Assembly: GCA_002633005.1 (NCBI GenBank)
Contig: NMRA01000587.1
Coordinates: 62,001-126,000 of the forward strand
Direction: 5' to 3'
Length of the DNA stretch: 64,000 bases
DNA from: Phoronis australis
Taxonomy: Eukaryota > Animalia > Phoronida
Shown here piece after piece: positions 1-64,000 of the stretch. Under the pieces are notes generated by a model. It saw only the letters and a program-made list of their open reading frames with translations. It searched no databases and was not told where the DNA came from. Position 1 is the first letter of the stretch. Every line of letters begins with the position of its first letter. The position numbers and the translations under genes are program-made.

Positions 1-573
1 GAAATATGATTTTTAACTTTGTACCAATCTCCTATTGATTGAGTCATGTTAAATTTAGGAAAAAACGAAGGTCCATTGATAGTGTATTTATACCGAATTT
101 TTGCTGCCTCCTTATCCAAACCATTTGGCGATATCTTGCGAAGTCTTGCGCGATCTTCCTGTACTAGCGATTTCCTTTACGGAGAGAGGCTTGGTGCCTA
201 AAAATACCTGTCGAAATGTCTGTAGCCACGTGCACAACTAAAACCACTGTCCTGGAACAATTAGTGGGTCATTTTTATTAGGCTTACTGCCACCGGTATC
301 GTTAAAATCCACTCCATATGGCGCAGGCTTCGAAACTTCACAGGTGTATCTTTAGGCCCGTTCAAGCGAGTGATTTTTCGACATCTTTTCCGTGAAATTT
401 TCAAACGTCTGGGCAAAACTAATAATTCTGCAATTTTTGCATTCAAGAGAAAAAATCAAGAATCTTAAAAAAATTGCAAAATGCTGCTTAAAAAGCTCGC
501 ATAAACCTCTATGTTCTCTTACTAGACTCCTTTGCTGACACTTTAAACGCGTCGCTTACGGCAAAGATGGAGC

Positions 574-3500
574 TCAGTTTATTTCCTGTTTCGTCACGGA
601 AATGCCATACGGTCGCAGACGGTACAGGTAAAACTCGTATGCATACATTTCTTGTGCTGTGATGTAGTGGAAGGAAATGGCATAGTCGCTGATAGCTGAC
701 AGTCCCTGAAATGACGTGTACATTTGAAGACACTTCAAGCACATGAACTTCGAGTTTGCAAATACGAAGCGACCTCATAATCTGGGGTTGTATTTGATTC
801 GATAAATGTTGCTGACAAAATAAAAGGATACCGAACCCAGTTTTGTCCTACTAACAGATATTAAAAAACGACATTCCCATGTAATTCCCTGAAACAAAGT
901 GATGCTTAATAAAACTCAACAATTCTCAAAAGTTTTTAGGAAAATCTGATCTCCTTTCGAAGTCTGTAAAATTGGCAAGCGTGATCTACGCTTATAGCGA
1001 ATTGCAAGAAAACTAAGACACCTGGTGGAGAAAGGTCACTCACCAAGAACCATGACACCCAATCTGTGACATAGGGAGTATAAATGCATAGTTGAGTCCT
1101 GTTTTTATCTTTCAATATTGCCGCCAATGAGTCATTAACACGTGACAGTCCGAGAATTGGCTGAAATCGTCAAAACAGGGTTTAGTATCCTTTTAAGTAA
1201 AGGAGTGTTCTTTTATTAGTTAGACAAGATCCTTATCAATCACGTCTGTTCGTTTGAATTCATCATGCTGGTATGAGCACGCGGCCACGTGTCCAGACAG
1301 GTACGGATACTGGCAGGGGTTCAAAGCAGAAAATATCATGACCTTCATCAAAGATCAGAAGCAGCAAGATTGAATTTTATCTGAATATAACACGACTCTC
1401 CTTTCACTCTCAGTTCTCAAAATAGTTTATGAAGACCAAAAAATTAGGTCGTAAATTCGTTTGATAAAAGGATAATCGTTTGTGTTTTTACCACGGTGCA
1501 ATAACTGCACAATACGAACTTGTAAATAAATCGTTGGTCCAATGTTGACTTTAAACTTTGTTCTTTTACTACTGTTAAAACAGTTAAAAAAACTAAAATA
1601 TTTGAGTCACCAATTGATCACTCTATCATGACAATTTAAATTTATCATTATGGTGCGATGACAAAAACGTCCTCTCATAGGAAATTCATAGCTTCTAGAA
1701 CTTTACAGCTCGTCAAAAGGCCTAGCACTGGATTTGAAAGACTCGGGTGAGGCTTGTGGTTGAAACTGACCCTTAACTTCGGACAAAAAATTATAAAATT
1801 GGGAAAACAACAAAAAATCGGGCAGCAGAGTATCCAATGGAAATACAAGCGAAATATATCTAAAAGGGGAGTTAATTCAGTGGCGACCGTGAGCGGATTT
1901 GATGGCGAAACTGGTAATGACCGGGAGGGGTGAAATTGGTCTCGACCAGGGGTACGGTTGGTGAACGGCGGAAGTGAGATTGGTGGCGACTGACTGAGGA
2001 AAACTGATGGCCTTATATTATGATGATGACTTTTTGGAGTTTAATTTCTTAGTATTCACAAGTTACTGCTGTTATTCATTAATTAATATTATCTTTTACC
2101 CAGTTTATGCATACAGTGCGTGTTACACAGGCATTGTTTATCGGTGTAACGTCATTTGTATCCGTCGTATTCTCTTCTAGAGGGTCATAACAAAAATATA
2201 TCAGGCGTGCATTCAGTAACGCTAGGACTTACACTAGGACCTAGCTAAGATCTACCCAAAGTCACGTGTTCTCATTTAAAATAAACGACAATATCTCACG
2301 TAATCTCGCGAAGTCTTGCTTTTTAGCGTTGTCGTAGCGTTACTGAACGGGAGGCAGATCTTCTAAGTTAATGGAGATTACAATGTCTTACCTTAGCCCC
2401 TTTATGCCTGTCACTTTTAAAGTACCAGGATGGATACTCTCCGGTAAGATGTGTTCCAGGATCAAATGAATGGAACCTTCTACGGCCAAGGGAATCTGAG
2501 GACTCTCCGGCTTTGATGCCTAAAAATGCAACCTTGACCTTGGCTGTCTGACCTTCACTGAGTCCCTCAAAGTGGATTAGCTTATTTACAAGTCCACGGA
2601 TTACATCTAAATTGTTTGTGTGTGTACTACCATCGTTCTCCCTCTACGTGAGCCTGAAGACACTTTTATCATGGAACGAGATCGAGACAACACTGCTGCA
2701 GCCATCGTTTGAAACGGGTAGAGCTGTATTTGAGAAATTTAAACTAGCTATTTGCGTAATGAAAACTCTAACTCCGTTTGATAAAAAGAATTTCTTTTGC
2801 CAAGAAAGGTGTTGTTCAAAATGTGCAAACGTTTTGCATCCCAACCGAAGATTTTCACTAATTTGCGTATAAAATCTCTCTGTGGCCAAACAAATACCCA
2901 TTAAAGGAGAAAATGCTAAAGCGTAACATACCTAATCCAAACATACATTTGCCAAATTCAGCGTCTTCGGCACCTCCATCGATTCTACAGATCTTATCCA
3001 CCCCGAAACCATCTTCTGCAAACCTTTTGAGTGCTTCTTTTCCAATGACATATCCTGCGCCACCACTGAAATAACCTCCTGGGACAATGCTGTCAAAATT
3101 GTGTCCGTAGTAGACCGGCTCCCAAGTGTTTTTGTTCGACAAGAAGTGTCGTAAATTTTCAAGTATGACGTAAGTGTCGTCGTCTGCTTTTAAAAACCAG
3201 TCTGCTTTATCAAAATAGTTGTCATAGCAATACTTGAAAGCTTGCATTGTTTTTCCTGTGAGATGGTTGCGTCCTTCTTTAACATCCAATGCTACGACCG
3301 AATACGTTCGGTTCTCTACGGCTGATACGGCGAAAAAATAGTTGCAACGTTTTCCCCACGTCATTTTAATATGGCGAACTCTAGTATCGAAATGATCCGG
3401 ATGGCTCATAATCCAACACACAATTCTAACTTTTTTATACAAATTGGCAGCTGCCTCATCGTTATCTGAAATTGAATAAAAATACTTTTAAATCCGTAAT

Positions 3501-4441
3501 CTCATCAAGAACGGTTACCACACTTCTATAGTGAAGAAATAAATCACACATGTTCAGTTTTGCAAGGAATTTTTGCAGTAACAAGCAAAATGTGCGGATC
3601 GTATTTTTATGATGATTTCATAATTAACTTTTGAATATTCCACAAATTTAAGCCCTAAACTCATGATGCGACGTGCTTGAAAAAGGCATATGGATGTCTC
3701 AACAGTGGTGAAGAACAAAGTATCACGGGGAAAACGTTTTTGAGTTACGTAACTGCTCACCAAAGTCATGTTTTCATTTGTATATGGAGTATTTTGAAAA
3801 ATTGATAAAAACCGGCCATTTCCTACATTCCGTGATCCAAACATTTCTCGTGGTTTCAAATGAGGACCTACACCGAACAATGGTTGATCGCGTTCGACTA
3901 TTGACACAATGGATTAAAATGGACACAATGGGCCAAACTGATCGGAACGCGTTTATCGTGAAGTAAGATACCGCACAATCAGTTTCGAAGTAATGAAATA
4001 CCGGGTGAAAAACTGGTGCTAAGACATTTTCTCATCGCCACCTGGAAACATTACTTAGTGCAAGCCTTCCATGAGCTATTCAAACGTGAATTATTGAGGA
4101 GGACTTTACACCAGACATTGTGGATTTCACCATGTACAAAATATCTATATCTATATCTATGAACTGTTGACGACTGTCGTGCGATGTTGCCTTGATTGAA
4201 ACTTACAGCGCTGACCATGATCGAAATCAAATTTGTATTCTTTCGGAGACCCCTTCCCCTGTTCATAGCGCCTGACTCTCTGCTTCACTTCGTCGCGAGA
4301 GAGCTGTAACCGTGCCTTGTCTAATACTGTCTTGAGTGGCGACGAGCTACTCTTTGGAGTTCTCCTGATTCGAGAAAACAGAATTGCAGCCAGGAATCCC
4401 AGCACGAGGTAGTTAATTCCCATTCGAGTTAACCTCCACAT
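574..4441 (-). CDS. C1GALT1: Core 1 beta-1,3-galactosyltransferase (T-synthase)-like, GT31; 4 coding exons, 342 aa
   Basis: Exons (minus) 4441-4207, 3465-2932, 2519-2392, 705-574, all GT-AG with consistent phases (1,1,0), total 1029 nt ending in TGA. N-terminal signal-anchor (YLVLGFLAAILF), KVRIVCWIMS, TWGKRCN, DWFLKADDDTY (DxD motif), GYFSGGAGYV, AEDAEFGKC, SDYAISFHY and LYRLRPYG are typical C1GALT1 motifs. True orthologue versus invertebrate paralogue cannot be resolved here. Confidence 0.93.
824..1192. mobile_element. Non-autonomous DNA transposon (MITE), Kolobok-like termini, in C1GALT1 intron 3
   Basis: Left AAGGATACCGAACCCAGTTTTG; right CAAAACAGGGTTTAGTATCCTT (reverse complement AAGGATACTAAACCCTGTTTTG). 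Flanks ATAA and TTAA resemble a TTAA target duplication. Superfamily assignment is inferred from termini. Confidence 0.7.
2204..2355. mobile_element. ~150 bp MITE-like repeat (second copy at 45609-45750)
   Basis: Subterminal inverted repeats TTCAGTAACGCTA...TAGCGTTACTGAA. Near-identical full-length copy at 45609-45750 and a 5' fragment near 30073. Confidence 0.8.
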
Positions 4442-5402
4442 AATGTATGGTAATAATACAAAACATCAATAGGACGGATGATAACAGTCCTACATACTTT
4501 CTATTTACGTTCAAGCGTCTGACATTCCTCGACAGATGTTTTGTACAAAACAGCAATAAACGACAGTTAATTATGAGACCAATAGGCGTAAGAGGGTCGA
4601 AATGCGAAGTTTCACGTTGTTAAAGAGTCCTGGAACGCGATAAATAAACTAATTTGCACTACTGAAAGTAGTACTCTGCCACTGAAACATAATTCAACCC
4701 GCTCACCAGGTATTTCTAGGGTTTGTTGGTAAAGATTTTTGATTTCTGTTGATATCAAAGCATTTTTCAGTTTCATTTGAAAAAACGATCTGTCAACTGC
4801 TCGCCACTTTATCAATTTTCTCCTACAAGTCAAAGCACGTCTCCTTATTTGGAATGACAAGACATAGGCGTAGTACATTTCTCTTATAAGGAAAATGTGA
4901 CTTCTGACCTCAAGCGCATTTAAGAAACTGACTGTGAGCGCATTTATCATACATGTAAGTGGGAGGGAGGTTCGCGCATATTTCAAAAATCGTGAATTTT
5001 GTGATTTTGTCTGGAAATTTTATCACAGGGGAAAGTGAATATCTCTGTACTAGACTTTGCGGAACTGTACTTTCCTCAGGTATTGATCAAAAGTTATTTT
5101 GACAAGATCTCGCGTTCCATGCCTCCTTCACTCACGTCGCTGCTGCGAGCTATCATAAAAAAGCCAAGAAATTTATGATAATGCTCAGGAACTGTTTTCG
5201 TGTTGAGATTGTTGAATGACTTAACGATTTCTTGCCGTGAAGCAATCATTGAACGGTACATATGTATTTTAAATACCACATATCACTCTCTGATTTCGAC
5301 AAATTGTGAATTTATTAACTCACCAGCGGTCAACATTGTGGCCCCATATCAAAAAGCAATACAGGCCTGAAAACCAACATATTCACCGAGTGTGAAAGTC
5401 CA

Positions 5403-5652
5403 TGGGCCTGTTCCATGAAAAGTGACTTAGCTAAGACAAATCTTAAATTGCAGTAAATTCTAAGATAATATTAAAATTTGTTTCAAGTCGATTTCAAGAA
5501 ATAGGTCTTAACTTTGCCTTTTGTTTTCTGGTGTAAATTTTGTCTTAATTCTGATTAACTTTCAAGATGTGAAAGTTTCAAACTTTGTCGATTGAGAAAA
5601 ATCGTAGACTTAAGTAAAAATGAGTTTAAGTCACTTTCATAGAACGAGCCCC
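5403..5652. mobile_element. MITE with GGG-starting terminal inverted repeats (Harbinger-like)
   Basis: Left GGGCCTGTTCCATGAAAAGTGACTTA; reverse complement of right end GGGGCTCGTTCTATGAAAGTGACTTA. Target duplication is not clear. Confidence 0.6.
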
Positions 5653-6856
5653 TGAATTGTATAACATTACTCGGCCACTGATACGTATGTCCTCTGATTG
5701 GCTAAAACCTCAGTTATGAGGTAATTATGGCCCAGCTTATCGTGGATTGTCCGGAACGCAGTCTACATGTATGTACACTAGTATTTAGAACTAGAAATAC
5801 TAGACTTAAAACAGATGTTGATGTTTCTAAATGACCAATCGTAATAGCGAGACAACTCTTGTGTATAAAATAACAGGAGTGATAACCTACCAACAAAAGC
5901 TATTAGATGTTTTACTGGCACGAATTTCTTTACAAAATAATGATTAACTGACACGTAAGTGTTACACATCTCTTCTTAATTCGTCTGCCCGAAAACTTAA
6001 CTGCGACATTGGACTTTAGAAAACATGATGCAAACCAAGTATTCTTTAAAAACTGCGAGTAAAATTAGTTTTCATTCTACAACTGAGCGCGCGAAAATGT
6101 TGATAAATGAAGAACATCGGTCTATTTCTTAACGTTGTTTAGTTTTCAGATATTCCTTTCTTATCATATCGGATGTGTGCAAATACCATGTGTCCAAGTT
6201 TCCCTCCCTCCATGGACATACTGATTATTTAAGCAATATTTTGACACATTTGCTGAAAATCACTCCACAACATTATATAAGGTGCAGGAAGAAGATGTTA
6301 ATGAGTACGATTAAAATACAATAGAGCTTGTTTCTTATAAACAACATGAGCAGCTGAAACTCTATAGTGTATCAACCATTCTGAGATTGAGGACAAGTTG
6401 GTCCTATGTAGTCTGGGACACACTAAAGCAACTTCCAATCGAAGTACTTTTATTTTAAAAACCACTTCATTTTTTGAAAATTCAAAAAAACATTAGCACA
6501 AAGAATGTTTTGAGACCCAGGTCTTATGTCATACACAATTCCATGAGATATTTTTTGTAAACACAATGTCCGCAAGTAGATCACTTCTCCAATCCGATGA
6601 TATTGAAAATCAACGGTTATTTTCCCTGAGTTGCACACACCTGTTGCATCTGGGTGACTGATTCTTTAATAACCAGCAACGCAGGTGCATCAGTCAATTA
6701 GGCCGCGTGTAATTGAAATCTTTTGACATTTAAAAAATTACTTATTTCACACAAATAAGGTATTTTCATCGTAGTCAAGGCGTTAACATTTGTCTAGATT
6801 TTGACGTCAGCTTCCCAACCAGCAATAACTGAGAATGAACTGATGAACTGATAAAA

Positions 6857-6920
6857 TAACAACAACAACAACAACGATAACGACAACAACAGTAACAATA
6901 ACACTAATAATAATTATGGT
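6857..6920. repeat. (AAC)n/(AAT)n degenerate microsatellite
   Basis: aacaacaacaacaacaacgataacgacaacaac...aataataat. Confidence 0.8.
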
Positions 6921-8737
6921 GATAAGAAAATAGTGAAGATAAAACTTCAACCAGTAGATAGAAAATTAAAATATAAATCCAATGTGCAAAGAAGGATATT
7001 GTCGTTATCAACAGCAGTAAAAGAACTTTAATTATGAATAATAAAATTCGAAATGTAACTTTACCAATCGCGGTAAAATCATTTTTGTGCTGCCATACAT
7101 GTCCATTGCCTTAAAAGTATATCAAGAGAAAATAAACATCGCTAACACCAAATAATTATTTCCAGTTAACAAAAGGTTCCGCCATGTTCTATTAGTGATT
7201 GTGTGTCACACAAACAACGATCATTATATCATTTTCTCTATCCGGCGAAACACAGGCAATGACTTGCCGCCTTCACCCATCAAAGCGACGGATGGGACAT
7301 TTTCTTTCATTCCAAAATCATTTTCCGCAAGTTCAGATGCATTGTATATTTGTAGAATGTAAACTGCGATTGCCCTTTCGTTTGTTTCCGCTGCGACATA
7401 AACTTTCGACTCCAGCATTACATCCATAATCCTATCAGGAACTCCCCTCAACTCTAGTTTAAAAGAAAATGTCAACACAAAATCGCACTTGTCTTGAGAC
7501 TCTGTTTGGCCAACCACGTGAAATGGTCTTTCTCTCTGAAAAATGTGTTTGTTGCTCAAGGAAAATTCTGTCGAGAATGAAAATTTCGTTGTCACACCAT
7601 AGGAGGCGCTGGATGGCAAGTACATGAACAATATCAGGGCGGTGGAATCTGATCAATGAGACCAATTTAAAGCTGCAATAAACCAAAGTTCCGTGCAAGA
7701 AGAGAACTTTCGATCTAGGCCACTTGGCGCTATAAAATGGTCTCACTAGTTGCTTGCTCAGACGAGGAGTGTTTGCAAAGAACCGCCTGCGCGCTATTTG
7801 TTGAGCACTGCCGCGAGCAGTTCGTTAAACTACACGCCGTGACAAGAGAGTCTGATCAGATATAAGAACAAATTGCCAGTTCTTTCGAAGGCTTGAAATT
7901 ACCTCAAGTTTGGCTAGGGAAGAAGTCATTTGAGTCCAATTTCATAACCTAAATTGGTGTAAATCAAAGGTTACTTTTTGTGGTGAAAGCCGGTTTGGTA
8001 GTCATTTTAATTTAACAGGTGGACTTTCTCAGATAAACGGGAACAAAGCTATCGACTTTCTAGAGGAATTTTGTGATCCAACTGCAAACAAGTAACCATT
8101 TATTCCATGGATCTTTGGATTATATGTTAAGCCCCTCTGAACATACATGTATATTGGCCCTAGCATTCAATACATGTCGGATCCTAATTAGGCCGTACTG
8201 CTTCTGATGAAATCTCAAACAGTTTTCAACTAACTCATTTTAGGTATTTTTAAGCTATCAATTTTTCTTTTATTCCATCAATGCCTACACCTCGTTCGAG
8301 CCCCCCGAACCCTCCCCTGGGTACGCGCATTTTCCACCACGGCTAATAACCAACCGTCATGATCGCGAATCACTTCTATTCCGAGTAAGCGACGAAAAGA
8401 AACAAGTTGAGACCATTTTGAGAACGGTGAATGACCTAAAATCAAAGATATTTTTGACGGAATTTTGATTCACATCAATTTCAATAATGCATCTGATCTC
8501 AAATTGGCCCTTTCACACTAGAATTAAATCCTGGTCCCGGGGAGAACGGACACGCCAGCACTTCAGTTTGAGATACTCGTCATTCTTATACGCCGAAATC
8601 GATATTGCCGGAAATAGGCCGCTAACGTTATGACCGAACGCCAGGCAGAACTGCATTCAATCAGCTCGTAATTCGGGACTTGGATGTTTTAGATTCCTTT
8701 CATTTAATGTTCTAAAGATCAAGCAACATTTTTACAG

Positions 8738-11700
8738 ACTCTAGGGCCTCCAGAAGAAGCACGCCAGCCGCGACCATTCGACCAAATACCTGGACCCAAA
8801 GGTCTCCCATTGATTGGATCTTTATGGGACTATATCAAGAAAGATGGATTTACGTTTGATAAACTTTTTGAGGTTTGTCCTTTTATAAAAGTAAATGTTC
8901 TCCCACTGTCCGTGAAGACTTTTGTGATTCAAAGAAATTATTGATTTAAAGTAATACGTGTAGCGCCACCTAGCTGGCTGACAGAATCTAGTGTCAGGAT
9001 AAGCTGTAATGGATACTGTCGTTACCATGGATTAAATTTCTGAAATAAAGTTTTAATTAATGATTGTAGAGCCCACAACTGTATATTTTTAAACTATTTG
9101 TTGATTCCAGAATTTTGTTACGAACAAAAAATAATGTTCAGGTATTCGTACTCATGTGTGCGTTTCATCTAAAATCTTTACTTTTCACGGGGACTGTCGT
9201 AATTTCCGAAAACATGATTTTTTCTTATCAGACATGCAAATTCTGTTTCCTTTCTATTCTTAAAATAACTTTAATATCATGTCTGGAATTTTCTTTCATA
9301 AAAGGCTTTCCATTCCGAGAACTCCGCTGTCAAAGAAGAAAATGGCAATCTTCTCGAAAAAATTGTGATTTTTGACAACTGAGTTCCTGAGCTAAAAAAA
9401 CTTTAAATTGACGGAACTACTTTTGTGGCTAACAGAATAAAGAAACATAGTATGCAAGTTTCACGAGAATTTTTTTTTTTGAAATTTCAGCAATCGATGT
9501 GAAAAATGTAGATTACAAAAGAGGAGTCAAACATGATTGCCAACATCTGGCATACAGCTTCCTCTGTCTATAATCAATACTTAAAAAGTTTGTTTAAGAC
9601 ATTTTAAATTTCATAACTGAGGCAACCAATTAAGAACGTTGTTTAACGAACGCAACGTGAGATGATGTGACGTCATTGATGCTATACATTTACAGGACAT
9701 AACATGTAGTCCTAACGTTTAAAGGAGCCTAATCGGTTTTACAGCCGAAAAACGCATCTTCGGATTTATAATTGGACTTAATAGAGTTCTTGAATTTATT
9801 AGCTTTTGTCAGAGCTGTGAAACATTAAAATATATTGTGTTTTGTGATTTCATTACAAATGGCCCACTCTCGCCGAGGTCTGCCAGCCATTTGCTGAAAC
9901 AAGCCTTGTGACTTTACCAGTTGTAACTAACGCTAAAATACTGTGCCAATTATCGAGTGGGGATTTTCTTCACCAGCTGGGTTTTAAAGTGCAACTACTG
10001 GGGCTGTGCTTTCGAATGCGCCGTGGGACTAATATGAAACAACATCTCTTGCGCGGATAATTTCACTTTACGCAACCTGGCTCTGGGTCAGGGGTCTAAC
10101 TTTTGTACTCGAAATTATCTTTGACATTTTGCATTCTACCTGTATATTTTGTGTGAATTACCCTGTGCTTGAGTAGATTACGGTTATGGTGCAACTTTTG
10201 TAAATACATCTATATACTTTGTGTACTATAAAGTATTTTAAATACATTCTTAATGTTAACTTTAAAGAATATCTGATTACTGTACTTAGTGTTACGGCAG
10301 GGTCAAATGTTTTGAAAAGAAACTTGTACTGCCTGGGGAAAGAATACCGCAGCCGCACACCTTGCCTACTAAAATCTGACAGTGACTGTTCTGTTTGAAG
10401 CTTTGAACACGGCCTTTTCAAAAAGTACTCCTGTCTCTTGTGATGAACACTAATGTTCACTCTTAGGAGTATCTATTTTCCTCGGCATTTCTCACCGTAG
10501 CTGCTACCGGCTAGTAACGGCTAGTTTAGTTATACTTGACATAGGAGCGAGAAACCAATCGGTTGGATAATGTTTAGCAGACCAGCAGAAGACTGCATAC
10601 CCGACTGAAGTCCTCGACTTCACATGCAGGCTCTTAAACATTTCCTTTAAAAACACCTGTTGTCTCGCCACACCCAGTGTTTTTTTACATCAATTTAACT
10701 GTAATAATAAATTCCTGTTTTATTGCATGCGCAACAAGTTAAAATATACGTTTCAGCACCAGGTGATGATTTGCTACTTGACATACTGACCCGAGTGACG
10801 ACCGCAAGATGGACATTCTTAGCAAAGCGTTGCTGTTCTAATTGGAGTCGGCTGGGCGACCTGTCGACGACCGGTCGGACATCAGTTCGTGTCATATGCT
10901 GTAGATAAGCCCATAGGCGTGTATTCGGAAAATGAAAAATATCAAGGATTTTACCAACGCCAAAATAAACGCCTGGGCGTTTATTCGCAAAAGGGGGCGT
11001 GTTAACGGAAAGTCATAGTTTTAGCTACACATGGACTGAATACACGTAGGCCTAGATTAAGAGGTTTTCTGACTTTGCCATTTTTTACTTAAACTATGTT
11101 GTCATGCTTATAAATGCATAATTCGCCAACACTTTGTTCGTTTTTATACATGATAAATGCTACTCAAAACTGAATCTGTGACTAAAATTTAGCGCTGAGT
11201 GGGGTTTTAAAAGGAAATTTTCCGAATAAACGCCCCACTATCTGGACACTTGACACACCATACAAACACCCATAATTTTCTTATGAAACGCCCATCGAGT
11301 GAGCTTATCCACGGAAAATCCCGGTTGCACATAGTTTAGATCGACCTACACGTACAGTGATAACTTACTTGGCATTTTGAGTGTAACATGAAGTTTAAAA
11401 AGTTAACGTGTTCTTTAAACTATACACGCAGGCTTACATTTCGAGGGCCAAGCAATATGGCGTGATTTATCGCGAGAAGATCGGCGTGTACACTAACGTT
11501 GTGATCAACGACCCGGAGGAGTACAAGAAAGTAGTCTACAGTGACGCCAAGACACGGTGTCCGCTGCGCCAGAACCTCGAGCCAATGTCTTACTACAGGA
11601 AACAAAAGGGAATACCTCTGGGTCTAGTCAATTCGTACGTACCATTGAAATGTTGTGCTGTGATAGGTCGTCACCATTTTATTGTTACTTGTCCAAATTG

Positions 11701-14700
11701 AAACCAAAATCTTCATTAAAAAGATTTCAATTGGATTCCGAGATTGCACAGCGACACCTAAACCTCGCGGTATTGTCCCACAATACTGCAACATCAGTCG
11801 ATCAGTTACCTGGCCTCGTTTTTGCGCCATTGGCGCTTTTAGTATTAGTTGGTGCCTGTTTTTTATTTTTTTCTCTGCTGCATTAACTTCATTTACAGTT
11901 TTACAGCTGTGCTATGGGGTTCACCTCCGATGGCAAAAATTTGGATAAACTTGAGAAGTATCCATGGATGCCATACTTTCCGACATGATACCTAGAATCA
12001 GCTCGACATTTCTAAACTGAGGCCAATGTAACACTACTTCCGTAACTAACAAAGAATATGTTTCTGTCCGGGTCTTTCCTATTGGAATAGCAATTGAAGC
12101 CCATACGCATGCATATGCATCTAACGTTCACTGGCAGGTGACTGGTCTAGACAGTGTTAGTTTAACCGTTACTACATTTAACGCCAGTGTTGGTTACGGC
12201 AAACTTAAAACGTGACTATTTGAATATCACGGCTCATGGTTTACAACCGCTACATGTTGAGTCCGTAAGCACTGTAAATCTGCAAATAATTCAAACACTG
12301 TGTCTGTTCACCCTCAGACACGGCGAGGACTGGTATAAACTTAGAACAGTTCTGAGCAAGAAAATGTTGTCTCCGAGAGATGTCGCCAGCTACTGTGGCT
12401 CCATGAACACCATAGGTAACGACCTCGTCCGTAGACTCGTGCGTCAACGTCGGGCCGAGGACGGGGAGGTGCCAGGACTCGAACTGGAGTTGTTTAAATG
12501 GTCAATGGAATGTAAGCACTTCTGACATTCTCATGGAATGACTCCTGAAATTTGATCACGACTATTTGATACAGCACAATTTTGTGTATAGAAACCCGTA
12601 GACATTTGTTTAAAATTTTATTGAGAGAGGTTAAGGTATTGTAACCATTATGTTGAATCGCCTCGTTTTTAACTAAAAAGTCGAAATTTGGATCAAATCA
12701 ACATTGAGTCATACAGCTTAAAATCTTCGTTTTTGGCGTCTTTGTTGGTTGTTTTTTTTTCTAATATATTTACGTGCTTGTCCACAAAATATGTGCAATT
12801 CTCATGTGACGACTGTAGTTTTTCTTCGTTATTGGCGAAACTACAAATTGTGGCAACAGAGAATTACGTTATTTTGTCCTCCGGTGGTCTGCACGTACCG
12901 TCTCAATTTGTTGACAGTTTGTGATCTAGTAGCACTCAATACAACTTGAAGAATAATCTATAGGTGGCACTCCTGATTCTGGTGAACCTTTCTCTAGCCA
13001 ATGGCGTCGTTCTGTTTGACCATCGCATCGGTTGCCTTGACGACAATCCACCGGAAGAAGCCCTCGATTTCATCAAGAACTTGCTCACCTTCTTCTCATG
13101 CATGCAGGACCTCATGTTTCACCTACCGCTATACAAACTGTACGCCACTCCTACCTGGCGAGAGTTCGAGAAAAGTTCTGATAGAATAATGGCAATTGGA
13201 AAGACATTCGTCGATCGCGTAAGTATTTCCCGTTCATAAGCTAGAATTACAAATCTGTAAAACGCCGAGGGGTAGGTGGCGCGCACATAACGGAAGCCTT
13301 GTTTCTATCACCTGTTCTGGGAGTTTCTCAACGTAGCAGCAGCTTCAGCAGCGGCGGCGGTGCCTGCGGCAGCAGCAGTGACATCATCACTAGTAGCGTT
13401 GGTAGTGGTATTGGGTGTTATTTCAACACACACCGTAGGCTACACAAACTAACCCAAGGGAGAGAATACACGTAACCACGTGGTTCCATCATCATTAAAA
13501 TGTCTACACACTTAGAGGTTTATTTGCTCAGCTAACGGAAATAAACATACAGTGTTTCATCTAAAGTCATCTACATGTACTTGTGTATCAACATTACTTG
13601 TCACAGAAAATCCACAGCCTCTTCTCCAACAAAGAGCCCAGAGTTAGCGAGGACAACCAACAGAAAAATCAAACTGTTCTGGAATATTTGTTGGGCAACG
13701 AGACCTTGACACCTGAAGAAGCAGTTGACAGCGTAGTGGATCTACTAATTGGCTCTCTGGAGACAGTGAGTATTTGTAACGTTTGGAGGGTTCAGTACAG
13801 GGAAGCGTTTTATGGGAAAAGGTTATTCCACGTGAAATAAAATACATTTGCATAATACAGTGTTTAAAATGGTTTTTATTTTTAATGGGATAAGAGTGAT
13901 ACGTACGACGCCGAAAATAATGGTGTTTAGAAACATTGTTTTGCTAATGATGGTGATGTTCGTTGTGATGGAGGAGATGACGTAGATGGTGATGGTGCGG
14001 ATGATGATAATGTTGGTGTTGATGACGGTTGCTGTGGTGGTGGTGATGGTTGTGACGATGACAAGGGTTGTTATGGCGGTGGAGACGATGACAAAGATGA
14101 TGCTTATAATGAAGGCCTTGATCCGTATTATAATAATGGAAACGACAGTGATGATCAAGACGGCGTATGATGATGACGATGAAGTTGAAATCGAGTCATA
14201 TGGAAAATAACTAACTAAAATAATATGCCTACTAACTGAAAATATGTTGTTCACTATTTATTGATTTCTAGACATCAAACACTGTTTTATGGACTCTCTA
14301 CTGCCTGGCACGAAATGCCGACGCTCAGTCTGAGCTTTTCAAGGAGCTACAAAGTGTGCTGTCATCTGCTGAAGAGATAACATCCGCCCATTTAGGACAG
14401 ATGCGGTATCTCAAAGCCTGTTTGAAGGAAACTTTCAGGTGGGGAACCAAACAAAACAACGCGGAATTTCAAACCAACCAAACATAAGTCCGAAGTCCAT
14501 TTCTGAAGAGCAACTCGAACTGTTAGGTCTATTTCACTGACAAAACAGTGCATACTGTACCAGTACGACGTCCGTATGGTTGTAGTAGGAGACCAGGACT
14601 GCGTTCCGTAGACATACGGCACTCAGGATCTTACCAGTGCACAATGGCGACCACTGGAGTGATTGGTTCGTCACTGCAAGTGCTCTGCGTTTACGAACGC

Positions 14701-16541
14701 AACGTATGCTACTGGTCTCGTACAGTGACGTGCGCACGTGGTCCCAGGTGTGTTACTAGAAGGGAATGGTGTTTAGTTACCTTGGCCAAAATTACCAACA
14801 ACTACATGTGTCTTTGGTTATTCTTGCGTTCTTTCGAACGTAGTTATGTTCGCAGTATTTTTGTGTTAAGTTTATTTAGGACCCTAGAAAAATGTTCAAT
14901 TTTAGACAACTTCGGAACATCATATTTCAAAAATGACTTGTCAGATTCACGTGAAAATTGACCTATCGCAAGCTCTGACCCCTTGCAAAATGTAGTCAAA
15001 CGAACAATAAGTTCTACCCTGCAACGTGTTGTTCTTCGGGTAAAATGGCGGCTTGGAAACGAAGGTGTGTCACGAATGCTGCGTTCTAATTGGTCGGTTA
15101 AGCCGTCACTCAAAATCCTGGTGATAGGCTAATTCCAGCTATTATGCTTTATACACTGCTCTTTGAAACATCATTACGTTTTTAAAAGGTTCCACCTCTG
15201 TATGAGGGGCTATCAAAATATGACACGATTCCTATGAAAAAAATGCATTAAACAAATACGAAACGATTATTTAGAAAATTGTAACAGTAACAGCATTTTG
15301 ATGATTTTACATTTATCTTGAACGTTTATATCATGCAAAATTTGCTCATGTTATTGGTCCTGTTGTTTTGCTATGAACAAACTTTTCCTTTTTACTTAAT
15401 TTCACTAAAACATGTTTACGTGACCTACTGCAACTAACGACAAACTGATACTGTCATTCCGGTTCCTCTCAGAATGTTGAGAAAGCAAAAGCTAAAATTT
15501 TTTTTCAGCTGTTTTACCAAACACAAGAAAAACGTTGATGGGGTTGAATTAAAATTCCTGACTACTCTACTAATCTATTGAGAGAGGCCGTTTTAACACT
15601 ATATTTCAGGCTTTATCCGGTGGCATTCAGTACGAGTAGAATTCTACAGCATGATCTGGAGATTGGAGGTTATAATGTTCCCAAAGGAGTAAGTATGTAT
15701 TATGGCACTGGTACGATAGTTTACTGTAAAGAGCGTAATAAGCATAGGCATTTAGTTTGGGGGAGGGGGGTCCATCCTCCTTCCCCATGGACGCTTTTCT
15801 GAGACGTCGCACGAAATTTGACAGGCCACTGATCTGTATACTGAGCTCAAGTGACATAAAAGTCGACAAGAATTACGAAAAATGGAATTGCCGTTGTACG
15901 TTTCCATTGTATTTGAATGCGTATCTATAACTAATACAAACTAGTTATAGTGGTGAATGTCGTGTTTTAATCAGGAAAGCAAAAGTAATTACAAATACTT
16001 TCTGTGTCACGCGAAGCTCTTAATAAGGACTGAAAAGGTCACCGCGCCCACCTGCCTTTCTGAAGCTAATCGCCTTATTAGTTTTTGCAACTTTATGAGA
16101 CTTGCCTAATTAGCCAAGCTCTAATTATAATTTCACAGCTGCGGACTGTAAATCTTACCACAAATCAAGCTCGAATGCCATATAGAATGTGCGCGACATT
16201 TCGCAAGATAAGGTGTATGTATATAAGTTAAAGGTGATTTGGTCGGAAATGGAACCAGACTGCTGCGTCACCTACGCATTGCACCATACAATGTAGGTCG
16301 TATTTGTGAACTGCTTGACCACTGTTAATAAGGCTTTTAAGTTCAAAATCTCTACTCGTCGAGACATGGGTTGCCTCAGCTACACATGTGTTTGAAGAAT
16401 TGTTAATGACAAACTCAATAGGTGGCATGAAGCACAGTTCCGCCAGATTATTTTATCACTGGAAAACACACTCTACACATATCAAAATAATTTGCATGTG
16501 CATCAATGCAAACAACTCTCCCTCTCTCTCACTCTCTCTCC

Positions 16542-16588
<47 letters not shown>

Positions 16589-18120
16589 AGCTCTCGCTCT
16601 AGCTCTCGCTCTCTCTCTATGTGTATGTGTATGCGCATGTGCATGGGTATGTTTCTTTTCAAAAACACCCCAAGAAAACATTTGGGGCGTGCTTGCGTAG
16701 TCGGTAGGTATCCGACGAAAAGCAAATTGACGCGAACGTTTTCTAATTTCAGTCACATGTGCAGTGTAACCTATCGTACATGTCAAAGGATCCTTCCCTT
16801 TTCGACAATCCAGAAGCATTTCAACCAGAGAGGTGGCTGAGAACTGAAGACAAGGTCCCAAAAGCCCAGCACAATATACCATCATTGGTGTTTGGACACG
16901 GTCCCCGAATGTGTATAGGTAGAGACTCCTCATTAGTAATCAGCGATGGTATTTACTGACAAATTTCAATTAATGACTGATTTAACCACAAAACATAGAC
17001 CGTTTTGGGCTCTCGCATAACAGAGGAAATTTAATGCCAGAAAGATCACTAACCTCTTCGTTTGTGTGACTTTGTGCTGGGTTTACAAGTGTCTGCCTTT
17101 GTAACTACATGTATATCGGTTGGTACACTTGGCACAGTGCAATCGGCATATCACATATCAGAGTACACGGAGAAATAATTTCCGTTGAATTGCAATCGTA
17201 TCTCCGTGGACAACTTCCGGTTGGAGAAATGCGTTTCGTATATGTTGTAAAACATTAAAATGGCTAAACAACCCTCTTCCATTTAACCCACTCACTGTTA
17301 CGAAATTGGTTTCAAATTGTTACTTAATCAAATTGGAGGTGATGTCAGCGAGTTTACAAGAGATTTGGCCGCAGTTGTATTGGCCATCCGTTGATATCAT
17401 ACTCCATAACTGACTTAACACATGGTGTCATTTTATGTACTGTGACCAATATTGGTCTCAAGGAACTCACGAACTGTCAGTTCTTTACAACGCCAGACGT
17501 CACTCATATGAGTACCAGAAATCAAGCTGCGACCCATTTCTACACAACTACTGACTGGCTTAAAATAGATCATAAGTTTGCTTCTTGGACTGGGTTTATA
17601 ATCGTTTTAACAAAGTTGTAGACCATTCATAATCAGTGAATTACTCTAGCTGAAATGAAAGCTTTCGCCAAAATATGGCAAACCAACAGTACTATATTTG
17701 CCTTCTGTTTTTAAGTCACTCGCCACCCGTGTCAGCTCTTCTGTGAACGATAAAAACATCAAAGCGTGTGATTGACACGTACATGTTCAAACAGATTTTA
17801 TTTACTCTGAGCTTAATTGGAATGGTCGTCAGGTTATTTCAGTGGGGACTAATTTGCTAGCACACGCTGGAAAAGTAGCGAGAAACTAGCGTGATGTGAC
17901 TAAATTTGCAAGAAATGAGCCTGGTACTGAAGGAATACATGTAGGCCTATCTCTGATTATTACAGGTCGGCGGTTTGCGGAACAGGAAGTTTACATTGCT
18001 GTTGCTAAGGTGATCAGTAACTTCAGACTGGAGTACCACCACGAAGAATGCTTTCCCGTGTTGAAGACGGTTATGAATCCCGACAGGCCTGTTCGACTCA
18101 AATTCATTCCCAGAGTTTAA
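8738..18120 (+). CDS. Cytochrome P450, mitochondrial clan (CYP27/CYP10/CYP49-like); 9 traceable coding exons, 492 aa plus unresolved N-terminus
   Basis: Exons 8738-8872, 11432-11634, 12318-12511, 12998-13218, 13607-13765, 14272-14438, 15610-15688, 16753-16918, 17966-18120, all GT-AG and in frame (phases 0,2,1,0,0,2,0,1). Motifs: RPFDQIPGPKGLPLIG, GEDWYKLR (C-helix WxxxR), FKWSMES, I-helix GSLETTSN, KACLKETFRLYP (ExxR), FQPERW, FGHGPRMCIGRRFAEQE (heme Cys). Start codon not identified. Confidence 0.95.
13915..14190. repeat. Degenerate (GAT/GGT)n trinucleotide low-complexity tract in CYP intron
   Basis: gatgatggtgatgttcgttgtgatggaggagatgacgtagatggtgatggtg...; produces spurious M/V-rich and I/T-rich ORFs. 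Confidence 0.85.
14957..15134. mobile_element. MITE with AATTGACCTATCGC termini; related fragments at 19880-19980, 21952-22090 and ~23940-23965
   Basis: Left AATTGACCTATCGC, right GTGATAGGCTAATT. Internal part is the reverse complement of 21980-22085 (gaccaatcagaacgcagcattcttggcacaccttcg...). It interrupts a longer repeat (14870-14945 plus 15230-15425) that recurs at ~25760-26130. Confidence 0.65.
16517..16645. repeat. (CT)n plus (TG/TA)n microsatellite in CYP intron
   Basis: Long ctctctct run followed by atgtgtatgtgtatgcgcatgtgcat. Confidence 0.95.
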
Positions 18121-20460
18121 AGCCGACTAAACCATGACATGACAAGTCACCACGACACAGAGAAACAGTGATTGCTTTTGAATTGCGTGTAATTTTGTTA
18201 CTTCAAATAGGTCATGGATTTTACGTTTTATGACCTCCACAAACCATTCTTGCCTCCATCTCCTTGGTGTCTTATATCGTTGTATTCGTCATGTGTCCTT
18301 GAAGTTCTCCTCTCCACAATTAAACTAATCCTGATCGACGTGGTGACAGGGTTTTCCAAAATTGTTAACAAGAATATTCAAAACTTTGAGTGTCTGGGAA
18401 TGATTTAACTAGGAATGAATGGTGTTTTTCTTATTCCAGGAATTTGTTTGCATGTCTGTCACAAAAGTGACAGTAAAAAAAGGTTTTTGACTGAGGTTAA
18501 GAGCCAAACACAGCCAGCTGTACGCCTCCAGTGCAGATGTCGATGGTTTTGTGTAACAAAGTTGATGAGCTAAGGCGGAGAATAACTTGACAAAACCGTG
18601 TCCCAAATTTTATGAGTGAAGATCTGTTCCTTTTGTAAGAATAATACTTCATTTGAAAGGGAAATGCACGTTCTATGGAGAAAGCGAAGTCTCTCAGAGA
18701 GTCAGCCACTTGTCCAGAGCCAGAACGAATGCATTCGTCGTTTCTCTGCAATGAGAATCAGCAGACTGCTGAGTGTCTTTTCCATACTTCTACGCTTTTC
18801 AAAAGCTTTTGGATTCCTGGAATGAGAAAGACGTCATTACAGTGAGATAAATTCCTGATATTCACATTCCAAAGAAGTTTTGTGAACATCATTTTGGACA
18901 CCCTATCTGTATACAGGACGTACATTCATAAAACGAGATAATGGTTAGTTTGCTATTTTTTTTCGGTTACAAAATTGTAGGTCGATTTGACTACCACGAG
19001 TAGCCTACATTTTCACGAAAGACGTCGCTGTAGTCGGCTGGCGCTAGCAAGACCGGTGCGCTAACTGATATTCCAGCAGACTTTGGCGAACTTTTTCTAC
19101 CCTATGAAACTAGCTATGGCAAAGACAAAAGGCAAGAGCCTTCAGGTTCCCACGGGAATGAGGTTAAGATTTACGTCGAGGACACCTAACAAGTAAGACG
19201 AGACAGGGGCATTGCGTACTTGCTTTGTGTTTTTGCCGTTTCTGTAGTGCTACGGCGTAGCGCCATAATACTACGTATTTTCAGTAATTAATATGCATTT
19301 TCTCCGATGTTCATAAAGTTTTCAATCTTTCGCTTTGACTTTTACTCTTTTGTCAAAATAATTACATATCACGAGCCTTGCTCGACCGGTCTAAGAGAAG
19401 TTACCAAGGAGTAGGCCTATAACAACACTCACAGTTACTAGATGTAAGAGCCTCTAATAGGTACGTAGGTACATGCAATGCATTTTGACTCTTGATTGAC
19501 CTCGTTTTCGCCAGTGCTATGAAAATGGTTGACATGTATATAATGGTTTTGAACCAGTGATTGCAGATAGCCGGCGGGACACACACATATCATGACCTTA
19601 ATCCAGAGCCAAAATTCAGTTATTGCGAATGAATATTAAAAAGAATGCATACCTTAGAACAAACATACTTGTGTTTAGTTTTCGAGGGGTCAAACAATGT
19701 TAACAAGTTAAGCTGTTCGTGAGGGCGTACACACAATTTAATTAATCCACCGTCACGTCATTTTTAGGCATTGGAAAAGGCTAAAAATTCACAGGACTTT
19801 CATCTCTGTCTGTATAACGACTGTCTGAATTAAACACCACATAACAACACCTCTTGACCATTTAAAATGCACATTGTAGTTGAACGTGTTTCGTCCGACA
19901 GCGCTAATATTTGTCGGACAAGATGGCGACATGAACTGCAGTTGGAGGAGTGCCCGGAATGCAGCATTCTGATTGGTCAATCACACATGTCATTCATTTT
20001 CAGGCGTAAGGACAATAATTCGCTAAAAGTGGTACTAGGTCACGCTTGGCAGACTTTGAAAGGAGTTTTCAAAATTTCCTATAAACTTTTGAAATTTGTC
20101 GAGCATTACAGGGCATTTTTTCGCATCAAAGAAGTGAATGGGAACGTCGTTTTTAATGTCTCTTAAAAGGCCAAAGCCCGGTTTGGTATCATTTTAAGTA
20201 AACTGAATGGTACGACTATGAGAGGCCACAAAATAGCTAGTCAAGTGAGATTTGACAGTAATTATTTAATCATCTCGTTAAGCGTAACATGAACTGTATC
20301 TACATGACGTCAAACTTAAGTTGACCAATAGAGACATAACTGTTTCCAAGTTCATCGTACAGTCAGTTGTGCATTCAGACGAATGTGAAAGTATGTTTTA
20401 TCATTTACATACTCGGAAATCAACCATTCAGTGAAATGGACAATAAAATATCATACAAGT

Positions 20461-20600
20461 GTAGGCAGATCCAGGGAATGGGTGGCTTTTCCCTTTAATT
20501 TTTTATATCAAATCTAGAATTTTCAAATTGTTGACTTCAAATCCCTGTTTGAAAAATCTTGATCCGACCCCCCTTTTTAAAAATCTTGGATCCGTCTCTG
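20461..20600. mobile_element. Short hAT-like MITE remnant (GGCGGATCCAG/CTGGATCCGCC family)
   Basis: Starts gtaggcagatccagg and ends aaatcttggatccgtctctg. Termini of the same family appear at ~23255-23270, ~31378-31400 and ~38461-38479. Confidence 0.55.
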
Positions 20601-22772
20601 AATATTAAGAGACAATGAGGATGTCTGAATGAAGATTTAAAATGTGTCAGTTTTTTACAAAACCGAAGTGTCTGAAGGTACAAGTCCTCAAATTTTCGTC
20701 TGCCGAAATTTCAGCTTCCTAATGCATTACGGCGTTTTCCCGTTGCTTCCAACTTGTTCGGTTCTATAGCCCAACAGCAAGTTGGGAAGTTTACCCCTGT
20801 AGCCGATATCTTACACGAATGATTAACTCCATTCTGGCATTCATGGCTGGAGGGCCAGCTCTATTTTGTTCGATAATTGCTCTAATCTTCAATGAGATCG
20901 TATCTAACCTGACTGGGCTGTGCGGTTAAAAATAAAAGCTAAGTTATAACATATTTGAACATAAACCAATAGTCTTTCTGAAATCCTCGTCAAATGGTGA
21001 TCATGTTAAGTTTTTGAATCGCCAAAATCGCCCAACTACAACCGAAGATACGATAATCTATTCTTTCCTATTGTACCAATTCACTCTGGGTTTGTTCACA
21101 CGTGGTCTCTTGCGCGCACCCAGCCTTCAATATGGGTGGTTCGAATTCTTGCTTCTTGCCGTTGTGGACCTTTTAGTAACAAAAAGGCGGGCGGACTAAA
21201 AAAAACAGGGGGCGCCACTGTGAATTGCGCGTTTGTGCTTGTTTAGGGGAGTTTTGTTTCATTTTCTCGGACTTTTTGTTTCTGAGAGGCGAACCTTTTT
21301 GCCCACTTCGCCAAATGGTGGGGGGTGGGGCTCGTTCGATCCCCCCGAGCCCCCCTGGGTGCGCGCATGGGTCTGTAATAAGCCTGGTAGATAATTGGCG
21401 TGCCTGTTGTCATAACAGACAAAAGACTGCTTGGCAGCTAGGAAAGAAGCTAGATGTTATCACACGATCAGAACCCCCTTCGTCTGGTAATAAAAGTTAC
21501 TGAACGGGAAAACGCTGTCATGGACTTGTAAATTAAGGTTTGAAATGTCACGACTGTAAATGAACGTCAAAGCGGCAACAAGCTTCATTCTTTCAATCAA
21601 AACAGACAAAAATCGAGAGTACGTGACCTTCAAACACTGTGCCAAACTCAAGTACCCAGCATAGTTTTTCGTGAAATTCGGAGAGGTAACAACAAACAAA
21701 TAACCCCAAAACTGTTGATCGATGAACGAGACACAGATATTCGTGTGTAGGCATAAGTACTCGGGTGATTGTCCCAAACTTTTGGTCCTGGACATGAGCC
21801 GGAAATGTTATCTTGAGTTTGTCACCAACACGAATTTGAATGTAATGCATCGATTTAGTCTGCGATTGTAGTTGCAACAACCACAAGTCACGCTTAAAGC
21901 ATTTCTCAATAGATGTAGCAGCATGCGTTTCTCAACTTAATGTCCGAAAGGAATTGACCTATCGCTAGGATTATGACGGACGGCTTAATTGACCAATCAG
22001 AACGCAGCATTCTTGGCACACCTTCGTCTGCGTTTCCAAGCCGACATTTTACCCGACAAACAACACGCAGTCGAGTAAAACTTACTTTAGTCTATACATG
22101 TAGCTCAAGAAATTGTCCGCTAAGAATGGGGAAACGGTGTTGATATGACGTGTGTAGTCCCGACAGCCGTTATGCTGCTCCAGAATAATATCCCGTCATT
22201 TTTTGGCATGTCCTAAGCCGAAAAATGATGTTGAAAAGCGTTAGCTATGGATCAAACTGTACGGCCACACGAGCAGCTGAACTTAGCGATGTTGCTTGAT
22301 AACTCGAAGGCTATAATAAACACAAATATATTAGTTCCTAGATACGCACTTTTCAGCTTGGTGGCTATGGTGCAGGGCTATCTCAGATTTTGACTCCCGA
22401 GTTGGGTACGTCTGGCCGCCTTTGTCTCGGCACCTGCTGGAACTCAGCACTCTAGCGGTAGTCCCCGGAAATTGTTGTTTTCAAGGACATTTTTATTTTA
22501 TGTTTTTTATCTATTTCAACCTAATGGACATTATTTTGTTTCGTATCAGAGGTACATTTTTGTTATTCATAAACCGTAAGCTGGCGTTCAACTGAACTTC
22601 TCTACTGGTCAAAATTCAGAGATTCGATCGGCACAGGGAAGGGCACTGGATTACTGCCGGAACTCAAAGCCTTGGTCGAGCTGTTGTCACTAAAAATAAA
22701 CTGTTGAATTACTTTTTGACGTGTACCTCTAGTATACACTATGTCTGTAGAGTTAGAGAGAGCTCATTTTGG

Positions 22773-22973
22773 NNNNNNNNNNNNNNNNNNNNNNNNNNNN
22801 NNNNNNNNNNNNNNNNNNNNNNNNNNNNNNNNNNNNNNNNNNNNNNNNNNNNNNNNNNNNNNNNNNNNNNNNNNNNNNNNNNNNNNNNNNNNNNNNNNNN
22901 NNNNNNNNNNNNNNNNNNNNNNNNNNNNNNNNNNNNNNNNNNNNNNNNNNNNNNNNNNNNNNNNNNNNNNNNN
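22773..22973. other. Assembly gap (N run)
   Basis: 201 consecutive N. Confidence 1.
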
Positions 22974-25900
22974 CAGAGGCCCCAGCCCCCCCCCCCTTGG
23001 CTGCCTCAAGCAAAATGAAACAGCAAGAGCGTGAGGAAATATTGAGTTCAGTAACTAGGACCTGAAGCGGAAGAGGGGGGCTCAGACCCCAGATCGCGGC
23101 GGTATCGTGTTCCTGTTTTTTTTAGTTCACCTATAGATTTTCTGAACAGAACGGTCTACATCCCTGGCCCCTGCAACTTTCGGGCCGCCTGTGCACATAC
23201 AATCGCACTTTGCCCAATTCCACGAGGCAACATATGTTGGGCCACTTGTGGTATCCTAGATCCGCCACTGAATTCCAGACATTAATTTTACTGAGACACA
23301 GCCCTATACCTAGGCTACCTAAGCTAACTGTTTATCCAGGACGAGCTGAGTGTGTACCTGAGCTATGAACCTGAATTTTTTGATCAAAATATTTCGTGAC
23401 AAGATTAGAAAAGCTATCGAGTCGATCTAGTCAGAGAGTATACTGCATGTGTTGTCTGTAATCTATGACCTACTTTACTCCAGGAGTCCCACCAGTTGTG
23501 ACCTACTTTTCATTTGGCGAAATTTAGCAGACGACAAAATAAAAATATCGGTGAATCTTCACTGATTTTATTCGAAAGGTCATGAAATCTATGGAATCGT
23601 ACAGACAATTCGACTTTAAGGTACATTTCCAGCTTTACATGAACATATCGTATCAGAAGCCTTGGCATTTGTCAGGTGAAGGTAGCCCCGAGGCCGAGGG
23701 GCTCTTCGCATTTTCTCTGGCTCCTCGAGCACTTATTTTTTCATCGTCACCTTTACAGATTCCAATATCATGAACGTACGATTCACTGTTGAAAAGCATC
23801 GCCTCTTGTCTCTGTCGACGCGTTTTCAAATAGTGCAAAAACACTCCGGCATCGATTCCACCAGGAACGTCGTTTAGCGACAGTGTATTTGCCTCTGAAT
23901 CTCGTTCGAATGTCGGGTATCACGTGACTTTTCGCATAGGGGCGGAGCTTGCGATAGGTCAATTTCCAAGCAAAATCGGAATGTGAATGTGACCTGACCC
24001 TAGCACAATGCTACCCGTTTCAGCACGACGAAGGACAATCTCCAGCCATCGCCACCTGTGCTTTCGAGGCGTTCCGGGTCATTCACGGTCACGCTAGTTT
24101 CGACTTAAGAAGTAAACAGTTGTGTAAGACGTGCTGAGTCGACAAGAACACTACAGACGCATTTTTCAATCTCAGATCACGTTGGACACTTGTGCGTGAA
24201 TGGCTTGTATATTCCTCCAAATAATTAAAAGTGGCAATTCGACTTCATGAAGATGGTAAAGTATTTACAATACAGGGGATATTCCACTGAATTGAATGCA
24301 GCCAAGAATGCAGAAGTTGTCCACCAATTGTTATTGCGGGAAATGGCTATTGAAGTCTAGTTGTTTTGACGTCTTATACATCTTCATCTTTTTGTTGTCA
24401 AATACACGCCTAGTTGTTGATTGTAATACAATTCACATATGTTGATATCGCCTCTTTGTGCATAAATGTGTCAGTGTTTACGATGCTGTTTGACCACGCA
24501 CCGAAAATATTGGCGCGTCGAACATCTCGACCTAATTTTTGAGACGCAACATTTTCACTAGCGGTACATTGCATTTTATCTCATACGCGTTACAGTGCGA
24601 CCGTGAGTTGTGCACGTTATTACAGTGACGTAACAGGCGACAATAATGCAAGAAAGAAAATCCACTAAGTTAGACAGAACCGCTGTACGCAAATTTATCT
24701 CAGACAACATTCATTGAACAGTTGCTCGTATTCTTTTCATAAAAATATTCCTATTTGAGTACACTAATGTGCTTAGTGACGTACATGTACGCTAATATTT
24801 CACCTATTTCGCACCAAGCGCAAGTTGCAAAATGGTCATTTTTCGTTTTTCAAAGTCTGACTGCAATGATACTTATTATGAACAGGCCAGGTGTTCTTTT
24901 ACCACATATATACACAAAACGGACTATTTATTATTTAAATACAACTTTTTTATTGTTCATGTTTTGTTGAAAGATGTAACAACATGGATTTCCACGTGTG
25001 AACCACATTGCATTCGAAATATAGGGGAAGAATTACCGTAATCATCATTCTAAATGAACGCGTGCTTGTTAGGCAGACGCTCACACACACAAGGGTCAGT
25101 ATGGAAACATCAATGAACACTTAATATTCCTCGACTCCCTAGATTCCCCTCTGTATCCACGCCTGCCTTCAGCGCCTGAAAATTCTTCATTTTATTAAAA
25201 CAAGTCCCGAGGTTAATTTTTCCTTTACCTCTTATTTTATGTTTGATACGTTAACGTACTAAGACGAATGGCCAATCGCGTTTAATTTCACACAAGTCTT
25301 TACAGCTTGGACAATCGTCTATAAAGTCAGAATCGTCACCAAGCTGTAAAGTAGCGACTGTCGGCTATGCAGATGCAATTTTACTTCCTTGTTCTTTATG
25401 TTTACCCAGCTATAATATTTTTAATGGCAGTAATACATACAGCGGAGAAATTTTCAACTCTCCAAAACTCCAAGTGAAACATAATGAAAGATAAGATCGA
25501 TCATAAGAACTCTGGCTATTTTCTGGAAATCTTTTTTGATTTCCCAATGAATGTAAACCTTCAACGAAGCATTCATAAATATAAAGAAACATTTCTCAGC
25601 AGATTCTCTCAATATTAATTCTTATAACTGTTCACAAGGCTTTGAAGTAGGACAGTCATCGCCATTCCAAATACGACTAAGAGTGTACTCGGTATCTAAT
25701 AACTATGGCTGAATTTTCCTAGACTCGTTTCTATTTACATTTAGGTTAACACGTTACGCTTAAGGTTATTTAGAACCCTAGAAAATATCTAAATTTTGCT
25801 AACTTCGGAGCATCATATCACAGAAATGGCTGATCGCATTAATACGAAACATTCGGATGCTATGCCTTTATGCACTATTATCTAAAACTTTGTTTGAATT

Positions 25901-28120
25901 TTTTTTTCATTTTTGCAGGAAAGGCTACTAATTTGATGATTTTCATGAAAAAAATCCGGAATTCCAAAAAAATTAACCGAAACGATCAGTTGGAAAAACA
26001 TTAACAGGGTTTTTGAGATCTCATCATGGAGAATTGCATCAATTAAAATTAGTAGTGTTATTGATCCTTCTGTTTTGTTATCACTACAATTTACTTTTTT
26101 CCTTAATTTTACTAAAATATAGTCAGTGACCCAACTAAAGTCAGGTTGGCAAAAATTGAATTCTACAGGATTTGTTCTGTCAGAAATATATACATTTACT
26201 GAGTTAAAGTCTGTAGTTTTATAGATATTAGGCTACGTACGCAGGCATGTCAGTAAAGTCCTATCTATTACATTCATAACCCCCGACAGTCCCGAATAAA
26301 ATGTTTATTACTAAGCAGCGTTTCGGGGCACACGTGCCACCCAACCCGTGCGTCACTCCGTATTTGGCAAAAGCATTCACCCTCCACCTGTGGCTATTCA
26401 TATGGTCTATTACTGTACGAAACACAAAGGTACAGCTAAGAGATAGGTGCATTGAACTTTAGATCCTCAAACGTTTCACTTTCTATATGAGTTCAAAATA
26501 AGTTGTTTATGCATTCGTACGTGCCCTGGAGGTGCGGTTAATCCCTTTGTGTTTAATGGTTTTTTACTGACTGACTGCACACGGTTGTAATGTCATGCAA
26601 GTCAACTCAAGTATCAAAATGTTTAATATTCATAAGCAAACGATTTCTTAATGTTACTAACCATGAAAACTGACAAAATAGTTTATTCCATACCACTTTA
26701 TTTTACTTTATTTAGCAGGGTTTTGTCGCATTTTACGTTAAACCACGCAGAAGCTTTCTAAAGATATTTCATCTCTTTTTGTATTTGACGCATCATTGCC
26801 TTTTGATGAAATCTTTTTATGGAGCATTCCATAAGGGGTTGACACTTAAAGGGATATTGTCGCTCGGTTTGTATGATTTTATAACATATCGCAAATTCTC
26901 GCCCTTTAGGTGGCTGCCAGTGACTCAAAATCGAAGCCGGTGGCTTTATCAGTTACTTAGACTTAAAATACACTGTATATTGCTTTTTGCAGAGTGGGAT
27001 ATAAGTCCGATATCAAAGTGTCTGGCTGAGACTGCCGAGGTCGTGAATTCCATTCCGTGTTGGGGCTGATCTCAAAAACCATTTTTCTTCGATTGTGTGA
27101 CTTCAAAGCTACTGTTTCCGCTTCATTTTACTTAAAAACTTCAGAAACGGATTTGTCGCAGGTTAGCGCAGTCGAAAATTAAGCCCAAATAATACTCTTT
27201 CTACGCAGCTCTAAACATTTTCAAACTTTAGTGAGTTTAACATTTTCTAGTTAAATTTTTATTTTTGCTGGTGCACCACCACTCTAAAATGGCCGCCGTA
27301 GTGACTGACAGCTGACTCATGCAGTACCGTGAAACTCACTCAGTTGCCGCCATATTTAACGAGGTTTCCGTGGAAGCCCTGCCCACTTTAAAAAATTAAA
27401 AAATTTAATAGTAAGATAAGGTAAACACAAACAGGGCTGAAAGTTACGAAATGTTTATATTTCAGTGACATTTTCGACTGACGAAACTTATCCTGTGTTG
27501 TGAACTGGTAAATGTAACAAAGTACATGTATCTTTAAGAGTATAAAAAGCCTGATAAGCAGTGCGATGAAAATGTTGCGGCAAAAGGAAATAAGAAATAA
27601 AATGCACCTGTATTTTCTCCACAACTAATAAACACAAAGATTGGAAAAGGGTGTTTGGGTGTTACTATTTCTATTTTTATATGTACATGTATTACTGGCG
27701 AATAAAGCTGCGATAATAACAAGAATTTTATTTACGCTTTCCTTATCTGGTCCACGTAAATATTTTGTTTGTTAACTCAGTTTGTTCGCCTCTCTTGACG
27801 GAGGAGCACCCATTTACATGCACAATCGGTTTTCTGTGGAAACGTGTGTATTTATTTCCCTTCGTGAAAAGCAAATTGTACTAGACCAGCAACACGCTCG
27901 TTTTTTCTGTCTTAACACGCAAGATTGTTGTTTGATGCAATTGACTTCTTGAAGTTATTACAGTTTGACAGAGCTATGAAGCAACAATATCGTATATGAT
28001 ACTTGTCTCAATACAAATCGCAAGATGTCACTGTTCAGCTCCCAGTCACTCGCTTAAGTCAAGGCGGGTGACTTTACCATTTAAATATCCTTAAATTCTC
28101 CGCCATTTAACGACTTGAAT

Positions 28121-28980
28121 CATAGGCGGATTTAGGGGNTAATACCAGTAATTAACATTTCAATGTATGCAGTTTTAGTGTGTTTGGGGGGAACACGGCG
28201 CAATCGAGTATGGCTAGGTACAGGCTCTCCCAGTATATCCCAGGCGACCGGCAGTAGGGCTGCGCACTACGACTCCGTTTCCGTCGCCTGCTTCACTGTG
28301 CAATGAAGAAAATTACTGCATTTTTCAAAGAAAATGGAATCTGAGTGACGATGATAAAACAGAAGCTGCTGGTAAGATGAGAATTTTAATCGAAGCCTTA
28401 GTGAATTACTCAGTAACTCATAATTCTCTCTTTGTCAAACCTTAACTTAAAACGATTTCCAAATCACTATCGCGTCATTAATGCCAACACAAAAAAACGG
28501 ATTTGGTCTTTTGGGCAATTGAAGACTATTCTAAATACAACGAATTTGTTACGAACTGATTGCACAAAATATAAAAAGTGTAATCAGCATTACAAAAAGA
28601 AGTAACTTTCGCGCGCAAACGCTGTGGACCATAAACAAGTAAGTCTCTTAGTATCAAATTAAGAGTGAAATCGTGGCGGTGCAGTGGTAAAGCACGCGCG
28701 CTCTATCCGCCAGGTCGTGAGTTCGAGTCTTCGGTATTTGCAGATTTTCAAGTTTGACACGTTCTCCGTGTCTTTTTTTCTTGGATAATATTTCAGGAAT
28801 CAAGGAAAACACTTGATTTTTAGGGGAAAAAACAGAAAAGTTTTCCTGGGCGGAAGGGGGGCAACCCCTCCCCCTCCCGACCTCCCCCCATTCGGCGCTA
28901 CGCGCATCTACAATCGTGCTTTGCGCAAATGTTTACAGACAAATGTTGCCCCTCCTTGTGATATCATAGATCCGCTGCTG
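28121..28980 (+). mobile_element. hAT-like non-autonomous element carrying a tRNA-derived (SINE-head-like) module
   Basis: Starts CATAGGCGGATTTAGGGG, ends TAGATCCGCTGCTG. Internal 28672-28745 has Pol III A-box-like TGGCGGTGCAGTGG and B-box GTTCGAGTC. A homologous copy lies on the minus strand at 53314-53617. Confidence 0.7.
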
Positions 28981-31900
28981 TGAGTTTAGCTTTGCCTGTG
29001 AAGCGTCGAGCTGCGATAGCTAAGATCGTGAGTTCTGTTCCGGGGGTTTGAGGGTAATATCATCAAGTGATCTTATCAATTACACACCGATAATGTTGCA
29101 AATTCAACAAGAAGTTGTTTACGGTTTTGCCTAGTAATTCCTTTCCCGGTTTCCTCACGGTGCAGTCTGCACTACTGCCAAATAGCTATGTCGTCGGAAG
29201 ATAGATTGCTTCGAATCATGCTACGCTCGCGTGCATTCATTTATTTACGATTCACGCTTGGAGTACAACAAAAGGACAGTCTGCTTATACAGGTTCATAT
29301 GATTTTTATGAATTACCTTAAAAACAATTAATCAAGCCGACAAGTCATTCCGGGAATTTTATGTGACAAAGGTTTGCTCTGTAACCACAAGCCCATCCTA
29401 GAAATATTTTTGTTTCCTGTCTCACTCTCTGGGACATAGGTACATGTTAGGCCACTCTGTAGAATGTCAAACTTATTTTGTTCGTTTCGATCTGGGTGCG
29501 TGCTAGCTTTTGTTTTCACAGTTAAAAGTAACATTGTAAGATAAAAAAGCATTCACGGTAGATAGCGTGAGAGGTTGCAACTTTGATTTTATACACTTGT
29601 GTTCATATAAGTCAGAGCGTTGATGTGATATAAGTAAGGACAGTTACTCTTCTTCAGTTCAATTCACGCCTGACAAATTTTATCAAGTAAGGTATCGTTT
29701 TTCACACAAAAACTTGTTTTGCGGACCACACACCAGTTTTTGCCTTAGCAAGGATATCGGCGCACCTTACTTTGTAATACCCTGGATTCTCAAGTGGAAT
29801 TTTTTTTTTCAAAATGAAAATGAAAGAAAAATTGATGATGACAAAATTATTCAGCTTCCTTATACCCGACACGCGAGTGTGCGACGCACCACAAAACCTG
29901 AAAGCTTCAATCAGACAACATAATACGAGTACGTCTCTGGAAATTGAAAAGCGAGCCTACTCTCTTTTTCGAACAAATCCTGATAGTCATTTCGCGTGGT
30001 TTAAATATCAAAAATCACATGTTTTTCAGAAGACCATGCGCAAATCATTAACACATCCGCGTAGTAAAACAGGCGTGCGTTCGGTAGACGCGAGAACCAC
30101 GCAAAATGCTATATCACAAAGAATTGCGAGTTATTGTCATGTACATCTGTTACCAACAGAATTTTAGGGATGAGGCGTGATCCCTTGGTCCCCTCTAAAT
30201 TCGCCACTGTGTTTAAATAAATTTCACATGGTATGCATGTGCGTGATTTAGGCCGAAAAGAAGAAAACAGTACAGTCAAGAAATCGAATTGATATGTCCA
30301 CCAGAAATACATTTCTGCTATAAGTACAGCAATAAATTGCGAAACTGGAACACATTTATTAAACGTTTTATACAAGTACATGTACTGTATTTTAAAGTTC
30401 AGTGGCTAACCACCTGTAGCTGACGACCAACATACACACGGAAACACTGAACGAAATCACAAAAGGACCGAGCTCACGCGTCGGTGCACAATTGTAAGCC
30501 CCTTAGCCAGGTCACACCCACACAGCGCACACGAACGATTGCAAGCGCGCTTACATTCACACGTACAGGCGTGCTTTCATTCGCGCGCACGCGCACGAGC
30601 GCGCGGACATAAATAACGATCACAAACAGTGACAAAACCAGAAATAGCACCATCATGAACAAATACGCCTATTACTTCTATTACTAATACTAGTACCTTT
30701 AGAGAATGAAATAGAAACTTATACATATTATGTATTAGGCGTCAATAACGGGCATCAAATTTAAATAAGTTTTTAATATGTACTCCTGGGGCACCCGGAC
30801 ACGAACAGCAACTTTTACTAATACATGTACTACTAGATCCAATTAAGAAATTGAAATGATGTGTTGACAACATAGGTCTTGCCGAATGCGAGGGATATGA
30901 ATTAAAAATTAAATATAAATCAGAGTTTCAACATAAATCAAAATTTCAACATATCTAAAAGTACTCACGTATTGGCTTTGTGCCAAGCCCTTTTGCTTTC
31001 AGTTCAGGTTGCTTTTGTTATGTCAAAGGCTGACCCATGGTTTCACAAGGGGCTCGTGTGCTAGTGCAGCAGGTCTATTTATCTTTTGATAGCCCGATAT
31101 TCAAAACAAAGAAATTGCCCACGTGAAATGTTTACTGTTTTTCATCAATAAGCACAATGTGTGGGGAAGCTGAATTATGAGAAGCCATCTTATCCCACAT
31201 CACTTCATTTTCACCAAAAGAATTTTAACAGCTTAGTTATGAATGGTGTTCTTTCAATATTATATTTACATTTCACATTCAAAAAATCGGAATTTACTTC
31301 AGATTTTCCTATGTTTAATTCATTTAAATTCGTGAAGGCGTACCAAAAGCGACCGCTGAGCAAATACATGCTGTACACAGGGGCGGATGCAGGAATTCGA
31401 ATTGCGGGGGAGGGCAGGGTCCCGCTAAAGACATATATTCATGCCAGGGGAATATAATGCATATGAATTAACAACATGAACATGAATATTTAGACAATAC
31501 TCCTACAAACGCAAATGAGAAAATTTTGATTGTTTAATACAAATAATAGTTTTGTTGGCTTAGTATTACTGTAGTATGATCCTAAAATCAAGCAAATGTC
31601 ATCTACGAGTGTAATAAATGGAACAGGTCTGAAAATTTTAGAAAGATTTAGGTGTTCAAATCACAAGTCACAAACAGGAAGCGAATGACTTTAGAGATTT
31701 CCCAGAGAGAGTTTGATTATGCTCCGTTTTGTTGTAGATGACAAATGGCTTTTTTAGAAAACATCATGCTGATTGCAGCAGTTTCTGTTCAGCTAGTAAG
31801 TACCAGTGTGCAATTGATCACCGATGAAACGACGTAAATATATTACGCATTTTTGTTTGGTGCTATTATGTGTATGTGCCGGAGACCCTTTTTTGACGAG

Positions 31901-33569
31901 GGAATAAAGTAATGAATATAACTTAAAATGCACATTTTCGTAGAGAACCCACTCATCCGAGTGCCGTATACCGTATACTCACTTTCGTGATTAGTATCCT
32001 CCTGGATCAGGCATCAGATTGCACATTGTTGTGTAGATCGCCTAGAAAGTTCTCAAGCCACGACAGTCTTGCTCAAAATTATGTTCTATTTAACCAATGT
32101 CCAATCGGTTGAACCAAGCGTTAATGATGCCCAAAAGTACACGTAGGCAACAGAAAATCTATCAAGATTTTGCCTAACAAATATATTGACACTTGTAAAA
32201 ACTGAGAGGTTTAACCATACGCCATCGTCTTAAGATCGAGTAAAAAAGCAACTTGCGCGTGAATTCAAGGCACATTTAACTCTCAGAATTAATGAGGTAA
32301 CAACCTAAACCTCCCTAGCACGTGTATGACGTAGGAAAACTGGCAGTCATCATCCAAAACTAGTTGTGAGACAGCTGCTTGTATGATGACCAATACTTAA
32401 ATTTGCTTTTGTTCTCGTAATATTTTTTTATCTAAAAGTAAATGACCGCGTTTGAATTGCCAGGGTGTGGGCGATTTTGTGTACTAATCTAGGTATAACT
32501 TTACTGTTAGATTCGTTTTTCATTCTAATAAGCCCAAAAGGTATCAACAACAACAAGTCCTCATACCACCCTTGAACGACGTTTCGGTCGGTTATTTCTC
32601 ATCTTCAGGGGCAGCATCGTTCGTAGAAGAAAGAGCAAGGATATCTGGTACACGCATGATGGGGTCTTGGACAAAATGAATCCACAAGGTAGCGTTTTAG
32701 CCCTTTAAAAGGAAAAGAAATTATACACACTGCGTGTAGATTCTAATAGGCCCGTTTTCGGTAGGCTAATTCCTTATCTCTGTGATTGCTTGGCTAAATT
32801 AATTATAAATACAAGATATAGCGACGATGTGAATACGAAGCAGGATGAAATATTTTAAGAACGAGTTTTGTGGCGAAAATGATCATCGCAAATCACTGAA
32901 CCGTGTCCTGTATGTTGGCTATCGTTGCGTTATGCTGAGGAATAACACTGCAATGTATGATTCGGGCTATGCGAGCCCGCGAGGAGTCATTAGTGCAAAG
33001 GTCACGTATTTGCAGATTTTTTTGTTTTCACATTTAAAAGTTGTCAATGAATACAACTGAAATTTGCTTAGTTTAGATTATGTTTAAAATAGCATTGTCG
33101 TTTAGTTCCTGCTATACTTTAGCATAGTTAGCAGCATACAAATACAGACGTGCTTCAAACCTGGCCTCTATAAGAGAGCCCAGACAAAACCACGGTGACA
33201 AGCAGAAAGAAATCGCCTTGCCAATCATCCGCTTCAGAATTGTGTGACGTCATTGCTGGACTTGACAGACACCGGCTTAGTAATCGAGACTCGACTTTTA
33301 TTTGCCATCCAAACCAGAGGATTCTGTAAGAGAAGGCTTCTATTAGAAACTCAGGATATAATAAAAGCTAAATCAATGCTGATGAAGTAGACTGCGACGA
33401 TGATAAGACAGTGCTTCCCCATGACTTGGAATCGAACATAGAATCTCAAAGACTGTAAAAACTTGCGCAACGCTCACCATAATAATTATTCGATCTTGGA
33501 CGCGAGCTGTTTGTTCACTCGCCCAAATTGGATTGTTAAATCACACCAATTGCCGTCAAATTTGAAATA

Positions 33570-33915
33570 CTTAAACAAGAAAAATAACCCAGAGATGTTT
33601 TTCAAGTGTTACTGAGTCTCGCAAATTACGAAATGGCCAGGGATAGTTTCTTATCGTAGCGGGTAGACCAGAACAGTGCACCTTTTATAAATTTGAGACC
33701 TACAGCAGACTTGGAATGTTTTTCACTAGCAAGGAAAGTAACCCAAAAGCATTTTTCAAGGGTGACTGAATCATTCAAATTACGAAATAAGTAATTCGGT
33801 ATGTTTCCTCGTCATAGGAAGCGAACTAGAACGGATTACCTCTATAAATTTGTGGCCGAGGCTGAATTCCGACCAGTCTCTCGAATTGACTAAGAGATCC
33901 GCTTCCTTGAGCAAG
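33570..33915 (+). promoter_or_regulatory. Promoter of precursor gene copy 1, tandemly duplicated ~155 bp module with two TATA boxes
   Basis: TATAAAT at 33686-33692 and 33843-33849, each preceded by TTACGAAAT (C/EBP-like). GGGATAGTTTC (kappaB-like) at 33640-33650. The module is single-copy upstream of copies 2 and 3. Confidence 0.6.
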
Positions 33916-36355
33916 ATGAAATTGGTAAGGAGTTTTAAGGTCGATCGTTCATTTTAATTTAATATAGGCAAATACAAGACGACCAGGATTTTGTTTTGGA
34001 AATGATCATATTTTCTTGTTTTGCGATTTGATAAAACTATCGTACAAATTACGTTTGACTTAGAATTTTAAATTGACAATTTCAATCTTTTTGTTGATTT
34101 TGCCGCCTTCTGTTTTCACGGTCTTGACTTGACCAAAATTTGAGTTTCATAAATCAACAAATAACATGGAAACCATTCGCAAAACACATCAGTATTCGTA
34201 TAAATTGTTTGACTGGCACACGACTTCATAAACCTGAAGTTCTGCGATGTTTTTAGATTTTGCTATTTCGTTGTGCACACTCAGAATGTCAAATTCTAAC
34301 AAAATTAGTATAATGTTCTGCTTATTTTAAAAAAGTAGGTTTTAGCAAAACAGTATCATTTTGAATATTGGTTTGAATACATCGGTTTTGCGCTTGATGA
34401 AGTTTACAATTAAAATGAAGCCGGAGCACTATCTGTTTAAAATTCACGCGCTCTAGGTGGCGCTACGTGACGCAAGCTAGTGGCTAGTGAAACTTAGACC
34501 ACATGCTTTGCTTGTAACGGGCCGCGGTATCTCGTGAATATTCGTGATCTCGCCAAACACCAAGAAACTAGCCCAACGGAACGTAGATAAGGGTTGCGTC
34601 ATCAACCGACGCAAGACACTCGCGAAGACTTGTGGGCTCTCGTTTTTGTGACAAAAATTGCTTTAGGAGACGTAATCTAGATTACGTGACCGCTTGTATT
34701 GTCGCAGTAAAATAATCCGTGAATCCGTTTGAAATTGTCTGTATTCACAATTTGTGCTACGTCTGCCTCGTGCAATTGATTTGTTGAGGATGCTGTACTA
34801 AGCAGTATATGTTTTTGCCCAGTTTTCGAGGTGACGACTAAGTACAGTCAAACAACTTATTTAAAATTTGAATTCCAAATCTAATCGTCGCACATGGTGG
34901 ATGTCCAAGTGAGCTTGACTAAACAGTCTAAACTAATTGTGATATCCTAAATCTAATAGCTATAAACAGCGTGTTATAACCAATTATGGTAAAGCAAAAC
35001 GTTTTGTTTTGTGCCAGTCGTATTTTTTGAACTGGTGTTACAAACTGAATCCATTCCGATTTACTTTTTGTTTAAATGGGATTTATTTCAATATTATTTA
35101 TCTGCGTGAGCGCATTTTGCTTTATTCTTAAACGTTTATTAAACGACAAACTTTTTCTAATGATTATTAAATGCATATCCCCTGGCTGAGGAGTGTTGGA
35201 AATACTGTCCTCGCATACCAGCACCAAATGACCAACTCCATGTTGGCTTGTGTGAACAATTAAGTGATTCAGTTATTGACTTTTGAAGTACATGTCTTTT
35301 TAGATCTTCGTTTGCGCTCTCCTGGCTTGTGTAACCGGCCTGCTCCAAGCTGGTGATGCCACAAAGTACGACATCCAGGATGGTAACGTCGATAACGTCG
35401 ATGACACAAATCCCAGCGCACGTTCCTTAGACAAGGAGGAGGTGGTTGAAGCAGGCGAAGAAGATGCTGAGCAGTCAGACATCAATGACCGGTCATTCAA
35501 GGATTCGGTTGAAGAGGACGACAAGGAATCCGATATGTCCGCTCGCTCAGAAACTGACGACAGCGGCAGCAACAGCGCAGACGAAGACGACCAGAAGGTT
35601 GCTGAGCAGAAGAGGTTGTATCCGGGGACTTGTCCGGTCACCAGGAGGCGCTATATTTTGTATCTCCGCATTCGTGGGCGCATTTACCGACTCCGCCATG
35701 TATACTTAAGTCACTGGTGTCGTTATCATGGGTAAGTAAGGCGTTTTAACCCAAGGGTAATTTGAATGCACTGGTAATAAATAGTCAAAAATAAAACGTA
35801 AACAGGGCACTTTAATTACCTTGGCATTCTGTTTGATGCCTACTGCACATGTGAATATTGTCAATAACAATGCCGAATTTTGCTATGGTTATTTAATTAA
35901 AACGGAAATATATTTTTCGACTTTCACAGAAGGATTAAGAAGACTATGATTTTTTTTGTTACATTTAGTGTCACGCCAAGTTTTTTTATGCAGATTTCGA
36001 TGTTATTGATCTTTGTGATTGTCCAGATGCTCTGAAAACAGCGTAGTTTTGCACTGAAAAAATGGCTCACTGGATGTCGATGTCAGTTTTACAAAAGTTA
36101 ATCGGAAACGCTTGTTAATCACGTGCTTAATTTTTTAGATGTTCGTCATGTACATGTACTATGAAAAATTAATCCGCACATGGTCTTAAATAGATCGATT
36201 GTTTTTCTATTTACAGACGAAAATGCAGAAGATCCTACAGATGGGGAAAATGTTACACTCGCCGGTACCGCATCCACACCTCCGCCTATTCCTACACACA
36301 TCGCAGATGGTACAGAGTTTGGTTCATCATTCCAAGATGTTGCTGTGTCGTTTAA
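33916..36355 (+). CDS. Secreted prepropeptide copy 1 (191 aa): signal peptide, acidic propiece, KR, cationic Arg/Tyr-rich 7-Cys cystine-knot-like domain
   Basis: Exons 33916-33924 (ATGAAATTG|gtaag), 35304-35731 and 36217-36355, GT-AG, phases 0 and 2, 576 nt. MKLIFVCALLACVTGLLQAGDA, then an 85-aa D/E-rich pro region ending AEQKR, then LYPGTCPVTRRRYILYLRIRGRIYRLRHVYLSHWCRYHGRKCRRSYRWGKCYTRRYRIHTSAYSYTHRRWYRVWFIIPRCCCVV. Exons, frame and splice sites are conserved in copy 3 while introns diverge. AATAAA at 36501. Confidence 0.88.
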
Positions 36356-37330
36356 AGTAGCGGCGTAACAACAGAAGTCACACGCCAACACCACGCATAG
36401 CCAAAAGTAAAACCGATCGCAATGAAATATGTTATTCTTCCTTATAAGATTTTCGTTTTATCTCAAGTTGTCGTGCGTGAATTTTCAGCATTTGCCATGA
36501 AATAAACGTACAACAGCTTTCAGTATTACTTGCGAACTGTGTATCAAAGCCAAGGATTGTTTTGTGAAAAAACTAAGGTCGCATGAACGTAAAAATTCCA
36601 AACTTTGCTGGCAACGGTTACCACGTAGTACTTCTTGCTTGTTGCATGATTGTTAGTTCTTCGTGTAATTCAATCACAATAAAACCAGCTTCATTCGCAC
36701 CACGTTGTAGTTTTAATTTTTATCTTGAACAAGTAATGAATGACAAACGTAATATCCCTATCTAGTCACTAAGATACCATTCCTGGATTGCTAGATCCAA
36801 TATTTGGGGAAAAGGGTCACCCTTTCAACGCGAAGCACCGTATTTCATACGAAAACACAAACCTGTAAAAACACAAGGTGTCATTTAATATCATAACATT
36901 GCAGAAATAGACTGCAAATGCGTTGAAAAACTGTAATCTCTCTAAATGGAATCTGAATAAACCATACGGGATCGATCAGCTCGTTATCTGCACATCACAG
37001 GCCTTACACAACTCCTAGTTTGAATCAGAAAAATTATAAGATCAAGCCTTTCGTGCCTCACACGTACTTATACATGTATATAAATAAATAAATAAATAAA
37101 TAAATATATAATATAAATGTCAGAGCTTTTATTTGAATCATGAAATGGGTTGTCTCCTTTCCGCAAAACTCATTGTATTGTCCTAAACATGTTACTGAAG
37201 GTTTTTTTGTTTTAGGAACAACTTTAAAAATCTGGAACCGTTAAAATATAGCAACATTTCAAACCCAAACACGAGCAGAGCCTCTTTTTGAGTTGTTCAG
37301 TGCTCTTTGCACTCATTACCATTCTTGCAT

Positions 37331-37475
37331 AAGCCACATAGAGCATCCTGATGGGTTAAAGCCACATAGAGCATCCTGATGGGTTAAAGCCACATAGAGC
37401 ATGCTGATGGGTTAAAGCCACATAGAGCATGCTGATACGTTAAAGCCACATAGAGCATCCTGATGGGTTAAAGCC
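37331..37475. repeat. 28-bp minisatellite, 5 copies
   Basis: Unit aagccacatagagcatcctgatgggtta starts at 37331, 37359, 37387, 37415 and 37443. Only one copy at the paralogous site ~45001-45030. Confidence 0.95.
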
Positions 37476-40195
37476 CCAAAACAGTCCATTTTAGCGACAC
37501 TCGATACCAATGACACAACATACATGTACGGCACACAGTAAATGAGAAAATGTCGGGGGCGCTCGTAAAGCTACATGTACTTGCCTGTGAGTTTGGCGAT
37601 ATCAATGATTACCAAACAGACAAGTGAACTTACACTGTACTGAGTACAGCTACGTGTACGCTAGCAAAATGACTGCAACAGAAAAACTGGATGGCTATGT
37701 AAGATAAAACGGAACGATCGACGACTGGGTTTGTTTTTAGCAGGGACTACAGCATGTAGCTGATTTCCAATCTCGTTTGGAACACTTCAGGGCATTTCTC
37801 ATAACCTTGAATTTTCCCAGGAAGGTATTTGATACATGAATCTGCACAAGATCAGTTCCTGGTTGGGGTTAAACTTTTCTAAATTCAATGGGAGCACGTC
37901 GGGCATTTTCATCGATTCGAATTTTCACTCAAACGTGTTTCATATCTCTCTGTGCGCATGGGCGGACTGCAGTCACACGTCGAAACATGTGTATTTCAAA
38001 CTGGAGAATAATTGGCTGTATACTTAAGTTCGCACTTGCGCAGATATGAAACTCCGCTGTGTACTTCATCAGCCTGGATTTTCTTATCGAAAGCTTGGTA
38101 ATATTTCATAGACGTAAAAACCTCGCTTGGCCGTGGGGCTTCCGTTTGACGACGTGCCTCGCTTGTACACGAAATCGCTCTATCGACCAAATTGAATGCT
38201 AATGCAAGTGCAGAGTTTTTCGTTGTGAATGTTTATTTTGTATCCAAAACAAGACATTTGATACTTCTATAACCCCACAATCACACACACAAACACACAA
38301 TCACACAAACACACAATCACACAAACACACAGACATTAACGTTATTTTCTCCCTGAGCCTCCCGCCGATGTTTACGTAGAGAAGAAACCAATCAGTTCGG
38401 GAGGGCAAATATCTGACGGCCAAAATCCTAGCTAGTACTCTGCCCTGCCCCCCAACTCAAAATCCTGGATCCGCCCCTGTCAGTGACAGATTAATATTTC
38501 TTGGGATATGACATAAGTTATTTACTTTATCGTAAAATACGCTTAGAATTATACAAAGCCAAAACTATGCTGAATGCTCTGTGATTCCTTTCGCACAAGG
38601 TACAGTACACTCATCTTACTGTGAAATGCCAATACGCCTTCAGAAAACATTCGTGGTTAAAATTCTACAGACGATTTTAATTTGTAGCCACCTTAGTCGC
38701 ATATCATTTGCACAAAGCTTCGATTAATTATTTTCCACTCAGTAAATCTGTACAGTGATCTCTAAATTAGTGTCCCACTTGTATAATGCTTATGACTTTT
38801 GAAATATTTTATTAAAAAATGTCCTATATTTCTCGGGTTCCTTTCCAGTTTGAGTTAAGAATCCTGTGGAGGAATGGCCGGAGACAAAGTGTTTACATTT
38901 AAAAATATAATACAAATTTATGCTTATTACAATTTCTCAGACCATAATATCTACTGTAACAAACATTGGCTTTAATTCAATTTTCCACTAAATCATTACT
39001 TGTTACCGTTTTCGTCAAAAATCATTTAAAAATCTATTATCATCACCATTGAAAATAGATAAACAGATGAATGTGCCGGTCATTGAATTTTACAGCAATT
39101 TTGCGTATTTGTTATTATTTTACTGCTGAACACCAGCTGTTCTAGGTTTTCTCTTCATCAAAAATAAAATCAGAAAAGTACAAGTATAGTTAGGATAGCG
39201 GTCAAGAGTATGGTGACATATTGCCCCAAAGATGGTTGTTTTTTAAATTGAGATCATATGAATGAAGTAGAACTACATATACATCTGTACTTGTAGTTGT
39301 GTGAGACTGCTGGCCTTCAACGCCTCTGTCAGGCGTGCTACCTTTGAGATATATAAACAATAATCGTTTAATATTCATGTATCATAACACGAATTGCTTT
39401 AGGCCTGAACAGAGTTCAGTTAGCCTTTGAGCGACACCTCTTTCACAGCGCTCGTTCTCACGTACAAAACTTTACGGCTGTAGACTTCTTAAAGTTATTA
39501 GCTTGGTTCAGAGCCATAAAACTGCAAAATCCGTGGAGTTTTTGATAATTCAATTACTAATGGTCAATTCTCTCTGTTGTCTGCCAGAAATTTGATGAAA
39601 TCAAGGTCGATGTTTTTCACATAAATTACTGTTATTTAATTCTCATGTTTTGGCTCAGCGGCAAAACAATGGGCTGCTGCCGCTGAGCAAGAGGCTTCAA
39701 TGTCGTGCTCTGCTGCTCGATTGCGTAGCTTTACTTTTATCGCCGTGAAAGTACATACGTTTAAGTGAAACATTTGATCATATGATCCGCAAATCTATTT
39801 CCGAAGAGTAACAAAACCTCACTTAAACAAAAGTACAGTCTCCGAGATGTCAATGTCATTAAAATCTGTTGTCAATTTACACCAATCTTATTTTAGCACG
39901 GCGTTTTTGCAAGTCATTTCTCGAGCCAACTTCAAGTGTTAAAGATTTATTTGTTTGCTTCTAACTACAGTGTATGCTAATGTACAGCAGGAACTAAACG
40001 ACAACGCTGTTTGAACAAAATCTGCGCTAAACAAAGTGCAGTTGTATTCACTGACAACTTTATGAAAACTTGAACAAAAAGCTCTGCAAATAGGTAACCT
40101 TTGCACTAATAACGTACCTTACAGGCCCGCATAGCCGGCATCATTCAGTGTTAGACTTATTGGACACGGTTGAGTGATTTTCGGCGGATCATTAT

Positions 40196-40922
40196 CTCAT
40201 TCGTAGCTGATCCCGCCATATGGCGTGACTGTTTGTTCTCACTCATGGCCTGATGCCGTCTGGAGGCGTTATCAAAACAATGTATCTCACAGGCGGATCA
40301 CGCCTTCAGGAAGGATAGAAGGCAGCAATTTATTGGCTTAAGTTTAAGTATATCTAGGGTATTCCCAGTTTTCTATCCAATGAGGATTGAGATACCAGAC
40401 TCTGTATTAACTTATTGTTTGTGAAGTTAATGCCTATTGGCGTATTACACAGATATCATCTGCTGCTCTCACAGTTCTGGAAGTTTTTATTATGGAGGAT
40501 AGTATGAATAGTGATGGCACTGAGTGGTCAGATTTAGATACAGATTTCAGGGATCTAGATTGTAATGACTGAGGATATGCAACACGGAAAACTTTCCTGG
40601 CATGTTTCCTGGAAATTTAAGTGGATTATTTGTAAACAAATGTCTTCGTTTCTGGAAAACAAAAAGTAAAACTGCTTGTTCAACCCTTTATCATTTTTAA
40701 ATTTTAATTAAATTTATAGCAACACAAAGCTCATTTACTCAAAATGTGTTACTGAAAATTTGTTAAGTATATAACCACTAATGACATAGTAACGAGTTTT
40801 TAATTATGTGCAGTGACTGTGACCTAGTTCTGAGCGAAATACCCTCCGACTACAAGGGGGTAGACATTCCACAGCCAGGCCAGTAAGAAATTTATACCAT
40901 ATGGCGCTCAGGATCGAATGAG
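40196..40922. mobile_element. Non-autonomous piggyBac-like DNA transposon (727 bp), TTAT target duplication
   Basis: Left CTCATTCGTAGCTGATCCCGCCATATGG; reverse complement of right CTCATTCGATCCTGAGCGCCATATGG. TTAT on both sides (40192-40195, 40923-40926). Paralogous empty site with one TTAT at 49980-49983. Confidence 0.85.
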
Positions 40923-41654
40923 TTATAGCCACAAAAATAAGTTCTTAAAAATATTCGTCAATTTTCAGAATACTTCGCATTCATATCGTCGCTATATGTT
41001 GTGTTTTTAACTAATTTGCTCATCAGCCACAGATATAAGGACTTAGACTGCAAGTTTCACTTGAAAGCGTTCTTAGAAGAACGCACACGGGTGTATGGTT
41101 AACTCGTAGAGGGCTCTTGGATTGCAGAATGCCAGAAGTACGTTTAAGACAAGCAACTGTAATAATACCGCAAAACGTGCAATAGAAGCCAGGGTGTTTA
41201 CTAATTTCAGACGTCCTAAGACCCGAGAGGGAGATTTTTATTAGAGATCCGGCAAACAGAAAAAATGCCTTTGACAAGCATCTGCTTCAGAGTCGTGTAC
41301 CGCTATTGCTGAATGTGGTAAACCCTCGCTACATGTAGTATTGGAGATCCGACGTTTATTAATTTCAGTACATCTAAACCCCGGGCTTACGTACGAGAAG
41401 ATCTTCTATTAGAAACCCGTCTTAGCTTGATGCTGAAGTTATCGACTACAATGTTGAGCCAACACTTCGCATGGGCGACGCACCATACATGGTTGGGAGG
41501 GGAAGGGTGGGGTGGGGTGGGGTGGGGTGGGGTGGGGCTATTGCTCGAGAGCCACTGATCATCACGGTCATCACAAAACAGATTGCGCAACCATACTAAC
41601 CCGCTGACTGCAGAGATGTCAAGAAAACAAGGATAATAACCCTAGGTCTTTCAA

Positions 41655-41815
41655 GGGTGACTGAATCTTGCGAAATTGCGAAATAAATTGTCGGGGATAA
41701 TTCCTCATCGAAGCGGGTCAACCAGAACAGTGCATCTCTATATATTTAAGACCTCTGGTTAATTCAACCAGTCTCTCATACCGACTAATTAAAGAGCTTC
41801 CCTTCATTGAGCAAG
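41655..41815 (+). promoter_or_regulatory. Promoter of copy 2: tandem C/EBP-like sites, kappaB-like site, TATA
   Basis: TTGCGAAATTGCGAAAT 41668-41684, GGGGATAATTCC 41693-41704, TATATATTT from ~41739. Confidence 0.55.
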
Positions 41816-44106
41816 ATGAAATTGGTAAGAAATGTTTATGTTGATTTTTCTTTTTAAGCTTATATTATAACCAAGAATTTGTTCGTCGTGTCGAGAAGAA
41901 AACATTTTAAAATGGCAATTTTAATCTTCCTGCCTTGAACTGTCATTAACCAAGTTTATTTTTTGATTAAAACATCTCTGCTTCATGTATGACGCAGTCA
42001 CGTTGATAGCTTTAGCTAACTTGAAGTTAACGGAAAACAATTAGAACAAACCTCCCACAAGAGTAATTTCTAACAGCAATAACTTTTGAAAATTAAAATA
42101 CTTCACATTCTTAAAGGAATATGATTGTAAGTTGCATTTTTAAACAAATGACTTCCTATAGTTTTTCTCAAAGTTAAAATTTACTTTGAATTCGCTTGAA
42201 TACTCTAAATCTGTTCTTACATATTTAGAGAAAAAAGATTATTTTCAGAAACCGACGGATAAATAGAATCATTTTAAAAATAAAATATCTACTCCCAAAA
42301 GATTTTCAGCCGTCACACAACTGGCAACGCAAGTTACTCGCTAGTGGAACCTGGCTAGGTCACGTGCTTTGCTTGTAATGCGCGTTGAGAAACTAGACCA
42401 ACGGAACGTACAGTAGCCTATGGTCGCGTCATCTACAGACGCAAGACACTCGCGAAGTGCAACCACGTGCTTCGCTTGCCATGTGTCGCGAAGACTTGCG
42501 TGGTCACGTTTTTCTCATAAAAATGCTCTAAGAAACGGTGTCAAGGTTACGCGATTGTTATTATCAACAGTCAAAAAATAATCCGTGAATCCGTATGAAA
42601 TAGTCCGAGCTCAAAAATTGTGCGACTGGGTCGGGTTATTTAATGAACATGTGAAGTTTGCCAATCTAGAATGTAATATCTATGTAATTAATTTCATTTA
42701 ATCGCAAATTTACGCATTATCATTATTATAACCTATCCATTCGTTGTTCGTGCACTTGGCTTGACTGCTTGAGAATAAATATGAATTAAACAGTACGTCT
42801 AGTTTAAGGAATTAAACAGTACGTTTTGCCCAAGTTAGAGGTGGCGACTAAGTACAGTCAGCAAAAAACTAACTGAATATTTGAATACAAAATACAACAG
42901 TCGCACTTGGCGGACGACCGAGTAGGCTTGACTAAACAGTCTTAACAAATCGCGATATCCTAAACCCAGTATTAATCTAAGACAAGGTATGATACACTGT
43001 AAAAACTCATGGCAAAGCAAAATAACTGCTTTGTGCTAGAGGTACATAATGTTTCTTTTGAGTCAATATTTTAAAAATGAAATACATTTTGATTTTCTTT
43101 TTTTGTCTAAAAATGAAAATTATTTCAATTTGTTATGTCGCCTGAAGGCAGATGTTACTTCAAATGCAGTTTGCTTCATTCTTAAACGTTGAGCCGAGGT
43201 ATTCTTTGTGCCTTTTTTCTTACTTTTATCAAACGCATGCCCCTGATGGAAGCGTGTCACAATTAATAGGTATGTCCTCGCAGACCAATACCAGCTACTC
43301 AGTGTTGACTTATTGAATAAGTGTTTCAGTAACTGACTTTTGAAGTGCATGTCATTTTTAGATCTTCGTATGCGCTGTCCTCTCGCTCCGAAACGGACAA
43401 ACCCAAGAACGCAGACGACCATAAGGTTGCTGAGCAGAAGAAATTGTATCCGGGGACTTGTCCGGTCTACAATAGGCGCTTTATTTTATATCTCCGAATT
43501 GAAGTGAAACTTTACCGCCTCCGCCATGTACACTGTATACCTAAGTCACGAGTGTCGTTACAATGGGTAAGTAAGGTGTTTTAAAACAAGAGTAAGTTGA
43601 ATCTCCTTAGCAACTAGTAAAAACATGAAACGGTCATTTTACAAGGCATTCTGCTCGATGCGTTTGGTACATGTTTTTCCATTGTGCTATTTTTAGTGCA
43701 ACTGTCACGCCAAGTGTAGTTCAGTTGCTCTGATAACAGCGTAGCTTTGAATAACATTGTCTCGCTGAAAAAATTAGTACGTTGGTATTTGCTCCTTCCG
43801 GGCCACAATTTGACAAAAGTTTATCGCTAGCACCTGACTGTCCAACACATCCTTAATTGAAATCTAATTTATGCAAATTAGCCGACAAATTGTGTGGGGA
43901 TTGGTCGTACACTACAGAGCATTATCTCATATGGACTTAAATGGTTCGTTTGTTATTTTACTTACAGAATACAATGCAAATGGTCCTATAGGCCGGGAAA
44001 ATGTTAAACTCGCCGGTACCGAATCCACACCACCGCCTATTCTTTCTCAACTCGCAAATGGTACAGAGTTTGGTTCATCAATCCAAGATGTTGCTGTGCC
44101 GCTTGA
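41816..44106 (+). pseudogene. Pseudogenised copy 2 of the cationic cystine-knot-like prepropeptide
   Basis: Exon remnants 41816-41824, 43362-43565 and 43968-44106. A 206-nt frameshifting deletion relative to copy 3 removes most of the signal and pro region (reads MKLIFVCAVLSLRNGQTQERRRP*). Also KR to KK, a 7-nt insertion near 43531 and an in-frame TAA at 44005-44007 (TAC in the other copies). Confidence 0.9.
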
Positions 44107-45608
44107 ACAGAATTGATATGCCGACACCACGCCTAGCCAAAAGTATCACCGATCGCAAGAAATCTATTATTCTTCTTAATAACATTTTCGTTTAATGTCC
44201 AGTTGTCATGCATGTATTTTCAGCATGTGCCACAAAATAAACATACAACAGCTTTCAGTATTATTTGCGAACTGTGTATCAAAGCCAAGGATTGTTTTGT
44301 GAAAAAACTAAGGTCGCATGAACGTAAAAAATCCAAACTTTGGTGGCAACGGTTACCACGTAGTACTTCCTCCTTGTTGCAGATGATTGTTAGTTCTTCG
44401 TGTAACTCAATCACAATAAAACCAGTTTCATTTGCACCACGTTGTAGTATTCATTTTAACTTGAACAAGTAATGAATGACAAACGTAATATCCCTATCTA
44501 GTAAATCAGATACCATCCTGGATTGGTGGATCCAATATTTGGGGGAAAGGGTCACCCTTTCAAACGAGAGCACCGTATTTCGTACGAAAACACATACATG
44601 TAAAAACACAAGGTGTCATTTAATATCATAACAACTTTAAATTGCAGAAATAGACTGCAAATGCGTTGAAAAACTGTAATCTCTCTAAATGGAAACTGAG
44701 TAAACCATACGGTATTTATATGTTTACATGTGTGAAATATAAATATTAGAACTTGAATCATGAAATCAAATGGATTATTTCCTTTCCGCAAAAATCATTG
44801 TGTTGCCTTAAACATGTTACTGAAGGATTTTTATTTTGGGAAGAACTTTAAAAATCTGGGATTATCATATGCGACACGCATTTCTCGGGATGCAGGGAGG
44901 AGTTTGACCGTTAAAATATAGCAACATTTCAAACCCAAACACGAGCAGAGCATCTTCTTGAGTTGTTCAGTGCTCTTTTCACTCATTACCATTCTTGCAA
45001 AAGCCACATAGGGCATCCTGATGGGTTAAAGCCCCAAAACAGTCCATTTTAGCGACACTCGATACGAATGACACAACATACATGTACGGGAAAATGTCGG
45101 GGGCGCTCGTAAAGCTATTTGCCTGTGAGTTTGGCGATATCAACCAAGCAGGCACGTGAACTTAACCGTACTCAGTACAGCTACGTGTACGCTAGCAAAA
45201 TGACTGCAACAGAAAAACTGGGTGGCTATGTAAGATAAAACGGAACGATCGACGACTGGGTTTGTTTCTAGAAGGGACTAGGTGATTTCCAATATCGTTT
45301 GGAACACTTCAGGGCATTTTTCATTACCTTTAATTTACCCAGGGAAGTATTTTATACATAGAGTGTATATCTGCACAAGATCAGTTCCTGGTTGGGGCTA
45401 AACGTTCCTAAATTCAATGGGAGAACGTCGGGTATTTTTATCGATTCAAATTTCCACTCAAACGTGTTTCGTGTCTACCGCTGCACATGGGCGGACTGCA
45501 GTCGCACGGCGAAATAAGTGTCTTTCAAACTGGACAATGATTGGCCGTACAATGAAGTTCGCACATGCGCAGATATGGAACACCTCTGTCACGGTACTTC
45601 ATAAGCCT

Positions 45609-45750
45609 GGCGTGCGTTCAGTAGACGCTAGGACCTACGCTAGGACCTAGCTAAAACCTGGTCAAAGTCACGTGTTCTTATTTAAAATACACGGTAATAT
45701 CTCTCGTAATCTCGCGAAGTCTTGCTTTTTAGCGTTACTGAACGGGAGGC
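45609..45750. mobile_element. ~140 bp MITE-like insertion, same family as 2204-2355
   Basis: Near-identical to 2204-2355. Absent at the paralogous site ~38066-38085 (catcagcctggattttctta). Confidence 0.85.
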
Positions 45751-48289
45751 TGGATTATCTTACTTAGAGATGGGTAATGTTTCATGCTATGTGATTACGT
45801 GCATCTGTAATACAGTCACTTCTTCTACACTTTGGTAGTATTGCAAAAATTATCGTTGTGCACTGTTATTTAGGCCATAATACCTCGTTTAAGCATCAGT
45901 TTTAAAGAGGAAAACGTGAAAGCTGAGAAAATTCCTCATGCGGCAATGTCACAGATTTTATGCGCCAGATATCATTGTGAAATACGCGAGTTACTTAGCG
46001 TGTGATAGCGTCCGGTAACAATAGGGTCACCACGGATTACACCGCGCGACACTCGAATCTTGCTTTTATTACCCACAAAAGGCGCACACATCCGTCAGCA
46101 TGTTTGCTGCCTTGTTTTCGTGCCTATTGGAGTTCCACATGTTGTTTATAGTTGTTTGATTCCTTGGAAGATTTTCTCTGCGGCATTACTCCATTCGTCC
46201 TTCCAGTGTCAACTGGGTTTCACTGATGTGCTGTGAGCTACAACTTCGGCGTGAAAAAGTTTGATAACTTCACAATACTAGTGGATGCATGATTTGACTG
46301 AGTTCTTCGTCTTTCTGACATCAATGCGAGACACGAAAATGCGAAGTGAGTGGGTAAACAAGTTCGTCGGGTTAATTTCGAGCCGAACAGAATTCCCTTT
46401 CTTGAAGAAAACCGTTCAATTTTGGTTTGAACGGCTGAAATCAAGAATATGTCCACGGCCCCTCGCCAACTTCCAACATGATTTGCGAAAATGTGCCTGA
46501 TTTCCAAAACGATGTCACGATCCTTTTTAGATCCGCGACAATGGAGAGTTCTATCGTCATGAAATCCGGGGCGGCCTTATTGTCTCGTGCGTTGGCCCAA
46601 TGAGGGAGTCAAGTGACGTCGACACCAAAATAAAATGGACATGATGAAAAGTTTTGCGTCTGTAAGGAGGTTTCAATACGACTGCATTGGAGCATTAAAA
46701 TCAAAATTGTTTCATCATTTTCACATTCGGCGTTAACTCTTCCGAGTTAAGATTAGGCAGAAAAAATTGGTAAATAATTCAAGAATTTACGACCCTTCGC
46801 CCTACGCTTGACATAATAAAATCCACAAAAATATTGGCCCTCTAATGACGAAATTGAATAATAATGCAAGTGCAAAGTTTTTTCGTTGTGAATGTTCACT
46901 TTGTTTCCAAAACAATACCTTATACATCTCTATTATTCCTCAATAACAATCACACACACAAACACACAGAGGAAAACATTTTCTCTCTGAGGCTACAGCC
47001 GATGCTTACGTAGAGAAGAAACCAATCACTTTTGTTGAAATTCAACATCTTTCCCCTTTTGTTGATAATAATATTTTTTTCATCCTACAGTACATTTTCA
47101 ATTCGCTTTTAAAATCTGGAAAATATGGAGGTTCATAATAACAATATTTTAGCCGATAAATTACTTAAAGTTGACGATTTCATTAGAAAATTCACTTTTG
47201 CCAAAAATACAGATCAATGTTTTTTGTGCTACGAATTGCGTTATTTATTTTATCGCAAAATACACTAACATGTAGAGTTGGACAAAGCCAATAGATATGT
47301 TGAATGCTCCATGGTTCCTTTTGTACAGAAGGTACACATATCCGACTGGGAAATGAAAACACGTCTTCAAAAAATATTCGTGATTTATAACCATCTCAGT
47401 CGCATATTATTTGCACAAAGTACATAGCTTTTATAAATTATTTGCCACACTGTAATCCACACAGTGATCTCTAAATAGTCTTACACTTGTCTAATGCTTT
47501 CGATTTTTGAAGTAACCTTTTAAAATAAAAAAATCCTATATATTTCGTGTTCCTTTCGAATTTGAGCATAGAATCTTTCAAATAGGAGGAATAATCGGTG
47601 ACCAAATGTTTACATTTAAAACTGAATTACTTAAAGAGTTATGCTTAATACAAATTTTAAGACCACAATATCTAGTAAACACACTTGGCTTAAAATTAAT
47701 CTTTCCATTAATTCATTACATATTATTAACTTACCATTTTCGACAAAAATCATTTAAAAGTCTAATACCATCATAGTTCCATTTAGATAAAAAGAATAGT
47801 CTCCTCTTAATGATTTTCCGTATCCAGTAAATACGAATTTTGTAAAATTTCTTTCCATGTCGAATGATGATCCTTGCCACTTTTAACGGATTTCATGAAA
47901 TGCTTGTGCACATTTGATGTTAACTGAATGTGCCGTTTATTGAAGTTTACAGCAATTTTCGTATTTGCAGCCATCTTTTATTATTTTACTGTTGAACACC
48001 AGCTGCTCTAGGTTTTCTTTTCATCAAATATAAATCCAAAAAAATTACAAGTATACTCCAAATAATAGTTACAAAGTAGGAAAGGGGGCAAGAGTATGGT
48101 GACATATTTCCCCGAAGGTGGGTGTTTTTCGACCAGCTGCTGCTGGCCCACCGTGTGGAGAGATCCTGAGCTTAATGGGCCGAAATCTTGAGGAAGCACG
48201 GCGCTCAGCTGACGATTGCAGTTGGCCGTGGAGCACAACCATCTATCTCTGTGTATTTAATTCTACTGAATGAAGTACGACTACAAATA

Positions 48290-49095
48290 GCAAGGGGGAA
48301 TGTATTGAAGTAGTCCGCACAAAAGTGTGTAAATAAATTTTAAATTTTCCCAGCGCAGCAATTTTATCAACTGTTAGAGGTGATATGGGTCGTTACTCCT
48401 TGATTGCATACCAACTTCCTAGAATTGTGAAATATCGGCTAAAACTATTAAAAACCGATGCATCAAAAATTACATATCTTTGCTATGAATGGCAGTACAA
48501 TATGACGGAAAATGTTGATAAACCTTGCTGGGTTAATTATGTTAAGAAATTGCTATTTCATTTTGGTTTTGGAGAAGAATGGGACAATCAGGGTGAAGGT
48601 TCCGAGACAAGCTTCATATCACTTTTTAAACAAACATGCCGGCAAAGATATTCCTGAGCAAAAACTGGCAAGAAATTTTCAGCAATTCGAACAAACTGGA
48701 AACTTACAGAACTTTTAAGTTAAACATATATTTTGTAAATTATTTAGAAGTAATTGAAATGTAAATGTTAGATCTGATATGGTAAGATTGAGATGTTCAG
48801 TGCATGCACTAAAAATTGAAAAAGTGTAGACAATTGAAACTTAGCACACCAGAAAGATTATGCCCTCTCTGTGTTAGGCTATGTGTCGAGTCAGAATATC
48901 ATTTTGTTACCGAATGTCAATTCTACGATGAACTTAGGAAACGGTATTTGCCTGCATGGAGCTACAACAACCCCAATGTTGCAAAATTCAACAGACTCAC
49001 GACTATGGTAGAGTTTGACACCTACCTGTAATATATTTGATTGTTTGATTGTAACAACGACCGGAGGTCTAGTTATTGAATAAAAATATTTATAT
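48290..49095 (+). mobile_element. 5'-truncated, degenerate non-LTR retrotransposon 3' end (ORF2 C-terminus, RTEX-like)
   Basis: Broken ORFs with VRGDMGRYSL...VKYRLKLL...WVNYVKKLLFHFGFGEEWDNQ and ERLCPLC...VESEYHFVTECQFYDELRKRYL (CCHC motif of LINE ORF2 C-termini). AATAAA and AT-rich tail at ~49079-49097. Absent at the paralogous site ~39270-39300. Clade call is tentative. Confidence 0.85.
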
Positions 49096-50374
49096 ATAGT
49101 TGTGTGAGATTGCTGCGCTTCAACTCATCTCTTTGTCAGGCGCACCAACTTTGGAAAGGATACAATAGTTGTTTAATGATTTATGTATCATAACACGAAC
49201 TGCTTTAGGCCTGGACAGAGTTCACTTAGTGAGCGGCATCTCTTTCACAGCGCTGGTTCTCAATGACAAAATTTTACAGGAGTACATGTAGACTTCTTAA
49301 AGTTATTAGCACGGACCAGACTAAAACTACAAAATCGTGGTGTTTTTATGATTCAATTACAAATCGTCTATTCTCGTCGATGTCTGCCAGACATTTGCTG
49401 AAATCATGACTGCTGTCTTTGCCCTTAGAATACTGTTATACAACTGATCGTGGGTTTTGGCTCAGCGGCAAAAAAGTTGGCTGCCCTGGCTGACCAAGAG
49501 GCTTCACTTCCGTGCTCTTCTACTCGAGTGCGTAGCTTAACTTTTCTCGCCGTGTATGTACGTTAGTGAAACATTTGATCTTGTGCTCCGCATAACTATT
49601 CCCGAAGAATAACAAAACCTTACTTAAACAAAAGTACAGTCTCCGAGATGTCAATGTCATTAAAATCTTTGGTCAATTTACACCAATCTTATTTTGGCAT
49701 GGTGTTTCGGTAGGTCATTTCACCGGCCAACTTCAAGTGTTAAAGATGTATTTGCATGCTCCTAACTATGCTAATGTATAGCAGGAACTAAACGGCAGTG
49801 CTATTTGAACACAATCTGCGCTAAACAAAGTGCAGTTGTATTCACTGACAACTTTGTGAAAACAATAAGTTCTGCAAATAGGTGACCTTTGCACTAATGA
49901 CGAACATTGCAGGCCCGTATAGCCGGCATCATTCAGTGCTTTACTTACTGGGCACGGTTGAGTGATTTTTGGAGCTACATTATCGCCACTAAAGTAGTTC
50001 TTAAAAATAATCGTCAATTTTCAAACTACTTCACAGTCACATCGTCGCTATATGTCGTGTTTCTAACTAATTTGCCCAGCAATCACAGAGATAAGGAATT
50101 AGCGTTCAAGTTCCACTTGAAAGCGTTCTTAGAAGAACGCACACGTGTGTATGGTACACTCATAGAGGGCTCTTGGATTGCAGGAAGCCAGAAGTACGTT
50201 TAAGATAAGCAAATGTAACAATACCGCACGAGAGAATGTATATTTACACTGTAGCGCGAGATCATCACGGTCTGTTCACTCCAGCAAAACAAATTGCGCA
50301 ACCACACTAACTCACTGACCGCAAATGTGAAATACTTAAACAAAACAAGGAAAGTAACCCGATGTTTTTCAAGG

Positions 50375-50533
50375 GTGACTGAATCTTGCGAAATTGCGAA
50401 ATAATTTTTCGGGGACAATTCCTCATCGTAGCGGGTCGACCAGAACAGCGCATCTCTATAAATTTGAGACCTCTGGTTAATTCAACCAGTCTCTCATACC
50501 GACTAATTAAAGAGCTTCACTTCATTGAGCAAG
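50375..50533 (+). promoter_or_regulatory. Promoter of copy 3: tandem C/EBP-like sites, kappaB-like site, TATA
   Basis: TTGCGAAATTGCGAAAT 50386-50402, GGGGACAATTCC 50411-50422, TATAAAT 50457-50463, about 75 nt before the ATG. Confidence 0.6.
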
Positions 50534-51558
50534 ATGAAATTGGTAAGAAGTGTTTATGTTGAGTGTTCTTTTTAAACTTAATATATTATAAACTAGAATT
50601 CGTTCATGTCTAGAAGAAAGCATTTTAAACCGGTAATTTTAATCTTCCTGCCTTGAATTTTCATTAACCAAGTCTAATTTTTGATTAAAACAACTCTGCT
50701 ATGTACGTAGTCACGTTGACAGCTTTTAGCTAACAATTTGATGTTAACGGAAAACAATTAGAACAAACCTCCCACGAGAGGAATTTCTAACAGCAATAAG
50801 TTTTAAAAAATGAAATGCTTCACATTTTTAAAGGATTTTTACCGACTTGCTTTTTTAAACAAACGACTACTCATAGTTTTTCTCAAAGTTAAAATTTAAA
50901 TTGAAACAACCGTGGACGAATTCGCTTGAATACTCTTAAGATGTTTTTGCCAATTTAGAGAAATAATTATTTTCAGAAACCGACGGATAAATAAAAACCT
51001 TTCAAAATAAAATTTCTACTCCCAAAAGTTTTTCAACCGTCACACAACTTGGTAACGCAAGTTACTCGCTAGTGGACTCTGGTTAGATCACGTGCTTTGC
51101 TTGCAATGTTCGAGAGTATCTCACAAATAATTGCTCTGAGAAATTTAAGACCAACGAGCGCAGCCTATGATCGCGTCATCTACAGACGCAAGACACTCGC
51201 GAGTAAACGAAGAACAACCACGTGCTTCGCTTGCCATGCATCACGAGAAGTCGCGAAGACTTGCGTGGTCACTTCTTTCTCACAAAAATGCTTTACGAAA
51301 CGGAGTCAAGATTTACGCAACTTGTTAGTAACAGCAGTCAAGAAATAAGCCGTGAATCCGTATGAAATTGTCCGTGCTCAAAATTTGTGCGACGGAGTGT
51401 GAATATTTAATAAACATGCGAACTTTGCCAATTTAGAATGTTATATCTATGTAGTGAATTTCATTTAATCGCCAATTACGTATTATTATTATCATTATTA
51501 GAATTATTAGAATTATTATTATTATTACTATTATTATTACTATTACTATTACTATTAC

Positions 51559-51604
<46 letters not shown>

Positions 51605-53180
51605 ACCTTTCCACTCGTTGTTCGTGCACTTGAATGCTTGAGCACGTTGTACTAAGGATAAAAATGAATCAAACAGTGTGTCTAGTTAAAGGAATTAAAC
51701 AGTACGTTTTTGCCCAAATTCGAGGTGGCGACTAAGTACAGTCAGCAAACAACTAATTAAATTAAATATTTGAATACGAAATGCAACCGTCGCACTTGGC
51801 GGATGACCGTGTAGGCTTGAATGAACAGTCTAAACAAATCGCGATATCCTAAACCCAGTATTAATCTAAGAACAGGTATTAAAACCACTCATGGCAAAGA
51901 AAAATAATTGCTTGGTGCTAGTAGTACATACATATTTCTTTTGGGTCCGTGTTAATAAATGAAATACATTTTGATTTTCTTTTTTTTTTCTAAAAATGAA
52001 ACTTATTTTAATTAGTTATGTGGTCTTAAGGCAGAAGTTACAGCTTACTTCATTCGTAAACATTTATTGAAGGACTTGAGCCGAGGTATTTTTTGTACGT
52101 TTTTTCTCACGTTTATCAAACGCGCGCCCCTGACGGAGGAGAGTCAGAAAACATGTACAAGCAGAACAATGGCAGCTACTCAGTGTTGGCTTAGTGAATT
52201 AGTGTTTCAGTTACTGACTTTCGAAGTACATGTCTTTTTAGATCTTCGTATGCGCTCTCCTGGCTTGTGTAGCCGGCCTGCTCCAAGCTGGTGATGCCAC
52301 GAAGTACGACATCCAGGATGGTAATGTCGATGATACAAATCCCAGCGCACGTTCCTTAGACAAGGAGGAGGTGGTTGAGGCAGGCGAAGAAGATGCTGAG
52401 TCAGATATCAATGACCGGTCATTCGAGGATTCGGTTGAAGAGGACGACGAGGAGTTCGAGCTGTCCTCTCGCTCCGAAACTGACAAGCCCATCAACGCAG
52501 ACGACCAGAAGGTTGCTGAGCAGAAGAGATTATATCCGGGGAATTGTCCGGTCTACAAAAGGCGCTTTATTTTGTATCTCCGAATTGAAGGGAAACTTTA
52601 CCGCCTCCGCCATGTATACCTAAGTCACCAGTGTCGTTACAATGGGTAAGTAAGGTGTTTTAACCCAAGAGTAAGTTGAATCTCCTTAGCAACTAGTAAA
52701 AACGTGAAATGGACATTTTACAAGGCATTCTGCTCAATGCGTTCGGTACATGTGTACATTGTGTTATTTTTAGGGTGTGTGCCGAGTGTTGTCCAGTTGC
52801 TCTGACAACAGCATAGTTTGGGAATAACATTTTTCTCGCTGAAAAAAATAGTACGTTGGTGTTTGCGCCTTGCGGACCATAATTTGACAAAAGTTTATCG
52901 CTAGCACCTGACTGTCAAACACATCCTTAATTGAAATCTAATTTATCCAAATTAGCCGACAAATTGTGTGAGGATTCGTCGTATACTTCAGAGCATAATC
53001 TCCAATGGATTCAAATGGGTTGATTGTTTTTTTACTTACAGACGAACGTGCAAAAGGTCCTATAAGCCGGGAAAATGTTACACTCGCCGATACCGAATCC
53101 ACACCATCGCCTATGGTTTCTCAACTCGCAAATGGTACAGAGTTTGGTTCATCATTCCAAGATGTTGCTGTGTCTTTTAA
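50534..53180 (+). CDS. Secreted prepropeptide copy 3 (183 aa): signal peptide, acidic propiece, KR, cationic 7-Cys cystine-knot-like domain
   Basis: Exons 50534-50542, 52242-52645 and 53042-53180, GT-AG, 552 nt. Mature region LYPGNCPVYKRRFILYLRIEGKLYRLRHVYLSHQCRYNGRTCKRSYKPGKCYTRRYRIHTIAYGFSTRKWYRVWFIIPRCCCVF. All indels versus copy 1 preserve frame. Confidence 0.88.
51482..51603. repeat. (ATT)n/(ACT)n microsatellite in intron 1 of copy 3
   Basis: About 40 trinucleotide units. The paralogous site in copy 2 (~42716-42730) has only cattatcattattat. Confidence 0.95.
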
Positions 53181-53247
53181 AGCGGCTGCTGAAGAACAAA
53201 AGTGATATGCGAACACCATCGTTATGCATAGCCAAATGTGAATGAAA

Positions 53248-53313
53248 NNNNNNNNNNNNNNNNNNNNNNNNNNNNNNNNNNNNNNNNNNNNNNNNNNNNN
53301 NNNNNNNNNNNNN
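53248..53313. other. Assembly gap (N run)
   Basis: 66 consecutive N directly after the copy 3 stop region. Confidence 1.
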
Positions 53314-53617
53314 ATGGGGGGAGGTCGGGAGGGGGGTTTGCCTCTAAAAATCAAGCATTTTCCTTGATTCCTGAAGTATTATCCAAGAAAAAAAGGCAAA
53401 AAAAAAAAACACTGAGAACGTGTCAAACAGGAAAAAAATGCACGTCTCAATGAGTCGAACTCATGAGCTGGCGGATAGAGCGCACGTATTTTACCACTAC
53501 ACCATCACGACTTAGCTACAACTCTCATAGTTACTAAAAGACTTACTTGTTTATGGGCCACAGCGTTTGCGCGCGAAACCTACTTCTTTTTGGGCCCCTC
53601 CCCTAAATCTGCCTATG
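53314..53617 (-). mobile_element. Second, internally deleted copy of the hAT-like element with tRNA-derived module
   Basis: Reverse complement begins CATAGGCAGATTTAGGGG, then matches 28595-28830 (ttcgcgcgcaaacgctgtgg...gcgctctatccgccag...gagttcga...cttggataata...caggaatcaaggaaaa). Confidence 0.75.
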
Positions 53618-54812
53618 TAACGTGACAATTAAGATAATACAAAATCTGAGAAAAACATGACGAACGCTCTTCTCCACATATGCGTCTTTTGAATCCTTAA
53701 AGGAGGTGTCTTGTTTCTTAGTGACCTTAAACTCTTTGTTTTAGTGACTAAAAATGTGACTGAAATTCCTAGTGAAACTCTTGTTTTGGTTGTGACTATA
53801 AAATTCTGGAACCATCACACGCGACACGTCTCCGAACTGGTTTTCGCCCTCGGAGGTGTCCGTCGGGGTAACAGGTAGGCCGTAGAGTTTTAATATTGTT
53901 TTGCTTTAGGTCATGGCCGACTGAGCTGAAACAGTGAAATGAAACGGTGAGCTTGAAAAACTGGATTTTGATCACACTTGAATTTTAAATATCAGTCACA
54001 TTCGTTTGACCTTTTCGATGATGCTTTGAGAGCTTTATGTTTTTAAAAAGGCCCCCCCATTTTGCTTTTAAACTAACTAAATAGTAAATTTAGTCGTTTC
54101 ACTTCATTGTTTAAATAACTTTAAAGTGAAGAAATTATAAGTTTAACTTTGATCATCCTCAGGCGCCTAGTCACTCCATCCACAAAAGCGTGCACGCGGC
54201 ACTCACTCAACTTATAATAAAACACCTATAAGATAACTGAAGTCTCACAGTCACTCTGTGTCCTAATACTGCTACTGGTGCTAATTGCTGCTGACTAGAG
54301 TTACTGCTACTAGTACTAGTACAACTGCTACATATACGACTACTTATAACTAGGACCAATATCAATGTATAATACTCCCAGCTAATAATAACAATTTAAC
54401 AATAACAACACAGAAAAATTCTCAGTAGGCCTACTGAGGCCTAGTGGTATAGTCCTATAGGCTATTAGCCCGCGATCGTCCCTATAAAGGAGACCTATCC
54501 AGCTGGCTGGGTGTCGGCGGCACCGGGGACGTGTCCAAATGAATTTCAAAACATTTTATCCAAACCGACTAGGGACTTCGTGGCTATGATTTTCCCTCAC
54601 TCCTGGGCCATACGTAGTTACTTTGCGCACCAATAGAGGACGCGTGGTTGTTTTTCATATTTCCAAAGTTAAAGAATACACACTTCCGGATTTGGGATTT
54701 TGGGATCTTTTTCTGCACAGCTTCTCCGATTTGGTTATTTGCAGACTACTCATTGGCGATAATACTTTAGGTGATCCCTAGAAACGACTGTAGCGGGCAC
54801 AGAATATTACCC

Positions 54813-57800
54813 ATGGAATCCCAGGATGATGGTTTGGTCGTTGTTCTTTCTGAGCGATTATCGCATCTGGAACGCCTTGTCTTCGGTTCTCAGGATAAAG
54901 ACGCCCAATATCCGAAGGTGTTTGGCTTGGAGTTGTTCATATTTTGTTTCATTTTGAATTGTTTAATAATTTGTTGTGCTGTATCTGTTCTCAGTATTAC
55001 TAGAACAAAATTGAGACAGATGCCCTGTTCACAAGAGGTTTTCAATGTGCTGGTCCAGTTCAAACGATGGTACTTTCCACTCCACTCTCCAGTTTTAAAT
55101 CAAAGGCGTCCTCAACTTCTGACTGTCCCCAATACACTATATAGAATACTAGTATATATAGTGTATTGAGGACTATCAGAAGCTGAGGATGCCTGTGTTT
55201 TAAATATGACTATGAAGTGCTGTTTACACTCCACACGCATAAATCACTGATTGGTAGCAAGTTATTTAGTGGGGCTTTATATGATGATATGTTACACCCG
55301 TTGTTTGACAGTATCACTGTCTCAAGTGGTTGCAGTAGAAATGGTAGTTATCCCATAGGCTCGTTCTGTACACCGGAAGCTTTTCAGCAAACTATGCCTC
55401 ACACTGATCTTTATAACACTTCTCAACTCAAACAAATACTCCCGCAATCAAACTTTTTTTTCAAACGGTCCTTCATTTAGTTGCCAAAATCGGCAACTGT
55501 TGGCCGTTTTTACACATCCTGTGTTAACCCACACAGCCTTTGTTACCCAGAAATGTTTGTATCAGCACAATAGGGCAAATGTTGTGGGATTCTGTGGAGA
55601 GGAGATTCATTTGAGTCAATAAATGTTATCGTGTTAGACAGAGAGTTTGTCATTTCAGAGTATGTTAGTTGAAGCCAATTTTCCTGGATAGACATACTGG
55701 TATCAGCTTTAAATTATCTGACTCATGGTCCAGGATCCTCGAGTTGATGTCCAGGAACGCTGACAATGGGTGACTCAGTTTTCTCTGGAATGAGTCATTC
55801 CCTACAAGAAGGAGCTAGGAGGCACTTTTAAAGCATCATTAACACTTGGAGAATATAACAAGCTATGAGTTTACGGAAATTTTGATTTGTAATTTCCATT
55901 ATTCCATATCAAGTGGTTCACCTGTCCATCGTGTATCGCATGTTTGCTCAGCTTTGTTGGCTTCCTTTGGTAGTTCAGTGTTCTCCACAACTTGTTATTT
56001 TGTTGACTGAAAACCAATGCAATGAATTTGAAGTACTTTGAGATTAGACATTTCTTAAGCAAATCGGGACCTTTTGGAGTTTTGGTGCATGTTCAGTGCT
56101 TTTATTCCAAGACTTAACACACAAGTTCCTCACAGTACAGACCTGGAACTTTCATTCACATACATGAATTTCGTATTTCAGTCGCATTTGATTTTTTTTG
56201 TTGGAGAGAACACTAGGATTTTGTGATAAATCCCTTTTGGTGGTCTATGACTTCGGGAACAATGCATCCGTGGAGTAAAACTTATACTTCAGTGGATGAA
56301 ACTGGTTCTCAAAATCGGGAACCACCAAAACGGATTAATGAAAGTCAGTGTATTAACAGCTAATATCTGCTGTGGACTTGTTCATTGCAGTGCATTGAAA
56401 GTCTGTCCAAAGTAAATGCACACCTATCAACAATGGCTGCTGGAAGAGACAAGGTTTCCGAAGCTTTCAATAAAGGTAAGACCATTTGCTGTAATTCTCC
56501 TGCGGGACTATTTTCACGACGGCTTCCACTATCGATTTAACCGAATCTCTTCTTGGTGAAAATCGATGAAATTTTGGAACAAAGAATTGGCGGATAATTC
56601 TCCAGTGAATTAAGACAGTTTAATAGGTTCTTTTTGTTATACTTTCTGGGTTTTGCCTAAATACTTGAACGAGAATTTGTTTGAATACTACAGCTGTATG
56701 GGGTGCTGTTCAAAAGAACAGTTCAGTTGTTGGAACCTTTGTATTTTTTCAGCTTCAGAACTGGACGCACTCATGGACGCTGGTGCTAACGACGAGTTAA
56801 CTATGCCTCCCACTGTGAAGGCTGACGTGGTTATAAATGGTACAGACATTTTTAGATTATTTAATCGTCATTTTCATACATGTGCAAAACGTAAGTATTT
56901 AGCTTTGGGATGACGGGGCTCCAGGCTTGCTGCCTACATGTATTTCTGACGACATAAAGAAACAGCCATTATTAGTAATTTGCAAGTAAACAACCGGTTT
57001 AATGTTCTTCAAGTGATATGTAGGCAACGAGTAGTGTTAGAATTCTGTGATGATGACAAATTGTTTATGGTTTTCTAGAAGAGGACCGTTTACGACAAAT
57101 AGCTGCTGATTTGGAGACAGTACAAAAGTTGTCGCATGTTCTGGACAGTGAACACATTAAAGGTGAGAAAATTTCTTGTGAATTAGATGTATCTGATTCG
57201 AAAATCTATAAAAGAAGGAATTACTGAAATTACGTCAAAAATTCTCAAGTTAGGGATTGAAAAAATAATTATTCCGCTCAACACCGTAGTTTGTACCAAA
57301 TTGAGAAATTAATTTTGGCATCCCAAATTCAAGGGCACTGGTAACAGTTTTACTCATGCATAAATGATCAGTGTTGATTTTTATGAACTTTCAAAATTAT
57401 CTTCAGACCCTGTGATGCATATACATGCTCTAGTCCACAGTTTGAGAGATATAATGCTTGTAAAATTTGCCCATACATAATCATGACATGTTTTGCCGGT
57501 AATCTAGTCTTTACAATCCGTTAGCAGTCAATATCCACATTTTAAAGAGCAACTGAAACCACAATAATGGTTTACTTGTGGTTGCTACATTAACTGTTAG
57601 TCAACTGATTGTTCAGTGCAGCTGAAACCCTTTTAATAGGGACTCTCAAACTATAGGTCTTATTAGTTGATCGATTTTTAAATTTTCAAGTTAAGATTGT
57701 TTTATTGAAAATGATTTTTACCAGACATCTAAATTGATTTCGCTCCTTAAAAACGTTTTCTACCACTCGCAAGAAGGGATTTTTTTAATGATGTAGGCAA

Positions 57801-60392
57801 GGTAAGAGTTGGATTTTGTTTACGCAGTCATAAACACAGTGGCAGCTGTGGCTGACGACCATCTTAGCCATGGATTGGACACAGCTGCGTGTTGGTGGGG
57901 TAGTGGCCAGTAACAGCTCCTTATGGAAGGCATACGGCATGATGCAGATCTAGGTCACTCTTGTGTTTTGGGCTTGTTCTTTCGCATTACTTTTCTTCTC
58001 GATTTCAGCGGTGCCTGCGTTGTCAGACCAACTACAACTGCTCAGTCAAAAACAGCTGGAACAGCAGGTAAACCCAGTTGCAGGGGCTGGGGTAGAGGGC
58101 TGCAGGATGGAGGAGAGGAGAAATTACTGAGACAGAGGCAGGGGTAGAAGCTGCAGAATGGAGGGGAGGAGCTTAAATGCCCATGGCAGAGAATAAAGTG
58201 CCAAGTGACGTTTAGTGAAACTAGGGCTCTACCTGTTGTGTGAGAGCCTTATCACATTAACGTCTGCAAGCTAATGAGCAGCTTTCTGTCCTCTATCTGT
58301 TCAGAGGATAAATAGTGAACCCTTTCCTCATTAGCGCTACCTTGTGAATATCTAGTTGCCCATTTTTTTGTGCTACATTACTGGTGGTTGAAGGCATGCT
58401 TTGCTAGTTTCAGAACGGAAAGTTTTCACCTCTTTCAAACAAAAGTAACTGCTAAAATTGTCGACAGTTTGTACTGTGATACTGTGTAAAGTGCTACTAT
58501 TTTAACCAATCCTGGGCTCACCATAGGCAAACAAAGCCTAACTGTTCTTGGAATGTAGCCTCTTAATCCTTGTGGCAAGAGGGCAGATCTGCAGTCAGAT
58601 TTCTGGGTGGACAGTTAGAAGGAAGATTATATATCTGATGAACGTTCACATGTGAAGTTTGTGGACATTAAGTTTAATCTACCTGCTGATTGGTCGGCTT
58701 GTGAAAGCTGTATGAATCATATGAAAATTAGCCAGAAATTCTTATTTCAAACTTTTGCTGATTTTCAGCTTGCCAGAATTTTGTCAACGTTTATGGAAAC
58801 CCCTGACCGTATTCTTAGGCAATTGCAGTAAGGGCTGTTCCAGTAAAATCCGTGTGGGAGGAGGGGGACGGCAGTAGAAATAAAATTTCATGGGTGGTGG
58901 TCTTCAGAAAAAACTCAAATTATGGGTGGTCGTTCCTGTAAGAAGTGATGCATTAATAATGGGTGGTATATTTTGACCTGTTAATGTTGACAGATTGATT
59001 ACTTTAGCTGTCTAAACTAAAAAAAATGCAGTTGGCATATATCCTAACTTATCCCTATAGAAAAAAGCCCATATTGCCAGTGAACAGAGTGCAATATGTT
59101 CACTAAGCCATTAATCAAGTCATGGGCAACTGGATTTGACTGATTGTCTGCAGTCGTATTGAATTGAAAAGTTATGCAACACTAAACTGGTGTTAACACA
59201 TATAAGTAAATTGACGATTTTTAAATAAAAAGTATGAGGAGTAAGATAAACAAGTTCCAATATTCACTTGTCGTAGAAGTATAAAAGAGTTTGTGGAGAT
59301 TGTTTGAGATTCATAGATCCTTATAATTGAAAAAATGTTCATTGAAATTATAGACACATGGTGAACAGAGACACCTGGTGGCTGCCAAAAGTATTGCTCA
59401 CAGGCTACTTAAGTTTTTGACAATATTGGACAAGACAACTAGTTCTTGTCTGTCAATCATCTTATTTCTTAACAGGTCCTCCTGGAGGCAATTTGTTTGC
59501 AAGTGTTGGATTTTATATTTTAACCTATTAAAAATAATTAAAAAATTATGGGTCATGGGTAGGATAAATAAATGAAAAATATGGGCGGTGGGTACGAAAT
59601 AAAAGTGCCTTCCCCCCCTTCCATACAGATTTTGCTAGAACAGCCCTAACCCCCCAGTTGTCTAGTAGGCACATTGTGTTGACTGGAGTGACGATTTTTA
59701 CAGAACAAAGTCGAAGAGCATTCAACTTAAAACACAGAAACATAAAAGGGATGCTAACTTTTGGGATAAGGCTTGACAGTTGAGTTCATGAACAAAATTT
59801 CATTTTGTCTGCCTATCTTATTCATGGATGGTTTTGTATTTTTCATTGATCTCTTTTACATTTTTGCAGGACCGTACTGCTGTTTTGACAGATGATACAA
59901 AGAGACTGATCTCGGCATACAACAACATTGTATCCTTTGAGCTGTGATAAAAAAATCAAGATCAAATTTAGTAGTGATTATACTTTGTTAAAAAATCCTA
60001 TTAAAGACCACTGCCTACTTTGTGAAGTTTCAATTTTAATATTTCCTGCCATGAAAGCAACTTAATAACTGTTGCCTTCACTTTAACTCCCAACACTTGA
60101 TTTATTAGTCTCTCGATAAAACACCTTGCGCAATAACCCAAATGGGTACAGTTACTGCAGTATACTTATATTAGCACAAGTTCATTATGTATTAATAAGT
60201 TTTAGGTTTTACCTTTCCTGAAATACCATTATTTGCACTATGACAGAAGACAAAAACGCATTGCCTTTAACTACTGTTCAGATAACAACATTGTCCAAGC
60301 AGTTTGTACAGTGGGATGACACCTTGACCAGACTGGAGCTGTCTCAGCAGGGGTCAGATCAGGGTCAGCGGGCTGTGTACCCATCACTGTAG
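54813..60392 (+). CDS. DCTN3: Dynactin subunit 3 (p24/p22); 7 coding exons, 196 aa
   Basis: Exons 54813-54917, 56391-56475, 56753-56839, 57079-57162, 58009-58067, 59870-59929, 60282-60392 (105/85/87/84/59/60/111 nt), in frame. Motifs LSERLSHLERLVFG, VLDSEHIKAVP and YNNIITTLSKQFVQWDDTLTRLE are characteristic of DCTN3. ETS-type ACTTCCGG at 54682-54689 upstream. Confidence 0.93.
55094..55204. mobile_element. Palindromic (fold-back) MITE-like hairpin in DCTN3 intron 1
   Basis: AGGCGTCCTCAACTTCTGACTGTCCCCAATACACTATATA pairs with TATATAGTGTATTGAGGACTATCAGAAGCTGAGGATGCCT; flanked by tttaaa on both sides. Confidence 0.75.
56229..56336. mobile_element. Degenerate palindromic MITE-like element in DCTN3 intron 1
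   Basis: AATCCCTTTTGGTGGT...ACCACCAAAACGGATT with further internal pairing (catccgtggagta/tacttcagtggatg). Confidence 0.6.
58832..59646. mobile_element. PIF/Harbinger-like non-autonomous transposon (815 bp) in DCTN3 intron 5
   Basis: Left GGGCTGTTCCAGTAAAATCCGTGTGGGAGG; reverse complement of right GGGCTGTTCTAGCAAAATCTGTATGGAAGG. TAA on both sides (58829-58831, 59647-59649). Confidence 0.85.
59930..60281 (+). other. U12-type (minor spliceosome) GT-AG intron, DCTN3 intron 6
   Basis: Donor GTATCCTTT; branch-point-like CCTTTAAC at 60264-60271, about 10 nt before CAG, with no polypyrimidine tract. Confidence 0.88.
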
Positions 60393-63300
60393 ACTTCTGA
60401 CCTCTTGTGACCACCATGTGACACGTCACGCGACCTATCGTTGATGATGTGCACGCCATGTGGATTTGTCACGGAATGGTGCATTATGTGCTGCAGTTTG
60501 GAAAATGAACCGCAGTTATCTTTGTGTCTTCAGTTGGTTTATGTCTGTTGTTTTTGTTAATGGAGGTCTGGTTCCTGTGCCAAATGGAGGCATTCTGTAG
60601 CTGTCGCGCAATTGTTGGATTGGAACCATTCGACAATATTTGCTCGTTTTTTTTGTTAACTTGTGGACATTGGAGTTGTATATTTGGGTCATTATGTGAG
60701 ACTGCCACCAATACATGTGATGGTGACTAGTGGCCATTAAAAGCTAATTATGGAGAATATACAACACGTTAAAGAGGACATCTCACTATTTAGTGTACAA
60801 GTATAGTTTTCAATTGGTCTTGAGTTTTTAAAATGAGTTCTAGCAAAGCTTGCTCGCTTGGTGCAATGAGCCCAACCATGTGGCCTGCGCACGTCTGATG
60901 CACCGCAGACGACATCAGGCCTCCTGCAGTGTTTTTTTTAAGGCTCGTACTGTAAGCTCTAACTTGTTACACTACTCGTCATCTTACAGTGGCGATAATT
61001 TTTTTTTCTAAACAAGAATAGATTTCTGGCTTTTGCAAAGAACTGCTAGAAAGTTTATTATTCCTTGAGACCATGCTTGGTGCATTAAGTGGGACGCAGT
61101 GATAAGCCGATCTGTGTAGACTGGTCCCAAGAAATAGTGAAGTGTCAGTTGTTTTAGAGCCCAGAGATCAAATCAAATTTGACCAAGGAACAATTTGAGA
61201 CCAATACTATAACAGGAAGTGGTCTAAATCAAAAGTTGGTTTTTGTGACGTAAGGAGGTTTATAGCCACAAAACTTGGAAATATGTGGATTCTGTCAGGT
61301 TTTGCATTTCCATGGTAGTAGTTTATAAACAGTTAGTGACGTAATTATTAAATGTTTATTTATTAAATCAATAACTAAATCATTGGTGTTTCAAGATTAG
61401 AATTTTTGCTTTGTGAATTTTACTTTCAGAGCCACAAGGTTGTGCTATACATCCTGAAGGAGTCATATTTCTGCATCAACATTCTAAAACTTTGTTGTGT
61501 TGTCATTACTAAATTTTTTATCGGTATCATTTTTAAGCATGGTCTGCATGCCACCTGTTGGCCACATCGTGAGACCTAATGAATTTTAGTCACGGACATT
61601 TCTGCTCCAACCAGTACACGAATCCGGAAACTTCTGCTAACGGTGCAGACCAAACTGAAAAATGTTTACAATCTACATTTCCATGGCGGTTTAAGATTTA
61701 CATACTAAATGTATATATTTGTCCCACTCAAGTCTGTAACCCTTGGCTTGTTTACAATCATGAAATGTGAAACTAAATGTAAAATTGCAGTGAAAACATC
61801 TGGTAAGTTTGTCTACGCCGAATAAGTGTCGCCTAAACAGCCAATGAAATTTTGCCTAGGAGGACAACCAGCAATTGGTGCAAGGAAATGTATTGCCATT
61901 CACAATTTACAGCCAACAGTTGCAGCCCAACGGCATATACGTGGGCTCGAAAGACTATAATCACGTCCCATTTGTTGCAATGAATATTTCCTACAACAGT
62001 TGCCAATTGCTCTCAATTTCTTCCCAAAACCAATATTACATACCTTTTAAGATTCCTGAACAAGCTCTATAAATAGCAAATAAAATGTTGCATCAACAGC
62101 GATTGAAGTCTCGAGGTGTTTATTTTTAACCACAAGCATAAAGATTTCATTGTGACCAGACGCCTTCTGTAACTTGATCACATGACATCACTGTACATGC
62201 CCTAGATCAAAAGTGTTAAGAAAAGGTGTTTTGTAAACAAAGAATCAAAACAGTGATTGTTTGGGTTTCAAGTTCACCAATACCCAGAAGTTTTTGGATT
62301 TTGATACTTAGGACACTTTGAGTAATGCTACGTGACTATTAGAATGAGGTAGAATATGTATAATATGCACAAAATATCTAGATCGAATGCATTTATGGCC
62401 TCTAAAAACAGTTTGATGCAAATTACGCCAGTAGGAATATGGAGGGCGCAGCATTGAAAAAAGTGGGGCAAGCCCTCTCTGGTGCACCGTCCATAGACCA
62501 TGGGCAATGCGACACTGAAAAAAGTGAGGGTCCTATAGCCCCCCAGCCCCCTATGGTGCGCCGCCCATGTCTGGTAAATGGAATAAATTCATCTCAATAG
62601 AGTTGTAGTCTTTACAAGAACAAATCTACGAAATACAACTTTTATTCTTCACAAGTCCATTCTAACATGGGAAAAACTCCTTGCTGTACAATCCTCAAGC
62701 AACAAATATCTTATACAATATACAATGGAAACTGTAGCAGTAAAACTCAAAAGTCGGACACGCATGAGTCAGATTTTTGCTTAACTTTGACAGTCCACAC
62801 CACAGTTGTTCTAGTTCATGGGCCGGGCCTTTAAGACAAATTTCGCCACACTCGGATGAAATCTCGCGGTACGGTTAGGTGGTGTCACATCCTAATCCAT
62901 CCTGTAGGGTGCGAACGATTTTCAGCAAAGTATGCTTAATCATGGCTATTACTAAAGCACTAAATGTACATTTTGAGTGTAGATGGACACCTTTGGCAGC
63001 AACTAGAGTCTTTCCCCTTTCAGCTTGAACAAACACCGACAATCAACATTTTTCTGAATGGACATTCATTCTGTTGACAAAACTGAAGACAGCTCCATTA
63101 TAGTCAACGTGTTTGAGATCAAGCAGAAAGATATTGAGCGTTTTGGGGGAAGTCACCTGACTACCAGACACACTGAGGGAGGCAGCACAGACGAGGGACC
63201 TGTCTAGGCCAAGTTGAATCCGACTTCTTTGAGTTTAACTGTACTACTGGAATTATAAGCAATACATCACCTACTAGTAGAGTTGACAACTACTGCAATT

Positions 63301-63808
63301 ATTGCATTAAAATCCTCATTACATGAAATTCCTTAAAAACTGTCCAATGTCATACTAGTTACCATAAGCGATGGTTCCTGAGCTTGCAAAACCAGTTGGT
63401 TGCAATGGCCACTGCCATACGCCTGGAAATTAAAGTCAAAACAGCAAATCCCTTACCGTGGACACAACTTTTTCACGGAATACACAAAAAATGAGAAAGT
63501 CAGATGCATGAAAATCAGATCTGCTTAAATGAGGCAAAATTACATGGGATGGTTTTCTTAATCCGTACACTTGGTGCCCATAGGTCATTCACAACATTCG
63601 GGGTCCGGTTGAATCCAACTTAATGCTTGTTTTACAATACAAGAATGATGTCAATGCCATTAACCGGGTCATTTTTTGTAAAATAGCTTTCACCGGTCTG
63701 TTTGTACTAAAAACTATATAATAAAAAGTATGAGCGAGTTTATCTAACTATTAATGAAGAAAGTCAATTCAGAAGACACGACACATGTCCTTCCCAGTTG
63801 GAGGGTCA

Positions 63809-63893
63809 TCAGTGACCCCCAGCAGCGCCCCCCTCTGCTTGCTCTTTCTTGGCTTGGGCAGCAGCCTGCTTCTGTCGCATGGCGTCTGCATCC
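63809..63893 (-). CDS. SERF: Last coding exon of small EDRK-rich factor (SERF/MOAG-4 family); upstream exons lie beyond the window
   Basis: Minus-strand acceptor tttccag|G GAT GCA GAC GCC ATG CGA CAG AAG CAG..., giving (R)DADAMRQKQAAAQAKKEQAEGGAAGGH*. Matches the SERF RDxxxMxxKQ motif. Candidate polyA signal AATAAA at 62646-62641. Confidence 0.8.
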
Positions 63894-64000
63894 CTGGAAA
63901 TATCAAAGTTCACTGATTATGGGGGACTTGGTAGTACAGTGCCATAACGGACAACAGAGTTCCCCAGTTATTGTCACGAAATGGCAAAAAAAACTATTTT

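Follow-up and report, generated by a model that had tools for sequence, protein, structure and literature searches.

A tandem array encoding probably secreted precursors of a Spätzle-like, strongly cationic domain with a possible role in defence

What is the product of a small tandemly repeated gene that encodes a signal peptide, an acidic propiece and an arginine- and tyrosine-rich domain with seven cysteines: a direct immune effector, a structural secretion or a receptor ligand? The question is raised by an array at 33916..53180 of the window, the whole 64,000-nucleotide stretch of DNA analysed here. The reading that we favour, and to which we would give not quite an even chance, is that of a defence protein derived from Spätzle, activated by a convertase and binding polyanions, which acts in bulk and not as a Toll ligand.

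Layout of the array and gene structure

Three tandem units lie on the forward strand within 33916..53180, with start-to-start spacing of 7,900 and 8,718 nt; they are 75-83% identical across aligned blocks, intergenic DNA included. A first coding exon of 9 nt and canonical GT..AG sites are found in every unit (three of three). The sequence-only reading had the gene occurring three times; this holds for the tandem units, while an intact gene occurs only twice, as copy 1 (191 aa) and copy 3 (183 aa), copy 2 being broken in the assembly.

The coding part of exon 1 of copy 1 (33916..33924) consists of three codons and is followed by a phase-0 intron supported by junction reads. Exon 2 (35304..35731) encodes the remainder of the signal peptide, the acidic propiece, the KR site (35610-35615) and the first half of the mature domain, which starts at 35616 and includes here Cys I, Cys II and the first predicted hairpin. 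Exon 3 (36217..36699) supplies the second half, with Cys III, Cys IV, the CCC end and the second predicted hairpin, and carries the stop codon at 36353-36355; the 3′ UTR has AATAAA at 36678, and poly(A) follows 36699. RNA reads start shortly 3′ of a TATA-like box at 33843..33848, with read ends piling up at 33891. Counterparts of the box are seen at 41739 (copy 2) and 50457 (copy 3). kB-like motifs were considered and rejected as evidence.

Copy 3 consists of the coding part of exon 1 (50534..50542), exon 2 (52242..52645; signal, acidic propiece, KR and, from 52530, the first half of the mature domain) and exon 3 (53042..53247), with the stop codon at 53178-53180. Its 3′ UTR is cut by the run of N at 53248..53313 that ends the array; since the array abuts this gap, further copies may be hidden in it. 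The sequence past the gap has no resemblance to the unit or to the rest of the copy-3 3′ UTR.

Copy 2 (coding part of exon 1 at 41816..41824) is a pseudogene in the assembly. Its exon 2 (43362..43566) has lost ~206 nt, that is most of the signal and propiece, and because of this deletion the frame is shifted and runs into a stop after 23 codons. A 7-nt insertion lies near 43527 in the same exon, and the copy has KK where the other copies have KR. In exon 3 (43968..44436, with AATAAA at 44415) there is an in-frame stop at 44005-44007.

Composition of the precursor

The earlier hand count for the copy-1 mature domain proved exact: the 84 aa after KR include 20 Arg, 2 Lys, 12 Tyr, 4 Trp and 7 Cys, with no Asp or Glu. 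The copy-3 domain has 14 Arg, 6 Lys, 1 Glu, 11 Tyr, 2 Trp and the same 7 Cys. The proposed precursor layout (signal, acidic propiece, KR, basic domain) was recovered in copies 1 and 3, with the signal identified by hydropathy and the cleavage putative. The hydrophobic core of the signal stops near residue 17, and by hydropathy signal lengths of 19-22 aa are all possible, the 22 aa proposed earlier among them.

The acidic propiece offsets the mature charge in both intact copies (-20 against +22 in copy 1, -19 against +19 in copy 3), the proproteins having pI 7.7 and 6.4. The mature pI is 10.9; the propiece, of 9.7 kDa, has a pI of 4.05, which is the floor of the calculator. Between copies 1 and 3, 64 of the 84 mature residues are identical and all seven Cys are invariant; the mature part is diverging faster than the signal plus propiece (dN 0.165 versus 0.062). 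Two more paralogue types, seen in reads only, retain C-x6-C-x8-C and Gly at +4 by hand translation.

Transcription and splicing

The predicted junctions were checked in RNA data. Stranded reads show the splicing of both introns of copy 1, in agreement with the three-exon gene proposed earlier: junction 33924>35304 is crossed by 152 reads in sample X3 and 247 in X4 (paralogue reads counted in), and junction 35731>36217 by 17 and 26 reads, respectively, with X1 and X2 contributing a contig apiece. RNA coverage of copy 1 is essentially confined to exons. We left out X1 (organism A; one contig, depth 21) as independent support because all 11 of its listed substitutions recur in X2, as against 5 of 11 in X3/X4, which suggests that the contig is carry-over or comes from a source shared with X2. 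Copy-3-type indels and junction reads are also present in the RNA reads, and these reads reveal additional paralogues.

In a single study, copy-1-type reads amounted to 570 per million in X5 versus 0.6 in X3 and 1.4 in X4, which is ~400-900-fold higher than in these sister samples and makes up ~0.4% of X5 bases; copy-2/3 types were steady at 2-8 reads per million. The strongly raised copy is copy 1, the most cationic one, and its expression is at effector level rather than cytokine level.

High sample-specific expression fits a bulk effector and a structural secretion equally well. We regard a structural or adhesive secretion as unlikely, though more probable than the other rivals. Neutral in storage and cleaved upon release, the precursor would deliver in bulk an Arg/Tyr-rich β-sheet domain that would coacervate with polyanions, bind chitin or cross-link through Tyr, forming a gel, tube, cuticle, egg coat, wound plug or glue. 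A transcript that takes such a share of one sample and is nearly absent from two others is typical of a gland product; the mature domain has 20% aromatics and 24-26% Arg plus Lys, and Arg/Tyr-rich proteins act as marine adhesives. A Spätzle-resembling knot is also present in coagulogen, the protein of horseshoe-crab clotting (PMC2586362, in excerpt). However, the domain is compact, non-repetitive and disulfide-framed. Furthermore, the paralogues have diverged in charge and at surface residues, and whether one is present or broken varies from copy to copy, a pattern commoner in defence genes. Finally, a removable, charge-matched anionic mask is a design described for cationic cytotoxins (PMC2189086, in excerpt).

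Searches for sequence relatives

Sequence searches were made with exon-encoded halves or pieces. A word search of 5.8 billion proteins found no homologue of exon 2 residues 100-143 among proteins of length 78-251, nor of exon 3 among proteins of length 80-2000. A phmmer search of 1.84 billion representatives with exon 3 of copy 3 gave no matches at E<=0.001, and none of three pieces was present in an exact look-up. For four of four exon halves Pfam returned no family at E<=10 (PF16077 and PF00243 included); PDB sequences gave chance matches to exon halves (E 0.055-0.85), with no coagulogen among them, and no match was seen in viral contigs or in one metagenome-contig search. The family had been proposed as undescribed, and a strong match to a characterised family would speak against its novelty; for exon halves there was none in the 5.8 and 1.8 billion proteins, Pfam and PDB. 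A second metagenome-contig search returned two 16-residue matches, and the one examined was rejected as it belongs to a longer, unrelated reading frame.

For a neighbouring galactosyltransferase exon, the first 32 organism-named matches were to molluscs, with identity of <=60% among the 120 matches listed; the exon formed a long, unsupported branch in a tree of 30 of these 120.

Cysteine frame and predicted fold

In a knot of the Spätzle/neurotrophin kind disulfide I-IV threads a ring made by II-V and III-VI, and the protein forms a covalent dimer (PMC4079206; PMC9427763, the latter in excerpt). The Cys gaps of the mature domain are 28/6/8/28/0/0, and those of TmSpz-like, a Spätzle of the beetle Tenebrio, are 39/6/13/28/0/0, with the terminal Cys printed as 265, 266 and 267 (PMC8509142). 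The Spätzle-like spacing suggested earlier was borne out in that x6, x28 and CCC are equal in the two proteins. In both proteins, too, the domain begins 5-7 residues ahead of Cys I and stops two residues past the last Cys, and the seven Cys, putatively six for the knot plus one for dimerisation, are at Spätzle spacing, with two loops shorter. On the other hand, the idea that a 'one-residue-shorter' CCC end was a remodelling peculiar to this gene had to be given up, as TmSpz-like ends in CCC too. With 7 Cys placed at random in 84 aa, a loose Spätzle-like pattern arose in 45 cases per million and a strict one in none, the pattern widths having been chosen post hoc.

Fold predictions provided further leads. 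In the ESM Atlas the top three clusters for the exon-3 half were Spaetzle (0.81, 0.80 and 0.79), a lead only at values under the 0.9 mark, and the best 10 matches having a family all belonged to one clan; the exon-2 half gave no usable match. AlphaFold predicted for the separate halves one long β-hairpin each, at the positions of the knot fingers (pLDDT 70.6 and 63.9). When the halves were searched by fold, no match reached significance, with Spätzle ranked first by Foldseek and coagulogen not listed; as a two-chain complex predicted without alignments the halves scored 0.01, which speaks neither for nor against the knot. No C-type lectin family was matched in Pfam by the exon halves, and the domain has 84 aa with each half predicted as a single β-hairpin. 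The Gln conserved in neurotrophin knots (PMC2586362, in excerpt) has no equivalent in the copy-1 mature domain, which contains no Gln, and the sole mature Gln of copy 3 adjoins Cys II at a variable site. Judged by its cysteine frame and models, the mature domain is likely a Spätzle-type cystine knot.

Such a knot could be a divergent Spätzle/neurotrophin ligand for Toll, Trk-like or another receptor, its basic surface merely tethering it to heparan sulfate. The prepro layout agrees with that of Spätzle and neurotrophins, as do the basic cleavage site and the cysteine frame, and the low constant expression of copy-2/3 types would fit. Spiralian TLRs, whose ligand is unknown, can be many, with up to 24 in one phoronid (PMC8609888, in excerpt), and in Lineus ruber Spätzle went undetected (PMC9835746). 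Still, we find a ligand improbable. Copy 1 reaches expression well beyond what is usual for a cytokine; its Cys I-II interval, 11 residues shorter than in TmSpz-like, is predicted to form a tight hairpin that would leave no space for the Trp-loop by which Spz1C contacts Toll; and Spz1C is joined to Toll5A by a Glu-Arg salt bridge, whereas the copy-1 domain is free of acidic residues (both for Spz1C from excerpts of PMC9427763).

We also doubt that the domain is a new β-sheet disulfide fold, with no growth-factor knot and with its Spätzle-like spacing due to chance. The lack of significant sequence or structure matches to the exon halves and the missing neurotrophin Gln would be consistent with it; against it are the equality of x6, x28, CCC and both domain ends with a real Spätzle, the rarity of such patterns under random placement (for widths set post hoc), and the first rank given to Spätzle by both ESM Atlas and Foldseek.

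Proposed role

If the array encodes a defence protein acting in bulk, the acidic propiece, which cancels the charge of the 84-residue Arg/Tyr-rich domain, may serve as an electrostatic mask while the probably secreted precursor folds and is stored, an idea put forward for eosinophil proMBP. A convertase cut at KR would free the mature domain, with two long β-hairpin fingers predicted at Cys I-II and Cys IV-V, putative knot bonds I-IV, II-V and III-VI, and the middle Cys of CCC presumably free for a dimer bond. The targets would be polyanionic surfaces, microbial envelopes for example: Arg together with Tyr and Trp could bind LPS, anionic lipid or sulfated glycans, and microbes would be agglutinated or permeabilised by such binding. 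A deterrent in skin or mucus, or a prey-directed cytolytic protein, using the same likely knot scaffold against animal cells, is a long shot: the product is probably secreted, would be masked, is very basic, and comes from a tandemly amplified gene with sample-specific expression, and MBP is toxic to helminths and cells (PMC2189086, in excerpt), but a nemertean toxin survey (PMC10674772) has none of the protein motifs in its supplement, and a full-text literature search did not find them.

A bolder version of the defence reading is that a Toll-ligand/neurotrophin knot was turned into a cationic weapon that acts directly and is masked by its propiece, a kind of invertebrate 'major basic protein' with Spätzle as its scaffold, in a lineage, probably spiralian, for which Spätzle has been reported missing; we would sooner bet against this version than for it. 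If true, antimicrobial proteins would gain a new structural class, and this would suggest that outside arthropods Spätzle relatives that evolve fast have been overlooked; the array bears on whether Spätzle-like genes missed by BLAST and Pfam persist in non-arthropod protostomes. Should both knot and activity be confirmed, a fold used in signalling (Spätzle, NGF) and clotting (coagulogen) would gain a third, direct-effector use, reached through convergence on the proMBP design, and would offer a small disulfide-locked antimicrobial or polyanion-binding scaffold. The natural variants are graded in charge (+19, +22) and very different in expression, and therefore allow simple structure-activity tests. 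On the structural reading, too, the product would be an undescribed dominant secretory protein.

Comparison with known systems

Like insect Spätzle-1 (PF16077; TmSpz-like, PMC8509142; Aedes Spz1C, PDB 7b1c), the precursor has a signal, a prodomain and a C-terminal 7-Cys domain, with a II-III gap of 6, a IV-V gap of 28, a terminal CCC (as in TmSpz-like) and two predicted hairpins. Unlike Spätzle, the domain has 84 rather than ~102 aa, with loops I-II of 28 versus 39 and III-IV of 8 versus 13 residues, too little space for a Trp-loop and, in copy 1, an absence of Gln; its net charge is +19 to +22 with 0-1 acidic residues, the propiece is short, strongly acidic and ends in KR, the exon halves have no Pfam match, and expression is in bulk.

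Eosinophil proMBP is comparable as an analogue, with an Arg-rich mature domain of pI 10.9, an acidic pro-part of ~9-10 kDa (9.9 kDa, pI 3.9 in proMBP) and a near-neutral precursor (PMC2189086, in excerpt). It is, however, a mammalian granule protein with no homology to the present one, and toxicity, demonstrated for MBP, would apply here by analogy only. MBP has a C-type lectin fold.

Coagulogen likewise uses a Spz/NGF-like knot in bulk after proteolysis and not as a receptor ligand, and its function needs no dimerisation (PMC2586362, in excerpt). It differs in that the exon halves had no PDB sequence match to it. Coagulogen is also larger, with more disulfides and without a long acidic mask.

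In layout and charge asymmetry the precursor resembles invertebrate antimicrobial peptide precursors, e.g. coral damicornin, with signal, acidic pro-part, dibasic site and cationic Cys-rich peptide. The mature peptides of such precursors mostly measure 20-50 aa and adopt defensin-like, hairpin or inhibitor-knot folds. In contrast, the mature domain described here has 84 aa and the spacing of growth-factor knots, which share no homology with inhibitor knots (PMC4079206).

Structure of the tandem array

We observed a tandem array at 33.6–53.2 kb of the window, made of three units spaced 7.9 and 8.7 kb apart and mutually 75–83% identical in aligned blocks. Each unit carries a three-exon gene with a first coding exon of only 9 nt and GT..AG introns in phase 0 and then 2. 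Copy 1 (coding exons 33916–33924, 35304–35731 and 36217–36355, + strand) encodes 191 aa; copy 3 (50534–50542, 52242–52645 and 53042–53180, + strand) encodes 183 aa. The sequence-only reading had the gene present three times; three tandem units do exist, but in this assembly copy 2 is disrupted, leaving copies 1 and 3 intact. A deletion of ∼206 nt in exon 2 of copy 2 causes a frameshift with a stop after 23 codons; this copy further carries an insertion of 7 nt, and its exon 3 contains another stop. As an N gap truncates the 3′ UTR of copy 3, the array may be longer; no unit-like sequence was found beyond the gap in the window.

The precursor runs from a hydrophobic N-terminus through an Asp/Glu-rich propiece ending in KR to a mature domain of 84 aa. 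For copy 1, a recount of this domain reproduced the earlier hand count exactly (84 aa with 20 Arg, 2 Lys, 12 Tyr, 4 Trp and 7 Cys); acidic residues number zero.

Several features of the surrounding DNA were noted. Copy 1 has its promoter block duplicated in tandem (33557–33701 and 33730–33965); copies 2 and 3 have one promoter each, which both blocks match. In copy 2 (41695–41706) and copy 3 (50411–50422) a kB-like motif precedes the TATA box by ∼45 nt; it is degenerate in copy 1. Such motifs were not above background and were rejected as evidence. Just before the array, 32765–33146 is an inverted partial copy of the intergenic DNA of the units (compared with 39948–40150, 40928–41049 and 49747–50103), perhaps a trace of the duplication's origin or else a dispersed repeat. 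The whole array is flanked by a pair of inverted repeats of ∼250 nt, 78% alike and 24.5 kb apart (28593–28830 and 53337–53592), probably a dispersed mobile element. A 28-nt tandem repeat (five copies, 37331–37470) and a TAT microsatellite (51480–51605) are each expanded in one unit only.

Elsewhere in the window we found a core-1 beta-1,3-galactosyltransferase-like exon (2858–3487, − strand; Pfam Galactosyl_T and Fringe), whose relatives among 120 listed are at most 60% identical, the first 32 named being molluscs. These matches point to an animal host, probably a spiralian, although a tree of this exon yielded no placement. A multi-exon cytochrome P450 gene occupies ∼11400–18120 (+ strand); successive segments matching Pfam p450 lie, in the expected order, at 12166, 12964, 14272, 15548, 16747 and 17890. 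At 55094–55204 lies an almost perfect inverted repeat of 55 nt whose loop is 1 nt long.

Expression and further paralogues

The gene family is real and expressed. Five sequence runs were used, X1 and X2 as contigs and X3–X5 as RNA reads; X1–X4 were compared with copy 1 and X2–X5 with copy 2. X1 shares 11 of 11 listed substitutions with X2 and was not treated as independent. Read coverage is nearly confined to exons and to the sense strand. Both predicted introns of copy 1 are spliced in reads: intron 1 is crossed by 152 (X3) and 247 (X4) reads, counting those of paralogues that pass the 88% threshold; for intron 2 the numbers are 17 (X3) and 26 (X4), and X1 and X2 add contigs that cross it. 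Transcripts are polyadenylated after 36699, with AATAAA 21 nt before.

Loose ends of X5 reads match copy 1, with 6300 reads at one diagnostic place versus 8 (X3) and 16 (X4) in the same study. Copy-1-type reads reach 570 per million in X5 (∼0.4% of its bases) versus 0.6 in X3 and 1.4 in X4, whereas copy-2/3-type reads amount to 2–8 per million. All these values are rough, coming from partial-fit reads, as X5 was compared with copy 2 rather than copy 1. X2 points in the same direction, its copy-1-type contig having a word depth of ∼24 000 versus 28–55 for others, though the depth of contigs is not a reliable guide.

Copy-2-like transcripts are present, but without the three lesions of copy 2 in the window, which is thus a non-functional allele, or else a non-functional paralogue, belonging to a type that is otherwise live. 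Reads of X3 and X4 (at 35332 and 35722–36245) reveal a minimum of two more paralogue types that are expressed but have no copy in the window. One extra type has a different signal/propiece start (114 reads in X3, 172 in X4); in two, by hand translation, the junction region retains C-x6-C-x8-C and the Gly at +4 from Cys II, while most residues between differ.

Search for relatives

No sequence homologue was found in 5.8 billion proteins (word searches with exon-encoded pieces) or in 1.84 billion representatives (phmmer with an exon half). The exon halves, i.e. the two parts of the mature domain separated by intron 2, gave no Pfam family and no PDB sequence relative, and exon-encoded pieces found no relative among metagenome and viral contigs. 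Because every query was either an exon half of 37–45 aa or exon 2, remote homologues may have escaped detection. None of five 7-residue motifs of the protein was found in 8.09 million PMC papers or 357,187 preprints, and motif searches in a supplement of PMC8557429 and in one of PMC10674772 were likewise negative. Topic searches of the literature yielded no description of such a family, though supplements elsewhere, bioRxiv supplements and subscription journals could hold one. The family appears to be undescribed, as had been proposed.

Fold of the mature domain

Copies 1 and 3 share the Cys gaps 28/6/8/28/0/0. In a Tenebrio Spz-like protein (domain 168–269), Cys 175, 215, 222, 236, 265, 266 and 267, numbers as printed, give 39/6/13/28/0/0; six are described as making the knot and one as serving dimerisation (PMC8509142). 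The sequence-only reading had proposed Spätzle spacing with a shortened terminal motif: x6, x28 and the CCC end do agree with the Tenebrio protein, but CCC, having this precedent within Spätzle, is not peculiar to the present gene.

In the ESM Atlas the exon-3 half alone ranked three Spätzle clusters top (0.81–0.79), followed by an NGF/Spätzle cluster, all of them under the 0.9 mark and serving only as a lead; nothing usable came from exon 2. From the halves, AlphaFold gives two predicted hairpins, the first between Cys I and Cys II and the second between Cys IV and CCC; these would occupy the positions of the fingers of a growth-factor knot. With the second hairpin, Foldseek placed Aedes Spz1C first of 15 matches, but at E=5.9, and VIA-align of this hairpin did not confirm the match; a fold search with the first hairpin matched no knot.

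From prediction and comparison by exon halves, a growth-factor cystine knot (as defined in PMC4079206) is very probable and Spätzle/neurotrophin ancestry reasonably probable; a fold other than a knot is improbable, a judgement separate from the readings of function. Still, we class the protein only as Spätzle-like. Three points speak against membership: the halves have no Pfam match, the Gln reported as conserved in neurotrophin knots (PMC2586362) is missing at that position, and there is no room for the Trp-loop through which Spz1C is described as contacting Toll (PMC9427763). Lineus ruber, a nemertean, is reported to have no detected Spätzle orthologue (PMC9835746), and some spiralians are reported to have many TLRs (PMC8609888), which would add interest if the host is a spiralian.

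Possible function and comparison with known systems

In copy 1 the propiece charge of −20 is set against +22 in the mature domain; for copy 3 the corresponding values are −19 and +19. Each proprotein is thereby left near neutral. The precursor would enter the secretory path and fold under the charge mask of its propiece, perhaps dimerising through the spare Cys; a convertase would then cut at KR, freeing a rigid β-sheet protein, rich in Arg and aromatic residues and able to bind polyanions. Direct defence, in which the freed protein would kill or agglutinate microbes at a surface or in body fluid, is tentatively the most likely use, favoured by the effector-level expression seen for the copy with the most basic product. 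The main rival, a structural or adhesive secretion, has a precedent in coagulogen and is a lesser possibility. We consider a role as receptor ligand unlikely, and a deterrent toxin more unlikely still. The dN/dS values, 0.54 for the mature domain and 0.35 for signal plus propiece (two sequences), do not decide the choice of function.

The precursor's figures have a close counterpart. The mature domain has a pI of 10.9 and the propiece of 9–10 kDa a pI of ∼4; for eosinophil proMBP the reported values match (mature pI 10.9; acidic pro-part of 9–10 kDa, pI ∼4), and in the view proposed there the toxin is kept harmless, while it is being transported, by its acidic part (PMC2189086). The protein is an established member neither of Spätzle nor of the proMBP and acidic-pro precursors. 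It is probably built like Spätzle, while copies 1 and 3 have the same acidic-pro/basic-mature charge design as proMBP, a design also resembling that of acidic-pro antimicrobial precursors.
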